In this document: piece by piece, positions 1-64,000 of the stretch
Layout: every line of letters begins with the position of its first letter
How positions within the stretch are numbered: position 1 is the first letter of the stretch
Origin: an uncultured bacterium
GTDB taxonomy: Bacteria > Actinomycetota > Acidimicrobiia > Spongiisociales > UBA5794
NCBI GenBank assembly: GCA_963801165.1
Contig: CAWDDT010000013.1
Coordinates: 1 to 64,000 of the forward strand
Reading direction: 5' to 3'
DNA length: 64,000 bases
Notes under the pieces: model-generated
Databases searched by the model: none
The model's input: the letters and a program-made list of their open reading frames with translations, nothing else
What the model was told of the DNA's origin: nothing
Translations under genes and position numbers: made by a program

Positions 1-307
1 TGAGGAACGCAGGCTGTGTGGTCGGCTGGCATCCTGACAACCACTCCTCGAAGTCATGAGGATATGGGGGACGGCTCGCTGATGGGCCATCACATACTGC
101 TGGATCATGACTCTGCCGGTCCGGTGGTCCGGGAGGGTCCCGTCACGGATTGGATGTTCCTCGGGGATATCTGTCCAGCGAGGATATGATTCAGGGAGTG
201 GAAGCCCTATGGATTGACGACCACAGCGGTGAGCAGGCCGCCCTCAACGATGTGTACCGAACAGCCGAACCGACGCCGCAGACCGAAGTGCGAACATTCG
301 AGCGCAG

Positions 308-2365
308 GTGAGGACCCGGCGTGAACGTTTCAGGGAACCGGCGACGGCCCTTGCTCGCGCTGTGGCCGGACAAGCCGTGGAGCTCTGGGTACCAGGCTTC
401 CGGCTGACACAGAAGGCGGAGTGGTTCAGCACGAGCGCGGGCCGTTTGATCGTGGTCGTCGGCGACCACGAGAGCGCACGTGATGCTGATGCCATCCTCG
501 GGTTCGCACTGGGGGTGATGGGGGATGTCACCGCAGATCTGGTGCTTCCGGCCGGCAAGGAAGCGACAACTCTTCGCCGACTTCCCTTTCTCACCTATCC
601 AATCCGCGTCTGGACTCATAAGGACGGTGCCACCGCGGAGATGGTCGTGCCGGCGCGGAAGGAGGTCTTCTCCTTCTACGACGATGACCTCGTTCTTGGC
701 GACCATGACCTTGGGGATAGCGCCGACTGGATCACCGACCTTGTCGCGTGGGCTGATGCCGAGCTCGACCCCGCGCACCGTCCTTCCTATCTCTCATGGC
801 ACTACCAAGGCAGGAAGGTGCTTCAGGTACGGCGTGCCGGGTCGGTGCTCAACGTCGTTGCCGGCACGCAATACAAGGACGCCGCAGATCGAGACCTGCC
901 CACAGCGATCGACATCCAAGTCGAGGACCACTTGTCAAAGCTCCAAGAACAGCGACTCATGGATGCGATCGAACGAGCCATCGCTGATCGTCAGTCTCGC
1001 CTCGACGACGCCAACATGGAACACCGATTCCAAGCCGCGGTGGCTGCCTCCCATCAGAGCCTTGGCTACGAATTCCTGCGCCGCGAGGTCCCGGCCAAAC
1101 GCTCAGGGCGCGGCTACATCGACTTCCTGGCGACATCAGAAACAGGTCAACTGATCGTTGTGGAAACCAAACGCGGCCGCGATTCACAGCTTGTGCTTCA
1201 GGGACTCGACTACTGGCTCTGGGCAACTGCGCACGCAGCGGACCTGGCGACCGCCCTTGGTGCCTCTCCAGAGAAGCCAGTTCAGATCGACTATGTCCTG
1301 GACGGGGGCGTCCATCCCATCGTTAGCCCCTACACCGCCGCCCAGGTGGAGGCGCTCGACGGGTCGATCCCCTGGCGTTTCCGAGCCGTGCGTTGGGAGG
1401 GATACGAGGATCCGATCGTCGACGACCTGGGTCTCCGCAAACCATCAGTTCCAGGCTCGCCCAAGCCATTCGATGCGCGACGCCAACGCCCGCCCCGCTA
1501 CAGGTGGGCGATCGCTCGCCATCTTGAGGAACATGCACCTGGTCCTCTGGCCCGTGGCGTGTTCTTGAGAGATCCCGCAGACGGTGTGGTGCCCGCTGCC
1601 CGACGCACGTGGAGCGAGCTCAAAGAGCGCGGCCTTCTCCACAAGTACGCGAGTCACCTCCGTTCATCACAAGCGTTTGCCGTCAATCTGTTCGGTCCTC
1701 TCGATCGGGATGACACAACGGGTCTGCTGCGACGCTGGTTCGATGACATCTGCACGGCCGAAGTGCCAGTTCTGGAGTGGTCCGATCCGCTTGACCGGTT
1801 AAGTGAGACGAGCGGCTCTTTCGACCACCAGACTCAGGTGGACGTCCTGCTGCGAGGAACAGAGACGGGAGGACGCAGGGTCGCCGCTCTGATCGAGGTG
1901 AAGTTCACCGAGGACAACTACGGCTCTTGCGCTGCGTACGAGAGCGCACCCGACTCCTACCGAACAGTATGCCTACAGCCCGGCCCCTTCGGAGGCGACC
2001 CGGCGGCATGCTGGTCCATCACAAACAAAGGAACCGGCGGACGACGAACGTACGACGAGCTAATCGGGAACCAGGCGCCGTTTGACGGAGTTGGGTGTTG
2101 GTATCGAACCGGCGGTTATCAGCCGATGCGCAACCTCGCCCAGGCTCAAGCACTGCTGCGGAGTGGCGAGTTTGAAGCGGTGGCCTTTGTGGTTTGCGCC
2201 CCACGGGCGCGGACCGATCTGCGCATCGGTCTCGACCGGCTCAGCACCACTCTGCCAAACCTGAGCATTGATTGGCTCAACGCCGAAGAAGTGCTCGCTC
2301 TCCACGACCATCCGGATGTCGACCAGCTGGCGCTCCGGTACGACCTTCGACTCGACGAGGCGTAG
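308..2365 (+). CDS. Putative nuclease with two PD-(D/E)XK domains (central NucS-like; C-terminal PGN_0703/REase-ARP-like)
   Basis: 685-aa ORF. Central motif REVP..GYIDFLA..LIVVETK..QGLDY; C-terminal motif HLRSSQAFAVNLF..TQVDVLL..LIEVKFTE. Confidence 0.7.
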   Translation: MRTRRERFREPATALARAVAGQAVELWVPGFRLTQKAEWFSTSAGRLIVVVGDHESARDADAILGFALGVMGDVTADLVLPAGKEATTLRRLPFLTYPIRVWTHKDGATAEMVVPARKEVFSFYDDDLVLGDHDLGDSADWITDLVAWADAELDPAHRPSYLSWHYQGRKVLQVRRAGSVLNVVAGTQYKDAADRDLPTAIDIQVEDHLSKLQEQRLMDAIERAIADRQSRLDDANMEHRFQAAVAASHQSLGYEFLRREVPAKRSGRGYIDFLATSETGQLIVVETKRGRDSQLVLQGLDYWLWATAHAADLATALGASPEKPVQIDYVLDGGVHPIVSPYTAAQVEALDGSIPWRFRAVRWEGYEDPIVDDLGLRKPSVPGSPKPFDARRQRPPRYRWAIARHLEEHAPGPLARGVFLRDPADGVVPAARRTWSELKERGLLHKYASHLRSSQAFAVNLFGPLDRDDTTGLLRRWFDDICTAEVPVLEWSDPLDRLSETSGSFDHQTQVDVLLRGTETGGRRVAALIEVKFTEDNYGSCAAYESAPDSYRTVCLQPGPFGGDPAACWSITNKGTGGRRTYDELIGNQAPFDGVGCWYRTGGYQPMRNLAQAQALLRSGEFEAVAFVVCAPRARTDLRIGLDRLSTTLPNLSIDWLNAEEVLALHDHPDVDQLALRYDLRLDEA

Positions 2366-2484
2366 CTCCGCCAGACCGGAGGAGGGTAATGCGGCAGGGT
2401 CGCGGCCCACAAGACTAAGGACTAGGCACAAACTGGCACCGCCATCACGCAGCCTGAGACCACAGGTCCCGAGCCGGTCAGTAG

Positions 2485-3653
2485 CTATGCCAATCTCGGT
2501 GAATTCCGCGTCGAGGCTTCGACAATCAAGCTAGCGGCCATGGGACCCCACACCGGAAAGCGGAAGAGTTGGAAGAACTCGGCTCTCGGCATGACTTCGC
2601 CGATTTCATCAAGTCCGAAGCCTGCTCCATCCGTTCCGGATACTTCCATGGCCCAGATCTTCATCTCTCGTGTCGAGACAAGCCCCTCGACGACTCCCGA
2701 CGAAAGTGAAGCTGCCTGCTCCACGCTCGAACGCGATGAACCCAAATCCTGGACCGGGATACGACCCTCGCGGGCCCTCATTCACCGATCCGCCAAAGAT
2801 GTCGAGGAACCCACGGAATCCGATTCCGCGCACAGAGCCATCGTTTCCAAGTTCCCGGGCCTCATACTGGTCAGATCCATCAAAGCCGGCCCAGAGCACC
2901 CTTTCTGTGGTCGCGTACAAGACGACGGGCATTGCTCTCTCAACGGTTCGGTCAAGCAACGAGTGGATGATCGTCTCAGCGGCAATGTCTGCAATCAGCC
3001 TCTCCCGTGGTCGAAGAACATCGAGGACGAGGGCCTTGCGCAACCGTTGCACTGCCCTGCGACGATGTTCGCGCCCCACGACCGCTCATTCGTTGCGACA
3101 TCTCGTTGGCATCGTTGGCAGCTAGGAGTAGTGACCGACCCGATGTTGGCATGACTGTCTCCTTGGATCCGTCGTCCCATTGGACGATCAAGGCGAGAAC
3201 CGAGTCCTCGGCGTTAACTGAGAACACAATTCCGGACCTCGAAACGGGCATTGAGATGCCGTCATCAAAGCGCAACTCCTCGATATGATCGCCTGGCCGG
3301 AGGAGCGACCACCGGGCCCTAGCATGCCCATCAAGAACGAGTGTCGACCACTTTAGAAGACCCGGGTCTTGTGCTTCCAGCGCCAGAGAGCGAAACTGCC
3401 GCAGCGTGTCAGCTGCGACGACCTCTAGGAGGCGAAGTCTGTCCGGATTCCGGCGGATTGTGCGTGCTCTCTTCTTGAAGCGATCGGCCACGCCCTCCAC
3501 TTTCTGTAGGTACAGCGTGCCGCGGTCATCCATTGAAGGAGCTCCGATGGGTGGATGTTGAGCCGAAGCAGCGAGCGAGACGGCAGCATCATCGCATCCC
3601 CATTGACGAAAGGAACGGACAGTCGACGGCAAAGGTGCTCGATGCTCGCTCAT
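2485..3653 (-). pseudogene. Hypothetical protein, apparently split across three reading frames
   Basis: ATG at 3653 preceded by AAGGAG. Overlapping minus-strand ORFs 2976-3776, 2609-3079 and 2485-2781 look like consecutive pieces; no family recognised. Confidence 0.3.
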
Positions 3654-3751
3654 GCCTGCCAACTCCTTGATTGACCGACCGTGATTCCATTCCCATGGCA
3701 CAATAAGCCCATCAAGAAGCACCAGTTCGCGCCTGGCACAAAAGGAAATCC

Positions 3752-4924
3752 ATGGACCAGAGAAGCTACAGCACAATCGGCGGATTCCTGGGCATCATCA
3801 CATTCCTCATCCTGGTCGCAGGCGCCTTTGCGGACAATCCGGAAGCGAACTGGACGATTGGCAGCTCGCCCCTCGTACCCGCGATCTGGATCACGCTCCT
3901 CGGCATCCTGGTGGTATTGCTCTCGCGGACAGCCATGCGACGGATTCTCCCACTCCGAATCCTTGGTATGTGGGCATTCGGGGTGATGTTGGGAGGCATA
4001 GCAGCGGCTGTCATCCTCGGCTTCCGAGGTGAGTGGAATCTCGCCTGGAAGATGCTCGTACTCGGGGCGTCAGGTTGGCTCGCACAATTCTTGGTTGGCA
4101 TTCCCTATCGGTCGGAGCAAGACAGCGCGATCCATCAGACGGCCCGTCAACTTCGCACTACGCCCCGTCAAGTAGCTGAGTTCTTCTGCTCTCGCTTGGC
4201 TACAGCCGGAGGCGACCCTGAAGTGCTGGCTCTGAGTGTCACGGACGACCCACGAGTCGCGCCCCTCGAGCACGCGACAATAGATGAGGTAGTTGCCGAC
4301 CACTGTCCTGAGTATCAGCAGGTCTGGGAAGCAGCAAAGAGGATCCTCCGGTACGAGCGGGAACATCAGACTTCAGGCGGAGGAACGTTGATCGAGAATC
4401 TCATCGCAAATCCTTCGATGGAGTCCGACGAGATTAGAGCGGCGATGGGTCGCCAACAAGAGTCTTCAGATCGCTTCCTCAGCGCCGCGTCGACAAGTTG
4501 GCCCGATAGGAACGAGTACGGCTGGCCGGCTCTCACTGCAGAGGTCAAGATCTGGCTGAAGGAACAGCGGGGATGGGAACCAGCCTCGTTGGAAGCGTCC
4601 CTGTCTCCGGGAATGATGACGGCCTCGCCGAACCTCATGTTTCGAGTCGAGATGAACGCCACCGACGATTTCATCTGGAGTCAATCCGTGTACCTGCTGC
4701 CGAGACCCGACCTCAGCCAAGACGTACCCTCGTACGAGTTGCGTTGGACAGACCCAAAAACCTATCAACAGAACCAAGCCGCTATTTCATCTGAGTCCGC
4801 GAATCTCGCACTTCTGGCGGACTACCTCGACGGGCATTGGGCAGGAGCCTCCTCCGATCCCGTCATGCAGAAGTTCCTTGCACCTGAGCCTTCAGTCTTC
4901 CCACCCGAGGCACCGCAACCCTAA
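3752..4924 (+). CDS. Hypothetical membrane protein (about 4 N-terminal TM helices plus soluble C-terminal domain)
   Basis: 390-aa ORF, AAGGA RBS, four hydrophobic segments in the first ~120 aa. Confidence 0.65.
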   Translation: MDQRSYSTIGGFLGIITFLILVAGAFADNPEANWTIGSSPLVPAIWITLLGILVVLLSRTAMRRILPLRILGMWAFGVMLGGIAAAVILGFRGEWNLAWKMLVLGASGWLAQFLVGIPYRSEQDSAIHQTARQLRTTPRQVAEFFCSRLATAGGDPEVLALSVTDDPRVAPLEHATIDEVVADHCPEYQQVWEAAKRILRYEREHQTSGGGTLIENLIANPSMESDEIRAAMGRQQESSDRFLSAASTSWPDRNEYGWPALTAEVKIWLKEQRGWEPASLEASLSPGMMTASPNLMFRVEMNATDDFIWSQSVYLLPRPDLSQDVPSYELRWTDPKTYQQNQAAISSESANLALLADYLDGHWAGASSDPVMQKFLAPEPSVFPPEAPQP

Positions 4925-4926
4925 GG

Positions 4927-5685
4927 ATGTGTGAAGTGTTCAAGAGAATTCTCGCAGGTCGAAATCCCGACCCCATGCTTCTTTACGCCTACCTGATGTA
5001 TCGCAACGGGATGCTCGTCGATGCGCGACCTACAGAGGCAGAGAATAGATACGAGCCCTTCTCTCTGAGCGAGGCACTAACGGTTCAGAACGGGTGGATC
5101 CTGGACTTCCTCACCGAGACGCGGACTCATTTGGCAACTGCCATTGCAGTTGATTGGCGGGTTGACACCAAGCGGCTAACTTCGCTTGGCCCGCTGGATC
5201 TCTTCTTGGTGCTGCACCGCGCCGAAGCATTGGGTGAGAGCCGCGGCTGGGAAATGCCGCTGAATACACCGACTCCTCGGTGGCCGCGGCTGCGAGGCGA
5301 CGAAGTGGAGCAATGTTTGCGCAGTGCACCATCCACGGATCTCAGTCCCGAACAACGCCACGAGATGAGACGCAAGCTTCTGTTGGAGGTGATTGAGCAT
5401 CGGCGGGGAAACCTCGCGGTGGAGTACTCAGTCGGGGTGCGGGAGAACGCAAGATCGTTGGCCGTAGCGTTCTCGGTGCGTTCGCTTACCGAGCATTGGA
5501 CGCAGGTCGATAGCGACGCCTTTGCCGAGAAATGGCTGTTCCCCTCCCCTTCGCGGTCGGAATCCGATCTGTTGCAGCTTGTTCAGTCCTTCAGTGCTGA
5601 CTGGATGACCTGGGAAGCGAAGGGGGAATGCGGCGATGCAAGGTGTTCACAATGTGGTCCCACGACCCCCCGACGTCCACAATGA
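4927..5685 (+). CDS. Hypothetical protein
   Basis: 252-aa ORF starting 2 bp after the upstream stop; C-terminal CxxxxCxxC. Confidence 0.5.
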   Translation: MCEVFKRILAGRNPDPMLLYAYLMYRNGMLVDARPTEAENRYEPFSLSEALTVQNGWILDFLTETRTHLATAIAVDWRVDTKRLTSLGPLDLFLVLHRAEALGESRGWEMPLNTPTPRWPRLRGDEVEQCLRSAPSTDLSPEQRHEMRRKLLLEVIEHRRGNLAVEYSVGVRENARSLAVAFSVRSLTEHWTQVDSDAFAEKWLFPSPSRSESDLLQLVQSFSADWMTWEAKGECGDARCSQCGPTTPRRPQ

Positions 5686-5886
5686 AACGGTGCGCACGGG
5701 TGGCCGTACGAGTGCACCTGGATCAGTGGTGAACAGTTCGAATTGTGCGCAACGCCAGCGACGCGGCATAGAAAGAGAACGGCGCCTTCTCGCTGCTGAA
5801 CCATCCACATAGGTGGCGACATAGAGGCTCGCACGCCTTGGCATTCATGTTCCCATCCACTCCTCGGTCCGCCGCGACTTCGCCGA

Positions 5887-5916
5887 TTGCTGGTAACGGT
5901 GCGAATGTTCCGCATG
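5887..5916 (+). repeat. Degenerate intergenic repeat, copy 1 (most diverged)
   Basis: TTGCTGGTAACGGTGCGAATGTTCCGCATG matches the core of the copies at 6960, 7571 and 8760. Confidence 0.55.
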
Positions 5917-6067
5917 GTATGGGCTGGTTTGATCGTGTCTCGTTGGTGATCGTCTGACAATGACCGGCGCCCTGGGGTCGACACCTCCGCGCGCGTTCTC
6001 CGGATGCCGCTCTGCGGCATAGTGTGGGTGGTGATCGCCGAGTCTCTCGGGGTCTAGGCTCGCCGGT

Positions 6068-6889
6068 ATGCCTACTCCTAGCGCATCCTTCAGCATGCCT
6101 TGGCTCGATTGCAGCGACGAACACTCAGCCTTGGCTTCACTCGCTGGAGTCATGGCGGTGCCACAGTTGACGCTGCTACAGGCGGTCGATGAGTACGACG
6201 ACGAGAAGTTCGAAGACGACGCGTCGGTGTCTCCAGACGTGCTTATGCCGCGTGAGGTGTTCAGGCAGTTTGGGACGACCACGGAACGAGTGGTGTCCGG
6301 CTTCGCCGGGGCTCACTACTTCCACGGAACTCGAACGAGTGAGCCCGATTCGTTCTGGCGGAGTGGCATCTTGACATTGGCTGGAGCTCTCGACGAAATC
6401 TGGGAAATGCTTCGCCGCCTGACGAGTCTGGCGATACCGGCACCGGAGTGGATGCAGTACCGGGAGAACCTCGAGAAAGGCGCTAGCGATTCTAATAGCG
6501 CGTACCTCTACCGGCTCAAGGTGGGAAGCCCTCGCGTTGGCGGCGGTCCCTTCGCTCGGCTGGTTCGTGCCGCACACATAGACCCACGCCCTCCGGAACG
6601 CGATTACCTCACTAAGCCTCCCGAAATCGTTGAGGACATCATCAGAGTGCTCGAGTATGACCACGAACTGGCCCTGTACGAGCGGTACATCGCTACAACC
6701 CAGCCATGTTTGGTCAGATTCAGGAGCGAGTGGATAACGACAACGGAGGTCGAAGCGGCGCTGTGGTTCTTACTTGACCGATGTCGAGACAGGCAGCCCA
6801 GTCGATGGGCATGTCAGAGCAACTTCTCGGGAGGAGGCAATCCCATACCCGCCACCGACATCCTGGACGTTGAAGTTCTGGCTCGTTAA
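6068..6889 (+). CDS. Hypothetical protein, possibly ADP-ribosyltransferase-like fold
   Basis: 273-aa ORF; YFHGTR..GIL resembles the first catalytic strand of ART-fold proteins. Function uncertain. Confidence 0.55.
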   Translation: MPTPSASFSMPWLDCSDEHSALASLAGVMAVPQLTLLQAVDEYDDEKFEDDASVSPDVLMPREVFRQFGTTTERVVSGFAGAHYFHGTRTSEPDSFWRSGILTLAGALDEIWEMLRRLTSLAIPAPEWMQYRENLEKGASDSNSAYLYRLKVGSPRVGGGPFARLVRAAHIDPRPPERDYLTKPPEIVEDIIRVLEYDHELALYERYIATTQPCLVRFRSEWITTTEVEAALWFLLDRCRDRQPSRWACQSNFSGGGNPIPATDILDVEVLAR

Positions 6890-6934
6890 GCGCGGGGTGC
6901 TTGCCCGCTCGCAGACACGCTTGTCACAGCATCC

Positions 6935-7005
6935 CCACCACACAACCATTCGATCGCTTTTGCTGGTAATGGTGCGTATACCGGCATGTCGAGTGGGTGC
7001 GGTGG
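6935..7005 (+). repeat. Degenerate palindromic intergenic repeat, copy 2
   Basis: CATTCGA(6947)..TGCTGGTAA-TGGTGCGT-ATACCGGCA..TCGAGTG(6995); outer CCACC/GGTGG arms extend the hairpin. Confidence 0.7.
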
Positions 7006-7111
7006 AGTGGCAGTGAGTCGCCGGGGAGAGGCGTGGGATAGCCGCCGCTGTGCAGACGGCCGTTGTGGGGCTCGGGTGTCGGGCGTCTTCGGGCCAGAGG
7101 AGTGGTGGCCC

Positions 7112-7348
7112 ATGCAGCATCGAGTCCTCACGGAACCACCAAGCGCGACCACATCGACGACCCAACCTCGCCCCGCTCGGCAGTACCAGCCCAACCAGTA
7201 TGGATGCCACGACGACGGTCGATGCCTCGATGACTACGGCACGTGGTGTGACGACTCTGAGATCATTGAGTTCGAACCCACTGGTGAGTCCATCTGCGCC
7301 GACAGCTACGACATCGCCGTTGACGAACTCGTTGACCGCAATGGTTGA
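7112..7348 (+). CDS. Small acidic Cys-containing hypothetical protein (78 aa)
   Basis: ATG at 7112 preceded by AGAGGAG; four Cys; lies between repeat copies 2 and 3. Confidence 0.35.
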   Translation: MQHRVLTEPPSATTSTTQPRPARQYQPNQYGCHDDGRCLDDYGTWCDDSEIIEFEPTGESICADSYDIAVDELVDRNG

Positions 7349-7558
7349 GCTGTCAGCATCAGCCGGCGTCCGAGCCCGACTCGGGTGACAACAGCGCGTT
7401 AGGTGCCGCCGACCGCCGGTGAATGACCAGTTCTGTCCGAATCAGTCGGTAACTCATTCGCACCCCGAGACGCCGCACGCCACCATCCCGACCAAGACGA
7501 AGAACCCCAATGAATCCGGGCCCGCTCGCAGGACCGCGCGGATTCTCTCCCTGAGGCT

Positions 7559-7612
7559 ATTCGACGCGGTTTGCTGGTATCCGTGCGTATTGCGGCGTGT
7601 CGAATGCGATCG
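7559..7612 (+). repeat. Degenerate palindromic intergenic repeat, copy 3
   Basis: ATTCGAC(7559)..TGCTGGTAT-CCGTGCGT-ATTGCGGCG..GTCGAAT(7605)GCGATCG. Confidence 0.7.
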
Positions 7613-7787
7613 GTTTGGTTGAGTCGGATTTGCCGGTGTCCTGGGCTCGGCGGCTGGCCCCAAAACTCGGGCCCCAGACCTGTGGCACTATGAGTCACAG
7701 TGAACGAAACTGGCTCGAATGATCGCGTCTCCTGGTTTCCGGTACTCCATCGAATCTTGGGTCGGCACAGCTAACGTCGGAGAAGCC

Positions 7788-8618
7788 ATGGCCAATGACC
7801 TCATTCACCCCCGTGCCCGACGCGAGTTCCGTGAGCTTTGCTCCGACTGGGGCGTACTCCGAACCATCTCTGGTGCTTTCGAGGTTGAAGGATTCGAGGC
7901 GGTTCCCGACGACGAGCGGTCATACATAGACGGCATGCGTCGTGGCTTGTTCGATGCCTACGCGTCACGGATCGATTGGAGCGATCCGAACGAGGTTGGA
8001 CGCGTCATTCGGGCATTTGACGAAGTCTTGTCCTGGGGTCTCGCTGACAACGAATATACCGAAAAGGCTCTTGCTCGGGTGCGACGCACGCTTGAGCACG
8101 ACGGTTACACCGTCGACGACGAACGACGAATCATGCACATATCAACTCGCCCCCTGGCCGAGCTGCCGTTGGAGCAGCTCCGAGACCCCTCGGCCATCGA
8201 AGAACACCTCAGACGACTCGACTCGACAGGCGACGCCGATCCGCCGCTGGCGATTAGCTCCGCCAAGGCGCTGGTCGAAGCGACCTGCAAGCACGTCCTT
8301 GAGGAGCTCGAGCAGTCCTACGACGACAAGGCCGACCTTCCCAGCCTGGCCAAAGCTGTCCAGAAGGCCCTGCACCCAGATCAGATTGCGCCCACCGCCA
8401 AGGGAAGAACGACCATTGTGCGGACGTTGTCTAACCTGTCGCAGGTCGCAATCGGACTCGCTGAACTGCGCAACGAGTACGGCCCCGACCACGGTCGAAC
8501 CCGATCGACGTCGGGGATGAGACCTCGCCATGCACATCTCGCCATCGGTGCTGCTCAGACGTATTGCCGGTTCCTCCTCGAGACTCTCCGCGATCGGCGA
8601 TCTGCTGCTTCTCCATGA
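7788..8618 (+). CDS. Abortive infection family protein (AbiJ-like N-terminal domain plus Abi_C/HEPN C-terminal domain)
   Basis: Motifs AISSAKALVEATCK, ELRNEYGPDHGR and PRHAHLAIGAA are typical of Abi_C. Start taken at ATG 7788 (ORF open from 7719). Confidence 0.85.
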   Translation: MANDLIHPRARREFRELCSDWGVLRTISGAFEVEGFEAVPDDERSYIDGMRRGLFDAYASRIDWSDPNEVGRVIRAFDEVLSWGLADNEYTEKALARVRRTLEHDGYTVDDERRIMHISTRPLAELPLEQLRDPSAIEEHLRRLDSTGDADPPLAISSAKALVEATCKHVLEELEQSYDDKADLPSLAKAVQKALHPDQIAPTAKGRTTIVRTLSNLSQVAIGLAELRNEYGPDHGRTRSTSGMRPRHAHLAIGAAQTYCRFLLETLRDRRSAASP

Positions 8619-8744
8619 AGGAGCGGCTTTAGGCCCCGGTCTTGGATGCGGCGTGCGGTGCGTCCACGACTACACCCCCACCTCGTCGGCAGCGCTACAT
8701 TTCCAGTCGTCGGCAACTATGCAGAGCCGCAGGTTCCCAGGACA

Positions 8745-8802
8745 ACTCGACGCACGACTTGGCTCGTAATGGTGCGTATTCCCGCGGGGTCGAATGTGAT
8801 CG
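8745..8802 (+). repeat. Degenerate palindromic intergenic repeat, copy 4
   Basis: ACTCGAC(8745)..GGCTCGTAA-TGGTGCGT-ATTCCCGCG..GTCGAAT(8795)GTGATCG. Confidence 0.65.
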
Positions 8803-8998
8803 ATCCAACCGAACGAGATTGTCACTCGCTCGAAGAGATGGGGGGCGTCACATGGATCTGTAGGGTGAACCCAGTGAACGTCGAGAAGGTCAGGCGATCA
8901 TCCTTCTCGGCGTCGCTATCGGCATCGCTCGCGCCAGGATCCTGGAACGACCGCCGACAGGCCCGTAGCCAGGAGTGGCACCTCCGATAGGTACCTCA

Positions 8999-11900
8999 CT
9001 ACCCGCATCCATCGTTCCAATGAGAATCGAAGGACTCCAGCCAATTCGCCAGAGTCTGTGACTCAGCTATCAAGCAGCCAGTTTGCCCATGCAATTCCAG
9101 TCTGTCGATCGCTAGAGCGAGCAAGGCATCTGGGACCAGCCCGGACAACGAGTTATCCGAGAGATACATGCCTGTGAGGTTGGACAGGTTCCCGAGTTCC
9201 GGAGGAATCGAACCGGTCAACGAGTTGAACGACAGTGACAGTCCCGTGAGATTCGTCAGGTTGCCCAATTCAGGCGGGATTGAACCGGACAGCGAATTGT
9301 TGGCAAGCCACAGAACATCAAGGTTACTCAGATTTCCCAATTCGGGCGGAAGCGGACCGGACAGTGAGTTGTCGTATAGGTAGAGCGTTTCCAGATTCTC
9401 AAGACTTCCCAATTCAGGCGGGATCGCACCCGACAGTAGATTGTCATCGAGCGACAGCCACTCCAACTTGGACAGGTTCCCGAGTTCCGGGGGAATCGAA
9501 CCGGTCAACGAGTTGAACGACAGTGACAGTTGCGTGAGATTCGTCAAGTCACCCAACTCAGGCGGAACTGGACCCGACAACTCTGGGTTGCCGGCAAGCG
9601 CCAGATCATAAAGGTTACTCAGATTTCCCAATTCGGGCGGAATCGATCCTGATAGATCGCCGTCTAGGCTGAGGACGGTGAGATCTGTCAGGCCACCTAG
9701 CTCGGGCGGAATGGTGCCGGACAGTGCGGTGTCGCCGAGCTGCAGGAAATAGAGATTAGTCAGGTTGCCCAGCTCCGGCGGAATCACGCCCGACAATGAC
9801 GGCTCGTTGTACAGTGACAGAACCTCAAGGTCAGCTAGGTCATCTATCCGTGAGGGAATCGAACCCACCAAGGAATTGCCGGTGAACACCAGCCGAATTA
9901 GCTTGCCATCGGTGCAGGACACACCGAACCAATTGCATGGATCGGGGATATCAAGCCAGCCGGTATTGTCAGTCCAGTTATCTCCGCCGGTCGCGAGATA
10001 GAACGCAACCAGCGCATCGCACTGCTGTTGGGGGACCGACGCTCGAGACGCGCATCCCGCCCAGCCTGGTGACCCACTTGCGACGATCATCCCTAGCGAG
10101 GTGAGGTCGCCCAGGCCGTTGGTATCCGTGGCGGCAATCTCGAAGTTGTACACCCCGACCGCAACCGGCGTGCCTGTGATCTCGCCTCCCGAACTCAGGA
10201 CTAGACCGTCTGGTAGCGTTCCTGACCTGACTGTCCACGTGTACGGAGGAGTGCCTCCTTCTGCCTGGAGTTGGTAGGCGTAGCTCTCACCTTCGGTCGC
10301 CTCGGGGAGAGCAGTAGTTGTGATCGCGACCGGTGAGCCTTCGTACGGTCCGGATGCCTGGGCTAAGATCCTTTCGCAGCAGTTGATCTCAGCAACGGTG
10401 ATCTCACCCTTTTCGATGAACAGGTCCCAGTTGATATCGAAGGCGATCCTGCCTCCGGCCTTGAGAATCCACCACGGGTTGTCGGTAACGTCGGCGGTAA
10501 GATCAACGTAAGGTCCGATCTTGATCTCGGCGCCGAGTCGGTCCCGATATGAGAGATCGAGCTGAGGCCCGACATAGATGTTTAGGGTGCCACCGGAAGA
10601 GATAGTGACTTCCGGGGTATCTGCGTTGTCGTGATGTTCCGAGATGCGGTGGAAGCCTCCGTTGGCATACTCAGCACCGACGTGGAAGAAGTCGTGCCGG
10701 CTAAAGTTGAACCCGACCCTCGTGTCGAGCCTTACCTGGCCCTCAAGTTCAAACTCCAACGCCACGTCGACGGGGAAGCCCCCAGGGCCGGGGAAGGAAC
10801 CTAGCGGGATGTGTACTGGTTCCCACTCGAGGTCACAGTCGACACCCGCAATCGGGGTGGAGCCAACCAACGCGGAATCGAGCGCTACGTCCGCGGTTAG
10901 GTGAGCCACGGTTGGGACACCCGGGCCCCAGTTGAATACTGCGTTCCAGCTTGGCCCCTTTACATCGATCGTTGCCTTGAGGTCAGGTAGCGCTTCTCCT
11001 GGCTGTGCGCACTTCAGGTCATACTGCTTGGCCGACGCAGGAACTGCATACGCTACCGCGTCCTCGACTGGGTCACTCTGATAGACCAAGTGGACCTCGG
11101 GCATAGCTGCCTGCAGTGGGACTTGTTCGGTGCTGACCAGCAAACCACCGCCACCAACGGCTGCCACATCTATGACTCGCCCGAGCACACCGTTGGGGTA
11201 TCGGCTAGTGGGACGCATAGCGAGGATATGGTCAATCGGCGGGGATACAGCGCCCGCAGCCATTGTCACCATGTCGTTACCAGCTGCATCGACGGTCACA
11301 TTGGCGACCTCATTCTCGCCGACGACCGTGGTGACGGTCGGATCGAACCGGTTCACCCCGGGTGAGCCAATATCGGGTTCGCCCATTGCTCGCCACATGA
11401 ACGTCGCCATCTGGCCTCGGGTCACATAGTCGTTTGGGCAGAATCGATCGTTTGCAGGCGGGTTACACCCGGCAGTGATTCCCGCCGCTGCCAGCTTCGC
11501 AATGTCAGACTCGAACACAGACCCGTCATCGTCAACAAACGTGTTACCGCCACCATCATCAGTCAACCCCAAAGCTCGCACCAAGAACGCCGCCATCTGG
11601 CCACGAGTCACCGGATCATTAGGACAGAACATCGTATTGTCCGGCGGATTACAGCCTTTGGTCACACCCGCCTCGGCAAGCCGCTCGATATCGGCCTGAA
11701 AGATCGACACATCATCATCAGCGAACCAGTCCGACCCCGCCCCGTCTCGATAGAACATCAACCGTGTCAAGAACGCAGCCATCTGGCCCCGCGTTACCCG
11801 AGCATCTGGGCAGAACCGATCATTGGACGGTGGATCACAGCCTTTGGTGATGCCCTGATCAGCCAGCCACTCAATCGCGGACCCAAAGACATGACCATCA

Positions 11901-12019
11901 GGCACATCGACGAACCGAGGCGAATCCGCAACCGCCGCCGGCGACCCGTCACCGCCAACCCCCACTAACGCCGTCACCAAGACAGCCACGCCAACTAGCA
12001 GCGACACGCCACGATTCAC
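8999..12019 (-). CDS. Secreted SLH-domain protein with a putative Ig (He_PIG) domain and about 11 plant-type LRRs
   Basis: GTG 12019 after GGAGG; signal peptide; three GIT.GC.PP..FCP..VTRGQMA.F repeats; AEGGTPPYTW..G.LP.GL.L..G.ITGTP; LRR cap W..W..PC.W.GV.C; 24-aa LxxLxLxxNxLSGxIPPELG repeats. Confidence 0.85.
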   Translation of the reverse strand: MNRGVSLLVGVAVLVTALVGVGGDGSPAAVADSPRFVDVPDGHVFGSAIEWLADQGITKGCDPPSNDRFCPDARVTRGQMAAFLTRLMFYRDGAGSDWFADDDVSIFQADIERLAEAGVTKGCNPPDNTMFCPNDPVTRGQMAAFLVRALGLTDDGGGNTFVDDDGSVFESDIAKLAAAGITAGCNPPANDRFCPNDYVTRGQMATFMWRAMGEPDIGSPGVNRFDPTVTTVVGENEVANVTVDAAGNDMVTMAAGAVSPPIDHILAMRPTSRYPNGVLGRVIDVAAVGGGGLLVSTEQVPLQAAMPEVHLVYQSDPVEDAVAYAVPASAKQYDLKCAQPGEALPDLKATIDVKGPSWNAVFNWGPGVPTVAHLTADVALDSALVGSTPIAGVDCDLEWEPVHIPLGSFPGPGGFPVDVALEFELEGQVRLDTRVGFNFSRHDFFHVGAEYANGGFHRISEHHDNADTPEVTISSGGTLNIYVGPQLDLSYRDRLGAEIKIGPYVDLTADVTDNPWWILKAGGRIAFDINWDLFIEKGEITVAEINCCERILAQASGPYEGSPVAITTTALPEATEGESYAYQLQAEGGTPPYTWTVRSGTLPDGLVLSSGGEITGTPVAVGVYNFEIAATDTNGLGDLTSLGMIVASGSPGWAGCASRASVPQQQCDALVAFYLATGGDNWTDNTGWLDIPDPCNWFGVSCTDGKLIRLVFTGNSLVGSIPSRIDDLADLEVLSLYNEPSLSGVIPPELGNLTNLYFLQLGDTALSGTIPPELGGLTDLTVLSLDGDLSGSIPPELGNLSNLYDLALAGNPELSGPVPPELGDLTNLTQLSLSFNSLTGSIPPELGNLSKLEWLSLDDNLLSGAIPPELGSLENLETLYLYDNSLSGPLPPELGNLSNLDVLWLANNSLSGSIPPELGNLTNLTGLSLSFNSLTGSIPPELGNLSNLTGMYLSDNSLSGLVPDALLALAIDRLELHGQTGCLIAESQTLANWLESFDSHWNDGCG

Positions 12020-12188
12020 TCCGATACCTCCACGTCCCACGAGGATCCCCGCGTACAATAGCCACAACTGGCACAACTACCCAGACCCCATAGCCAACAA
12101 CGAGGGCGACCAGCACCAACGCCCGACGCAACGCTGCTACGTCACCCTGGGTGCCGCCATAGGGCGCTGGCAGGCAAGAACTCACCAG

Positions 12189-14165
12189 TCATGAGATGCC
12201 CAGGCTGAACTCCGTGGTGGGTCGATGGTTTCTGCTTGGAAGGCGACTGTGCTGCAGGTAGCGTCGGATCGTCCGCTCGTCGCGGCCTGTCAGCGTGCAG
12301 ATGAGGTGGATAGCTTCATCGCGGTCATCGGCGTGGACGATCGTTGCGACGACCCCGCCGGCGCTTCGGATTGCCCGAGCCAGACTCTCCGGCTCCTCCA
12401 GGTTGTGACGGTGAAGGGCATCCTCGATCAGGCAGAGCTCAAGCAATGTGGTCTCCTCGAGAGCACGGGCGAATGCCGGTGTATCGCTGGTGAGAAGCTC
12501 CGCTGGATCTCGGTTCTCGGGAAGGTGTGCAACCGACAGGCGAACGGGGCGGTTGGCACGTAGGTTGGCGGCGCGGCGTGCTGCGAGCAGACCTGCACGA
12601 TCACCATCAAAGGCGAGCGTCACGTTGGTGGTGATCCGAGCAAGTGTGTCTAGGTGCTCGGCGGTCAGTGCGGTACCGGCCGTGGCGATGACATTAGAAA
12701 AGCCAGACTTGGTGGGCAGCGATGGCGTCGGTGTATCCCTCGACAACGATCGCTCCCCCGGCATCCATGATCGGCTGTCCCGCGAGGTGGAGACCGTATA
12801 GCAGCGACCCCTTGTGGTACAGCTCGGTCTCGGGGCTGTTGAGATACTTGGGGCCGTCGCCTTCGATGAGTCTCCCGGCGAACCCCCGCGGTCTGCCCTC
12901 TTGGTCGAGGATCGGGAAGACCACTCGGTCGCGCATCCGGTCGTACAGGCGGCCGTTTCGTGACCTTCCCACGACGCCGGCGGCAAGCATTATCTCGTCA
13001 CCGAACCCTCCATGGCGAAGTTTGGTGGTCAGTGCCTGCCAAGCGTTCGGGGCGTATCCGAGCTGCCATGTGTCGAGCGATTCATCACTCATGTTCCGAG
13101 AGTTCAGGTATTCGAGGGCTTGGGCTCCGGCCGGGCTGCGGAGCTGCTGCATGTAGAAATCAGTTGCCGCCTCCAGGACCCGTTCGAGATCTCGTCGGAC
13201 CGGGCTCCGGGAGCGTCTGACTTCGCCACCGCCCTCTGTCGACATCTCGATCACTCGTGGATTCTTTTCCCGTTCGTGCTCGAGGTCGCGGCTCTGTTCG
13301 AGCTGGTCGATCACGGTTCGGGCGCAGCCGATGACCCGGTTGGCGGTGGCTGTCACCTTGGCGAGATCGCCTCCGCTCCACGAAGCCACATAGGGGAGGC
13401 TGTAACCGGCGCTGTCGATCCCAAGCGCGGCGCACACCATGTATGCCACAGACTCGGCCTCTACCTCGATGATGCCACGGCAGGTTGGTCGCTCCTGTGA
13501 GGTCGGTTCGTGCAGCCGAACGTGGGCGAGTTCATGGACGGCGGTCTTGAAGCGCTGAGCGCCGGGGAGGCTGGCGCGTACGATCACGTCCCGCTGGGTC
13601 CAGTCGGTGATGCCGTTGGCTTCGTCCGAGCCGGTCGGAATCGGCCACTTGGAAACCGAACCCGGCGTCGGCGATCAGCTTGGTGACCTGTTCCCAATGG
13701 GCCGGGAGACTCCCCTCCAAGAGCTCTGCCCGCATCTCGGGTAGGGGTTCCCCGTCGGTTTGCGACTGGTCGAAGACGTGGACGATGCGATACCCGACCA
13801 CCCGCCGTTCCTCCTTCTCCTGTTCCCGTGCCTCATTTTCCGGCGTGATCTTGCGGATGATCGGAGCGAGGATCTGCAAACCTCGTTCACCTCGCCGCAC
13901 CTGGCGGCCGAGCTGCTGCCACGCTCGATAGCCAGCGACCCGACTCGGGGTGAAACCCCGAGCCAAGTGACTGCGCCCAGATGAGCCGAGTGTTGGCGAA
14001 CGAGTAGTCGTGGAAGCGGGCCGCCACAGCCAAAGCTCGCTGCCAATCCTCAGACGAGATCAGCTCCTGGAGCGAGTCTTGGAGCTGGACGTGAAGCCGC
14101 TCAACGGCTTCGCTGCGCTCGACGTTCTCATCGGAGTGATCCACCCCCGCATCCTCTGACCCCAC
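12189..14165 (-). pseudogene. ArdC-like ssDNA-binding domain + HExxH metallopeptidase + DnaG-type primase (Toprim) fusion, with 3 frameshifts
   Basis: Consecutive fragments: FHDYSFANTRLI; VAGYRAWQQLGRQVRRGERG; HELAH..EVEAESVAY; LGYAP..DRMRDRVVFPI..GFAGR..PKYLNSPET..LYGL..VVEGYTD; GTALT..AFDGDRAG..DPAELL. Confidence 0.8.
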
Positions 14166-14277
14166 CCTCTCACCAGAGTCTCACCAGCCCTCTGATCAGA
14201 GTCTCAGCAACCCTCTCAAGAGCCGCCAACCCGGTCCCGGTCCAGGCTGTCGTCGAATGGGACTCTGGTGAGAGGGT
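14164..14277. promoter_or_regulatory. 23-bp direct repeats plus a perfect 17-bp inverted repeat in the divergent region between the primase fusion and xis
   Basis: CCCTCTCACCAGAGTCTCACCAG (14165), CCCTCTGATCAGAGTCTCAGCAA (14188), CCCTCTCA (14211). ACCCTCTCACCAGAGTC (14164-14180) is inverted at 14261-14277. Confidence 0.7.
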
Positions 14278-14305
14278 CCGCCGGCACGATCAGCCAATGC
14301 ACACG

Positions 14306-14521
14306 ATGGATGAGCTGATCACACCGAGCGAGCTCGCCGAGTACCTTGGGGTGCCGGTGGCGACCCTCTACGTATGGCGGCACCGGCAACTGGGTCCCCC
14401 TGCGTTCCGAGCCGGCCGGTACCTCAGATACCGAACCAGCGACGTGGAGCGCTGGATCGCTGATCGCGTCGAGACACCGAAACGGGGATCCACCCGGCCA
14501 CGCAAGCCAGCGCGTCGGTAA
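14306..14521 (+). CDS. Excisionase / AlpA-like HTH DNA-binding protein
   Basis: MDELITPSELAEYLGVPVATLYVWRHRQLGPPAFRAGRYLRYRTSDVERWI; directly upstream of the integrase. Confidence 0.88.
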   Translation: MDELITPSELAEYLGVPVATLYVWRHRQLGPPAFRAGRYLRYRTSDVERWIADRVETPKRGSTRPRKPARR

Positions 14522-14589
14522 GCGAGGTATGTTGGGTGCTGGCCGTGCGGCAGACTCGATAGGTGGTCTGAGAGACAGGGAGGACAACC

Positions 14590-15739
14590 ATGGCTCGTGG
14601 TTCGATCGATCGACGCGACAACGGCAGGTACCGCGCTCGCCATGAAGGGACCGATGGCCGTTGGCACAGCCGGACCTTTGATCGGAGGGTGGACGCGGAA
14701 CGGTGGCTGAGCGACCAGGTGTCGCGAACGAGCCACGGGACATGGATCGATCCCAACGCCGGACTGATCTCTCTCGAGGAGTACAGCGAGGCATGGCTGG
14801 CAGCCAAGTCACGCCTCAAGCCCAAGACTCGCCAGGGCTACCTCTCACTCCTGAGGTCCCGGATCCTCCCCGAGCTCGGCGACAGGCGACTCGCCACCAT
14901 CGACCGTGCGCAAGTCGGTAGCTGGGTCAGCAAAATGACCCGCGACGGCCTGTCACCCTCCCGGATTCGCCAGGCTCACCAGTGTCTGGCTGCGATCCTC
15001 GAACAGGCAGTCGATGACCGGCTCATCAGCCAGAACCCTGCTCGTCGCGTGGAGCTTCCTCGACAGGCCCAGCCCGAACACCGCTACCTCACCTCCGATC
15101 AGGTCGAGCGGCTTGCCGAGGCGATGCCGGACCCACAGTATTCAACAATGGTCTTTGTGCTCGCGTACGGCGGGCTCCGGTGGGGAGAACTCGCAGCACT
15201 CCGCCGCGACCGGGTAGACGTGCTACGCCGGCAACTCCACGTCACAGAGGCATTGGCTGAACTCGGCGGGCGCCTCGAGTTCGGGTCTCACCAAGACACA
15301 CCGCTCACGAACGGCCTACCTTCCACGGTTCGTTGCCGAAATGGTCGGACAGCACCTCAACGATGTCCCGCCCGAGCCAGATTCCCTGGTGTTCACGGCA
15401 CCGAACGGCGGACCGCTCCGGTACTCGAACATGAGGCGCCGGTTCTGGAACCCGGCGAGATCAAGAGCTGGCGAGGACCTGGCGGCGATCACCCCGCACG
15501 ACCTCCGGCACACGTGCGCGTCGCTGATGAGAGCGGCAGGCGCCGACGTGAAGGCAATCCAGCAGCAGCTCGGTCACCGCAGCGCGACCGTGACCCTCGA
15601 CACCTACACCCACCTCTTCGAAGGCGACCTCGCCGCGATCATGGACAGACTCGATGCATACACAGCCACTGCCGACCGCTCCAAGCCAGCCGTACCGGGC
15701 GTTGCCAGCCTGAGCCGTTCCGGAAATGCGGTAGGTTGA
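14590..15739 (+). CDS. Tyrosine recombinase/integrase (one frameshift near 15285)
   Basis: GGAGG RBS; GGLRWGELAAL; after the shift TKTHRSR..PHDLRHTCAS..LGH..TLDTYTH (R-K-H-R-H-Y catalytic set). Confidence 0.9.
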
Positions 15740-16014
15740 CGAAGAGCCGCTTCCGTGAAGCCTTTCGACCAGCGCCTACCGAGTTCGGCTTGCTACTGCT
15801 CTGCCGGAATCCGACGGTTCCGCTTTCTCGCTTGAACCACCGATCGGCGGTTGTGATTGTCGTTTGCCCGTCATGGAGTCAGGGAACCACTCCACTGTGC
15901 GCCCTGATGCGCCGGAGCGCCCTGCGACGCGCGTGTGAGGTCGCTCCACACAGAACCCGCAGCACGGTGACCACATGAATCTGAGCACGAGCAGTAGGTT
16001 CGCTTGTCAGCTGG

Positions 16015-19000
16015 TTAGCGCACCCCGATGTCGTCCTCCGCTTCGCGATCCTTGTACCACTCGATTTGCGCCACGTATCCATCGATGAGGTTGTCAGCCC
16101 ACGCCACGGCCGAGGTATCAGCCAACGCTTCGCGCCAGCATCGAGCTCTGGCTAGCTCGCCTCCCATTGCGAGGTGATATGGCCCGGAGACGACCCCCAG
16201 CGTGTTGAAGAAACAGATGCTTGCCTCATTGGCGACTTCCTCCAATCGATCAGATGTGAGGAATCTCGCTACGAGGGGGTCAGGCTCATCTCCACGCCAG
16301 TTCATATGATGCAGGGCTCGCCTGAGCTTCAGTTCTGGCCAGTGCCCTATTCGAGACCAGACAGCCTCGGCTCCAATTGATCCAGCGAGTTTGCTCAGGA
16401 CCGCCAGATCACTGGCGGAGAACAAGCCGAACGATGGGGGTTCGTCCTCTTGAATCATGCTCAGAAATGAGCTGGCAAGCTCGGCCGGGGCGAGCTCTAT
16501 GAGACTCTCTACCAGGAGAACGTCTAGGCCACTGATCAGGCTGTCGCGGTTTCTTGATCGGGATTCGAATACGCTCAGTAGCGCTTCGGCATCTAGCACG
16601 GCATGTCGCACCAACCGCTCGATGTAGTGGTCGATCATCGTGCCACTGCTCTCGACGCCTCTTCGGGCGAGGTCGGCAGCGATATCCTGCATAGCATCCG
16701 AATGGTGCTCGTTGGCGTCGAGCCATTGGTCGAGCATCCCAAGAGCGGCTTCGACGTTGCCGGCGGAACATACAGCACGCATCAGTCGCATTGCAATCGG
16801 CGCGTTGAGCGGCCTGATCCTCGCTCCATACAGAAGATGGCCTAGGAAACCCGCTTCGGCCTTGCCTTCATCTATGAGATCTAGAGCTATCCCTGCCCGT
16901 TCTTCATCGAGGGAAAGACTTCGAAGGAGCTCGGGAACTCGCTGTGCGTTCGTTGAGTCGGCGAGCTGCTCTAGGACTCCGGTCGCCCAGTTGCCTTCGC
17001 CATGCGTATCTGCCTCCGTCAGCGCGGCGGCCAGAGCAACCCAATCCTCTCGCGCGAGCGCTCGCCCACCAAGATCACTGGCGCCAATGGCGGACGCCAC
17101 AAGACGACAGAGGGCGTACCGTGTGCTCGGATCATCAACCGTACCGGCGCTGTCGAATAGCAGATCAAGCCCGCCATCAGCATCCACAAGCGCGGCGGCG
17201 AGATCGCTGAGAATCTCGGGTGTGTTGTGGATCTCATCCTTATCCAGGTGGAGGTCCCACTCCGATGTGCTAAGTACTGTCTGGAGCCTTACTGCCAAGT
17301 CATCGCCCAACAGCCAATTGTGAAGCTTCAGGGCAAGATCCCGTATCTCGCTTGGAAGCTCCGTGTCGTATTTCACGACGCCCCTAACGCCGGACGACAG
17401 AGCGGCCTTCTCCGTGGGGGTCCATTGTCTACCACGGATCTCGCGGTCGAACGCAGCGCCCAGTCCACACGCAAAGACAAGACGTGAGGATTGCGACAAC
17501 GCCTGAATGCTGTCCGATCTATCCCAATCGTCTCTATCGATCGCTTTGAGGAGGAGAAGCATTGCTCTTCCGCGTACCCCGATGACTTCCTCTTCAGATC
17601 GCGGTCTCCAATCCTCTGGTTCTCCTCCTCCGGCAAATCCGACGGCAGTCCTCATGTAGTGACTCTGCAAACCGGCCGCTGCGGCACGAGAGAGAAGCGG
17701 AAGATCGCGAGGCCGCGCGAGATCGATCCGCCGTTCCAGCCATTCAGCTCGATCAGCGTAAGGGACCAACGTGCCCGACAGAAACAGCGAGAACGCCTGA
17801 GTGAACTGCCCAGTCGCATTGTTGGACCACGTCTCATTCTCTTCCTGCGCAAGCAAGTAGAGACTCTCGACAGCAGGCACCCAGGTGTCTGGCCGCCACA
17901 GGAGTACCTCCAGCGCCCACACAAGGTCGCGCCTTGGCATGGCGTGCAGCTGCTCCCTGTCGGCCGCTGCGAGAAGACCCTGAATCGCAGACGCTACCTG
18001 CGCTGGGACAATGGCCGCCGATGCCCGCAGGAGACGCCCGGCGGCCTCATCGAAATTCTCTGGTCGACGAAACCGCTCATCGCCGATTAGGGCCAAGAGC
18101 GCACGAGGCAGATGCGGAGCGTCCGGGCCGAAGTAGTCCAATTGTCGCACGAAGGCATCCTGAAGCGGCTGCGACAGTGAAAAGACACGATCGGGGAATG
18201 CTGGCGTTCGCTCGATGAGATCTGTCGCAAGCCAAACAGCAACGAGAAGCGGGGATACGTGTCGATAGCGGCCAGCTCTGGATACGAAACGACCGAGTTC
18301 CTGCTCACAAGCGTGTTCCAAGGCATCCGGGTCGAGATCGAATGCGCTCGCCACTTCGGTCATCTGTGTGCGGACTTCGCCTTCGAATCCAACTCCAACG
18401 AACAGAGCCACTGGCGCCAGGTACTGTCGCGTCTCGTCATCTTTGAGAGCACGTTCCAGGATTGCCGAGGGTTCAGGCAACCGCGAGACTCACCAAATCC
18501 AGTGTCCGGTCAGCCCGCAGTTCTTCGGCGAGAGCGAACGCGAGCTCAGGGAAGCCGGCCGCGACTTCGGCCACTCTGCGGGCATCCCGTTCGGGCAATC
18601 CTGCATGCTCTGCGACCAATGCCCGCATCGCACTGTCGCTCATGGGACGCAGAACAATATTGCGGCTGCTCGTCGGCATCCACTTGGAGTCTCCGTGGCT
18701 CGTGACAGTAACCAGTCGCCACCGGCCGCCAAGCCCACTGATACGCTCCTTCGCTGCCGCAGCATCGTGTGAATCGACTTCATCGACGAAAAGAATCCCC
18801 CGAGACATGGAGTTGCCGCGCCAGCCGCGTGATCAGCAGATTCAGATCGTCCTGACCATTCACCCAGAGAACGAGGTCTCGCGCCTCTTCTATGTCGAGC
18901 GCCTGCGCAACAGTTCGAGTCTTACCGATGCCTGGGTCGCCGTGGAGCTGGAGCAGCAATGGGTCGGTTGAATCACTGGAGAGCCGACCCCGGATCTTCT

Positions 19001-19631
19001 CAACGGCATCATCTCGGGCATCGTCGCTATGGAATGGTCGTTCCTCGGCGCGTAGGTTCCTTAGCAACTCATCCAGAGTTAGAGCGGAGCCGAAGTCCAT
19101 CAAACCGAGGTCTGTTGCTGGCACCGGGTGGATCATGCTCAACACCGCAAGGGTCTGTGCATCCCATACATGGACATCGGGGACACCGGTTACACCGGCC
19201 TCTTTAAGAACGGCCTCAGCCTCCCTAAGTAGCGCTTCCTCAACGGCAGCGCGCTGTTGAGCATTCAGATCCTGTGACCACACGAGCACGTAGGCGCCGC
19301 CATCGACCAATAGCCGCTTGGGACCTGGTTTGCGGAGTTCCTCCGCGAGCTTCAGAGCGCTGGGGATCTTGCGTCGTGCGGTCTTGAGTTGGAAGCCCAT
19401 GCGACCCTCGGTCAGATCTGTTGCGGGCCTCGACTCCCTTACCGCCGCTGGTACGTCTTCTAGGACTGCGTCCAAGCCTCCATCAGGTTCTGTAATCGCG
19501 TCGGACATGACCATCCGCGTAGAGGACACCCCAACGCGCAGAGATTCTGCTGCGAGCAACCCTTCAACAAAGGCTGTGAAGGTTCCTGGGTCTAGGCGCG
19601 CCACGAGAGGTTTCAACGTTGCAGGGTTCAC
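16015..19631 (-). CDS. REase-like nuclease + STAND-type NTPase + long helical C-terminal domain (Avs/NLR-like defence protein), frameshifted near 18800 and 18480
   Basis: PDGGLDA..FQLK (PD-D/ExK-like); Walker A GDPGIGKT; Walker B ILFVDE; AGFPELA (GxP); ~820-aa helical tail. GTG start at 19631 is inferred. Confidence 0.65.
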
Positions 19632-19915
19632 GGCAGTTGGGCTCCCTTCTGCGTCGGGATCGATCCGGCTCCGTCTCTGCCCGGGCCGAGAGCGCACCCG
19701 TTCGCCTAGGCAGCATTCCGCTGTTTGATCGTTTGCACCATACGGCCTCGCCATAGCCTGGTCGACTTGGCCACCTCTCGACGGCGTCTACAAACACCCC
19801 ACCAATAGATAGAAACAACAAGATCCTCGCGCCACAGAAGTTGTGCGAGCAGACGTGTATCCAGAATCGCGCGTCCTGTACGCGTCCTGAGGCTGTCTCG
19901 GCGCCTTGGGAGAAT

Positions 19916-19947
19916 CAAGAAAAACCCCCTCTGACCTGGGGGTTCTT
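19916..19947 (-). terminator. Intrinsic terminator downstream of the tRNA
   Basis: Minus strand AACCCCC-AGGTCAGA-GGGGGTT followed by TTTCTT. Confidence 0.6.
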
Positions 19948-19950
19948 CGG

Positions 19951-20024
19951 TGGGCCCGGCAGGACTCGAACCTGCGACCTACGGATTATGAGTCCGCTGC
20001 TCTGACCGACTGAGCTACGAGCCC
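19951..20024 (-). tRNA. tRNA with CAT anticodon, most likely tRNA-Ile2 (lysidine type)
   Basis: GGGCTCGTAGCTCAGTCGGTCAGAGCAGCGGACTCATAATCCGTAGGTCGCAGGTTCGAGTCCTGCCGGGCCCA folds into a cloverleaf. G1-C72 pair and no GGG/CCC anticodon stem, so not the initiator. CCA not encoded. Confidence 0.9.
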
Positions 20025-20098
20025 GAATACGGGATGTGATCCTACCGCAGGACGAGCAGCGAACTACGACCGCAGCGACCGGGCCGCCGAACACAGAC

Positions 20099-20971
20099 TC
20101 AGTGGCTCCGGTCGAGCTGTAGCTCCTCATCGAGCCTGGCGAGCTTGAGCGGGTTGCGGATCGCATAGATCCGGCTGATGCGCCCATCCTCGATGACGAG
20201 GCTGATTGCGGTGTCGAGCGCGCCGTCGAGGTCGATTCGCACCGCAGGCGCTCCGTTGAGCGTAATGGGCCCGAGTTCGGCGTTCGGGGCTGCCCTCCCG
20301 AAGCTGGCCAGCAGGTTGGCCACCCGATCCGCACCGGCGACCGGCTGTCGCACCGCAGCCACCACACCGCCACCGTCGGCGACCAGAACCACGTCGGGGG
20401 CAAGGACGTCGAGCAGACCCTGGATATCGCCCGACCTGAGCACCGCCAGGAACCGCTCCACGACCACTTGCTGCTCTCCGGCGGTGACACGAACGCGGGG
20501 CCGTCGTGCCGCGACGTGCTCGCGGGCTCGGTGGGCGATCTGCCGAATCGCAGCCGGCGTCTTGCCCACGGCCTCTGCGATCTCGTCATAAGGGGTGTCG
20601 AAGACCTCGCGCAGGACAAACACCGCACGCTCGGTCGGCCCCAGGGTCTCCAACACAGTCAGCATCGCGATCGACACGCTCTCGGCAAGCACAACGTCGT
20701 CGGCAACATCGGGTTGGGTCAACACCGGCTCGGGAAGCCACTCCCCCACATAGTCCTCACGCCGGCGGGACAGCGTGCGCAGCCTGTTGAGCGCCTGCCG
20801 GGTGACTATGCGTACGAGATAGGCGCGCGGGTCGCGCACCTCGTCGTGGTCGACGTCCGCCCACCGCAGCCAGGTCTCTTGCACAACATCCTCGGCGTCG
20901 GCTGCCGAGCCGAGCATCTCGTAGGCGACGGTGAAGAGCAGGCTGCGATGGGTGACGAACGGATCGATCAT
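20099..20971 (-). CDS. sigJ: ECF41 (SigJ-like) RNA polymerase sigma factor with C-terminal SnoaL-like domain
   Basis: AYEMLGSAADAEDVVQE; YVGEWLPEPV; DGGG; RNPLKL; ATGA overlap with the upstream CMD gene. Confidence 0.9.
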   Translation of the reverse strand: MIDPFVTHRSLLFTVAYEMLGSAADAEDVVQETWLRWADVDHDEVRDPRAYLVRIVTRQALNRLRTLSRRREDYVGEWLPEPVLTQPDVADDVVLAESVSIAMLTVLETLGPTERAVFVLREVFDTPYDEIAEAVGKTPAAIRQIAHRAREHVAARRPRVRVTAGEQQVVVERFLAVLRSGDIQGLLDVLAPDVVLVADGGGVVAAVRQPVAGADRVANLLASFGRAAPNAELGPITLNGAPAVRIDLDGALDTAISLVIEDGRISRIYAIRNPLKLARLDEELQLDRSH

Positions 20972-21558
20972 GTGGCCGACGCTACATCCCGCGGCCTCTC
21001 GGCGAGAGGCTTCAGCCCGCACGCCGCAGCAAACCCCTGAGCTTCGATGCCGAAGGCGATGTTGGTTCTCGTGTACACGTTTGCCAATGCGATGAAGGCG
21101 GACAGTTCCACCAGCGCCGCCGCTCCGAGCGCCTCCAGCAGCCGGGCCGACAGCTCGTCTGTCACCGCCGGCGGGGTCTGACTCATCGCCTCGGCGTACT
21201 CCATCACATCGCGCTCGAGCGGCGTGAAGACGCTGGACTCGTGCCAACGCGGCACCTCCCGGGCCTTCGACTCGTCGAGGCCTTCGTTGTGGGCCATGAA
21301 GTAGCCGAAGTCGAGACACCACGTACATCCGAGCAACGACGCGACCGCCATGTGGGCAAATGACTTCAGGTTCTCTTCGCACTCATTCCACCTCCGGGAC
21401 TTCTGGCCGAGGCCCAGGTAGAACTTCAATACCCCGGGGTTGTGCCAATACACCCCTACCGGCTCCGGTACGTCTCCGAGCATCTTCTTGCTGAACCTCC
21501 TCACCAGTGCCCCACGAAAACCGGTGATCTCGGTCTGGGGAATCCTTGTCTGCGACAT
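20968..21558 (-). CDS. Carboxymuconolactone decarboxylase/AhpD-like protein
   Basis: ASLLGCTWCLDFG; FTPLERDVMEYAEAM; GGAGG RBS; canonical ECF41 partner. Confidence 0.88.
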   Translation of the reverse strand: MSQTRIPQTEITGFRGALVRRFSKKMLGDVPEPVGVYWHNPGVLKFYLGLGQKSRRWNECEENLKSFAHMAVASLLGCTWCLDFGYFMAHNEGLDESKAREVPRWHESSVFTPLERDVMEYAEAMSQTPPAVTDELSARLLEALGAAALVELSAFIALANVYTRTNIAFGIEAQGFAAACGLKPLAERPRDVASAT

Positions 21559-21594
21559 GTTGACCTCCTGACTGGTCCGTTGGTTGTCCATGAA

Positions 21595-21621
21595 GACACC
21601 ACCCGGAGCTCTGTTGTGACA
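21595..21621 (-). promoter_or_regulatory. ECF41-type promoter
   Basis: Minus strand TGTCACA-N16-TGTC, matching the established ECF41 consensus TGTCACA-n16-CGTC, upstream of the CMD gene. Confidence 0.75.
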
Positions 21622-21652
21622 CGTGTGGCCAAGATTCGTGGCTACCACCGTG

Positions 21653-21737
21653 ATTCGATAGATATCGAATGCCATCTCCGGATTCGATTTACTTGACCAC
21701 CCGGGCGATCTGCGGTAGAGTTCGAAAGATATCGAAC
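21653..21737. promoter_or_regulatory. Two palindromic operators, probably ArsR autoregulation
   Basis: ATTCGATAGATATCGAAT (21653-21670) and GTTCGAAAGATATCGAAC (21720-21737) immediately upstream of the ArsR gene. Confidence 0.6.
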
Positions 21738-21753
21738 GAGCAGTGGAGATTCG

Positions 21754-22857
21754 ATGCCCACCGACAGTCCAAAGGTACGCGACTTCACCAGCCGGGAGCG
21801 CAAGCCGAGCGTTGCCGTCCGCACCTCCCCGGTATATGAGCTGCTCCTCTCGCTGTTTGTCTTGGGTGGCAGGGCGAGCGCCGACCAGTACGAGTGTGGT
21901 CTGGGGTTCTTCGAGCAGCTCCCTGCCACCGCAGACGAGGAGCTCCGCACCCAACTCGCCTCGTTCGCAGGCTGCCAGCAACTGTGGCTGTCTTTCATCG
22001 GTCTCTTCGGTGACAGAAAGGCACCTGCCAACATCGACGCATTCGTCGATCACCTCAATGCGATGGACCCCCTCGCTCTCTGGCGTCTGTTCATCGACAG
22101 CGAGTGCGACGACGCCGAGACCGCCTCGCCCGCCGATCTGCAAGCCGCCGCTGCGGGAGACGAGGAGGCGCTCGCCCGGCTCCTCGCATCGGACGAGATC
22201 ACGCCCGCACGAAAGAAACTCATCGGCGACCCGCCCGAGGTCACCCTCCTGCGCATCATCGCTGTATTGCGCGGAGTGAACGACATCCTGGGCTCGTCGA
22301 TCGATGAGATCATGCCGGCGTTGCGCCGCGACGCCGCCGAGAAGCGAGCCATGGCAACGAGTCTCGACGCCCCCAGCCTCGTCGAAAGCGCCACAAACGG
22401 TGTCACCTTCGATGCCAGCAGGGCTTTCCGTGGCGTCGTGCTCATCCCGAGCAACATCATCAGGCCATGGACGGTGCTCTCCGAGAACGACGGGTTTGGT
22501 ATCTTCGCCTACTCGGTCGCCGACGAGCACCTAAACGCTGATCCGGATACGCCACCCACCTACCTGGTCGACCTCTTCAAGGCACTCGGCGACGAGCGGC
22601 GGCTCCGCATGCTGGCGATGCTGTCGGAGGGAGACCATAACCTCACCGAGATCGCCGACCGGGTCGGGCTCGCCAAGTCGACCACCCACCACCACCTCAG
22701 GACGCTTCGCAGCGCTGGGCTGGTGCGTGTCATCGTCGGCGAGGACAAGCGATACAGCTTGCGCCGCGACCGCCTGCCGGACACCGGCAACCTACTCAAG
22801 GCCTACCTTTCCCGACCGGTCGAAACACCGGTCGCCGTCCCCGCAGAGAGAAGTTGA
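21754..22857 (+). CDS. ArsR/SmtB-family regulator with long N-terminal domain
   Basis: C-terminal FKALGDERRLRML..LTEIADRVGLAKSTTHHHLRTLRSAGLV. Confidence 0.85.
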   Translation: MPTDSPKVRDFTSRERKPSVAVRTSPVYELLLSLFVLGGRASADQYECGLGFFEQLPATADEELRTQLASFAGCQQLWLSFIGLFGDRKAPANIDAFVDHLNAMDPLALWRLFIDSECDDAETASPADLQAAAAGDEEALARLLASDEITPARKKLIGDPPEVTLLRIIAVLRGVNDILGSSIDEIMPALRRDAAEKRAMATSLDAPSLVESATNGVTFDASRAFRGVVLIPSNIIRPWTVLSENDGFGIFAYSVADEHLNADPDTPPTYLVDLFKALGDERRLRMLAMLSEGDHNLTEIADRVGLAKSTTHHHLRTLRSAGLVRVIVGEDKRYSLRRDRLPDTGNLLKAYLSRPVETPVAVPAERS

Positions 22858-22858
22858 G

Positions 22859-23065
22859 ATGCAAGGACCTATCAACCTCGACCTGGCCAGAACACTGGCC
22901 GCCGAGCACATCCCCTCGGGACCTCAACACGACATTTCAGCAGACTCCGGCTCGACGCCGACACTGCGCCACCGGCTGGGCAACCGGCTCATCCGGATCG
23001 GCGAGTCCCTGGCCGAGCCGGGCGAGTTGCAGCTGACGGTGAGTACCGGGCGACCGCGCCTGTAG
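22859..23065 (+). CDS. Small hypothetical protein (68 aa)
   Basis: ATG 1 bp after the ArsR stop; LRHRLGNRLIRIGESLA. Confidence 0.55.
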   Translation: MQGPINLDLARTLAAEHIPSGPQHDISADSGSTPTLRHRLGNRLIRIGESLAEPGELQLTVSTGRPRL

Positions 23066-23099
23066 GTACTGCCAATACCCGCACACACGCTGCATCATT

Positions 23100-23135
23100 G
23101 AGACCGGCGTCGAGATGCCTCCCGTCGCCGGTCTC
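23100..23135. terminator. Hairpin between convergent genes
   Basis: GAGACCGGCG...CGCCGGTCTC, 10-bp stem. Confidence 0.55.
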
Positions 23136-23146
23136 TCGCGTTCTGA

Positions 23147-26100
23147 TCAGACAGGCACGCGCACCGGCATCCCGTGCATGGCAGCCGGGTTGGGCGCCGC
23201 CTCACGCATCAAGCCGGCAATCGACGGTTCGTCCTTCTCGTACCGGAAGAAGATGCGCCAGCTCTCGGCGTGCTCCTCGTTGCCCACCACAAGGCTGTGC
23301 ATGTTGGCGAACTCGATGGGGACCGGATACTGATGCTCGAGGAAATGTGCGTCACGGTTGCGGTATGCGGCCGCCACCGACTCCCCTACCTCCTCGGCAA
23401 AGGTGTTCTGGGTGGTCGGCGCGTCGCCCGTCCAATTCCACCACCAGTACACCGAAGCGCCCAGCAACAGTCGCTTCAGCGAGTTGGCTGAGAACCGGAC
23501 CGGTGGGCCGTAAAGCGCCACGTGCAAGTCGTGGCCGGCCGTAATCGGCAGCAAGTCCTCGCTGCCGTAGATACGATCCACGAGATCCGCAACCACCCCG
23601 TGGGTCCGGTGGTCTTCGCGGAAGACCACCTCGGGAACCTGTTCTGTGATGAACTCGGAATACACCCACCCGTCACCTTCGGGGGTCTCCACCTCGACCC
23701 AGACTTCGCTGCGGACCATTGTCCGCGCTCCGGTGGTGATGATGCCCTTTTCGTCCTCCCTGAAGCGATGAATCACACGCTGGTGTGCTCCCGCCTCCTC
23801 ACGAACGGGGACGCCTGCCTGCGACGGGGCCATCACGATGTCGACCCGTTTCTTGTCGACGAGCGGCAGAGCGGTCGGGGCACTCGAGAACACAAACCGG
23901 CGGCTGAAACCGAGATACAAAGACGCCACAAGCAGAAGCAACAGCACGAAGGACGGGAGCCGGAGGGCCAGGAAGGTCCCCAGAACGGAGCCGATCATGA
24001 GCCGCAGCCCGACCACCACAGAGGTCCTACCGTGGCTGCCGTCACCGTCGCCACCGAACACCGACCCGACGCTGACGTGATCCGACACCAGCGACGGGAT
24101 GCCGACGAGTTCGGCCGGGATCTCCACCGCCACCCGCAACAGAGCTGTGGCGCGTACTCCCGCCGGGTCCGTGGCGACATACGCAAGTGCCGGCACATCC
24201 TTGACGACGCCGTGGAGGTCAAACACGAACACGCCGGCGGAGACCTGCTGGACGGTGCTCGATGGCGGCGCTTCCAGCAGGTATGACAGCTGGTCCCCAT
24301 CGATGTCAGCGGCGAAATCGTCGAGATCGACCGTCAGCGTGCTGCCGGACCGACCCACCACGGCGGCGTCATGGGCCAGCGGAGCATCGTTCACCGGGTT
24401 GATGGTGAGTTTCACCTCGGCCGAGCCCGTCAGGTCACCGTCGGTGATCTCGTAGATGAAAGAGTCCACGCCGTTGTAGTCCCGCTCCGGCTTGTACGTG
24501 AAGACACTGCCGGTGTTCCAGGTGACCGATCCGTGCTCCGGATCGCCGACACCCACGATCTGCACCGGCTCGTTGTTCGGGTCTGAGTCGTTGTTGAGAG
24601 GTCGGAACACCGCCGTCGTGTCCTCATCGAGCACAACCACGTCCCCCACCGCAGTGGGAGCTACGTTCTCCTCGATGGCGATCTGGACTGCGATCGGCTC
24701 CGACTGCCTCATTCCATCGTCGACGCGGTACTCGAAGCCGTCGAGGTCGCCGGCGCTGCCGTCGTGCTCATAGCGGAACGAACCACCGTCGCCGAGTGAC
24801 AGCGTGCCGTGTGTCGGGCTGCTTTGGACGACCGCCGTCAGCGCAGCCCCCTCGTAGTCGTGATCGTTTGTCAGGACACCCGGTGCTTCAATGGTCAGCA
24901 CGCCGCCTCTCCTCACGACATAGCCGTCGGCGTCGCCCACCGGCGCGTAGTTCGGCGTGATGGTCACGGTGACGGTCCCGGTTGCGGACAGGTCTCCGTC
25001 GGAGACCCTGTATGCGAACGTGTCGGTGCCGGCGGCAGTCACATCGGGTGTGTACACGTATGCTCTCGGGCCACCGCTCAAGCTGCCCTTGGCCGGCTCG
25101 TTCTGAAGGGAGTACGAGATGGCGTCGCCGTCCGGATCGCTACCGGCGAGCACGAGCGAGATCGGGACACCGGCATCGGCCTCGAGATGCAGGTCGGTGG
25201 CGACGGGGGCACGATTCGTGTTGTCGACACGCCAGGTAAATGTCGTCGCGGTAGACCGCTGCGGGCTGCCGCTGTCGCCGGCGGTCACCGTCACCGCGTA
25301 TGGCGACCTGGCGGCCGCGTCGAACGGCAACGTGCCTGTGATGCGTCCGCTGGCAGCATCGATGCTGAGCCCGGGCGGGAGACCGCTTGCCGTGTAGTGC
25401 AGTGTGTTCGCAGGTATGTCGCTGTCACTGGCCATAATGTCGAGGGTGACATTGTCGTTCTCGCTCGACACCTGGTAGCCCGGGTTGACGACGACCGGCG
25501 CCGCGTTGACCTCCGTGACGGTGATGGTCACCTGACGCAACCCGGAGAGGCTCGGCGTACCGTTGTCGGTGGCCACCACGTTGAACGAGTAGCCGCCGGG
25601 GCCCTGGGACTCGCTCGGTGTCCACGTGAAGACCCCGCCCGACGTCATCGCCGACCCGGCCGGAGCTCCACTGAGTGAGAAGGCGACCGAATCGTTCTCG
25701 ATGTCGGAGGCTGAGGCAGTGAAGGAGATCAGCTGCTGCTCCCCGCCGGTCCGGTTGGAGATCGGGGCGATGGTTGGGGCATCATTGACCGGGGTAACGG
25801 TGATGTGGAGCGTGGCGACATCCATCCCTCCCCTGCCGTCCGAGAGGCTGTATGAGACCGAGTCGGGACCGTTATAGTTCGGATTCGGAAGATACGAGAT
25901 CCCGCCGGCGGCGACCTGCGCAGACCCGTGGGAAGGCGCCCCCAAACCCGCGATCGACAGCGGATCACCGTCGGGGTCCATGTCGTTGCCCAGCACGTTG
26001 AACACGCGGACCGAGTCCTCGGCGACGGTGCCCGCGTCGTCGCTGCCGATCGGGTTACGGTTGGTGTCCCCGACGGTCCAGCCGAACGTCGTCTGTCCGG

Positions 26101-29100
26101 TGCCGTTTGGCGAACCGTTGTCGATGACCGAGACGGTAGCGGTGTAAGGGGACGAGGCGTTGGCCGTGTAGCCGATCGTGCCGGTTATCTGCCCGGTTCC
26201 GGAATTGATGGCGAGACCCGGCGGCAGACCCGCGGCTGAGTAGATGAGCGTGTTCGCAGGCACGTCGCTGTCGACGGCCGCGATGCTCAACGAGACCGTC
26301 TGGTTCTCCGCTGACGACTGGGAACCCGGAGATACAACGACGGGAAAGCGTTGGTCTCACCAACCGTCACAGAGAGCGCCGCGCTGTCTCCCAGGCTCGG
26401 GGTGCCGTCGTCGGCTACCGCGACGGTGAAAGCGTAGGTGCCCGGGCCCTGTGCCTCCGTCGGCGTCCAGCTGAATGCCCCTGTCGCCGGGTCGATCGTT
26501 GCGCCGGCGGGTGCCCCCGACATTGTGAAGGAGAGGGAGTTGTTGGGTATGTCGGAGTCACCCGCCGGGACACTGAAAGCTATCGGGGTCAGCTCGTCGC
26601 CGCTCTGTGGAGCCATCGCCCCGAGCGCGGGCGCGGAGTTCACCTCACCCACGGTGACGTCGACCGTCTGTGCGTCGGAAAGGGCTGGAGTGCCGGCGTC
26701 GGTCACGACGACATCGAAGCTGTAGACGTTGGGGCCCTGGGCTTCGGTCGGCACCCAGCTGAAATCACCGGTAACAGCGTCGATTGTCGCTCCCGCCGGT
26801 TCCCCGGCGAGGCCGAAGCTGAGCGTGTCGGTCGGATCCGGATCGCTGGCCGTTGCGGTGAAGGTGATCGCGGTCTGCTCGTCACCCGTCTGGTTCGCCA
26901 ACGGGCTGAGCGTCGGGGACGCGTTGACGACATTCACGGTACGGGTGCGCTGCACGGCCGCGTTCCCGTTGCTGTCGGTGACGTTGTACCTGACCGGGTA
27001 GGGCCCGACCACGGAGGTGTTCACCGCAGAGGCATCGATCACTACTGAACCGGTCAGATCGCCGTCATAGTTGTCGGTCGCCGTCGCCCCCAACTCCACA
27101 TACGGGCTGCCCACGTCGACGGTCTGCGGATTCGAGCCGGTCAGCGTGATCACCGGCGCCGTTGTATCGACCACGTTGACGGTTCGGGTCCGCTGCACCG
27201 CGGCATTGCCGTTGGCGTCGGTGACGTTGTACGTCACCGGGTACGACCCGACCACCGACGTGTTCACCGCCGACACATCGATCACGATGGAGCCCGAGAT
27301 GTCGCCGTCGTAGTTGTCGGTGGCATTGGCTCCCAACTCGACGTACGGGCTACCCACCTCGATCGTCTGCGGATTCGCCCCGGTGAGCGTGATCACCGGC
27401 ACAGTCGTGTCGACGACGTTGACGGTGCGGAAGGCGCTTGCCGGGTTGCTGCTGCTGTCGGCAACGTCGTAGGCGACAACGTAAGAGCCGACGGTGGTCG
27501 TGTCGACGGCAGATGCGTCGATCACGATGGAGCCGGTCAGATCGCCGTCGTAGTTGTCGGTCGCCGTCGCCCCCAACTCGACGTACGGGCTACCCACCTC
27601 GATCGTCTGCGGATTCGCCCCGGTGAGCGTGATAACAGGCACCGTCGTGTCGACAACGTCGACGGTCCGACTGCGCTGGACGGCCGCGTTCCCATTCGAA
27701 TCGGTCACGTTGTAGGTCACGGGGTAGGAACCGACTACCGACGTGTTCACCGCCGACGCATCGATCACGATCGACCCGGTCAAATCACCGTCATAGTTGT
27801 CCGTCGCCGTCGCCCCCAACTCCACATACCCGCTGCCCACGTCGATCGTCTGCGGATTGGCGCCCTGAACAACGATATCTGGCGCAGTGGTGTCGACGAC
27901 CTGAACGGTGCGCGTCAGTGGCAACGCCGCGTTGCCGTTTGCATCTGTGACGTCGTAGGTCACGGGGTAGGAACCGACTACCGACGTGTTCACCGCAGAC
28001 GCATCAATCACGATCGACCCGGTCAGATCACCGTCGTAATTATCCGTAGCCGTCGCCCCCAACTCGACGTACGGGCTACCCACCTCGATCGTCTGCGGAT
28101 TCGCCCCGGTAAGGGCGATCACCGGCGCAGTTGTATCGACAACATCAACGGTGCGGGTCTGCTGGCTGGCCGGGTTTCCCTGTGAATCCGTCACGTCGTA
28201 GGTGACCAGATACGATCCGACCACCGCCGTGTTCACAGCCGAGGCGTCGACGACTATCGAAGCAGTCACGTCACCGTCGCCGGCATCCGATGCGGTCGCC
28301 CCCAACTCCACATACGGGCTGCTCACCTCGATCGTCTGCGGATTGGCGCCCACCAACGTGATCACCGGCGCAGCCGTATCCACGACGTTCACCGTCCTCG
28401 TCACCTCGACCGCCGGGTTGCCGTTGGCGTCTGTGACGTTGTAGGTGACCGGGTACGACCCCACCGTCGCCGTATTGACGGCGGAGGCATCGATCACGAT
28501 CGAACCGGTCAAATCACCGTCGTAATTGTCCGAAGCCGTCGCCCCCAACTCCACATACGCCGACCCCGCCTCCACGATCTGCGGATTCGAGCCATCCAGC
28601 GTGATCACCGGCGCCGTTGTATCGACCACGTTGACGGTTCGGGTCCGTTGCACCGCCGCATTCCCGTTGCCGTCTGTGACGTCGTAGGTCACCCAGTACG
28701 AGCCGAGTGTCGTAGTGTCGACCGCCGAGGTGTCGATCACAATCGATCCGGTGATGTCACCGTCGTAGTTGTCGAGGGCTGACGCCCCCAACTCGACATA
28801 GGGGCTAAACACCTCGATGACCTGCGGGTTCGCACCATTGAGCGTGATAACCGGTGCCGTCGTGTCGACGACCTGTACGGTGCGGGTCCGCTGCGCCGCT
28901 GCATTCCCGTTGCTGTCGGTGACGTCGTAGGTAACCGGGTAGGAACCAACCACCGACGTGTTCACCGCCGAGGCATCGATCACGATCGACCCGGTCAAAT
29001 CACCGTCATAGTTGTCGGAGGCGGTCGCTCCGAGCTCTGCGTATGGGCTGCCAACCTCGACGGTCTGCGGATTGGGCGCCCGTCAATGTGATAATCGGAG

Positions 29101-32100
29101 CGGTCGTGTCTTCGATATCCACGGTGCGCACCACCTGCACCGCCGCATTCCCGTTACTGTCGGTGACGTCGTAGGCACCGGGTACGAGCCGACTACCGAC
29201 GTGTTCACCGCCGACGCGTCGATCACGATCGACCCGGTCAAATCACCGTCATAGTTGTCGGAAGCCGTGGCTCCGAGCTCTGCGTATGGGCCGCCGACCT
29301 CGATGAGCTGCGGATTGGCCCCCACCAGGGTGATCACCGGCAATGTGGTGTCGACGACCTGTACGGTGCGGGTCCGCTGGACCGCCGCATTCCCGTTGCT
29401 GTCGGTGACGTCGTAGGTCACCCAGTACAAACCGACGGTCGCCGTGTCCACCGCCGAGGCGTCGATCACGATCGACCCGGTCAGATCACCGTCATAGTTG
29501 TCCGAAGCCGTCGCCCCCAACTCGGTGTACGCCGACCCCACCTCGATCGTCTGCGGGTTCGAGCCGACGAGCGAGATCACCGGCAATGTCGTGTCGACGA
29601 CATCGACCGTTCGCACCACCTCGACCGCTGCATTCCCGTTGCCGTCGCTGACGTCATAGGTGACCGGGTAGGAGCCAACCACCGACGTGTTCACCGCAGA
29701 CGCATCGATCACGATCGACCCGGTCAAATCCACCGTCGACGTTGTCGGTTGCCGTCGCCCCCAATTCGGTATACGACCCACCAACCTCAATTGTCTGCGG
29801 ATTCGAGCCGACCAGGGTGATCACTGGGCGGTGTCGTATCAACAACATCAACCGTCCGAGCGACCTGCGACGCCGCATTGCCCTCGCTGTCGCTCACGTC
29901 ATACGTCACCGAATACGAACCCAGCACCGACGTGTTCACCGCAGACGCGTCGACCACGATCGAACCCGAAATATCACCGTCATAGTTGTCCGACGCAGTC
30001 GCACCCAACTCGGTGTACGACCGACCCCACCTCGACGGTCTGCGGATTCGCCCCCGACAAGCGAGATGACCGGACCGTCGTGTCGACGACATCCACCGTC
30101 CGCGTCCGCTGCACCGCCGCATTCCCATTACCGTCGGTCACGTCGTAGGTCACCCAGTACGAGCCGACGGTCGCCGTGTCCATCGCCGAGGCGTCGATCA
30201 CGATCGACCCGGTCAGATCACCGTCATAGTTGTCCGACGCCGTCGCCCCCAACTCGATATACGACCCACCAACCTCGATCGTCTGCGGATTCGACCCCAC
30301 CAGCGAGATCACCGGCAGCGTCGTATCCACCACATCCACCGTGCGCACTACCTGGACGGCCGCATTGCCCTCGCTATCGGTCACGTCATACGTCACCGAG
30401 TACGAACCCACCACCGACGTGTTCACAGCAGACGCATCAATCACGATCGAACCCGAAATATCACCGTCGTGGTCATCGCTTGCGGTGGCTCCCAGCTCCA
30501 CATACGCCGACCCCACCTCGACAGTCTGCGGATTGGCCCCAACAAGGGTGATCACAGGCGGTGTCGTATCCACCACATCCACCGTGCGGAACACGGTCGC
30601 CGGGTTGCCGTTGCTGTCGACAACCGAATAGGAGACCAGGTACGACCCCACCGTCGCCGTATTGACGGCAGACGCATCAATGACGATCGAACCCGAAATG
30701 TCACCGTCATAGTTGTCCGACGCAGTCGCCCCCAACTCGGCATACGACCCACCCACCTCGATCGTCTGCGGATTCGCCCCCACCAACGTGATCACCGGCG
30801 CCGTCGTGTCGACGACCTGCACCGTCCGCGTCCGCTGCACCGCCGCATTCCCGCTGCTGTCTGTCACGTCGTAGGTCACCCAATACAAACCGACGACGGA
30901 GGTATTCACCGCAGACGCATCGATCACGATCGAGCCCGAAATGTCACCGTCATAGTTGTCCGAAGCCGTCGCCCCCAACTCCGCATACGCCGACCCCACC
31001 TCGACAGTCTGCGGATTCGAGCTGACCAGCGTGATCACCGGAGCGGTCGTGTCTACGACATCCACCGTCCGCACCACCTGCACCGCCGCATTCCCGTTGC
31101 TGTCGGTCAGGTCGTAGGTCACCGAGTACGAACCAACCACAGACGTGTTGACTGTCGAGGCGTCGATCACGATCGACCCGGTCAAATCACCGTCATAGTT
31201 GTCCGAAGCGGTCGCCCCCAACTCGGTGTAGGACGCACCAACCTCGATCGTCTGCGGATTGGCCCCCACCAACGTGATCACCGGAGCGGTCGTATCTTCT
31301 ATAAGCACGGTGCGCACGACCTCGACCGCTGCATTCCCGTTGCTGTCGGTAACGTTGTAGGAAACCGCGTACGAGCCAACTACCGACGTGTTCACCGCAG
31401 ACGCGTCGATCACGATTGAGCCCGAGTATATCACCGTCATAGTTGTCCGAAGCGGTCGCCCCAAGCTCCGTATACGCCGACCCCACCTCAATTGTCTGCG
31501 GATTCGCCCCCACCAACGTGATCACCGGCACCGTTGTGTCTACGACCTGCACGGTACGGGTCCGCTGCACCGCCGCATTCCCGTTGCTGTCTGTCACGTC
31601 GTAGGTCACCCAGTACAACCCGACGGTCGCCGTGTCGACCGCCGACGCATCGATCACGATCGACCCGGTCAAATCACCGTCATAGTTGTCGGAAGCCGTG
31701 GCTCCGAGCTCCGTGTACGGACTGCCGACCTCGACCAGCTGCGGATTGGCCCCGACCAAGGTGATCACCGGCGACGTCGTGTCCACCACCTCGACCGTGC
31801 GCACCACCTCGAGGGCCGCATTGCCCTCGCCATCGGTGACGTCATACGTTACCGAATACGAACCGACCACCGATGTGTTCACGCGACGACGCATCGACCA
31901 CGATCGACCCGGAGATATCACCGTCATAATTGTCCGAAGCCGTCGCCCCAAGCTCCACATACGCCGAACCCACCTCGATCGTCTGCGGATTCGCCCCCAC
32001 CAGGGTGATCACCGGAGCGGTCGTATCCACCACATCAACCGTCCGCACCACCTGCGTCGCAGCATTGCCCTCGCTATCGGTCACGTCGTAGGTAACCGAA

Positions 32101-35100
32101 TACGAACCCAGCACCGATGCGTTCACAGAAGACGCATCAATCACGATCGACCCGGTCAAATCGCCATCGAGATTGTCCGTTGCAGTTGCCCCCAACTCGG
32201 TGTATGCCGACCCAACCTCGACAGTCTGCGGATTCGCCCCTGTCAAGGTGATCACCGGCAATGTGGTGTCGACGACCTGCACGGTACGGGTCCGCTGCAC
32301 CGCAGCGTTTCCGCTGCTGTCGGTCACGTCGTACGTCACCCAGTACAACCCGACTGTGGCAGTGTTCACAGCAGAGGCGTCGATAACGATCGAACCCGAA
32401 ATGTCACCGTCATAGTTATCCGACGCGGTCGCCCCCAGCTCGGTATACGACCCACCCACCTCGATCGTCTGCGGGTTGGAACCGACAAGCGAGATGACAG
32501 GCAATGTCGTATCCACCACATCAACCGTGCGCACCACCTGCGTCGCAGCATTCCCCTCGCTATCGGTCACGTCATACGTCACCGAATAAGACCCCAGCAC
32601 CGATGTGTTCACAGAAGACGCATCAATCACGATCGACCCAGAAATGTCGCCGTCATAGTTGTCGGTCGCGGTCGCCCCCAACTCTGTATACGACCCACCA
32701 ACCTCGACCGTCTGCGGATTCGCCCCCACCAACGTGATCACCGGCAACGTCGTGTCCACAACACCGACCGTGCGCAGCACCTGCGTCGCAGCATTGCCCT
32801 CGCTATCGGTCACGTCATACATCACGGGGTACGACCCAACTATCGACGTGTTCACCGCCGACGCGTCGATCACGATCGACCCAGATATGTCGCCATCGAC
32901 ATTGTCGGTTGCGGTTGCCCCCAACTCCATATACGACCCACCAACCTCGATCGTCTGCGGATTCGACCCCACCAACGAGATCACCGGAGCGGTCGTATCA
33001 ACAACATCAACCGTGCGCACCACCTGCATCGCGGCATTGCCCGAGGAATCGGTGACGTCATACGTCACCGAATACGAACCCAGCACCGACGTGACCACAG
33101 CAGACGCATCAATCACGATCGAACCAGAAATGTCGCCATCGACATTGTCCGAAGCGGTCGCCCCCAACTCGATATACGACCCACCAACCTCGATCGTCTG
33201 CGGATTCGACCCCACCAACGAGATCACCGGAGCGGTCGTATCAACAACATCAACCGTGCGGGTGGCCTGAACCGCCGGGTTGCCAGAGGAATCGGTGACG
33301 TCATATGTCACTGAATACGACCCCAACACCGACGTGTTCACCGCCGACGCGTCGATCACAATCGACCCGGAGATATCACCATCATGATTGTCCGAAGCCG
33401 TCGCCCCAAGCTCCACATACGCCGAGCCCACCTCGATCGTCTGCGGATTGGCTCCAACGAGCGTGATCACCGGCACCGTGGTATCAACAACATCAACCGT
33501 GCGGGTGACCTGAACCGCCGGGTTGCCCGAGGAATCGGTGACGTCATAGGTCACCGAATACGAACCCAGCACCGACGTGATCACAGCAGACGCATCAATC
33601 ACGATCGAACCAGAAATGTCACCGTCGATAGTTGTCCGGACGCGGTCGCCCCCAACTCGATATACGACCCACCAACCTCGATCGTCTGCGGATTCGACCC
33701 CACCAACGAGATCACCGGAGCGGTCGTATCAACAACATCAACCGTGCGGGTGGCCTGAACCGCCGGGTTGCCAGAGGAATCGGTGACGTCATATGTCACT
33801 GAATACGACCCCAACACCGACGTGTTCACCGCCGACGCGTCGATCACAATCGAACCTGACACATCACCTTCGACATCGTCGGTAGCCGTCGCCCCCAACT
33901 CCACATAGGACGCACCTGCCTCAATGGTCTGAGGATTCGACCCCAGCAACGTGATCACAGGAGCCTCTGTGTCGGCGACCACGACGACGAATGCCGAGAA
34001 CTCAGAAGTGCCCCCGTACGACCCACCGCCGAGGTCTTTCGTTGCCGTTGCGGTGATGATGTCCCCCGTCGCGCCCGCAAAGGAGGTGCTGTACGAGACC
34101 GACCCGCCTGGATGGGAAGGCACCGCGTACGACGAAACGAAGTTCTCGCCTTCGCCGTAGCCTGTCGGGTCGCCGGCGGCGTTGGTGAAGAGCTCGATCC
34201 GGTAGTCACCCGCAGGCACGTCGAGATCGAAGTCGACATAGACCGTACCACCCACCTCGACCGCCGAGGTGATCTCCGGGAAGTTGAGCAGATCGTTGGC
34301 GCCGGTGTCACCGTCGCCCGCATCGTTGACGGTTACGCCATCGCCGCCAATGTCGATACCCAGGCTCGAATCGTCCCAGATCCTGTTCCCGAGAATTGTC
34401 ACCTCGGCGTCCGACGCCGAGATACCGAGGGCCACGCCCACTCCGGAATTGGCGATCCGGTTGCCGGCACCGGCAGCCGTTCCGCCGACGGTCGCCGTTG
34501 CGCCGCCGTAGATAACGATGGCGTTTGGGCCGTTGCCGGCGGCGCCCCCGTTTGCCAGCACGCCGATGTCGTTGCCCTGGATCAATGTGCCGGTCGCACC
34601 CGTGCCCGATGACCCAATCGCTAGTGCGCTGTTCCCTGCTAGTAGATTGCGTTCGGCAGGGGTGGTACCGCCTATCCGATTGTCCACGGAATTGAGTCCG
34701 ATCCACACGCCGGCAGTATTCCCGGCGGCAGTGGCTCCGCTCGGGTCGACACCAAGATGGTTGCCTGTCACGACATTGTTCGATGAATTCCAGATGACGA
34801 TCGCCTCGTCGTTGTAGTCGTCGAAGTCCGTGATCGAGAGGCCACGTATCACGGAGCCATCGGAACCTGTATTGAGAGCGAGGCCGTCTTCGTTCGATCC
34901 GGTCAAGAGCGCTCCCGATAGACGGATCGCCAGCGAACTATTGAGATTGGCAGGGAACGCACTCGAGTTGGCGGTGGCACCCGGTTGGGTGGTTCCGTCG
35001 ATCGTGACCGCGTCCGAGATACCAGGGAGTTTGGAAGCCACGGCAATCGTCCACACACCGGAGCTGTGCGCCGGGTCGCTCACCGGTAGGCTGAACTCGA

Positions 35101-36868
35101 TCGTGTCGACCGTCGCTGTGGCATTGGCCTCCTCGATTGCTGCCCGCAGCGTGCACTCGTCAGCGCCCTCGGAGTTTGTGCCACCTGTGTCGCAAACACC
35201 GTCACCGGGAGTAGCATCCGATCCGTCACCGGTTGAGTTGACGACGACGGTGGTCGGTGCGGGGTCGACTGTCAGCGAGGCGGTGTCGGTGTCGGTGTGA
35301 CCGTTGCCGTCGTCGACCTGGAGCCCGATCGTGTAGCTGCCCGGCGCCGTGATCCCGTAAGTCTGCAACGTCGCCCAGGTGACGGTTGGACCGACCCCTG
35401 TGGTGTCGCCGTAGCCGAGGTCGTTGTCGAGATCCCAGGCGTAGGTGAGCGAGTCCGCATCGGGGTCGGAGGATCCCGATCCGTCCAGCACGAGACTGTT
35501 GCCCTCGGTGATCGTGTATGCGCCGCCGGCATCGGCGGTAGGTGCGCTATTGACAGCGACGTATTCGTATGCCCCGATGTCGGGCGAACCATCTCGCGCA
35601 ACGCCGCGCTGGTCCGCAGCCGGGGCTCCGCTGGTGGTGCCGTTGTCGATCGCCTGGCTCCCCGCGGCGAGCGCATGTGTGGGTGTGGGACCGCCGTTGT
35701 CGGCTAGAGCCTGAAGCAGCGGATCGACGCCGGTCCGATCGGACCCGATCCAACCCGTGGACCCACCCACGACACCGATGATGTTGTAGCCGAGGCTATC
35801 GAAGCTGCCGTTGCCATCGGGGTTGCCCCCAGTGTTGCCGGCGATGATGGTGTTGCGCACCGAGTCGTTTGACCGTTGGCGGCCTGCAAGCCCGCCACTC
35901 TGGGTGGCACTGTTGTTCGTGACCGTCACGTTCACAAGACTCGATGAGATCTCGTTGTACACTCCGCCGCCGACGCTCGCCGAGTTGCCGGACAGGGTGA
36001 CGTTGGTCAGATTCAGGCCGCCGCCGGCACCGCCGACGTAAATCCCGCCCCCATTTGCGTTGTTCGAGTTGTTGTCGATCAAGCGTGCTCGTGATGGTTG
36101 CCGGTCCTGAGGCAAACAGCCCGGCTCCGTTGACGTTCGACGTGTTCCCGGTGATCCGCGAATCGTTCAGATTCAGGGTGCCTGCGTTACGCATCGCGGG
36201 AGTTTGCGGCTGTTGCTGACCACCACCGAATCAAGAGTCATCGTTGTGTCGGCACCCACATAGACAGCCGACGCATTGGCATACGCCAGCCCATTGGTGA
36301 TCGTCAAGTCGGAGATCGACGCCGTGAGCGTTCCACGAATCTCGAAGATCCGGTCGGCTCCGTTGCCGTCGATGATCGGCGAACCGGCGCCGGCACCGGC
36401 GATGGTGACCGAGTCGGTGAGGTCGAGATCGCCGGTGGCCGCCGCGATTCGTCTCCGTACCGGCGATCTCGCCAGGGTGTAAGTGCCGGCGGGGATGTTG
36501 ATCGTGTCGGTCCCCGCCAGAGCGTTGGCCTCCTGAACGGCGGCCCGCAACGTGCACTCGGGGGCACCGCCGACGAGGTTGCCCGTGGCGCAGACACCAT
36601 TGCCCGGACTGAGATCAACCCGGTCCGCCGTTGAGTTGACATTGAAGGTGGAGGCGGCAGCAGCCGAGCCTATGCCAAAGGCGACCTGGGCGAACACCAC
36701 GGCCAGCGCCAGCGCCAGCGCGGCGAGCTTGTCCGGAGACAGCAGGCCGCCCCGCCCACGGCCCACCGCCTCCTGCCATGATTCGAGGGGGGTCTCGAAC
36801 AGGAGGGCCGCCCGACTGCCGAAACTGTCGCCCGGGAGGAGATGCGGCGAGCGCAGCTTGGCAACCAT
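23147..36868 (-). CDS. Giant surface adhesin-like protein (~4500 aa if intact; multiple frameshifts): CSLREA/beta-helix domains, PKD-like, ~29 DUF5011-like Ig repeats, He_PIG/cadherin-like and Big_9 domains, C-terminal TM and SH3-like domain
   Basis: Signal-like [21 protein letters not shown]; two CTLRAA motifs; [24 protein letters not shown]; [17 protein letters not shown] repeats; F.W.P.E.QGP repeats; VNDAP motifs; continuous across about 12 overlapping ORF fragments. Confidence 0.85.
26926..33975 (-). repeat. Tandem array of ~29 coding repeats of 243 bp (81 aa)
   Basis: Unit [75 protein letters not shown] is 81 aa; span of ~7050 bp divided by 243. Confidence 0.9.
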
Positions 36869-36937
36869 CAGGACTGCCCCACGACGGCACAAGAGCCCGG
36901 ACGGGGCCGGGCTGCGGAGATCGGGACGAGCGCAGTG

Positions 36938-38398
36938 TTAGGGAACACGCGCCGCCTGTCCAAGGATCGAGGCAGCATGGGTCACCGGACGTCGAATTGC
37001 GATATCGGGACCACTCACCGTCATATCGGGCTCCACCCCGGGTGCCAACGGCACTGCGACACGGAACTCGGTCCAGCCACCGGAGCGTGCATAGTCGATA
37101 CTGCCGCCCATGCCTTCGACGAGGGCTCGCACGATCGACAAGCCGATGCCCACACCGCCCGGAGCCGTCACCAGGCTGCCACGGTGCACGAAGCGCTGGA
37201 AAAGACGCTCTTCGATCTCCCGGGGCACGCCGTCGCCGTTGTCGGCCACAGTCCACTCGTACATGCCGTCGACGACACGCCCGCTGAGCCGGATCTCAGG
37301 GCCGCCGTACTTCCTGGCGTTCGAGATGAGGTTGCGCAGCACCTGCCGCTGCCGCATCCTGTCCACGGAGACCCGGGCTTCTTCAGCCGAGGTCTCGATC
37401 AGGCCGCCGTTGCGGGTCATCGGAGCGACAACCTCGTCGATCTCGTCGGTCGTCCGCACGTCTTCGATCACGTACTTGATCGCATCCGCATCCAGCTGGG
37501 ACGTAGTGAGAAGGTCCTCAACCATACGGTGCAGGTCCTCAGCCTCGTTGGTGATCGTGGTCGCCAACTCGCGGACCGACTCGCTGGCCTCGGAATCCGC
37601 CTCGATCACTTGCGCCATGCCGTAGATAATCGTCAGCGGGGTTCTCAGCTCGTGGGAGGCGTTGGCAACGAAGTCCTCCCTAACCTTGCTGACCGCGCGT
37701 TCGGCCTCGAGGCGCAGCTTGAGCTCCGCCTGCCGATGGAGCCGCAATGACAGCTCGCGGTAGATGAGGATCATCCCGCCGGGGATCAGAAGGGCGAGCA
37801 GGACCTGCGCTACGTCGCCCATACGGGCCATCGCGTGATCGGAGCGGGCGACCACATCGAGCTGCCGGTCTCGCTCCGCTTGGAGGAGGGTGAATGCCGT
37901 CGCATACGGCGCATCGAGCCGTTCGGCGACGATCGTGTTGGCTTCCTCTGATTGTCCGCTTTCGATCAGATCGAGCACCTGACGGCTCAGGGTGTTGAAG
38001 TCGACGAAGGCGTTGGACAGCTCGACGCTGACCTCACCTCCTGATTCCTGGAGCTTGGCCATACCGTCTGCCATTAGGTCGAGGGCACCCGTCGCCTGGT
38101 CGGCGGAAGTGATGAGCTGCTGTTCGACATCCACCGACAGCTCTCTCTGGATCGATGCGAAGTGGTTGGCCATGGCGACCTGGGCCCGAGCGACGGTCGC
38201 CACCCGGAGCGTCTCGTCGGCGATATGCACCGATTCGGCATGCGCGGTGAGACCCTGGGTGCCGTTGGAGACCGAGAAGACGATGGCGCTGACGATGAGA
38301 AGGGTGACTCCGACTGCGGTCGTTACGATCCAAGCGCGATTGTTGTTCGCTTTGCTGCGCCGTACCCTGCGGAGAGCCGTCCCTGGTCCTTCACCCAT
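36938..38398 (-). CDS. Membrane sensor histidine kinase
   Basis: Two TM helices flanking a sensor domain; H-box FVANASHELRTPL; N-box NLISNARKYG; G boxes DNGDG and GVGIGL. Start at ATG 38398 is inferred. Confidence 0.9.
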   Translation of the reverse strand: MGEGPGTALRRVRRSKANNNRAWIVTTAVGVTLLIVSAIVFSVSNGTQGLTAHAESVHIADETLRVATVARAQVAMANHFASIQRELSVDVEQQLITSADQATGALDLMADGMAKLQESGGEVSVELSNAFVDFNTLSRQVLDLIESGQSEEANTIVAERLDAPYATAFTLLQAERDRQLDVVARSDHAMARMGDVAQVLLALLIPGGMILIYRELSLRLHRQAELKLRLEAERAVSKVREDFVANASHELRTPLTIIYGMAQVIEADSEASESVRELATTITNEAEDLHRMVEDLLTTSQLDADAIKYVIEDVRTTDEIDEVVAPMTRNGGLIETSAEEARVSVDRMRQRQVLRNLISNARKYGGPEIRLSGRVVDGMYEWTVADNGDGVPREIEERLFQRFVHRGSLVTAPGGVGIGLSIVRALVEGMGGSIDYARSGGWTEFRVAVPLAPGVEPDMTVSGPDIAIRRPVTHAASILGQAARVP

Positions 38399-38420
38399 GG
38401 TTATCGTGTCGGCAAAAACC

Positions 38421-38491
38421 ACCGATTCTTGACTACCCGGAGTAGTCAAGAATTCGGTTGTCTCAGGGACTAGTCCCGGGCTAATGATTAG
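38421..38491. promoter_or_regulatory. Cluster of palindromes in the divergent promoter region
   Basis: ATTCTTGACTAC-CCGGA-GTAGTCAAGAAT (38425-38453), GGGACTAGTCCC (38466-38477), CTAATGATTAG (38481-38491). Confidence 0.6.
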
Positions 38492-38606
38492 TCGCAGACT
38501 GTAGATTCCGCCTACCCGCAGGAGGTCGGCGCCGACCCGACGGTCACACCGCTCAAGTCACGGGTGTTGCCGCCGACGGGAGACCCATGGCTTCGTCGAG
38601 ATCCAC

Positions 38607-39383
38607 GTGACGGCACGCACCACCGTCTTTTGCGCCGTATGGAGCGGTGACCCCGATCGCCACGAGTTGCTGCTTGGTCACCACGAGACCCTGGCGCACC
38701 AGACCGTCCCCGTCAACGTCGTCTACATCTTCGACAACGGTGACGCTCCCCCGCCCAACACCACCGGCACCCGGATCACCAGCCAGCAGCCGCTGACCAT
38801 CTACCAGGCATGGAACGTTGCGGTGCGCAACTGCACGACCGAGTACGTGATGAACCTGAACCTGGACGACCGGCTCGCTTCGGACGCGATCGAGACGATG
38901 CAGGAATTCGCAGACGCCAATCAGGCTGGCATGGTCGCAGGCGATTGGCACGTCCGATACACACAGCACGAGACCGACGACACCAAAGAGACCTACCGGG
39001 CATCGGCCCTCCCGTTCGACCCGGTGTGGCCACCGGCGGCCGGGTCCGACACCCGGCTCGGCAGCGGGTCAGGCGATAGGGGAACTCTGGGGCCGGGCAC
39101 GTTGTGGCGGCGCCAATTGCATGACCAGGCGCCCTATCCCTGGCAGTTCGCCGACGGAACGCCGATCCGGATCGTGGGCGATCTCGCCTGGTGGACGATC
39201 GTCCGCAAGCACCTCGAGGCACCAGTGGTACGGCTGCCCCTCGTGATCGGCAACTACCACTCACACCCGGGCAACCAGGCCGAATTCCGGAGCACCGACG
39301 AGCATCAGATGCTGAGCACTCAGGGCATCCGGCTGAGCTGGTTCCCCGCCGACGCCGTCACGGTACAAACGGAGAGAACATGA
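38607..39383 (+). CDS. Glycosyltransferase family 2-like protein
   Basis: IYQAWNVAV..TEYVMNLNLDDRL (GT-A DxD region); TLWRR.LH; GDLAWW. Confidence 0.75.
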   Translation: MTARTTVFCAVWSGDPDRHELLLGHHETLAHQTVPVNVVYIFDNGDAPPPNTTGTRITSQQPLTIYQAWNVAVRNCTTEYVMNLNLDDRLASDAIETMQEFADANQAGMVAGDWHVRYTQHETDDTKETYRASALPFDPVWPPAAGSDTRLGSGSGDRGTLGPGTLWRRQLHDQAPYPWQFADGTPIRIVGDLAWWTIVRKHLEAPVVRLPLVIGNYHSHPGNQAEFRSTDEHQMLSTQGIRLSWFPADAVTVQTERT

Positions 39384-40180
39384 ACGTAGCCATCGACGAT
39401 TTCACTCGATTCCGCAGCCGCCATGCAGGCGAGACCTGCTTTGTCATGGGGAACGGGCCGTCCCTCAACAAGATGGATCTGAGCCTGCTCGACAACCAGA
39501 TCGTTTTCGGCAGTAATGCCGCCTACCTGCTCTACGACCGGATCGACTGGCGGCACCGCTACTACTTCTCCTGCGACAGCCGTGTCCTTCCCGACCATGC
39601 AGCGGAGATCGTGGCCATGCACGAGGACAACCCCGAGATGGAGCTGTTCTTCCCCGCGGTGTTGCATCATTGGGATGGCACCGGCCGGGTCGAGCCGACC
39701 GAGGTCTATCTCCCCCGGGCCACGAACCGCTACTTCTTCCGGCCCATCCCGCTCGCCACCTACCACCTGCCTTTCACTGCGGTATCCGCTGACCTGAACC
39801 AGGGTCTGATCATGCCGTTCACCGTGACGATCAACATGATCGAGGCTGCCGTTTACATGGGTTTCGCCAACGTCATCCTCATCGGCTGCGACACCGACTA
39901 TGTCGTACCCGATGACGTAATCGCCGAGGGCCCCGTCGTCGGCGGCGAAAGATCACTGCTCACGTCGACAAGTGACGACCCGAACCACTTCCACCCCGAC
40001 TACTTCGGGAGGGGTCGCAAGTGGCACCAGCCCCATGCCGAGCGGATGATCCAGCACTACACATGGGCGCGCGACGCCTTTCGAACCCGCGGGGTCAACA
40101 TCGTCAACGCCACCGTCGGCGGGAAGCTCGAAGTATTTCCCCGGGTCGACTACGCAGGTCTGTTCGCCGGCGTCTCCTGA
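39380..40180 (+). CDS. DUF115 / MptE-like (Maf-related) protein
   Basis: CFVMGNGPSL; AVYMGF..VILIGCD; NHFHPDYF; IVNATVGGKLEVFPR; ATGA overlap with the GT2 gene. Confidence 0.8.
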   Translation: MNVAIDDFTRFRSRHAGETCFVMGNGPSLNKMDLSLLDNQIVFGSNAAYLLYDRIDWRHRYYFSCDSRVLPDHAAEIVAMHEDNPEMELFFPAVLHHWDGTGRVEPTEVYLPRATNRYFFRPIPLATYHLPFTAVSADLNQGLIMPFTVTINMIEAAVYMGFANVILIGCDTDYVVPDDVIAEGPVVGGERSLLTSTSDDPNHFHPDYFGRGRKWHQPHAERMIQHYTWARDAFRTRGVNIVNATVGGKLEVFPRVDYAGLFAGVS

Positions 40181-40917
40181 GGCGCCCGCCGGTACCAATA
40201 ATCGTAGAGATGCCGGAAGCCGAGGCTCTCATAGAGGGCGATCGCCGGTGCGTTGGACGCAACGACTTGCAGGAAGGCATGCCGTGCCCCCTGCGCCGCG
40301 CCCCACGCCAGCAGTGACCTGGTGACTTCGCGCCCGTGGCCGCGTCGTCGCCACCCGAGTGCGACCACGATCTCGAACAAGCCGAGCCAGGAACCATCGA
40401 CAACTCCGAGGCCGGCAGCAACACCGTCACCTCCGTTGGTCACGAGGGCATATGTCGCGGGCAGGGCAATGCGCTCGATGATCCCCCGCCAGCCCGTCCG
40501 GCGTTCCTCGGCAATGCTCCAGAGCTGCGCCATTGCCTGCCACCAGTCATCATCCGGCGTCTCGGGCGGGACTCCGGTACCCGGCGCCATACCGCCACCA
40601 AGATCCGCCACCATCACATGCGTCGGCCGATCCAGTGAGTAGCCCATCTCGGCCAGCTTCTCGTCGATGCCCGGCTCGCAGAGGGGCGTACACCGCACCT
40701 CGAGTCGAACACCGCGCTGGTCGAACCACTCGTGACAGAAGCGAAGCTTCGTCTCGAGCCTGAGGCTGGACTCACCGATGGGAAGAACGGAATTGGCTCT
40801 TCCGGAGAACCCGTCGGCGCAGCGCAGCTCCCAACCGTCGTACTCCACGATCTCCCCGGCCGGCCAGCAGCGATACCCTGCTGCCTCCACCTCCGCTATC
40901 AGATCCGAGCTAGCCAT
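40150..40917 (-). CDS. GNAT-family N-acetyltransferase
   Basis: RANSV; RRRGHG; LQVVASNAPAIALYESLGF. Confidence 0.88.
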   Translation of the reverse strand: MASSDLIAEVEAAGYRCWPAGEIVEYDGWELRCADGFSGRANSVLPIGESSLRLETKLRFCHEWFDQRGVRLEVRCTPLCEPGIDEKLAEMGYSLDRPTHVMVADLGGGMAPGTGVPPETPDDDWWQAMAQLWSIAEERRTGWRGIIERIALPATYALVTNGGDGVAAGLGVVDGSWLGLFEIVVALGWRRRGHGREVTRSLLAWGAAQGARHAFLQVVASNAPAIALYESLGFRHLYDYWYRRAPQETPANRPA

Positions 40918-41302
40918 CGCTTAGCGCTGCGGCAAGAGCTGCCGGGACCCGGACCGGACGGCCCGTTCGTGACACTGTTGCTGCGGTAATGGTCTGGGTG
41001 ACCAGGAGCTCGTCGCCACGCCGGATGCGTTGGTCGAACGTCATCGACGCACGGCGCAGTTCGACCAGTTCCGACTCGACGGTGAGCCGCTCGCTCGGAC
41101 CCGCCGAACCGAGATAGCGGGTGTGCAGTTCGGTCACGACGAGCTGGACACCGTCCTTCTTGAGCGTCTCGAGCGCGAACCCGACGGATGTCAGCCACTC
41201 GACCCGCGCCGCTTCGAAGTATTGAATGTAGACGGAATGGTTGACGTGCTCGTAGGGGTCTAGCTCGTAGAAGCGCACCACCAGCTCGGTCTGGTGGCTC
41301 AC
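40910..41302 (-). CDS. Acyl-CoA thioesterase (YbgC/4HBT family)
   Basis: VRFYELDPYEHVNHSVYIQYFEAAR; GTG start overlaps the trmL stop. Confidence 0.88.
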   Translation of the reverse strand: MSHQTELVVRFYELDPYEHVNHSVYIQYFEAARVEWLTSVGFALETLKKDGVQLVVTELHTRYLGSAGPSERLTVESELVELRRASMTFDQRIRRGDELLVTQTITAATVSRTGRPVRVPAALAAALSDG

Positions 41303-41772
41303 GACGGCGTCTCCGGCTCGGCGAAACCGAGTTGGCGCCATGCTTCATAAATACCGATGGCGGCCGCGTTCGCCAGGTTGAGGCTGCGACCACGTGGTGC
41401 GATCGGGATGCGGACCGCGGCGGTGACGACATCCGACTCGAGTATTGCCGGCGGCAGACCGGTCGACTCCTTGCCGAAGAGAAGCACATCACCCTTCTCG
41501 AAGAAGACATCGGTGTACACGGTGGCCGCATGCTGGGTGAAGGCATAGATCCGCCTACCCTCGACACGCTCGAGAAACGCCACCCAGCCAATGTGACTCT
41601 CCACCGTCGCATACTCGCGATAGTCGAGACCGGCCCTGCGCAGCTTCGCCTCGCTCAGCGAGAACCCGAGCGGCTCGATGAGGTGTAACCGGCAGCCGGT
41701 GTTGACGGTCAAGCGCATCAGATTTCCGGTGTTCGGGGCGATCTCGGGTTCGTGAAGGGCGACGTGAAACAT
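41299..41772 (-). CDS. trmL: tRNA (cytidine/uridine(34)-2'-O)-methyltransferase
   Basis: PEIAPNTGN; LRRAGLDY; FGKESTGLP; RSLNLAN; YEAWRQ. Confidence 0.93.
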   Translation of the reverse strand: MFHVALHEPEIAPNTGNLMRLTVNTGCRLHLIEPLGFSLSEAKLRRAGLDYREYATVESHIGWVAFLERVEGRRIYAFTQHAATVYTDVFFEKGDVLLFGKESTGLPPAILESDVVTAAVRIPIAPRGRSLNLANAAAIGIYEAWRQLGFAEPETPS

Positions 41773-41981
41773 GGCAGGGAGCTTATCAACCACAAATGGG
41801 CACGGCAGTCCCCCGAAGTCGAACCGGGACGAGGAGGCTGACCGCGAGGTTGGCGATCGTCGTCGCGGCGATCCGGCCTGCTGCGTACAGCAGCAGGATG
41901 TAGCCGGCGGCGGGGCCGGCTCTCGCATTTGTTTGCCGTCCCGCTAGAGCGGCTCAGCCGATCTCATGCTCTCGCCGCGGT

Positions 41982-42292
41982 TTACGTGTCGCTGATCAGC
42001 TTCTTGGCAGTCCGCTCGTCGATAACGAGGTGAGTAGCCACCCCCGCCTGAAGCGCGGCTCGAATCGCCTTAGCCTTGCTGTCGCCCGCCACAGCACAGA
42101 GTCGACGCGGGATCACCTGCAGCTCAGCGGGAGTAGGTCCAGTGGCTCGCTCGTTGAGGACCAGATCCAGGTATGTGCCGCCCTCTCGAAGAAACACCGT
42201 GCACACGTCTCCCACAACACCCTCTCGCCTGAGCAATGCGAAGTCCTCCTGGTCCAGATACCCCGCGCTGTAGACGTGACTCGGAACCTCCC
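41982..42292 (-). pseudogene. C-terminal fragment of a SorC/DeoR-type sugar-binding regulator
   Basis: VPSHVYSAGYL..VVGDVCTVFL..AVAGDSKAKAIRAAL..THLVIDE; HTH and N-terminal part absent. Confidence 0.7.
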
Positions 42293-43844
42293 CAACACGG
42301 CGCTCGAGATGGCAAGGCGCGGCTTTGTCGTCGTATCGGCGGACATGACAGGGCACGGTTCTTCCAGCGGCGCCAACCAGGAAATCGGCTGCGGCGGTCC
42401 GGCCACCCTGTCCTACTTGCAGACCATGCCGGGCGTAGACGCATCACGGATCGGGCTGGTCGGGATGTCCCAGGGCGGGTTCTGCGCCGCGACCGCGGCG
42501 GCCCTGTCGCAGCCCGACGGCTACAGCTCGATCTTCTACATGGAGTCCGAACCCAATCCTCCCGGCCCTCCGATCGTCGACGCCTACATGGGCCTCCACA
42601 ACGTCGCCTGGAACATTGGCGGTTTCACTGAGCTCGGCTTGATGGTCGCGGTCGAGAAGGGCGACGACGCCGTGATGTCTCCGGCTCTGCTCCCGCTATT
42701 CGGCACCGAGGGCCCGATCGTTCCGGATCAAGTGTACGGGTCGATCGCGGACGGCACAGCACGCATCCTCTACACCCCGTTTGAGGATCACGCCCTTTCG
42801 ACCGACTCTCTGGCCGCGATCGGCAATTCGATCGACTGGATGCAGCGCACCCTCACCGACGGCAGCCAGTCGAGCATTTCGCAGATCTGGCCCTTCAAGT
42901 TCCTCGGCACGACGGCTGCGCTGGCGGGTGCCTTCCTCTTCCTGTTCGCCATGGGTGGTCTCCTGCTGCGCACCAAGAAGTTCGCCTCGCTCGTCCGACC
43001 GGTACCCGAATACCGAGGGCTGACCGGCGGGCTCTGGTGGGTCGGCGCAGTCGTCACCACCGCTCTCGGCCCACTCCTGTACCTATGGGTGTGGAACCAC
43101 ATGTTCCTGACGCAATGGGTGAAGGTGAACACGCTGTGGCCGCAGACGTTCACCAACGTCTACATGGTATGGGCGGTCATCATCGGCGTCATCGCCTGGG
43201 CGTTGACCGCGCTCAACCACTACACGGTGACCAAGAAGCAGGGTGCCACACTGGATAGCTACGGCATCGATGAGCCCGGCGGCGGTATCGACTGGTACTC
43301 CGTGGCACAATCGTTGCTATTCGTGGTGGCCGTCCTCGGGCCGTTGTACCTGCTGCTGGCATTCATCAAGGGGGCCTGGCACGTCGACTTCCGCGCCTGG
43401 GTAGTGAACCTGCAGCCGATGAACCTGGCCAGGTGGTACGCCTTCTTCGGCTACCTGATCCCGTTTGCGATCTACTTCGTGGCCCAGGGGGTCCTGTTCA
43501 ACGGATTCCTCCGCTGGAAGAAGGGCAAGGCCCCGATGTGGCAGGAAATGCTCGTCAACTCCATCATGCTCACCTTCGGCGCATTGGTGTGGATCCTCGT
43601 CCTCTACATCCCGCTGCTCAGCGGCGGAACCCAACCTTTCGGTGCGGATAACGCGATCTCAGCCGGCCTCGGTGGGATCTACTATCTGCCCCTCCTGGTG
43701 TTCTGGCCGCTCATCTCGTGCTTGTACACGTACTTCTTCAGGAAGACCGGCCGCATCTGGGTCGGTGCGTTCCTGGTGACGACGTACATTGTCTGGACCC
43801 TGGCGGCGAGCGGGGACTTCGCGCTGTGGCCGATCATCGGCTGA
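42291..43844 (+). pseudogene. Alpha/beta hydrolase with C-terminal multi-TM domain, probably 5'-truncated
   Basis: NTALEMARRGFVVVSADMTGHGSS; nucleophile elbow GMSQGG; about 8 TM helices. Upstream of ~42290 the ORF is just the antisense of the SorC fragment. Confidence 0.65.
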
Positions 43845-43870
43845 TCCGAGGTTCTCGGGAATGACAAGGC

Positions 43871-43902
43871 GAGGCCCGGTCGATGCAAATCGGCCGGGCC
43901 TC
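43871..43902. terminator. Hairpin between convergent genes
   Basis: GAGGCCCGGTCGAT-GCAA-ATCGGCCGGGCCTC. Confidence 0.65.
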
Positions 43903-43911
43903 AGCATCGGC

Positions 43912-44658
43912 TCACGTCGCCAAGCTGCCAATCGCTTCGACTACAGCCGCTTCCCCATCATCCGGGGGCGGTGAGGATCGGTCGATCATTCGCCGCAGCG
44001 ACGCCTCAGTGGTCGCGACGTGCATGAGAGCAGCTGCCTCCCCCAGTGAGGGATCCCGCTCCCGGAGAGCACGCAGGATCTCTGAATGCTGGGCGATGGT
44101 CTGTGCCCTGGCACTGTCATCGAGAGTGCCCCGCCAGATACGGTAACGGGTGGTCCTCACCGAGACGCCCGCCAACATGGAAGCAAGGGTCGCGTTTCCC
44201 GAGGCCGTCGCAACCGCGGCGTGGAAGTCGGTGTCTATCTGCACGAGCGCCTCCTGGTTTTCCGCTGTGCGCATCCGACTCAGGAGCGTCTCGAGCTCGG
44301 CCAAGGATTCCTCGTCGATGTTCTGCGCAGCCAGCGCGGTGGCGGCCGGCTCGAGAATACGACGAACCTGAACGAACTCGAGCGAGAAATCGTCTGCCAT
44401 GAGCTCGGCCGCAGCGCCGATGCCCTCCAGAAGCTGCTCGGGACGAAGGCTGGTCACATAGGTGCCGTCGCCACGTCGCACGTCGAGCACGCGTGCGGTC
44501 ACGAGCCCCCGTACCGCCTCACGAACCGTGTTCCGGGAGGCGCCCAACTCAGTCGCCAGATCCCCCTCCGAAGGCAGCTTCGAGCCGGGAAGGAGCCGGC
44601 CACTGGCAATCATCTCGCGGATCCGGCGGATGGCTGTTTCTGTGAGCGGTGCCGACAT
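43912..44658 (-). CDS. FadR/GntR-family regulator
   Basis: PGSKLPSEGDLATELGASRNTVREA..RRGDGTYV; FCD domain D..FH. Confidence 0.92.
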   Translation of the reverse strand: MSAPLTETAIRRIREMIASGRLLPGSKLPSEGDLATELGASRNTVREAVRGLVTARVLDVRRGDGTYVTSLRPEQLLEGIGAAAELMADDFSLEFVQVRRILEPAATALAAQNIDEESLAELETLLSRMRTAENQEALVQIDTDFHAAVATASGNATLASMLAGVSVRTTRYRIWRGTLDDSARAQTIAQHSEILRALRERDPSLGEAAALMHVATTEASLRRMIDRSSPPPDDGEAAVVEAIGSLAT

Positions 44659-44678
44659 GCTTCCTCAAATACGGCTAG

Positions 44679-44689
44679 ACATCCGATGT
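44679..44689. promoter_or_regulatory. Putative FadR operator
   Basis: Palindrome ACATC-C-GATGT in the divergent FadR/ABC region. Confidence 0.55.
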
Positions 44690-44779
44690 TTGAGGTCCTA
44701 CAGTACCAGATCGCGGGACTATTGAGACACTATTGGGTGGAGACACCCGATCACTCGCCGTCGGAGGGAGGGCGACAAA

Positions 44780-45877
44780 GTGAGCAGGCGCGGCACCAGC
44801 GCGCAGGAAACCGACCGGTCGGGCCGGTCGTCCTCGCAACACGAGAACGACGAAATCAACGGGGCGGAATATCCGGTCGAGCACCAGCCACGCCGTGATC
44901 GGACCCTCCGTATAGCGCTGCTCTTGCTCCGAGCCGGCCCACTGCTCATCCTGCTCATCCTCATCGTCGTGATCGCGATGGTGACGCCCGTGTTTCTCAC
45001 CACGCGCAACATCGGCAACGTCCTCGCTCAAACCGCCGTCATTTCGGTCCTCGCCGTAGGCCAACTCCTGGTCATCATCACGCGGGGTATCGACCTATCG
45101 GTCGGATCAACGCTGGCACTCTCCAGCGTGGCCGGCGCCCTGGTCTTCCGGGCGCAAGGTCCCGTAGTAGCCGTAGTCGCGGCCATGCTCGGCGCAGGAC
45201 TCGCCGTCGGCCTGTTCAACGGTGTTCTGTACGTCAAGGGCAGGATCCCTCACCCCTTCATCGTCACTCTGGCATCACTGACAATCGCCCGCGGAATAGC
45301 GCTGTGGCTCTCAGACGGACGCCCCATTCAGGGGATGCCGGACTTCGTGAGGGTGGTCGGGGGTCACTCCGTCCTGGGATGGCTCCCGATCTCGTCATTC
45401 ATCGTCGCCGGGGTCGCCATCGCCGTCTGGCTCCTGCTGACCCGGGTGGTGTGGGGAAGCTGGATCTACGCCGTCGGCGGCAACCCGGAAGCCGCACGGC
45501 GCACTGCCATCCCGAGCTCGGCTGTATTGATCTCGGTGTACGTATTCAGCGGTCTGACCGCCGGCATCGCCGGGTTCCTCACCGCGGGCCGTACCAACGC
45601 CGGCGCTCCCACCTTCGGCAACCTGGCCGAGCTCGACGCCATCGCCGCGGTCATCATCGGCGGCGCCAGCTTCCTCGGTGGTCGGGGAAGGGTGAGTCAC
45701 GCCCTCATCGGAGCGATGATGATCGGTGTGATCCGAAACGCCATGAACCTCGCCAACCTGGAGTCTTTCTTCCAGCTCATCGTCGTGGGAGTGGTCATCC
45801 TCATCGCCGTCGAATCCGACGTGTTGCGCGGGCACCTCGAGGACAAAGTGCGTGTCATCCAGGCGGCAAGAACATGA
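44780..45877 (+). CDS. Monosaccharide ABC transporter permease (RbsC-like)
   Basis: GIDLSVGS; PFIVTL; YAVGGNPEAAR; ELDAIAAVIIGGAS. Confidence 0.92.
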   Translation: MSRRGTSAQETDRSGRSSSQHENDEINGAEYPVEHQPRRDRTLRIALLLLRAGPLLILLILIVVIAMVTPVFLTTRNIGNVLAQTAVISVLAVGQLLVIITRGIDLSVGSTLALSSVAGALVFRAQGPVVAVVAAMLGAGLAVGLFNGVLYVKGRIPHPFIVTLASLTIARGIALWLSDGRPIQGMPDFVRVVGGHSVLGWLPISSFIVAGVAIAVWLLLTRVVWGSWIYAVGGNPEAARRTAIPSSAVLISVYVFSGLTAGIAGFLTAGRTNAGAPTFGNLAELDAIAAVIIGGASFLGGRGRVSHALIGAMMIGVIRNAMNLANLESFFQLIVVGVVILIAVESDVLRGHLEDKVRVIQAART

Positions 45878-46638
45878 GTGCGCCCGACGGCGCCCCCGTG
45901 CTCGCAGTGCGGCAAGGCACCAAGCGGTTCGGCGGCGTGCTCGCACTCGACAACGTCGACATCAACGTCTACCTCGGTCAGGTCCTGGCCATCCTCGGCG
46001 ACAACGGCGCCGGGAAGTCCACGCTGATCAAATGCATGAGCGGTGTGCATCGGCTGGACGGCGGGCTCATCGAGGTTGATACGGATCCGGTGCATATGCA
46101 CACACCTGCGGATGCGAGAGCGCTCGGCATCGAAACGGTATATCAGGACCTCGCTCTCTTCGACAACCTGAGCCCCGCCGCCAATTTCTACGCCGGACGA
46201 GAGATGGCGGGGCCTAGCTGGCTACCGGCGGGAATGCGGCTGCTCCACCGCCGTCGCATGGCGCAGGCCACCCGAGAGGTCCTGGATCGGCTCCAGGTGA
46301 CACTGCCCGACCTGGAGGCTCCGGTCGGCCTGATGTCCGGCGGCCAACGGCAAGCCGTAGCTGTGGCGCGGGCGACCGCCTTTGCATCGCGCGTCGTCAT
46401 ACTCGACGAGCCGACGGCGGCTCTCGGGTTGAGGGAGGCGCGCCGGGTCCTCGACCTCATTCATCGGCTACGGGAAAACGGAAAAGCGGTGGTGGTCATC
46501 TCCCACGCTATGGATCACGTCATCGAGGTCGCGGACAGAGCAGTAGTCATGCGCCGCGGCCGCATAGTGGGCGAACTCGTCCCTACGGAGGATTCCCGGC
46601 CCGAGATCGTCTCTCTGATCGTGGGAGGTGATGGATGA
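45874..46638 (+). CDS. Monosaccharide ABC transporter ATP-binding protein
   Basis: GDNGAGKS; MSGGQRQ; ILDEPTAALG; ATGA overlap with the permease. Confidence 0.93.
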   Translation: MSAPDGAPVLAVRQGTKRFGGVLALDNVDINVYLGQVLAILGDNGAGKSTLIKCMSGVHRLDGGLIEVDTDPVHMHTPADARALGIETVYQDLALFDNLSPAANFYAGREMAGPSWLPAGMRLLHRRRMAQATREVLDRLQVTLPDLEAPVGLMSGGQRQAVAVARATAFASRVVILDEPTAALGLREARRVLDLIHRLRENGKAVVVISHAMDHVIEVADRAVVMRRGRIVGELVPTEDSRPEIVSLIVGGDG

Positions 46639-46719
46639 GGAGATGACGGACGATGAAGTCCGCCGGCGACGACCGGCGAGCGGAGACAACGAACCGTGTG
46701 AGAGACAGAGGAGTAAGGA

Positions 46720-47721
46720 ATGAAACTGAAACGAGCACGCTGGGTCCTTGCCGGCGTGGCAATTGCGATGCTTGTCGCCGCCTGCGGCGACTCGGGAAGC
46801 TCGGGCGATACTTCGACAGCCGCCCCGAGCACCACGGCTACTACCGCGGCTCCCGATGCGACCGCCGCAGGCGGCACGTACAAGCTGGGACTGATCACCA
46901 AGTTCCCCGTCGACTTCTACTTCACGATCGAAGATGCGGCGAAAGCATGGGCGGACCAGCACCCGGATGTCGAGCTTATCACCGGCATGGGTGAGTCGGC
47001 TTCGGATGACGAGGGCGTCATCGCTCTGATCGAGTCGATGGTGGCCCAGGGTGTCGACGGGATTGCCGTCACGCCGACCGGAGAGGCCGTGATCCCGGCG
47101 CTAGACGCCGCCGTAGCGGCCGGCGTGAAGATCATCCTCGTCGACAACGACCTACCTGATTGGAACGGCAAGACGGCAGTGGTTGCCACCAACAACCACG
47201 ACGGCGGAGTACTCGCCGGCCAATGGCTGGCAGAGCAACTACCCGCCGGATCGACCTTGGGGGTTCTCGAAGGTCGGGCCGGTGTTCCGGCTCTCGACGC
47301 TCGCGTCGATGGAATGATCGAAGGGCTCGGCGACGCCGATATCACGATCGTTTCGCAGACGCCGACGGACTGCGACCAGGTCAAGGGTGTCAGCGCAGCC
47401 GAGGATCTCCTCACCGCCCACCCCGACGTGACTGCCATCTACGGTGCGTGTGGTCCCCCGATCCTCGGGGCCCTCGAGGCTATCGACAACGCCGGGATCG
47501 CTCCCGATGACATCGTCGTCGTTGGCTTCGACGCCTTGCCCGATGAAGTCGCCGCGATCGCGGCCGGCACCGAGGATGCGTCGGTTGCACAATTCCCACC
47601 CAAGATGGGTGAACTCGGAATGGACACGCTTTACCGCGCAGTGCAGGGCGAAACCGTCGAGCCCGACGTCGACACGGGTACAGCCGTGGTAACTGCCGAC
47701 AACGTCGGCGACTTCTCGTAG
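46720..47721 (+). CDS. Sugar ABC transporter substrate-binding lipoprotein (RbsB-like)
   Basis: Lipobox LVAAC; periplasmic binding fold motifs VVGFD and SVAQFP. Confidence 0.92.
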   Translation: MKLKRARWVLAGVAIAMLVAACGDSGSSGDTSTAAPSTTATTAAPDATAAGGTYKLGLITKFPVDFYFTIEDAAKAWADQHPDVELITGMGESASDDEGVIALIESMVAQGVDGIAVTPTGEAVIPALDAAVAAGVKIILVDNDLPDWNGKTAVVATNNHDGGVLAGQWLAEQLPAGSTLGVLEGRAGVPALDARVDGMIEGLGDADITIVSQTPTDCDQVKGVSAAEDLLTAHPDVTAIYGACGPPILGALEAIDNAGIAPDDIVVVGFDALPDEVAAIAAGTEDASVAQFPPKMGELGMDTLYRAVQGETVEPDVDTGTAVVTADNVGDFS

Positions 47722-47795
47722 ACGCCGATCGAGGACGTGTTGGACCGTGACGCGATTGGTGCCGGTCCAGCACGCCTCGCGGCGATGGAGTTCTG

Positions 47796-49112
47796 ATGAG
47801 AATCACTGATCTCACCGCGGTCGACATTCGGTTCCCAACTTCGCGTTGGCTCGACGGTTCCGATGCCATGAACCGTGCCCCCGACTACTCGGCCGCTTAT
47901 GTCATCCTGGAGACCGACCAGTCGGGTTTGAGCGGTCACGGGATGACCTTCACAACCGGGCGCGGCAACGAGCTGTGCGTGGCCGCCATCAAGGCACTCG
48001 CGCCACTGGTGGTCGGCCGCGATCTCGATGCGATTGCCAAAGACCTGGGCGCGTTCTGGATGTCGCTCGTCGACGACGGCCAGCTGCGTTGGGTCGGGCC
48101 GGAAAAGGGAGTGGTCCACCTCGGTACGGCAGCCGTGGTCAATGCGGTTTGGGACCTATATGCCAAAGCCGAACACAAGCCACTCTGGAAATTGCTCGCC
48201 GACATGTCGCCCGAGGAGCTGATCCGGTGCATTCCGTTTCGCTACATCAGCGACGCCCTCACCCCCGACGAGGCCTTCGCCATACTCGAGCGCGGGCTTC
48301 AGGGACGCGAAGAGCGGATGGAGGCCATGCTGTCGAGCGGCTACCCGGCATATACGACCTCGGTCGGTTGGATCGGCTATGAAGACGAGAAGGTGCGGGC
48401 CCTTGCTGCTCAGGCCATCGCCCGGGGTTGGCGACATTTCAAACTGAAGGTCGGCCGTGATCTCGAGGAGGACTCCCGGAGAGCGGCACTGCTGAGGAAC
48501 GTCATCGGGCCCGACCGTGCGCTCATGCTCGACGCCAACCAGGTGTGGGACGTCGACGAGGCCATCGAGTGGACGGGTGAGCTTGCCTCGTTCGAGCCGC
48601 TGTGGATCGAAGAGCCCACCAGTCCCGATGACATCCTCGGCCATGCCCGCATTGCTCGCGCCATGGAGCCGCTGGGAATCGGCGTCGCCACAGGGGAGCA
48701 CTGTCACAACCGGGTGATGTTCAAGCAGCTCTTTCAGGCCGACGCCGTGCGGTTCGCGCAGATCGACCCCTGTCGCCTCGGCGGTATCAACGAGGCTCTC
48801 GCCGTCCAGCTGATGGCCGCCAAGTTCGGGGTCGCGGTGTGTCCACACGCCGGCGGCGTCGGGCTCTGTGAGTACGTTCAACACCTTGCCATATTCGACT
48901 ACCTGGCGGTGAGCGCGACTCTCGAAGGTCGCGTGGTCGAGTATGTCGACCACCTTCACGAGCACTTCGCAGATCCGGCGGTCGTGAGAAACGGGCACTA
49001 CCTGGCACCGATGGCGGCAGGTACCAGCATCACGATGCATCCGGCAACGATCCAGGCGTTTGCGTATCCTATGGGCCGCGAGTGGTCGGCAGCGGTGGTG
49101 GAAGGCGGCTGA
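47796..49112 (+). CDS. L-fuconate dehydratase-like enolase-superfamily enzyme
   Basis: DIRFPTS..DGSDAMN..PDYSAAY; QLRWVGPEKGV; WIEEPTSPDD; VCPHAGGVGLCE. Confidence 0.9.
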   Translation: MRITDLTAVDIRFPTSRWLDGSDAMNRAPDYSAAYVILETDQSGLSGHGMTFTTGRGNELCVAAIKALAPLVVGRDLDAIAKDLGAFWMSLVDDGQLRWVGPEKGVVHLGTAAVVNAVWDLYAKAEHKPLWKLLADMSPEELIRCIPFRYISDALTPDEAFAILERGLQGREERMEAMLSSGYPAYTTSVGWIGYEDEKVRALAAQAIARGWRHFKLKVGRDLEEDSRRAALLRNVIGPDRALMLDANQVWDVDEAIEWTGELASFEPLWIEEPTSPDDILGHARIARAMEPLGIGVATGEHCHNRVMFKQLFQADAVRFAQIDPCRLGGINEALAVQLMAAKFGVAVCPHAGGVGLCEYVQHLAIFDYLAVSATLEGRVVEYVDHLHEHFADPAVVRNGHYLAPMAAGTSITMHPATIQAFAYPMGREWSAAVVEGG

Positions 49113-49189
49113 GATGGCGATTGCGTCGGTGCGGCCTTCGTCACCGGCGGCCGGGCATGGAACAGAGCAAGAGATCACAGGGTGAAACC

Positions 49190-50041
49190 ATGACTACTCC
49201 CATCATCGACGCCCACCACCACTTCTGGGATCCCGACACTGCCGACTATCCCTGGATGACCGGTGCGTACGAGCCGCTGCGCCGAGCGTACGGGCCGTCC
49301 GAGCTCGCACCGCTCCTAGAGGGGACCGGAGTCACGGGCACCATCGTTGTACAGGCCAGACAGGAGGTCGCGGAGACTGATTCGCTGCTGGCAGCGACGG
49401 CCGACAATGCGTGGGTCATTGGAGTCGTCGGCTGGGTCGATCTCACCAGTCGCGACGTCGCAGAGACCATTGCCGCGATCCGGGAGGGGCCCAACGGCGA
49501 CCGGCTCGTCGGGATTCGCCACCTGGTTCACGATGAGCCTGACCCGCAATGGCTGCTTCGCGACGATGTTCAACGCGGGCTTGCCGCCGTCGCCGAGGCA
49601 GGACTCGTGTATGACCTGCTGGTGAGGACCCGTGAGCTGCCCGCCGCAACGGAGGTCGCCCGCCGCCTGCCCAACCTCCGGTTTGCTCTCAACCACATCG
49701 CCAAGCCGCTGATTGCATCACAACAGATCGAGCCATGGGACACGGCGATCGGGCGAATCGCCGAGCTGGACAACGTCGCCTGCAAGGTCTCCGGCATGGT
49801 GACCGAAGCCGACTGGTCGTCATGGAGCTCTGCCGATCTGGAACCGTATGTCGAAATCGTTGTCGATCTGTTCGGGCCCGGGCGACTCATGTTCGGATCC
49901 GATTGGCCGGTGTGCACGCTGGCGGCGAGCTACTCGGAAGTGTTCGAGGCCACGGTGCAGATCCTGTCCAAGCAGGTGGGGGCCGACCTGGACTGGGCCC
50001 TGTGGCGATGTGCGGCCGCCACCTACGGCGTCGACGTCTGA
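49190..50041 (+). CDS. Amidohydrolase, L-fuconolactonase-like
   Basis: IIDAHHHFWD; NHIAKP; CKVSGMVTEA; MFGSDWPVC. Confidence 0.88.
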   Translation: MTTPIIDAHHHFWDPDTADYPWMTGAYEPLRRAYGPSELAPLLEGTGVTGTIVVQARQEVAETDSLLAATADNAWVIGVVGWVDLTSRDVAETIAAIREGPNGDRLVGIRHLVHDEPDPQWLLRDDVQRGLAAVAEAGLVYDLLVRTRELPAATEVARRLPNLRFALNHIAKPLIASQQIEPWDTAIGRIAELDNVACKVSGMVTEADWSSWSSADLEPYVEIVVDLFGPGRLMFGSDWPVCTLAASYSEVFEATVQILSKQVGADLDWALWRCAAATYGVDV

Positions 50042-50081
50042 AAATTACTCAGATACGTGCGGCGGCACGGCACCGGTCTGC

Positions 50082-51179
50082 TCAACGCAATGCCCGGGCC
50101 CCGTGAGCCGTAACCGCCCTGAGCACTTCCGAGCTGGTCACCATCGAGGTATCCCCGGGAGTCGTCATCGTCAGCGCCCCATGTGCGGCCCCGATCTCCA
50201 CTGCCTCATCAGGCGAGCGGCCACCGAGGAGGGCCCAGATCATGCCGCTGGCGAATCCATCCCCGCCACCGATCCGGTCGAAGATCTGGAGGTCGGAGCG
50301 CAGCCGCGACTCGTGGAACACACCCTCGGTGTACAGGATTGCGCCCCAGTCGTTGAAGCCTGCGGACTTGGCATTGCGGAGAGTTGTAGCGACCACCTCG
50401 AGATTGGGGAAGGCCTCCAAGACCGCTCCCATCATTGCCTTGAACGCCGCAGGATCGAGTTTCGTGATCTCATGATCGAGGTTGACGACTTCGAATCCGA
50501 GTGCCGCCGTGAAATCCTCCTCGTTCCCGATCATCACGTCGACGTACGGTGCCAGGGAGCGGTTCACCTCCACCGCACGTGTCTTGCCCCCTCTCGGTTT
50601 CCACAACGACGGCCGGTAGTTGAGGTCATAGGAGACGACGGCGCCGGCGCGCCGCGCCGCTCGCATCGCCTCGCCGGCCACTTCCGCGGTCGTGTCCGAC
50701 AATCCAGCGAAGATGCCGCCCGTATGGAACCAGCGCACACCCTCCGTGCCGAAGATCACATCCCAGTCGATGTCACCCGGCCTCAGTTGGGACACTGCGG
50801 TGTTGGCTCGATCGGAGACCCCGAGGGCCGGGCGGATGCCAAATCCCTTCTCCACAAAGTTGAGCCCCGTCCGCGATTCCAGGCCGATGCCGTCGTGGGG
50901 TACCCATTTGACGTGTCGAAGATCGACCCCACCGGTCATGATGAGGTCCTCTACGAGGTGGCCAATGTCGCTATCGACCAGGGCTGTGACAATGGCCGAA
51001 CGAAGGCCGAAGACCTTCCGCAAAGCACGGGCGACGTTGTACTCCCCGCCGCCCTCATTCACTCGGAAACGCCTGGTTGTCCTGATGCGATCCCATTCCG
51101 GATCGAAGCGGAGCATGACTTCACCGAGGACAACACAGTCCCAGCGGGTCTCGGCTACAGACGGAATTCGCAAAGCCAC
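50082..51179 (-). CDS. kdgK: 2-keto-3-deoxygluconate kinase (PfkB family)
   Basis: LGEVMLRFDP; GGGEYNVA; YDLNYRPSLW; DRIGGGDGF. Confidence 0.85.
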   Translation of the reverse strand: MALRIPSVAETRWDCVVLGEVMLRFDPEWDRIRTTRRFRVNEGGGEYNVARALRKVFGLRSAIVTALVDSDIGHLVEDLIMTGGVDLRHVKWVPHDGIGLESRTGLNFVEKGFGIRPALGVSDRANTAVSQLRPGDIDWDVIFGTEGVRWFHTGGIFAGLSDTTAEVAGEAMRAARRAGAVVSYDLNYRPSLWKPRGGKTRAVEVNRSLAPYVDVMIGNEEDFTAALGFEVVNLDHEITKLDPAAFKAMMGAVLEAFPNLEVVATTLRNAKSAGFNDWGAILYTEGVFHESRLRSDLQIFDRIGGGDGFASGMIWALLGGRSPDEAVEIGAAHGALTMTTPGDTSMVTSSEVLRAVTAHGARALR

Positions 51180-51181
51180 AG

Positions 51182-51853
51182 TTACCTCCTCGCCTCAACA
51201 ACGGCGGCCACGGTCGAACCGATGAGGGCGCGGAGACCGTCGAAATCCCGCTCCTCGATGATCCGCTTCGGGAACAGCTTCGACCCCATCCCCACTGCCG
51301 GGGCGCCGGCCCGGTACCACGATCGCAGCGAATCCACCGTCGGCTCCACTCCACCGGTCGGAATCGCCCTAACCCAGGGGCACGGAGCCCGCACCGCACT
51401 GAGAAAGCCCGGCCCTCCCAGCGAACCCGCCGGGAACAGCTTCACCAGATCACATCCCGCCTGGTAGGCGGTCAGGATCTCGGTCACGGTCCCGCAACCG
51501 GGGACATAGGGAACGTTGCGAAGGTTGCACGCTTTGGCCACATCGGCGGAGAAGCCCGGAGCGAACACGAAGCTCGCGCCGATGTCGATCACGTGCGCTG
51601 CCGTCGCACCGTCGACGATCGAGCCGGCACCGACGATGAGCTCCGGCAGGTGGCGACGTGCGTACCCGATCAGGCTCTCCATGACGTCGATAGCTCCATC
51701 GCCGCGGTTGGTGAATTCGAGCGTGCTGATTCCGCCGGCCACCAGCTCGGCCGCCACCCCGGTCACGAGGTCCAGATCCGCGTTGTAGAACACGGGGACG
51801 ACGCCCTCGTCCGCGACGGTCAGCAGGACATCGGCTTTGCTACGAGCGGCCAC
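51182..51853 (-). CDS. eda: KHG/KDPG aldolase
   Basis: EFTNRG; GAGSIVD; PGCGTVTE; VKLFP; PTGGV. Confidence 0.88.
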   Translation of the reverse strand: MAARSKADVLLTVADEGVVPVFYNADLDLVTGVAAELVAGGISTLEFTNRGDGAIDVMESLIGYARRHLPELIVGAGSIVDGATAAHVIDIGASFVFAPGFSADVAKACNLRNVPYVPGCGTVTEILTAYQAGCDLVKLFPAGSLGGPGFLSAVRAPCPWVRAIPTGGVEPTVDSLRSWYRAGAPAVGMGSKLFPKRIIEERDFDGLRALIGSTVAAVVEARR

Positions 51854-51899
51854 GTCGCCTCCTTCTCCCTATCATTCATAACAACATGCTGCGAGAATC

Positions 51900-51911
51900 A
51901 CAGTATACTGT
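51900..51911. promoter_or_regulatory. Palindrome overlapping a TATACT -10 element (putative operator; leaderless start)
   Basis: ACAGTATACTGT, ending 6 bp before ATG 51918, in the divergent eda/dehydrogenase gap. Confidence 0.5.
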
Positions 51912-51917
51912 CGCACT

Positions 51918-52940
51918 ATGACCTTTCTAGCGATCGATTACCACGGCGGAGGTGTCCTGCGCCAGCGGCGATATACGCCTCTCGACCCGGGTCCCGACGA
52001 GGTGACCATCGCCGTTGCCTTCACCGGGATCTGCGGCACCGACCTCAAGATCGTTCATGGCGCCATGGACCACCGCTTCACCTCCCCGTGGCCTTTCGGC
52101 CACGAGATGTCGGGAACGATCGAGGCGGTCGGCAACGATGTCGCCGGATGGCAGCGAGGCGACCAGGTCACAGTCATGCCTCTCGAATGGTGCAACGGCT
52201 GCCCGGCCTGTGCCCGAGGACACAATCACGTCTGCCAGAACCTCGTCTTCGTGGGCATCGACTCGCCCGGCTCATTGCAGCAACGCTGGACCGTGCCGGC
52301 GCGACTCCTGGTCCGCGTTCCCGACCACGTCAGCCTGCAAACGGCAGCTCTCTCCGAGCCCGCCGCGGTGGCGGTCCACGACGTCCGCCGTGGTGGAGTG
52401 AAAACCGATGACCAGGTCGTCGTGATAGGCGGCGGGCCAATTGGGCTTCTGATCGGTCTCGTGGCGAGCCACGCCGGTGCCGACGTCCTCGTCTCCGAGC
52501 CCGCAGCGTTCCGGCGGCGTCTCGCCGCCGACCTGGGTCTGCGCACCGTGGACCCGATTGTGGACGACCTCAGCGCTGCGGTGGGCGACTGGTCGAGTGG
52601 AAAAGGCGCCGATGTTGCGTTCGAGGTCTCCGGTTCACAGGCCGGAGTTCGCGCCCTCACGGATGTGCTTGCAGTGAGGGGGCGCGGTGTCGTCGTCGCC
52701 ATCCACACCGAACCCGTCGCTGTGGACCTCATGGCAGCATTCTGGAAGGAACTCGACATCGCAGCGGCCCGGGTGTACCGGCGGGAAGACTTCGAGCAGG
52801 CAGTGGCCCTTCTGGCAGACGGGGTGATCATTGCGGACTCCCTCATCACCGACATCGTGCCCATATCGGAAACAGCCACCGCGATCGACCGGCTCGCTTC
52901 GGGGGAAGAGGTCGTCAAACTCATGATCGATTCGCGATGA
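51918..52940 (+). CDS. Zn-dependent sugar-acid dehydrogenase (MDR family)
   Basis: GICGTD; GHE; CNGCPAC..C; GGGPIG. Confidence 0.9.
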   Translation: MTFLAIDYHGGGVLRQRRYTPLDPGPDEVTIAVAFTGICGTDLKIVHGAMDHRFTSPWPFGHEMSGTIEAVGNDVAGWQRGDQVTVMPLEWCNGCPACARGHNHVCQNLVFVGIDSPGSLQQRWTVPARLLVRVPDHVSLQTAALSEPAAVAVHDVRRGGVKTDDQVVVIGGGPIGLLIGLVASHAGADVLVSEPAAFRRRLAADLGLRTVDPIVDDLSAAVGDWSSGKGADVAFEVSGSQAGVRALTDVLAVRGRGVVVAIHTEPVAVDLMAAFWKELDIAAARVYRREDFEQAVALLADGVIIADSLITDIVPISETATAIDRLASGEEVVKLMIDSR

Positions 52941-53689
52941 CGCCCGACGGCCCCGGCACCCCCTCCCCCTCTGTCATCCGGGCCGCATCTGTCCTCGACG
53001 TGATCGCGACACGGTCAGAGACGCACGTCCGCGTCTCCGACATTGCTCGCGAAACCGGCATCCCCCACTCGTCGGTGACCAACATTCTCGCGGCCCTCAT
53101 AGAGACCGGATTGGTTCGACGAATAGGCGCCGGGTACGCCATCGGTCCCACCGTCGTCGAATTGGCCACGACGTTCCTGCGGACCGACGATCCGGTGCAG
53201 CGGTTCCGGGACTTCGCCCCATCACTGGATGCGCTCTCGGCCGAGACGTCTCAGCTGGGAACCCTCGATCGCGGGGACGTCCTCTTCCTCGCCCGCCACG
53301 ATGGAACGCAGCCGATCGCCCTCACCTCGGGCATCGGCAAACGTCTCCCCGCAACCTCAACCGCCATGGGAAAGGCGATGCTCGCCCGCCTCCAGCCCGC
53401 AGAGGTCGGAGCCACCTTCACCGAGCCGCTCGTGCGTCTCACCGAACGGTCCCACAGCACGCTGGCGACACTGCTGGACGACCTGGCCGCGATCCGCGAG
53501 CGCGGCTACGCAATCGATGATGAAGAGGCGGCACCCAACGTCGCATGCCTCGCCGTGGCAGTGGACACCGCCGACGGAGAGTCTCAATACGCAGTCAGCA
53601 CGACGTTGTTCAAGGAACGCCTAACCCCATTGCTCCACGAGCGACTCGTCGCCGACCTGTCTGCTCTCGCATCCTATCTAGCCAAGTAG
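52937..53689 (+). CDS. IclR-family regulator
   Basis: N-terminal HTH; GKRLPA..TAMGKAML; IRERGYAIDDEE. Confidence 0.9.
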   Translation: MTPDGPGTPSPSVIRAASVLDVIATRSETHVRVSDIARETGIPHSSVTNILAALIETGLVRRIGAGYAIGPTVVELATTFLRTDDPVQRFRDFAPSLDALSAETSQLGTLDRGDVLFLARHDGTQPIALTSGIGKRLPATSTAMGKAMLARLQPAEVGATFTEPLVRLTERSHSTLATLLDDLAAIRERGYAIDDEEAAPNVACLAVAVDTADGESQYAVSTTLFKERLTPLLHERLVADLSALASYLAK

Positions 53690-53700
53690 GAGGACCAACC

Positions 53701-54465
53701 GTGACCCAAGCCATCGACCTCTCCGGGAAGACTGCGCTGGTTACCGGGGCACGCCGTGGCCTGGGCAGGGCCATCGCTGTCGGGCTCGCTACGGCGGGTG
53801 CCGATGTGATCGGGGTGTCGGCAACCCAGGAAACCTCGGGTTCCGAGGTGCAACGACTCGTTGAAGCGGAGGGAAGAGCCTTCGTGGGGCGGGCGTGCGA
53901 TCTCTCGGACAGAGCCGCGCTCTACGACCTTCTGGGCTGGCTCGACGCTGCGGGCTACCAGGTCGACATTCTGGTCAACAACGCGGGCATCATCATCCGT
54001 CACCCTGCAGTCGAGCATACGGATGAGTATTGGGACGAGGTGATGGAGGTCAACCTGAGCGCTCCCTTCATCCTCGCTCGCGAACTGGGGAGAGGGATGG
54101 TCGAACGCCGGTCGGGGAAGATCATCTTCACCGCATCTCTGCTGAGCTTCCAAGGGGGAATCACGGTGCCCGGCTACACGGCGTCGAAGAGCGGGATCGC
54201 CGGGCTGACCCGGGCATTGGCAAACGAGTGGGCCCGCTACAACGTGAACGTGAATGCCATCGCACCGGGGTACATGGACACCGACAACACCGAGGCCCTT
54301 CGTCACGACCCGGACAGGTCGCGGGCGATCCTGGAGAGAATCCCAGCAGGTCGATGGGGCACCGCAGCCGATGTGGCGGGTGCTGCCGTGTTCCTCGCCT
54401 CGGACTATGCCGACTATATCCACGGCGTCGTGCTCACTGTCGACGGCGGGTGGATGGGTCGCTGA
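53701..54465 (+). CDS. kduD: 2-dehydro-3-deoxy-D-gluconate 5-dehydrogenase-like SDR
   Basis: TGARRGLG; ASLLSFQGGITVPGYTASK; ERIPAGRWG; VDGGWMGR; AGGAGG RBS before GTG 53701. Confidence 0.85.
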   Translation: MTQAIDLSGKTALVTGARRGLGRAIAVGLATAGADVIGVSATQETSGSEVQRLVEAEGRAFVGRACDLSDRAALYDLLGWLDAAGYQVDILVNNAGIIIRHPAVEHTDEYWDEVMEVNLSAPFILARELGRGMVERRSGKIIFTASLLSFQGGITVPGYTASKSGIAGLTRALANEWARYNVNVNAIAPGYMDTDNTEALRHDPDRSRAILERIPAGRWGTAADVAGAAVFLASDYADYIHGVVLTVDGGWMGR

Positions 54466-54516
54466 CGGCAGCGGCTGCCGCCGCCTCACGAATGGCCACT
54501 GAGGCCCCCGTTATCC

Positions 54517-55518
54517 CTACGACTCTTCGTGCCTACTCGGAACCGAACCGGGATCGTTGTACTCGGGAACGCCCTGGCTCCAGTTGAGGTTCTTGATGGG
54601 AGCCACGATCTCTCTGATCCCGGCCAACAACTCCCGATCCAACAACTCCCCATCCAACGCCCCGGCAAGAACTTCGAGGTTTTGCTTCACCTCGTCAACC
54701 GACTTCATACCGACGCAGGTTGTCGCGATGTACGGGTGCGCCAGCGCAAACCGGAGCGCCACATCGGTTATCCGTGCTCCGCGGGAACGGACGTATTCGC
54801 AAACCTCCCGCCCTACGCGGTGAATCGCGGCAGGAGCAGGATTCCAGCCAGCAGCGCCGCTCTCGGTCAGAACGCCCATGTGCGTGACAGAAGCGTTGAT
54901 TACACCGATCCCCAACTCTCGAACAGTCGGCAGGAGCCAGTCATCGAAGCTCGTGTTCAGCAGGTCGTAGTGACAGTAAGTCAGTATCGTCTCCGGAGTC
55001 GGATCAAGGTCCCCGGCAAGCTGTGCTAGATGCCGCACCGGATACCCCGTGATCCCGATGTGGCCGACCTTGCCTTCATCCCTCAGCCTGACCATGGCAG
55101 GCCACGCCTGATCGACGATCTCCTCCTGGGGCACGAACTCGACATCATGCAATTGGTATAGGTCGATGTAATCTGTGGCGAGACGCTCCGAGCTCTCCTC
55201 CCACGATCTCAGAATTCGGTCGTAGCCGTAATCGAAGGCACCTTCCACCGACTTGCCGTACCGACCCGCCTTGGTGGCAAGGATGACTCTCTCCCGGTAG
55301 CCGTCCCGCAGCGCTTCGCCGAGCCGTCTCTCCGAAAGGGTGTCACCGTAGAAGGGCGACGTGTCCACGTAGTTCAGACCGCTGTCGATGGCGAAACGCA
55401 CGGCGTCGACGGCCCGAGCTGTTTCGATCTCGCCGTATTCATTGCCTGCTGCCGCCCCGCCGATGCTCAGCTCGGATACATCCAGGCCCGTGTTGCCGAG
55501 AGGTCTGTACTCGATCAT
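54517..55518 (-). CDS. Aldo/keto reductase, L-galactose/L-fucose dehydrogenase-like
   Basis: YRPLGNTG; DTSPFYG; TKAGRYG; HDVEF; GITGYP; YCHY. Confidence 0.8.
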   Translation of the reverse strand: MIEYRPLGNTGLDVSELSIGGAAAGNEYGEIETARAVDAVRFAIDSGLNYVDTSPFYGDTLSERRLGEALRDGYRERVILATKAGRYGKSVEGAFDYGYDRILRSWEESSERLATDYIDLYQLHDVEFVPQEEIVDQAWPAMVRLRDEGKVGHIGITGYPVRHLAQLAGDLDPTPETILTYCHYDLLNTSFDDWLLPTVRELGIGVINASVTHMGVLTESGAAGWNPAPAAIHRVGREVCEYVRSRGARITDVALRFALAHPYIATTCVGMKSVDEVKQNLEVLAGALDGELLDRELLAGIREIVAPIKNLNWSQGVPEYNDPGSVPSRHEES

Positions 55519-55595
55519 GAGCCTCGTCGATTCGCTAGCGCCATACGACTGCCCCTTCCCACCCGGGTGCCCGTGACCCGCCCGGCGACACCCCA

Positions 55596-56492
55596 CTATC
55601 CCTTGACCGCTCCGGTCGTGATACCGGACATCACATAGCGTTGGCCGATCAAGAAGACCATGACCACGGGCAGAATGGTCAACACCACGTCTGCCGAGAC
55701 CAGATTCCAGTTGGCCTCGTATATGCCAAAGAAGTTATAGACCGCCAGGGTCATCGGCCACTTGCTCGAGCTACTGAGGAAGTAGAGCGGCATCACGAAC
55801 TCGCTCCACAGGTCGAGGAAGGTCAGGATTCCAACCGTGATCCACGCCGGCCTGAGGAGAGGCACCATCACCGACCAGAACAGCTGGCGCGGCGAGCATC
55901 CGTCGATCACTGCAGCTTCGTCGATCTCTCTCGGCACAGTGTGAACAAACGCATAGATCACGAACACCGCGAAAGGGAGTTTGAACGCGGCGTAGAGCAG
56001 GATCATGCCCAGCTGTGAGTTGACAAGGTGCGTGATCTGCATCACCTTCGTCATTGTCACGTAATTGAGGGGAATGGCGATTCCCATCACCAGGAAGAAG
56101 TACCAGAAGCGATTCAGCCTGGTTCGATTCCTTGCCAATACGAAGGCCGCGGCTGTCGCGCACAGAATGCAGAGGATGGTGGCAAGCCCGGTGTACAGCA
56201 CGCTGTTGGTGAAGGCCTGACCCAGCTTGCCCTCATCGATCACTGTCAGGTAGTTGTCCAGGTGCAGGCCTTTGGGCAACTCGACCCCCATCGCTCTCGC
56301 CTGAACGCTGTCTTTGAGGGAGTTCACGACGACCAGGTAGATCGGAAGCATCATGATGATGCTCACCAGCGCAGCCGTCGCGTGGTTGACACCTCGCAAC
56401 AGCGGCCGCCGCATCGGGCGCCTGCGTCCGGTCCTCTTCACCTGCGGCTTCACCATGTTTAGCGGGAAATCGTGCCGGCGACCGTTAGCCAT
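55596..56492 (-). CDS. Carbohydrate ABC transporter permease (MalG-like)
   Basis: EIDEAAVIDG EAA motif; TTGAVKG C-terminus. Confidence 0.92.
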   Translation of the reverse strand: MANGRRHDFPLNMVKPQVKRTGRRRPMRRPLLRGVNHATAALVSIIMMLPIYLVVVNSLKDSVQARAMGVELPKGLHLDNYLTVIDEGKLGQAFTNSVLYTGLATILCILCATAAAFVLARNRTRLNRFWYFFLVMGIAIPLNYVTMTKVMQITHLVNSQLGMILLYAAFKLPFAVFVIYAFVHTVPREIDEAAVIDGCSPRQLFWSVMVPLLRPAWITVGILTFLDLWSEFVMPLYFLSSSSKWPMTLAVYNFFGIYEANWNLVSADVVLTILPVVMVFLIGQRYVMSGITTGAVKG

Positions 56493-57483
56493 AGTCGACC
56501 TGCTTGTGCATGAATCGAATCAGGAACACGCCCGCGACGAACATGATGACGAACAGCACAGTGGAGAGAGCCGTGCTGACCGCGTAGTGCCCTCTGGCGA
56601 ATTCCTTGAAGACAACGGTGTAGACCGTTTCCGTCGCATACCCCGGCCCGCCGTTGGTCAGGACCCACACGCTGTCGAACACCTTCAAGCCGTACAGCAG
56701 ATTCAAGACCGTCGTGACTGTCAATACCGGCATCAACAGCGGAAGCGTGATGAACCTCAATTCACTGAAACCGCTGGCTCCGTCGATTCGCGCAGCCTCG
56801 TAGTACTCGTCGGGAATCGATTGAAGCCCCGCCAGCAGCAGAAGCATGATGAATCCCACCCCCTTCCACGTATCAACCGCGACGATCGAATAGAGGGCTA
56901 TGTGCGGATTGGTCAACCAATGCATCGCCAGAGAGCTCAGGCCAATGGGTCTGAGGAATCCGTTGAGAACACCTGTCGACGGATTCAGAATCGACTTGAA
57001 GACAATACCGACGACGATCATCGGCAGCACCGCGGGGAGATAGAACAGCGCACGATGAACGGTCGATAGACGCCTGATGCCCCGGGACACCAGCAAAGCA
57101 AGCAACAGTCCGAGAACGGTCTTGGTAACGATCGTCAGCGCCGTAAAGACCAATGTGTTGCTTATCGCGTGCAGCAGTGTCGAGTTGGAGGCGAATATCT
57201 TTCTGAAATTCTCCAGACCGACAAAATTGACGTCAGTTGAGAAGCGGTTCCAACTTGTGAACGAGTAGTAGAACCCCATGATGCTCGGAACGACGATGAA
57301 CACCACGTAGAGGGCGATCGCGCCAGACGAGAAGTAGGACGGATAGGTCCTGCCTCTCAGGTTCGTCTTTCTTCGCTGCACGGCTCCCCGTCCACTCAAG
57401 GTTCGTATCCGCTCCGTCAGCCACACTGTCCGGGCTTCCAGGCCCGACAGATGCGAGCCTTCTCCCCCGGCGTCGACCTTCAC
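56485..57483 (-). CDS. Carbohydrate ABC transporter permease (MalF-like)
   Basis: FVGLENF; AGLQSIP..YEAARIDGA; LTNGGPG. Start uncertain. Confidence 0.9.
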   Translation of the reverse strand: MKVDAGGEGSHLSGLEARTVWLTERIRTLSGRGAVQRRKTNLRGRTYPSYFSSGAIALYVVFIVVPSIMGFYYSFTSWNRFSTDVNFVGLENFRKIFASNSTLLHAISNTLVFTALTIVTKTVLGLLLALLVSRGIRRLSTVHRALFYLPAVLPMIVVGIVFKSILNPSTGVLNGFLRPIGLSSLAMHWLTNPHIALYSIVAVDTWKGVGFIMLLLLAGLQSIPDEYYEAARIDGASGFSELRFITLPLLMPVLTVTTVLNLLYGLKVFDSVWVLTNGGPGYATETVYTVVFKEFARGHYAVSTALSTVLFVIMFVAGVFLIRFMHKQVDYG

Positions 57484-57559
57484 CGTCGACGTGCTCGCCC
57501 AATTATTACTCAGCGGTGTCAGCCGCTGCCGCTCTCTCTATGTCGAATGACGGGCGGTA

Positions 57560-57596
57560 TGCGGGTCTACCCAAGAGGAGGAGGGGTAGACCCGCA
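57560..57596. terminator. Intercistronic stem-loop after the SBP gene (mRNA stabiliser or partial terminator)
   Basis: Perfect 13-bp stem TGCGGGTCTACCC / GGGTAGACCCGCA. Confidence 0.7.
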
Positions 57597-57643
57597 AAGA
57601 CCGTCCATTCAGGGCACGACCTGCGTCGTGCCAAGGGTTGGCG

Positions 57644-59050
57644 TCAGCCGCCCCAGCCCGGATCGTTTGCGGCTTGAGCCATATCAGCGCGACGCCCGTC
57701 GATCGTCTGCAACACCTGCTCGGGTGTCTCCGCTCCGGTCAACATGGCAACGATGTCCTGACCCATGTCGATCCACTGCGGATTCACGTAGTTCACGGCA
57801 GTCTGCATCACGGTGCCTTGATTCGGATAGGCGTCAACAAACGCCTGCTGCTCGGGTGTCAGCTCGGCGTTCACCCCATCGAAGTTGAGCAACGCGAACT
57901 GCGCCTCGTTGTCCAATACATATTGCAGGTTCTCGGGCCTGGTCAGGAATTCGAAGTAGGCCTTCGCCGCGTCGATGTGCTGGGACCCCGAGTAGATGAA
58001 CTTGCTCGGTGCAGCAGGATTTACGTTCCAGATTTGGTTGTCAGCCAACGGCATCAGGAAGAACCCGAAGTTGTCTGCCGACGCGTCCGGATATGCCGAC
58101 TCGATCTGCGCCGGCAGACCGAAGCGATTCACCGTCATGGCGTAGTCGCCGCTGGCCATCATGGCCTCGGTGTTGGCAAACTCGTCCGACAGTGCGTTGT
58201 CCCCGAAGCAGCCGTTGTTGTATAGCTCCGTCAATTGACCGAGGTCCGTCTGCATCGTGGCGTCGTCGGCCATCGTCTCCTGATTCGTGTTGAGACGATC
58301 GTAGAGTCCGGGCGAGTCGGCCTCGTAGACGGGGCCAAGCTCGGCGAACCAGAGCACATGGTGCCACCCATCCGCAACCGGCTCGTAGATCGGCGTGACG
58401 CCCGCATTGACGAGGGTGTTGCAGGCGGCTGCAAAGTCGTCGTACGTTGTCGGAACTGCGATTCCGTTGTCGGCGAAGATCTGCTTGTTGTAGACCACCA
58501 CCCAGGAGCCACCAACGGTGTCCCAGATAGTCAAGCCGTAGACAACACCATCCAGGCTGATTTGCTCGGTGGACAGCGGGTTCATCCGCTGCACCCAGTC
58601 TTGATCTGTCAGCGGGACTGCGTTCTTTTCCACGCCCAGTTGCAGCTTGATGTCCGTCTTGCCACTTTGACCGCCGAAGATGTCGATGCCTTCGCCGCCG
58701 GCTTCCAACTTGGTCTGCAGAACGCTGAAATACTGGTCGGCGGGAATGATCTGAAAGTCCACATGGATCCCGGTCTCCGCTTCGAACTGCTCGGCGAGCG
58801 CCTTCTCTGAGTCCAAGACCCAGTTCTGGCTGGCAAGGTACGTGATCGTGACCGGTTCCATCGCGGCTTCGGTAGTTGTGGTTGTCGCGGCCGCTGCGGT
58901 CGTTTCGGTGGACTCCGTTCCTGCGGTCGTGGTGGTCGTCGTGGACGTTGCGGCCCCGCCTTCGTCGTCCCCGCTCGAACAGCCGACCAGCAGCAGCCCA
59001 AGAACCAGGATCAACAGGAATGGCCCTCGATATCGTCTAAATCGAAACAC
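57644..59050 (-). CDS. Oligosaccharide ABC transporter substrate-binding lipoprotein
   Basis: GTG 59050 after GGAGGAG; lipobox LVGC; Thr-rich linker; YNKQIF; SBP_bac_1-like. Confidence 0.88.
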   Translation of the reverse strand: MFRFRRYRGPFLLILVLGLLLVGCSSGDDEGGAATSTTTTTTAGTESTETTAAAATTTTTEAAMEPVTITYLASQNWVLDSEKALAEQFEAETGIHVDFQIIPADQYFSVLQTKLEAGGEGIDIFGGQSGKTDIKLQLGVEKNAVPLTDQDWVQRMNPLSTEQISLDGVVYGLTIWDTVGGSWVVVYNKQIFADNGIAVPTTYDDFAAACNTLVNAGVTPIYEPVADGWHHVLWFAELGPVYEADSPGLYDRLNTNQETMADDATMQTDLGQLTELYNNGCFGDNALSDEFANTEAMMASGDYAMTVNRFGLPAQIESAYPDASADNFGFFLMPLADNQIWNVNPAAPSKFIYSGSQHIDAAKAYFEFLTRPENLQYVLDNEAQFALLNFDGVNAELTPEQQAFVDAYPNQGTVMQTAVNYVNPQWIDMGQDIVAMLTGAETPEQVLQTIDGRRADMAQAANDPGWGG

Positions 59051-59252
59051 TTCTAATTCTCCTCCGTATGCTCGTGACTTCGAAGAGCATGAGTCCCCGG
59101 TCAAGATCGTGACCGCGCCCCACAACCTCGTATGCGACAAAGAGCCGTGCTCTCAAATGACCCATGGATTGGTATTGCCCTCATCCTCCTCGACGGTATA
59201 GGTCGTCAGTCGGTCTTCCTTTCTCTGTAGTGCGGCAAACAAGGCCCTGTCG

Positions 59253-60275
59253 CTAATACACATGTCGTCCCACCGGGCTCGTGCTCGCCCGGACCGTCAG
59301 GATCGGCTCCCTCAGGATCTCTTTGACGTTTGTGTCGACCTCCTCTAGCCGATCGATCAGCATGTTCCCGGCCTCGTAGGCCATGGACCACGCAGGCATG
59401 TCGAGTGCGGTCAACGCCGGGCTGGTCAGCTCGGGTCCCTGGGGATGCTTCAGACCCACCACCGAAATGTCGTCCGGGATACGGAGCCCTGCGTCATTGG
59501 CTGCTCCATACAGAGCTGTCTCCACCATCTCTCTCATCGTTATGAGAGCGGTGATCTCCGGGTGTTCGTTCAACATGCCCGACGTGACGAGCCTTATGTT
59601 CTGCAGACTCTGATCTGTCTCATACGACAGGTCGGCCATCCCCAGCTCTGTGCAGGCGTCCTTGTATGCCCTTAGCGAGCGCACCGTGGGCCCGTGCTGG
59701 CTGTGCTGCGCCGGCATCGCCGAGACATAGCCAACGTTGCGGTGCCCCAGGGCGAACAGATGGTTCAGACCCATACGCATCGCGGCCTCGAAGTCGTAGT
59801 CGATGAAGCTTGCGCCGACGCTGGCTTCGGTGTGTCCAATCATCACGAACGGAGATTCCATCCGGCGAAGGAAGTCGGCGCGCCAGTCGTGGAGCTGCAC
59901 CTTCATCAGGATTACGCCGTCACTCTTGCTAGATCGATATAGATCAAGAAGGTCGTCTTCGCCAAGCGCACGGGTTATCAGATGAAGTCGGTAGTCACGT
60001 TCCTCACATGCCGCCGTCGCGCCCGTGATGAAATCCAGGTACACCGGGTTGGGGTTACCCTCGGTGTTTGGAAAATGCAGTGAGATTGCGCGGCTCTTGC
60101 CCGTGGTCAGCTGCTGCCATTGGGTGCTCTTGGCGTACCCGAGCTTGCCTATGGCGTCTTCCACCTTCTTGCGAGTCAAATTGGCCGCATCAGGCTTGTT
60201 GTTGAGTACCCGCGACACCGTCGCCACAGAGACACCAGCCTCCTTGGCGACGTCTCGGATGGTGGGCTTCTTCAC
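59253..60275 (-). CDS. LacI-family regulator
   Basis: TIRDVAKEAGVSVATVSRVLN; IPDDISVVG; VRAST. Confidence 0.93.
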   Translation of the reverse strand: MKKPTIRDVAKEAGVSVATVSRVLNNKPDAANLTRKKVEDAIGKLGYAKSTQWQQLTTGKSRAISLHFPNTEGNPNPVYLDFITGATAACEERDYRLHLITRALGEDDLLDLYRSSKSDGVILMKVQLHDWRADFLRRMESPFVMIGHTEASVGASFIDYDFEAAMRMGLNHLFALGHRNVGYVSAMPAQHSQHGPTVRSLRAYKDACTELGMADLSYETDQSLQNIRLVTSGMLNEHPEITALITMREMVETALYGAANDAGLRIPDDISVVGLKHPQGPELTSPALTALDMPAWSMAYEAGNMLIDRLEEVDTNVKEILREPILTVRASTSPVGRHVY

Positions 60276-60351
60276 AATGTCGTCTCTTCCTCTGGCCTCG
60301 CTCTAGATCTCGTCTGATGGGATGTGCTACGATGGTCGTGAAGCCGAAACA

Positions 60352-60363
60352 AGTACCGGTACT
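60352..60363. promoter_or_regulatory. Putative LacI-family operator
   Basis: Perfect palindrome AGTACCGGTACT with central CG, between lacI and the enolase-family gene. Confidence 0.6.
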
Positions 60364-60391
60364 AGTTACAAAGTAGATCTACCTGAGACCA

Positions 60392-61522
60392 TTGTCAAGC
60401 GACACCCTCGAATTAGGGCTGTTGGGAATGGGAGACTCGATATTGCACCGCATTGAGAAGTACGCTCTGACACGGTTCATGGTGGAACTCGATCGCACGA
60501 TCGGCGACTCGCAGATCTCGTCCAATCAGCTCTCGATCGGTGTCCTGGAACTAGAAGACGATTTGGGCCATGTGGGAACTGGGTTTTTCCACACGGTCGC
60601 GGAGCCTCTCCCCTCGCTGGTCGAACTGGAAGTCCGTTTTCAAAGAGAGCTTGCCGACGACCTCATCGGCGCCGATCCATTCTCCTGGGCGCATCGTCTC
60701 GAACGCCCCCGCGGGGGGAACATCAGGCAGTCCATCTTCTATCCGAGCGTTGAACAGGCCGTATGGGATCTCCAGGGACAGATCCTGGAAATGCCGCTTC
60801 ATAGGTTGCTCGGGAGTCGACGCGACAGAGTTCCGGCCTACGCGAGTGGTCTCGAGTTCCATCTGGACGATGACGCAGTTTCTGCTTTCTACGCCAACGC
60901 CAGAGCCGCCGGTTTCTCGGCTTTCAAGATCAAGGTGGGTCACCCTGAGCTTGATTGGGACATCCATCGATTGCAGCTCGTGAAGGACACCGTCGGATCT
61001 GATTGCCAACTGATGGCCGACGCCAACGAGGCATGGTCGCCCAAGGAGGCTATCCGCAGGCTGCATGCCTACCGGGAAAGCGGGATCGACCTCTATTGGA
61101 TAGAGGATCCCTGTCTGCGGGATGACTTTGAGGGGCTCAGGGCCATTTCCCGGGCTGTGCCGTTCACGCTCGTCAACAGCGGCGAGTATCTGAACCTATC
61201 GGGCAAGCGTCAACTCATCGAAAACCGGGCAGTTGACGTACTCAACATCCACGGTTCGATCAACGACGCGTTGAAGATCGGCTGGTTCGCCGCCGAACAC
61301 GGTATCCCGGTGGCACTGGGAAACAGCAATTTCGAGATCGGCGTTCACGTCGCGGCCGCACTCCCAGAGGTCACCTGGCTCGAATACAGCTTCCTCTCGT
61401 ACAACCATCTCCTGGAGACGCCGATCCAATTCCGGGACGGCTATGCGTTGTTGCCGGAAAGACCGGGCCACGGTCTGCGACTCGATGAGTCTGCACGCAG
61501 TGAATTCGCTCGGCCCACGTAA
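60392..61522 (+). CDS. Mandelate racemase/muconate lactonizing enzyme family (sugar-acid dehydratase or cycloisomerase)
   Basis: WDLQG..PLHRLLG..VPAYAS; FKIKVG; MADANE; WIEDP; SGE; PGHG. Start may be 60427. Confidence 0.85.
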   Translation: MSSDTLELGLLGMGDSILHRIEKYALTRFMVELDRTIGDSQISSNQLSIGVLELEDDLGHVGTGFFHTVAEPLPSLVELEVRFQRELADDLIGADPFSWAHRLERPRGGNIRQSIFYPSVEQAVWDLQGQILEMPLHRLLGSRRDRVPAYASGLEFHLDDDAVSAFYANARAAGFSAFKIKVGHPELDWDIHRLQLVKDTVGSDCQLMADANEAWSPKEAIRRLHAYRESGIDLYWIEDPCLRDDFEGLRAISRAVPFTLVNSGEYLNLSGKRQLIENRAVDVLNIHGSINDALKIGWFAAEHGIPVALGNSNFEIGVHVAAALPEVTWLEYSFLSYNHLLETPIQFRDGYALLPERPGHGLRLDESARSEFARPT

Positions 61523-61573
61523 CGACCCCTATCGGCCCGATTCGCAACCTGGCGACAGAGCCACAGAAACCAC

Positions 61574-61598
61574 GGAAGCCCTCGAAAGACGGGGCTCC
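61574..61598 (-). terminator. Hairpin downstream of the tRNA-Asn 3' remnant
   Basis: GGAAGCCC-TCGAAAGAC-GGGGCTCC imperfect stem. Confidence 0.45.
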
Positions 61599-61602
61599 TG
61601 GG

Positions 61603-61655
61603 TGGCTCCGGGGGCGAGACTTGAACTCGCAACAAACGGATTAACAGTCCGCTGC
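61603..61655 (-). other. Truncated 3' half of tRNA-Asn(GTT), an att site
   Basis: Minus strand GCAGCGGACTGTTAATCCGTTTGTTGCGAGTTCAAGTCTCGCCCCCGGAGCCA has the anticodon arm, T arm and CCA, but no D arm or 5' acceptor strand. Confidence 0.85.
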
Positions 61656-61845
61656 AGGGCATCTTCGGGGAGGTTCGATGCCGCCTTGAATACGATCGAA
61701 ACAGCCCGATTTCATTGAGAATTCGCACCTCTCAAGGTCTCCCGTCGTTTTGCGTCAGATCGGGTTGCTACTCAGAATATCGCGCCCTCAGCGCGCCCTC
61801 GGCGCACCCCGACCTTCGATCATCCGAGGCAGCTTCGGCACTTCG

Positions 61846-62625
61846 TTACTCGATCAGCGAGAGCGCGTCGGTAATGACGACCTCGGCCGCCGCGTCGACG
61901 TCGTATCCCTCCGGCCAGGCGGTCACCAGTGGGCGGATGTCTTCGCGGTACGCCCGGCGCTTCGCCTTCTCACGAAGGTTCAGCTCGGCACGGCGGCTCG
62001 TGTAGCCGTCGGGGCGGTACGCAGCGAAGGCCTCGACAATCGACGAGGCGGGGACGTTGAGCTGGGTGAGGGCGAGCCACAGGTCGAAAAGGTCGCGTCC
62101 TTTCGAGCGTTGGAACAGGGCTCGGATCTTCGTGGCAACGACCTCGGCGAGGGTGAAGGTGAGCACCTCGGCGTTGCCGTCGTACCAGGAGGACTCGACG
62201 CGGAACGGGATTCTAATCGGCGGCTGTGCGGGGGAACGTTCGAAGGTGTTGACCTCGATCTTGATCCGCATCTGGCCTGCCCCGGTCTCGTACGGAGCCC
62301 GTAGGAACACCTTGGGGTGCTCGCTGATCCTGGTCCGCACTTCCATGCCGAGCCGTTTGCCGATCTGGGTCACCCCTCGGGTGAGGTCAGCGATCCCGCC
62401 GCCGGTACTGCGGACGTAGTCGAGATCCTCGCTGTAGCGCACCGGCTTTGGTGCATGGAGCTTGTGAAGGCAGGTGCCACCCCGGAACAACAGCTCGTGA
62501 CCGAGATAGTCGTCGTTGGCTATCTCGATGATGAGTCGGGACAACAGCAGGTCTTGTTCGACCTGCTCGACACTCGGCCATGGAACGAAGCGGCTCCATT
62601 CGGTGATAGCGGCGCGAGGGATCAC
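61846..62625 (-). CDS. AbiEii-family nucleotidyltransferase toxin
   Basis: VEQDLLLS; LFRGGTCLHK; RYSEDLDY; KIEVN; TKIRALFQRSKGRDLFDL. Confidence 0.9.
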   Translation of the reverse strand: MIPRAAITEWSRFVPWPSVEQVEQDLLLSRLIIEIANDDYLGHELLFRGGTCLHKLHAPKPVRYSEDLDYVRSTGGGIADLTRGVTQIGKRLGMEVRTRISEHPKVFLRAPYETGAGQMRIKIEVNTFERSPAQPPIRIPFRVESSWYDGNAEVLTFTLAEVVATKIRALFQRSKGRDLFDLWLALTQLNVPASSIVEAFAAYRPDGYTSRRAELNLREKAKRRAYREDIRPLVTAWPEGYDVDAAAEVVITDALSLIE

Positions 62626-63440
62626 GACGACTCCTCGTCGAGGGGCTGAGCAATAGTCACGTTCCAAAGTGGATCGAGTGTCCCCGCCCGCCCGTAGTCC
62701 GGATCCAACGGTGTCGGGGTGACCCGAGACGACGTCAGTGATAGCAGCGGTTCAGTGTCCACCTCCACCCCGACCCGCTCGGCCATGAAGTCAACGAGCC
62801 AGCCCGTTCGCTGGACGATGGAAACCGGATAGCCGACCGCGGCCTCGGCAAGACGACCAATATCAACCGCATCCTCGACCAGCATCTCACCAACAACGGT
62901 TGCCACGTTGAATAGCGCGCCACCCTCATCGGGGAACGACACCAGATCGAGCACCGTCACCTCCGGAGTGGAGACACGCATTGTGCCGGTCGGGGTGTTC
63001 ACAACACCGGTGGGACGCTCCGACGTGTGCATCGAAGTGATGAATTCGATACGAACCCGCCCGAATGCGCGATCCCGGAGCCGCGCCGATGTCATCACCT
63101 GAAAAACCTGAGGACGCTGGTGCGCAGCTCCGTGGATCTCTGCCGCCGACAAGAGGCAGACGTAGTAGTCGTGGCCCAAATGGCGCATCATGGCGTCCAC
63201 GAAGTGCGCCGCCGGGACCGCACCCCAGGAGCGGAACTCGGGCGGGATGGCAACATACAGCCCCTTCGTAGGACTGAAGAGATGTCCGCGCCGGCGTGAC
63301 TGGGCCAATGATGGCGCCACATGATGCTCCGGGATTCCGAGCAGCTCGGCGGCCTGGCTCGTGGTTACCCAATGTCGACCGCGAGCCAGGAGCCAGTCAG
63401 CCAGCTCACGGGGCTCAACCGAACCTGTCACGTCAGTCAT
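62622..63440 (-). CDS. AbiEi-family antitoxin (type IV TA)
   Basis: GLYVAIPPE; YYVCLLSAAEIHGAAHQRPQVFQV; VSTPEVTVLDL; overlaps the toxin start. Confidence 0.9.
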   Translation of the reverse strand: MTDVTGSVEPRELADWLLARGRHWVTTSQAAELLGIPEHHVAPSLAQSRRRGHLFSPTKGLYVAIPPEFRSWGAVPAAHFVDAMMRHLGHDYYVCLLSAAEIHGAAHQRPQVFQVMTSARLRDRAFGRVRIEFITSMHTSERPTGVVNTPTGTMRVSTPEVTVLDLVSFPDEGGALFNVATVVGEMLVEDAVDIGRLAEAAVGYPVSIVQRTGWLVDFMAERVGVEVDTEPLLSLTSSRVTPTPLDPDYGRAGTLDPLWNVTIAQPLDEESS

Positions 63441-63471
63441 GTACCAATACTAACTGATTTCTTTAGTTTCG

Positions 63472-64000
63472 TTACAACGTCAACCCAAGTTGATGATTGA
63501 GTTGACTCCGGCGTTCGACGGCGGGTTGGTCGATCCAGTTTCGGGTGATGGCTTGGGTGAGGACGTCGATGGCGGTCTGGTTGTCTTTGACGGCAACATA
63601 GGCGTGGTTCGCTTGTCGGCCTCGGGTCATTGGGGTGTAGATGCCGCGGCTGTCGGTTGGGGTGTCGATTAGGAGGACGGCGGTGTCGACGGTGCGGCCT
63701 TGGGTGGCGTGGCTGGTTTGGGCGTATCCCAGCTCGACATGCTCAGCCGTGTAGGCGGTGGGGAGGCGGATGGTGCCGGTGCGTCCGGTGATGGTGACGC
63801 TTTGGTCGTTGTGAATGGCGGTGATGGTCCAGTGGTCGCGGTTCTTGACCATGAGTCCCTGGTCGGTGTGGAGCGTCCGGTCGTTGCGTCGCGTGACGAT
63901 CTCGTCGCCGACGAGCAGCGAGTATTCGCCGACCCGGAGCTGGGGCCCTCCCGGGTCGAGTTGGCCGGTGGCGAGCCGGGTCTGTTGGGCCAGCTGGTTG
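63472..64000 (-). CDS. C-terminal SF1 helicase part of a MobF/TrwC-type relaxase (partial; runs off the window)
   Basis: GDEIVTRRNDR..VKNRD.W; ELGYAQTSHATQGRTVD; YTPMTRGR. Confidence 0.8.
   Translation of the reverse strand, partial: NQLAQQTRLATGQLDPGGPQLRVGEYSLLVGDEIVTRRNDRTLHTDQGLMVKNRDHWTITAIHNDQSVTITGRTGTIRLPTAYTAEHVELGYAQTSHATQGRTVDTAVLLIDTPTDSRGIYTPMTRGRQANHAYVAVKDNQTAIDVLTQAITRNWIDQPAVERRSQLNHQLGLTL

Follow-up and report, generated by a model that had tools for sequence, protein, structure and literature searches.

Four co-oriented copies of a ~56-base site at the boundaries of three unrelated single-gene modules in a tRNA-Met-linked island of an uncultured member of the Acidimicrobiia

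The window, i.e., the whole stretch of 64,000 nucleotides analysed from an uncultured member of the Acidimicrobiia, contains a short array in which four co-oriented copies of a site of about 56 bases alternate with three single genes. All four copies are intergenic, with one at each boundary of the three co-oriented genes, and the genes are unrelated to one another and independently distributed; both observations are as one would expect of junctions. With a probability of roughly 0.4, the four sites may be fossil att-type junctions left by an insertion process resembling that of cassettes; this reading competes mainly with a cis-regulatory element in repeated use and with a relic of duplication. 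The features concerned are:

5881..5939, + strand: site c1, degenerate, core 5887-5906, without outer inverted repeat
6004..6020, no strand: perfect palindrome with 7-base arms and a 3-base centre, between c1 and module 1
6068..6889, + strand: module 1, 273-aa protein of a rare family, conserved start near 6095
6948..7003, + strand: site c2, outer inverted repeat 6948-6994, core 6960-6979
6986..7348, + strand: module 2, small Cys-rich protein, annotated form 7113-7348 (78 aa)
7559..7614, + strand: site c3, outer inverted repeat 7559-7605, core 7571-7590
7788..8618, + strand: module 3, full-length Abi_C (HEPN-type), AbiJ-like protein (PF14355, 2.8e-19; PADLOC AbiJ, 1.4e-9)
8745..8802, + strand: site c4, the last, outer inverted repeat 8745-8795, core 8760-8779
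14590..15739, + strand: island tyrosine integrase, split by a frameshift, N-terminal domains in frame from 14590, catalytic domain 15287-15739 in another frame
19949..20024, - strand: tRNA-Met, inner edge of the low-GC island

The array comprises four sites in 2.9 kb and three intervals with one ORF apiece. Its 20-base core, TTGCTGGTAATGGTGCGTAT, is matched with at most three mismatches at 5887, 6960, 7571, and 8760, always on the + strand, and the core spacings are 1073, 611, and 1189 bases, in agreement with an earlier note made from the letters of this DNA. No match to the core arose in 100 dinucleotide shuffles, and a degenerate 15-mer retrieved the same four sites where 0.02 were expected, which places the similarity beyond background. 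Copies 2-4 resemble each other over about 56 bases (6948-7003, 7559-7614, and 8747-8802); this unit opens with a 7-base inverted repeat, and homology begins exactly at the left inverted repeat. The outer inverted repeat claimed in the earlier note, A(T/C)TCGA...TCGA(A/G)T, is borne out by the coordinates in copies 2-4 (47, 47, and 51 bases) and is absent from copy 1. The pattern alone has 92 matches over both genome strands, i.e., about 46 places in 4.55 Mb, and it is unlikely to be centred on the core by chance; its presence in c2-c4 was counted as one event, since the three copies are homologous. The left arm and the centre, i.e., the 20-base core, are conserved among the copies and the right arm is variable, a pattern that speaks for junction sites. 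Divergence between copies amounts to 10-34% plus small indels, c4 having two additional bases to the left and one to the right of its core. Although c1 is degenerate, 18 of its 20 core bases are identical to those of copy 2, a gapped alignment with c3 covers 5881-5939, and a profile trained only on c2-c4 ranks c1 as its top non-training match genome-wide (13 bits, E 0.29). Downstream of c4 there is no co-oriented gene, the next gene being convergent, from 8999.

No further core copy was detected in the 4.55-Mb genome, where the next-best profile match (E 2-7) lies inside a coding frame. Since there are only four copies, on one strand and within 2.9 kb, with none elsewhere in the genome, the repeat is not a REP or MITE, the genome-wide kind of repeat that the earlier note had considered as an alternative. 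Searches of 185,579 species genomes returned 49 exact matches, approximately the chance number, all single and unclustered and none convincing; the only match in a related taxon falls within an ABC-transporter gene. Scans of 400 genomes of the order gave 24 scattered places versus 22 for a reversed control, and a covariance model applied to 140 relatives gave no match above 26.3 bits and no two matches near each other. The best of them, in relative G038, falls inside a 279-aa open frame and was treated as chance. DNA relatives of the stretch were found neither in plasmids or phages nor, except for one 63-base match, in 130 genomes of the family. Viral contigs contained six single pattern matches and no protein relatives. 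A second array of such sites, which the earlier note would have taken as support, did not appear in any collection searched, and this argues against junction sites.

Other identities for the repeat were considered and rejected. As a mimic of a tRNA 3' end, it reached a best local alignment score of 23 to the 48 tRNA genes versus up to 26 for shuffled sites. Rfam at gathering thresholds recognized tRNA-Met only, and a permissive scan of 5500-9100 gave one chance-level match outside the sites. A promoter is not indicated either, there being no sigma-70-type match, and a by-eye comparison with known actinobacterial promoter motifs was unconvincing. Read in one frame, the core of every copy would give a short hydrophobic peptide of similar sequence, with 9 of 14 substitutions at third positions, but a hidden peptide was dismissed because copy 4 carries indels (+2, +1) around the core and the flanks are unconserved in that frame.

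Module 1 belongs to a family with 10 proteins in 5.8 billion and has relatives at 30 metagenome loci. Its AlphaFold model is confident (pLDDT 85.8); Foldseek gave no match at E<=0.001, and the best VIA match was an Rhs ART toxin (Z 5.6), beside which several DarT, PARP, and pertussis-like entries scored Z 3.6-4.6. As modelled, the fold seems to resemble ADP-ribosyltransferase folds weakly. The site, or any shared flanking repeat, occurs at 0 of the 30 loci, a finding that counts against junction sites and that the earlier note itself had named as adverse. The only neighbour common to the window and these loci is a tyrosine integrase, in 2 loci. In favour of junctions, the stretch shared in the case of the relatives at loci L079 and L081 comprises no more than the gene, 55 upstream bases, and 10 downstream bases, and in run X2 a ~90% relative turns to unlike sequence just past 6876. 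However, this divergence point is the stop codon (6876), 72 bases before c2, and not the site. A palindrome similar to that at 6004..6020 lies upstream of the L081 relative, is partial in L079 and is absent from the other 16 loci examined. As module 1 thus has its own upstream palindrome, common to L081, c1 is not needed as an operator for it.

Homology of module 2 to its closest relatives begins at 7079, and their conserved N-terminal 32-109 residues are missing; the claim of one co-oriented ORF per interval stands, although the gene of the middle interval lacks a part that its relatives possess. Homology is lost 85 bases past c2, as would be expected if c2 were a recombination joint. Compared with a ~85%-identical metagenome contig, 10 of 13 differences fall on third codon positions. 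Module 3 has 321 relatives; among 400 other genomes of the class, its gene was encountered in 1, where it is flanked by a pair of direct repeats of at least 300 bases, 97% identical to each other and unlike the present sites. Metagenome relatives include some at 85-88% for module 1 and some at 72-80% for modules 2 and 3. The suggestion that the array stockpiles defence genes comes down to this one Abi_C/AbiJ-like gene among three. The sites lie 118-182 bases upstream of annotated starts. The non-coding spacer from stop codon to next site measures 58-210 bases, unlike that of compact integron cassettes, a point against junctions. The two genes before c1 (3752-5685) match no Pfam, NCBIfam, PADLOC, or PHROGs family and no recombinase family, and have no usable ESM Atlas match.

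The array is located inside a low-GC island adjoining tRNA-Met, and the presence there of an integrase and other mobile-element remnants agrees with junction sites. On the other hand, no recombinase is linked to the array, and the sole recombinase of the island is the frameshifted phage-type integrase; the island primase is also frameshifted. Two relatives of the integrase lie beside or near tRNA genes, and this, together with the frameshift, counts against the earlier suggestion that it possibly serves the array. No regulator gene was recognized in the island and no skew switch is visible at the array. The genome as a whole has 20 Phage_integrase matches and encodes Xer-like recombinases, and its best dif-like candidate, a putative dif, lies near 196551 of contig C6, absent from the matches of either site profile.

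If the sites are junctions, small DNA modules, each consisting of one gene and its own upstream control region, would have been inserted serially at a single site, and every insertion would have regenerated a copy of it, so that N modules would come to be bounded by N+1 co-oriented copies. A site of ~56 bases with 7-base terminal inverted repeats, a conserved left arm and centre, and a variable right arm would fit a tyrosine recombinase acting on double-stranded DNA. In tyrosine-recombinase sites of such a layout, the conserved arm and the spacer set the direction. The present array looks like a fossil, since copy 1 is degenerate, module 2 is devoid of the N-terminus of its relatives, and both integrase and primase are frameshifted. 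Excised circles or reordered cassettes would have been supportive according to the earlier note, but no excision or reordering joint occurs in contigs of four public runs, which cover the stretch 2-6x, in patches and as contigs only, leaving parts of it uncovered. At such cover, the absence of joints is a weak argument against junction sites. Neither these contigs nor the searches for other arrays nor the 30 loci of module 1 provided evidence for mobility of the modules. Thus, of the recombinase-driven cassette system proposed at the outset, the placement of sites at boundaries of unrelated modules in an integrase-bearing island holds, whereas the mobility does not find support.

The sites might instead be a reused cis-regulatory element, either a DNA operator for a regulator of the island or host or an RNA hairpin that ends or processes the transcript behind each gene, which we regard as possible but doubtful. 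The operator form is comparable to the stoperators of some actinophages, which are asymmetric and co-oriented. What is conserved here is an asymmetric 20-base sequence and not a stem, as is typical of protein recognition; the copies are oriented as the genes are, each of the four comes after a co-oriented gene, and three also stand before one. In every copy, the + strand folds more stably as RNA (-18.6 to -21.7 kcal/mol) than does the - strand (-11.5 to -15.8 kcal/mol). However, the fold lacks conservation, being different in copies 1 and 4, and as DNA only copy 2 (-13.8 kcal/mol, z -1.8) does better than shuffles; the extended hairpin reported before is indeed confined to this copy. At the sites there is no sigma-70-like promoter, intrinsic terminator, or Rfam family match. 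Copy 4 has no gene downstream to control, the annotated starts lie 118-182 bases away, no regulator gene was recognized in the island, and module 1 possesses its own palindrome and has relatives elsewhere without the site. The repeat might also be a relic of local duplication, an intergenic segment multiplied through unequal crossing-over or replication slippage during rearrangement of the island, and by now functionless and decaying. The confinement of the copies to one 3-kb stretch of one genome, their divergence and indels without a compensatory pattern, and the decay of the island evident in the frameshifted integrase and primase would all agree with this. Nevertheless, such events normally copy flanking genes too, while here the ~56-base unit alone is shared and the genes between are unrelated; moreover, the sharp left edge of the homology at the inverted repeat points to a discrete element, and a copy is found at every gene boundary. 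We deem a duplication relic quite unlikely.

Two further explanations invoke known recombination systems. There is a slim chance that the sites are of Xer type (dif-like) and that the modules were moved by the host XerC/XerD, in the manner of the dif modules known from Acinetobacter plasmids or of dif-integrating elements. An 11 + 6 + 11 reading of copy 2 gives arms that are palindromic at 7 of 11 positions; conservation extends over one arm and the centre, the second arm being variable, as is common among accessory Xer sites, and the genome has Xer-like recombinases. In the same register, however, only 5, 4, and 2 of 11 arm positions match in copies 3, 4, and 1, respectively, the sites are unlike the C6 dif candidate, which bears out the poor dif match stated earlier, and the array is situated away from any visible skew switch. 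dif modules alternate in orientation, whereas the present sites are all direct repeats. An integron remnant, i.e., an integrase-less attC cluster (CALIN) from another phylum, is highly improbable. It would account for three co-oriented palindromic sites in 4 kb with a single gene per interval, for a two-stem hairpin in copy 2 like that of a short attC, and for the end boxes of copies 3 and 4 (ATTCGAC or ACTCGAC ... GTCGAAT), each one mismatch from RYYYAAC/GTTRRRY. The boxes ATTCGAC/GTCGAAT are also oriented to the genes as in attC, which favours junction sites in general; the earlier statement that such ends are lacking is thus right as to the consensus, although it understates how close these two copies come. 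Copy 2 has ATTCGAT ... GTCGAGT and copy 1 has no boxes. Yet, every copy with boxes replaces the attC triplet AAC/GTT by GAC/GTC (GAT in copy 2), and conservation is best at the centre and not at the boxes, the opposite of attC. A good inner palindrome (8-base arms, 10-base centre) is seen in copy 2 alone, and copies 3 and 4 lack the inner stem; over the four sequences, the outer stem has 88% of cells paired and the inner stem 74% including G-T pairs, and compensatory change is seen in 0 of 15 hairpin pairs, which speaks against junction sites as well. attC sites are usually longer than the 47-51 bases spanned here. The GC3 of the cargo is local (0.63-0.67), and its relatives are of Actinomycetota type. 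A CALIN needs no IntI, but the genome as a whole has no integron integrase, the best match to TIGR02249 reaching 66.6 bits versus a cut-off of 265, with none above it. A few CALINs are on record for Actinobacteria in part of one survey (PMC9024848), which counts in favour of such a remnant. As IntI is absent from the genome and the end boxes miss the attC consensus, the array is not a canonical integron.

Junction sites of the kind considered here would nonetheless share features with integron arrays, CALINs, and sedentary chromosomal integrons, namely co-oriented imperfect palindromes, one behind each gene in a series of unrelated single genes, N+1 sites around N modules, and end boxes resembling R boxes in sequence and orientation. 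Unlike integrons, the locus has neither IntI nor attI, uses GAC/GTC for AAC/GTT, has a conserved rather than variable centre, lacks the inner stem in two of three full copies, and includes long non-coding spacers around the sites and only three modules. The conserved arm and spacer and the several copies in a short region recall the sfx sites of the R64 shufflon, whose second arm may vary freely. In the shufflon, the sites stand in inverted orientation and bring about inversions inside a single gene, and the Rci recombinase is encoded alongside, whereas the present sites are direct, lie between whole genes, and have no adjacent recombinase. Tandem integrative elements at one attachment site likewise show direct site repeats between units, and the tRNA-linked island with an integrase would suit them, but the units here are 0.6-1.2 kb and without an integrase of their own; unlike in tRNA- or dif-attached elements, the repeat copies none of the 48 tRNA genes nor the candidate dif. 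An abortive-infection gene in the cargo is a further likeness to chromosomal integrons, which are described as banking defence genes in part of a preprint (bioRxiv 10.1101/2024.07.02.601686). By contrast, the host phylum is described as essentially without integrons in parts of two sources (PMC9024848, PMC4889954).

A wider interpretation, which we consider unlikely, takes the array for an eroded and small representative of a hitherto undescribed system of gene capture in Actinomycetota, one operating without integron integrase. In such a system, a tyrosine recombinase, the gene of which would lie elsewhere in the genome or on the element delivering the modules, would insert single-gene modules equipped with promoters of their own at ~56-base double-stranded sites and excise them again, and defence and toxin-like genes would be assembled inside tRNA-linked islands. 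One short, partly decayed array with neither relatives nor enzyme cannot carry this claim by itself; the value of the locus lies in a ~56-base site that is concrete and amenable to testing and comes in three natural variants plus a degenerate copy. Among the machineries that line up single genes behind a reusable site, only integrons are, to our knowledge, well understood. In Actinobacteria, integrons are nearly absent according to part of the survey mentioned above (PMC9024848). If the wider interpretation were true, another pair of site and enzyme would exist in this phylum; it might provide a new recombination tool, and the view of how accessory and defence genes accumulate in these bacteria would have to be revised.

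The 20-base core TTGCTGGTAATGGTGCGTAT occurs at 5887, 6960, 7571 and 8760 in the window (pattern search with up to 3 mismatches), with 4 of 4 copies on the + strand, and 100 dinucleotide-preserving shuffles of the window gave no match; a degenerate 15-mer recovers the identical four sites where 0.02 are expected. The four same-orientation sites described in the earlier note are thereby confirmed. Throughout the 4.55 Mb assembly (13 contigs, the window being the first 64 kb of contig C13), the core pattern is found four times forward, each a window copy, and not in reverse, nor does it occur in a reversed control. A 26-base profile matches the four sites with E values of 0.001-0.013, the next best match having an E of 7, and short-word BLAST with 91-base units detected no further copies in the genome. 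When the profile is built from copies 2-4 only, copy 1 is the top non-training match genome-wide (13 bits, E 0.29), and the match ranked after it lies within a 526-aa open frame. A REP or MITE identity, one of the alternatives which the earlier note had set against its own proposal, is ruled out because of copy number, four in 4.55 Mb and all in the window. The sites, delimited by pairwise alignment, and the single genes (modules) between them are as follows.

5887 (core), + strand: site c1, aligning over the core only, or over 5881-5939 with gaps
6068-6889, + strand: module 1 gene, rare protein family
6948-7003, + strand: site c2, core at 6960
7079-7348, + strand: module 2, small Cys-rich protein, homologous part
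7559-7614, + strand: site c3, core at 7571
7788-8618, + strand: module 3, full-length Abi_C / AbiJ-like gene
8747-8802, + strand: site c4, core at 8760

Pairwise alignment of whole intergenic regions limits the similarity to about 56 bases, the similar segments scoring 34-45 whereas shuffles reach at most 31. In copies 2-4 its left boundary is a 6-7-base inverted repeat (ATTCGAC ... GTCGAAT in copy 3), and the outer inverted repeat of some 47-51 bp reported earlier is indeed present, spanning 47, 47 and 51 bases in copies 2, 3 and 4. By itself this outer pattern has 92 matches over both genome strands; its centring on the core, counted as one event because copies 2-4 are homologous, is unlikely to be due to chance. 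Left arm and centre, i.e., the core, are conserved, the right arm is variable, and a good inner palindrome exists in copy 2 only. The sites thus have a palindromic layout, yet the data do not establish a conserved fold: in the four-copy alignment a two-stem model pairs 80% of cells, versus 26-45% with the partner slid, but none of its 15 pairs has both-sided changes, single-stranded DNA folds beat shuffles in copy 2 only (z -1.8) and are no better than shuffles in copies 1, 3 and 4, and + strand RNA folds (-18.6 to -21.7 kcal/mol) differ in shape in copies 1 and 4.

The array lies in an island of low GC (0.55-0.62 over about 2 kb to 20 kb of the window, against 0.64 for the genome) which terminates at a tRNA-Met gene and which, besides a STAND-like ATPase, contains the following features.

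308-2365: PD-(D/E)XK / REase-ARP nuclease
3752-5685: two co-transcribed genes without family match, upstream of the array
8999-12076, - strand: surface protein of 1025 aa (LRR / SLH / He_PIG) with a run of 72-base leucine-rich repeats, convergent on the array
12189-13966: DnaG-type primase, frameshifted, with ArdC-N fragment, DnaG core and Toprim in overlapping frames
14590-15739: tyrosine integrase, N-terminal domains and catalytic domain in different frames
19949-20024, - strand: tRNA-Met, end of the low-GC stretch

Since primase and integrase are both frameshifted, the integrative element of the island is decaying, a pseudogenised remnant. Just upstream of the integrase gene, at 14164-14277, are a tandem pair of 23-base direct repeats and an inverted repeat of 20 bases (95% complementary, 74 bases apart); these may serve the island as arm-type or regulatory sites. 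Dense internal repeats with spacings of roughly 490-730 bases occupy about 24700-33900 of the window, overlapping a region of large - strand open frames (23147-28998). tRNA-derived att repeats were ruled out against all 48 tRNA genes of the genome.

GC3 is similar across the three modules (0.63-0.67). The module 1 family comprises 10 proteins among 5.8 billion clusters and 30 metagenome loci (L078-L107), its invariants being H86, R89, Y148 and a PEIVEDI block, and at three independent loci it is the cargo of islands whose stretch also includes an integrase and a tRNA gene. The AlphaFold model is confident (pLDDT 85.8). The term "ART-like" given to this protein earlier seems a fair lead, no more: a wider structural search returned weak rows, the best being an Rhs ADP-ribosyltransferase toxin (Z 5.6) and DarT, PARP, pertussis-like and diphtheria-type chains recurring at Z 3.6-4.6, but Foldseek had no match at E<=0.001. 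Codon positions support the module 2 frame: of 13 differences from an ~85%-identical contig, 10 are at third positions. The three closest relatives of module 2 (126-199 aa, 64-72% identity) are homologous only from 7079 onward, and no counterpart of their conserved N-terminal 32-109 residues was found anywhere in 5600-9000. The Cys-rich C-terminal domain, which includes QYGCHDDGRCLDDY and has no Pfam family, is represented by 33 proteins of 55-1461 aa; as more distant members carry it behind other N-termini or standing alone, N-terminal truncation of module 2 is probable, not certain. Module 3 has 321 relatives. The sole Abi_C relative in 400 genomes of the class (locus L118, genome G490, contig C20) is flanked by direct repeats, 6525-6945 and 10256-10676, 3731 bases apart, with a 300-base stretch 97% identical and shorter matches on to about 420 bases, an arrangement suggestive of an insertion with partial duplication of its target.

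Across the 30 loci, module 1 relatives have no common neighbours except a tyrosine integrase, related to the island's, in L081 and L089; that of L081 (33% identity to the island's across the N-terminal half) has a tRNA-Thr gene some 4 kb upstream of it, and that of L089 adjoins a tRNA-Val gene. L079 and L081 have in common the gene, 55 bases upstream and 10 downstream, nothing more. Between c1 and the module 1 gene lies a perfect palindrome (6004-6020) that also precedes the L081 relative, is partial in L079 and is missing from the 16 further loci that were examined, which indicates that module 1 brings its own control region. Contigs of X2, one of four public sequencing runs, are ~90% identical to module 1 over 6004-6876 and then continue with more than 250 unlike letters. 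Taken together, these limits give the genes the appearance of self-contained units that travel separately, and the repeats lie where such units join. In L081, 7193-7215 and 8077-8097, one before and one after the module, are copies of the first bases of the gene following the relative in L079/L080, as though a short stretch had been duplicated where an insertion occurred. In L089, on a 642-kb metagenome contig, a ~50-base sequence occurs twice just downstream of the relative (10812-10860 and 12320-12370, 1.5 kb apart, 90% identical over 29 bases).

Every test able to show mobility or a wider family of sites came back empty. None of the 30 module 1 loci carries the sites (best profile match 5.6 bits; sole fuzzy match with 5 substitutions), and no other motif is common to their flanks. 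When 185,579 species genomes were scanned for exact matches to a pattern fitting all four copies, 49 stretches matched, once each, which is about as many as chance predicts, the one in a related taxon sitting within an ABC-transporter gene; 400 genomes of the order gave 24 scattered places versus 22 in a reversed control. The 5.3-kb region has no relative in 130 family genomes beyond one 63-base match. A covariance model found no further array in 140 relatives (including unpublished G004, which contributes to the negative count only), with nothing above 26.3 bits, the top match in a coding frame and no two matches near each other, and plasmid, phage and viral collections yielded nothing. Contigs of the four public runs contain no excised or reordered joints at the sites, at a patchy, contig-only cover of 2-6x in which rare forms would not show; the module 1 relative in X2 departs from the window sequence not at c2 but 72 bases before it, at the stop codon.

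Among known systems, an integron remnant in the form of a true CALIN is very improbable. As the earlier note held, the attC ends are missing insofar as GAC/GTC replaces AAC/GTT, although the boxes come close to RYYYAAC / GTTRRRY; unlike in attC, the centre and not the boxes is conserved, and unlike in integron cassettes the sites do not abut genes but are set off from them by 58-210 non-coding bases. The genome lacks an integron integrase (best TIGR02249 score 66.6 bits, cut-off 265), Actinobacteria are described in two papers as essentially without integrons, except one In0 and a few CALINs (PMC9024848, PMC4889954), and a full-text search linking Acidimicrobiia with integrons and gene cassettes yielded only an unrelated review. 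There is slightly more room for Xer-type sites, a reading with a slim chance: the poor match to dif noted before was borne out, arm symmetry in the 11-6-11 register being 7, 5, 4 and 2 of 11 in copies 2, 3, 4 and 1 and the sites being unlike the genome's top dif-like candidate (contig C6, about 196540-196570), the one place genome-wide where the strictest inner-palindrome pattern is matched with a centre of 6 bases.

A relic of duplication would be improbable, though less so, and a reused cis-regulatory element is a doubtful yet more serious contender; both account for less of the site anatomy, and known RNAs, standard promoters and standard terminators were not found at the sites. The recombinase-driven cassette system proposed in the earlier note is partly supported, in that the layout is what such a system would leave behind, but the mobility and wider-family searches add nothing to it. 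We tentatively favor, at a probability of roughly 0.4, the reading that a cassette-like, site-specific insertion process left the four sites behind as fossil junctions.
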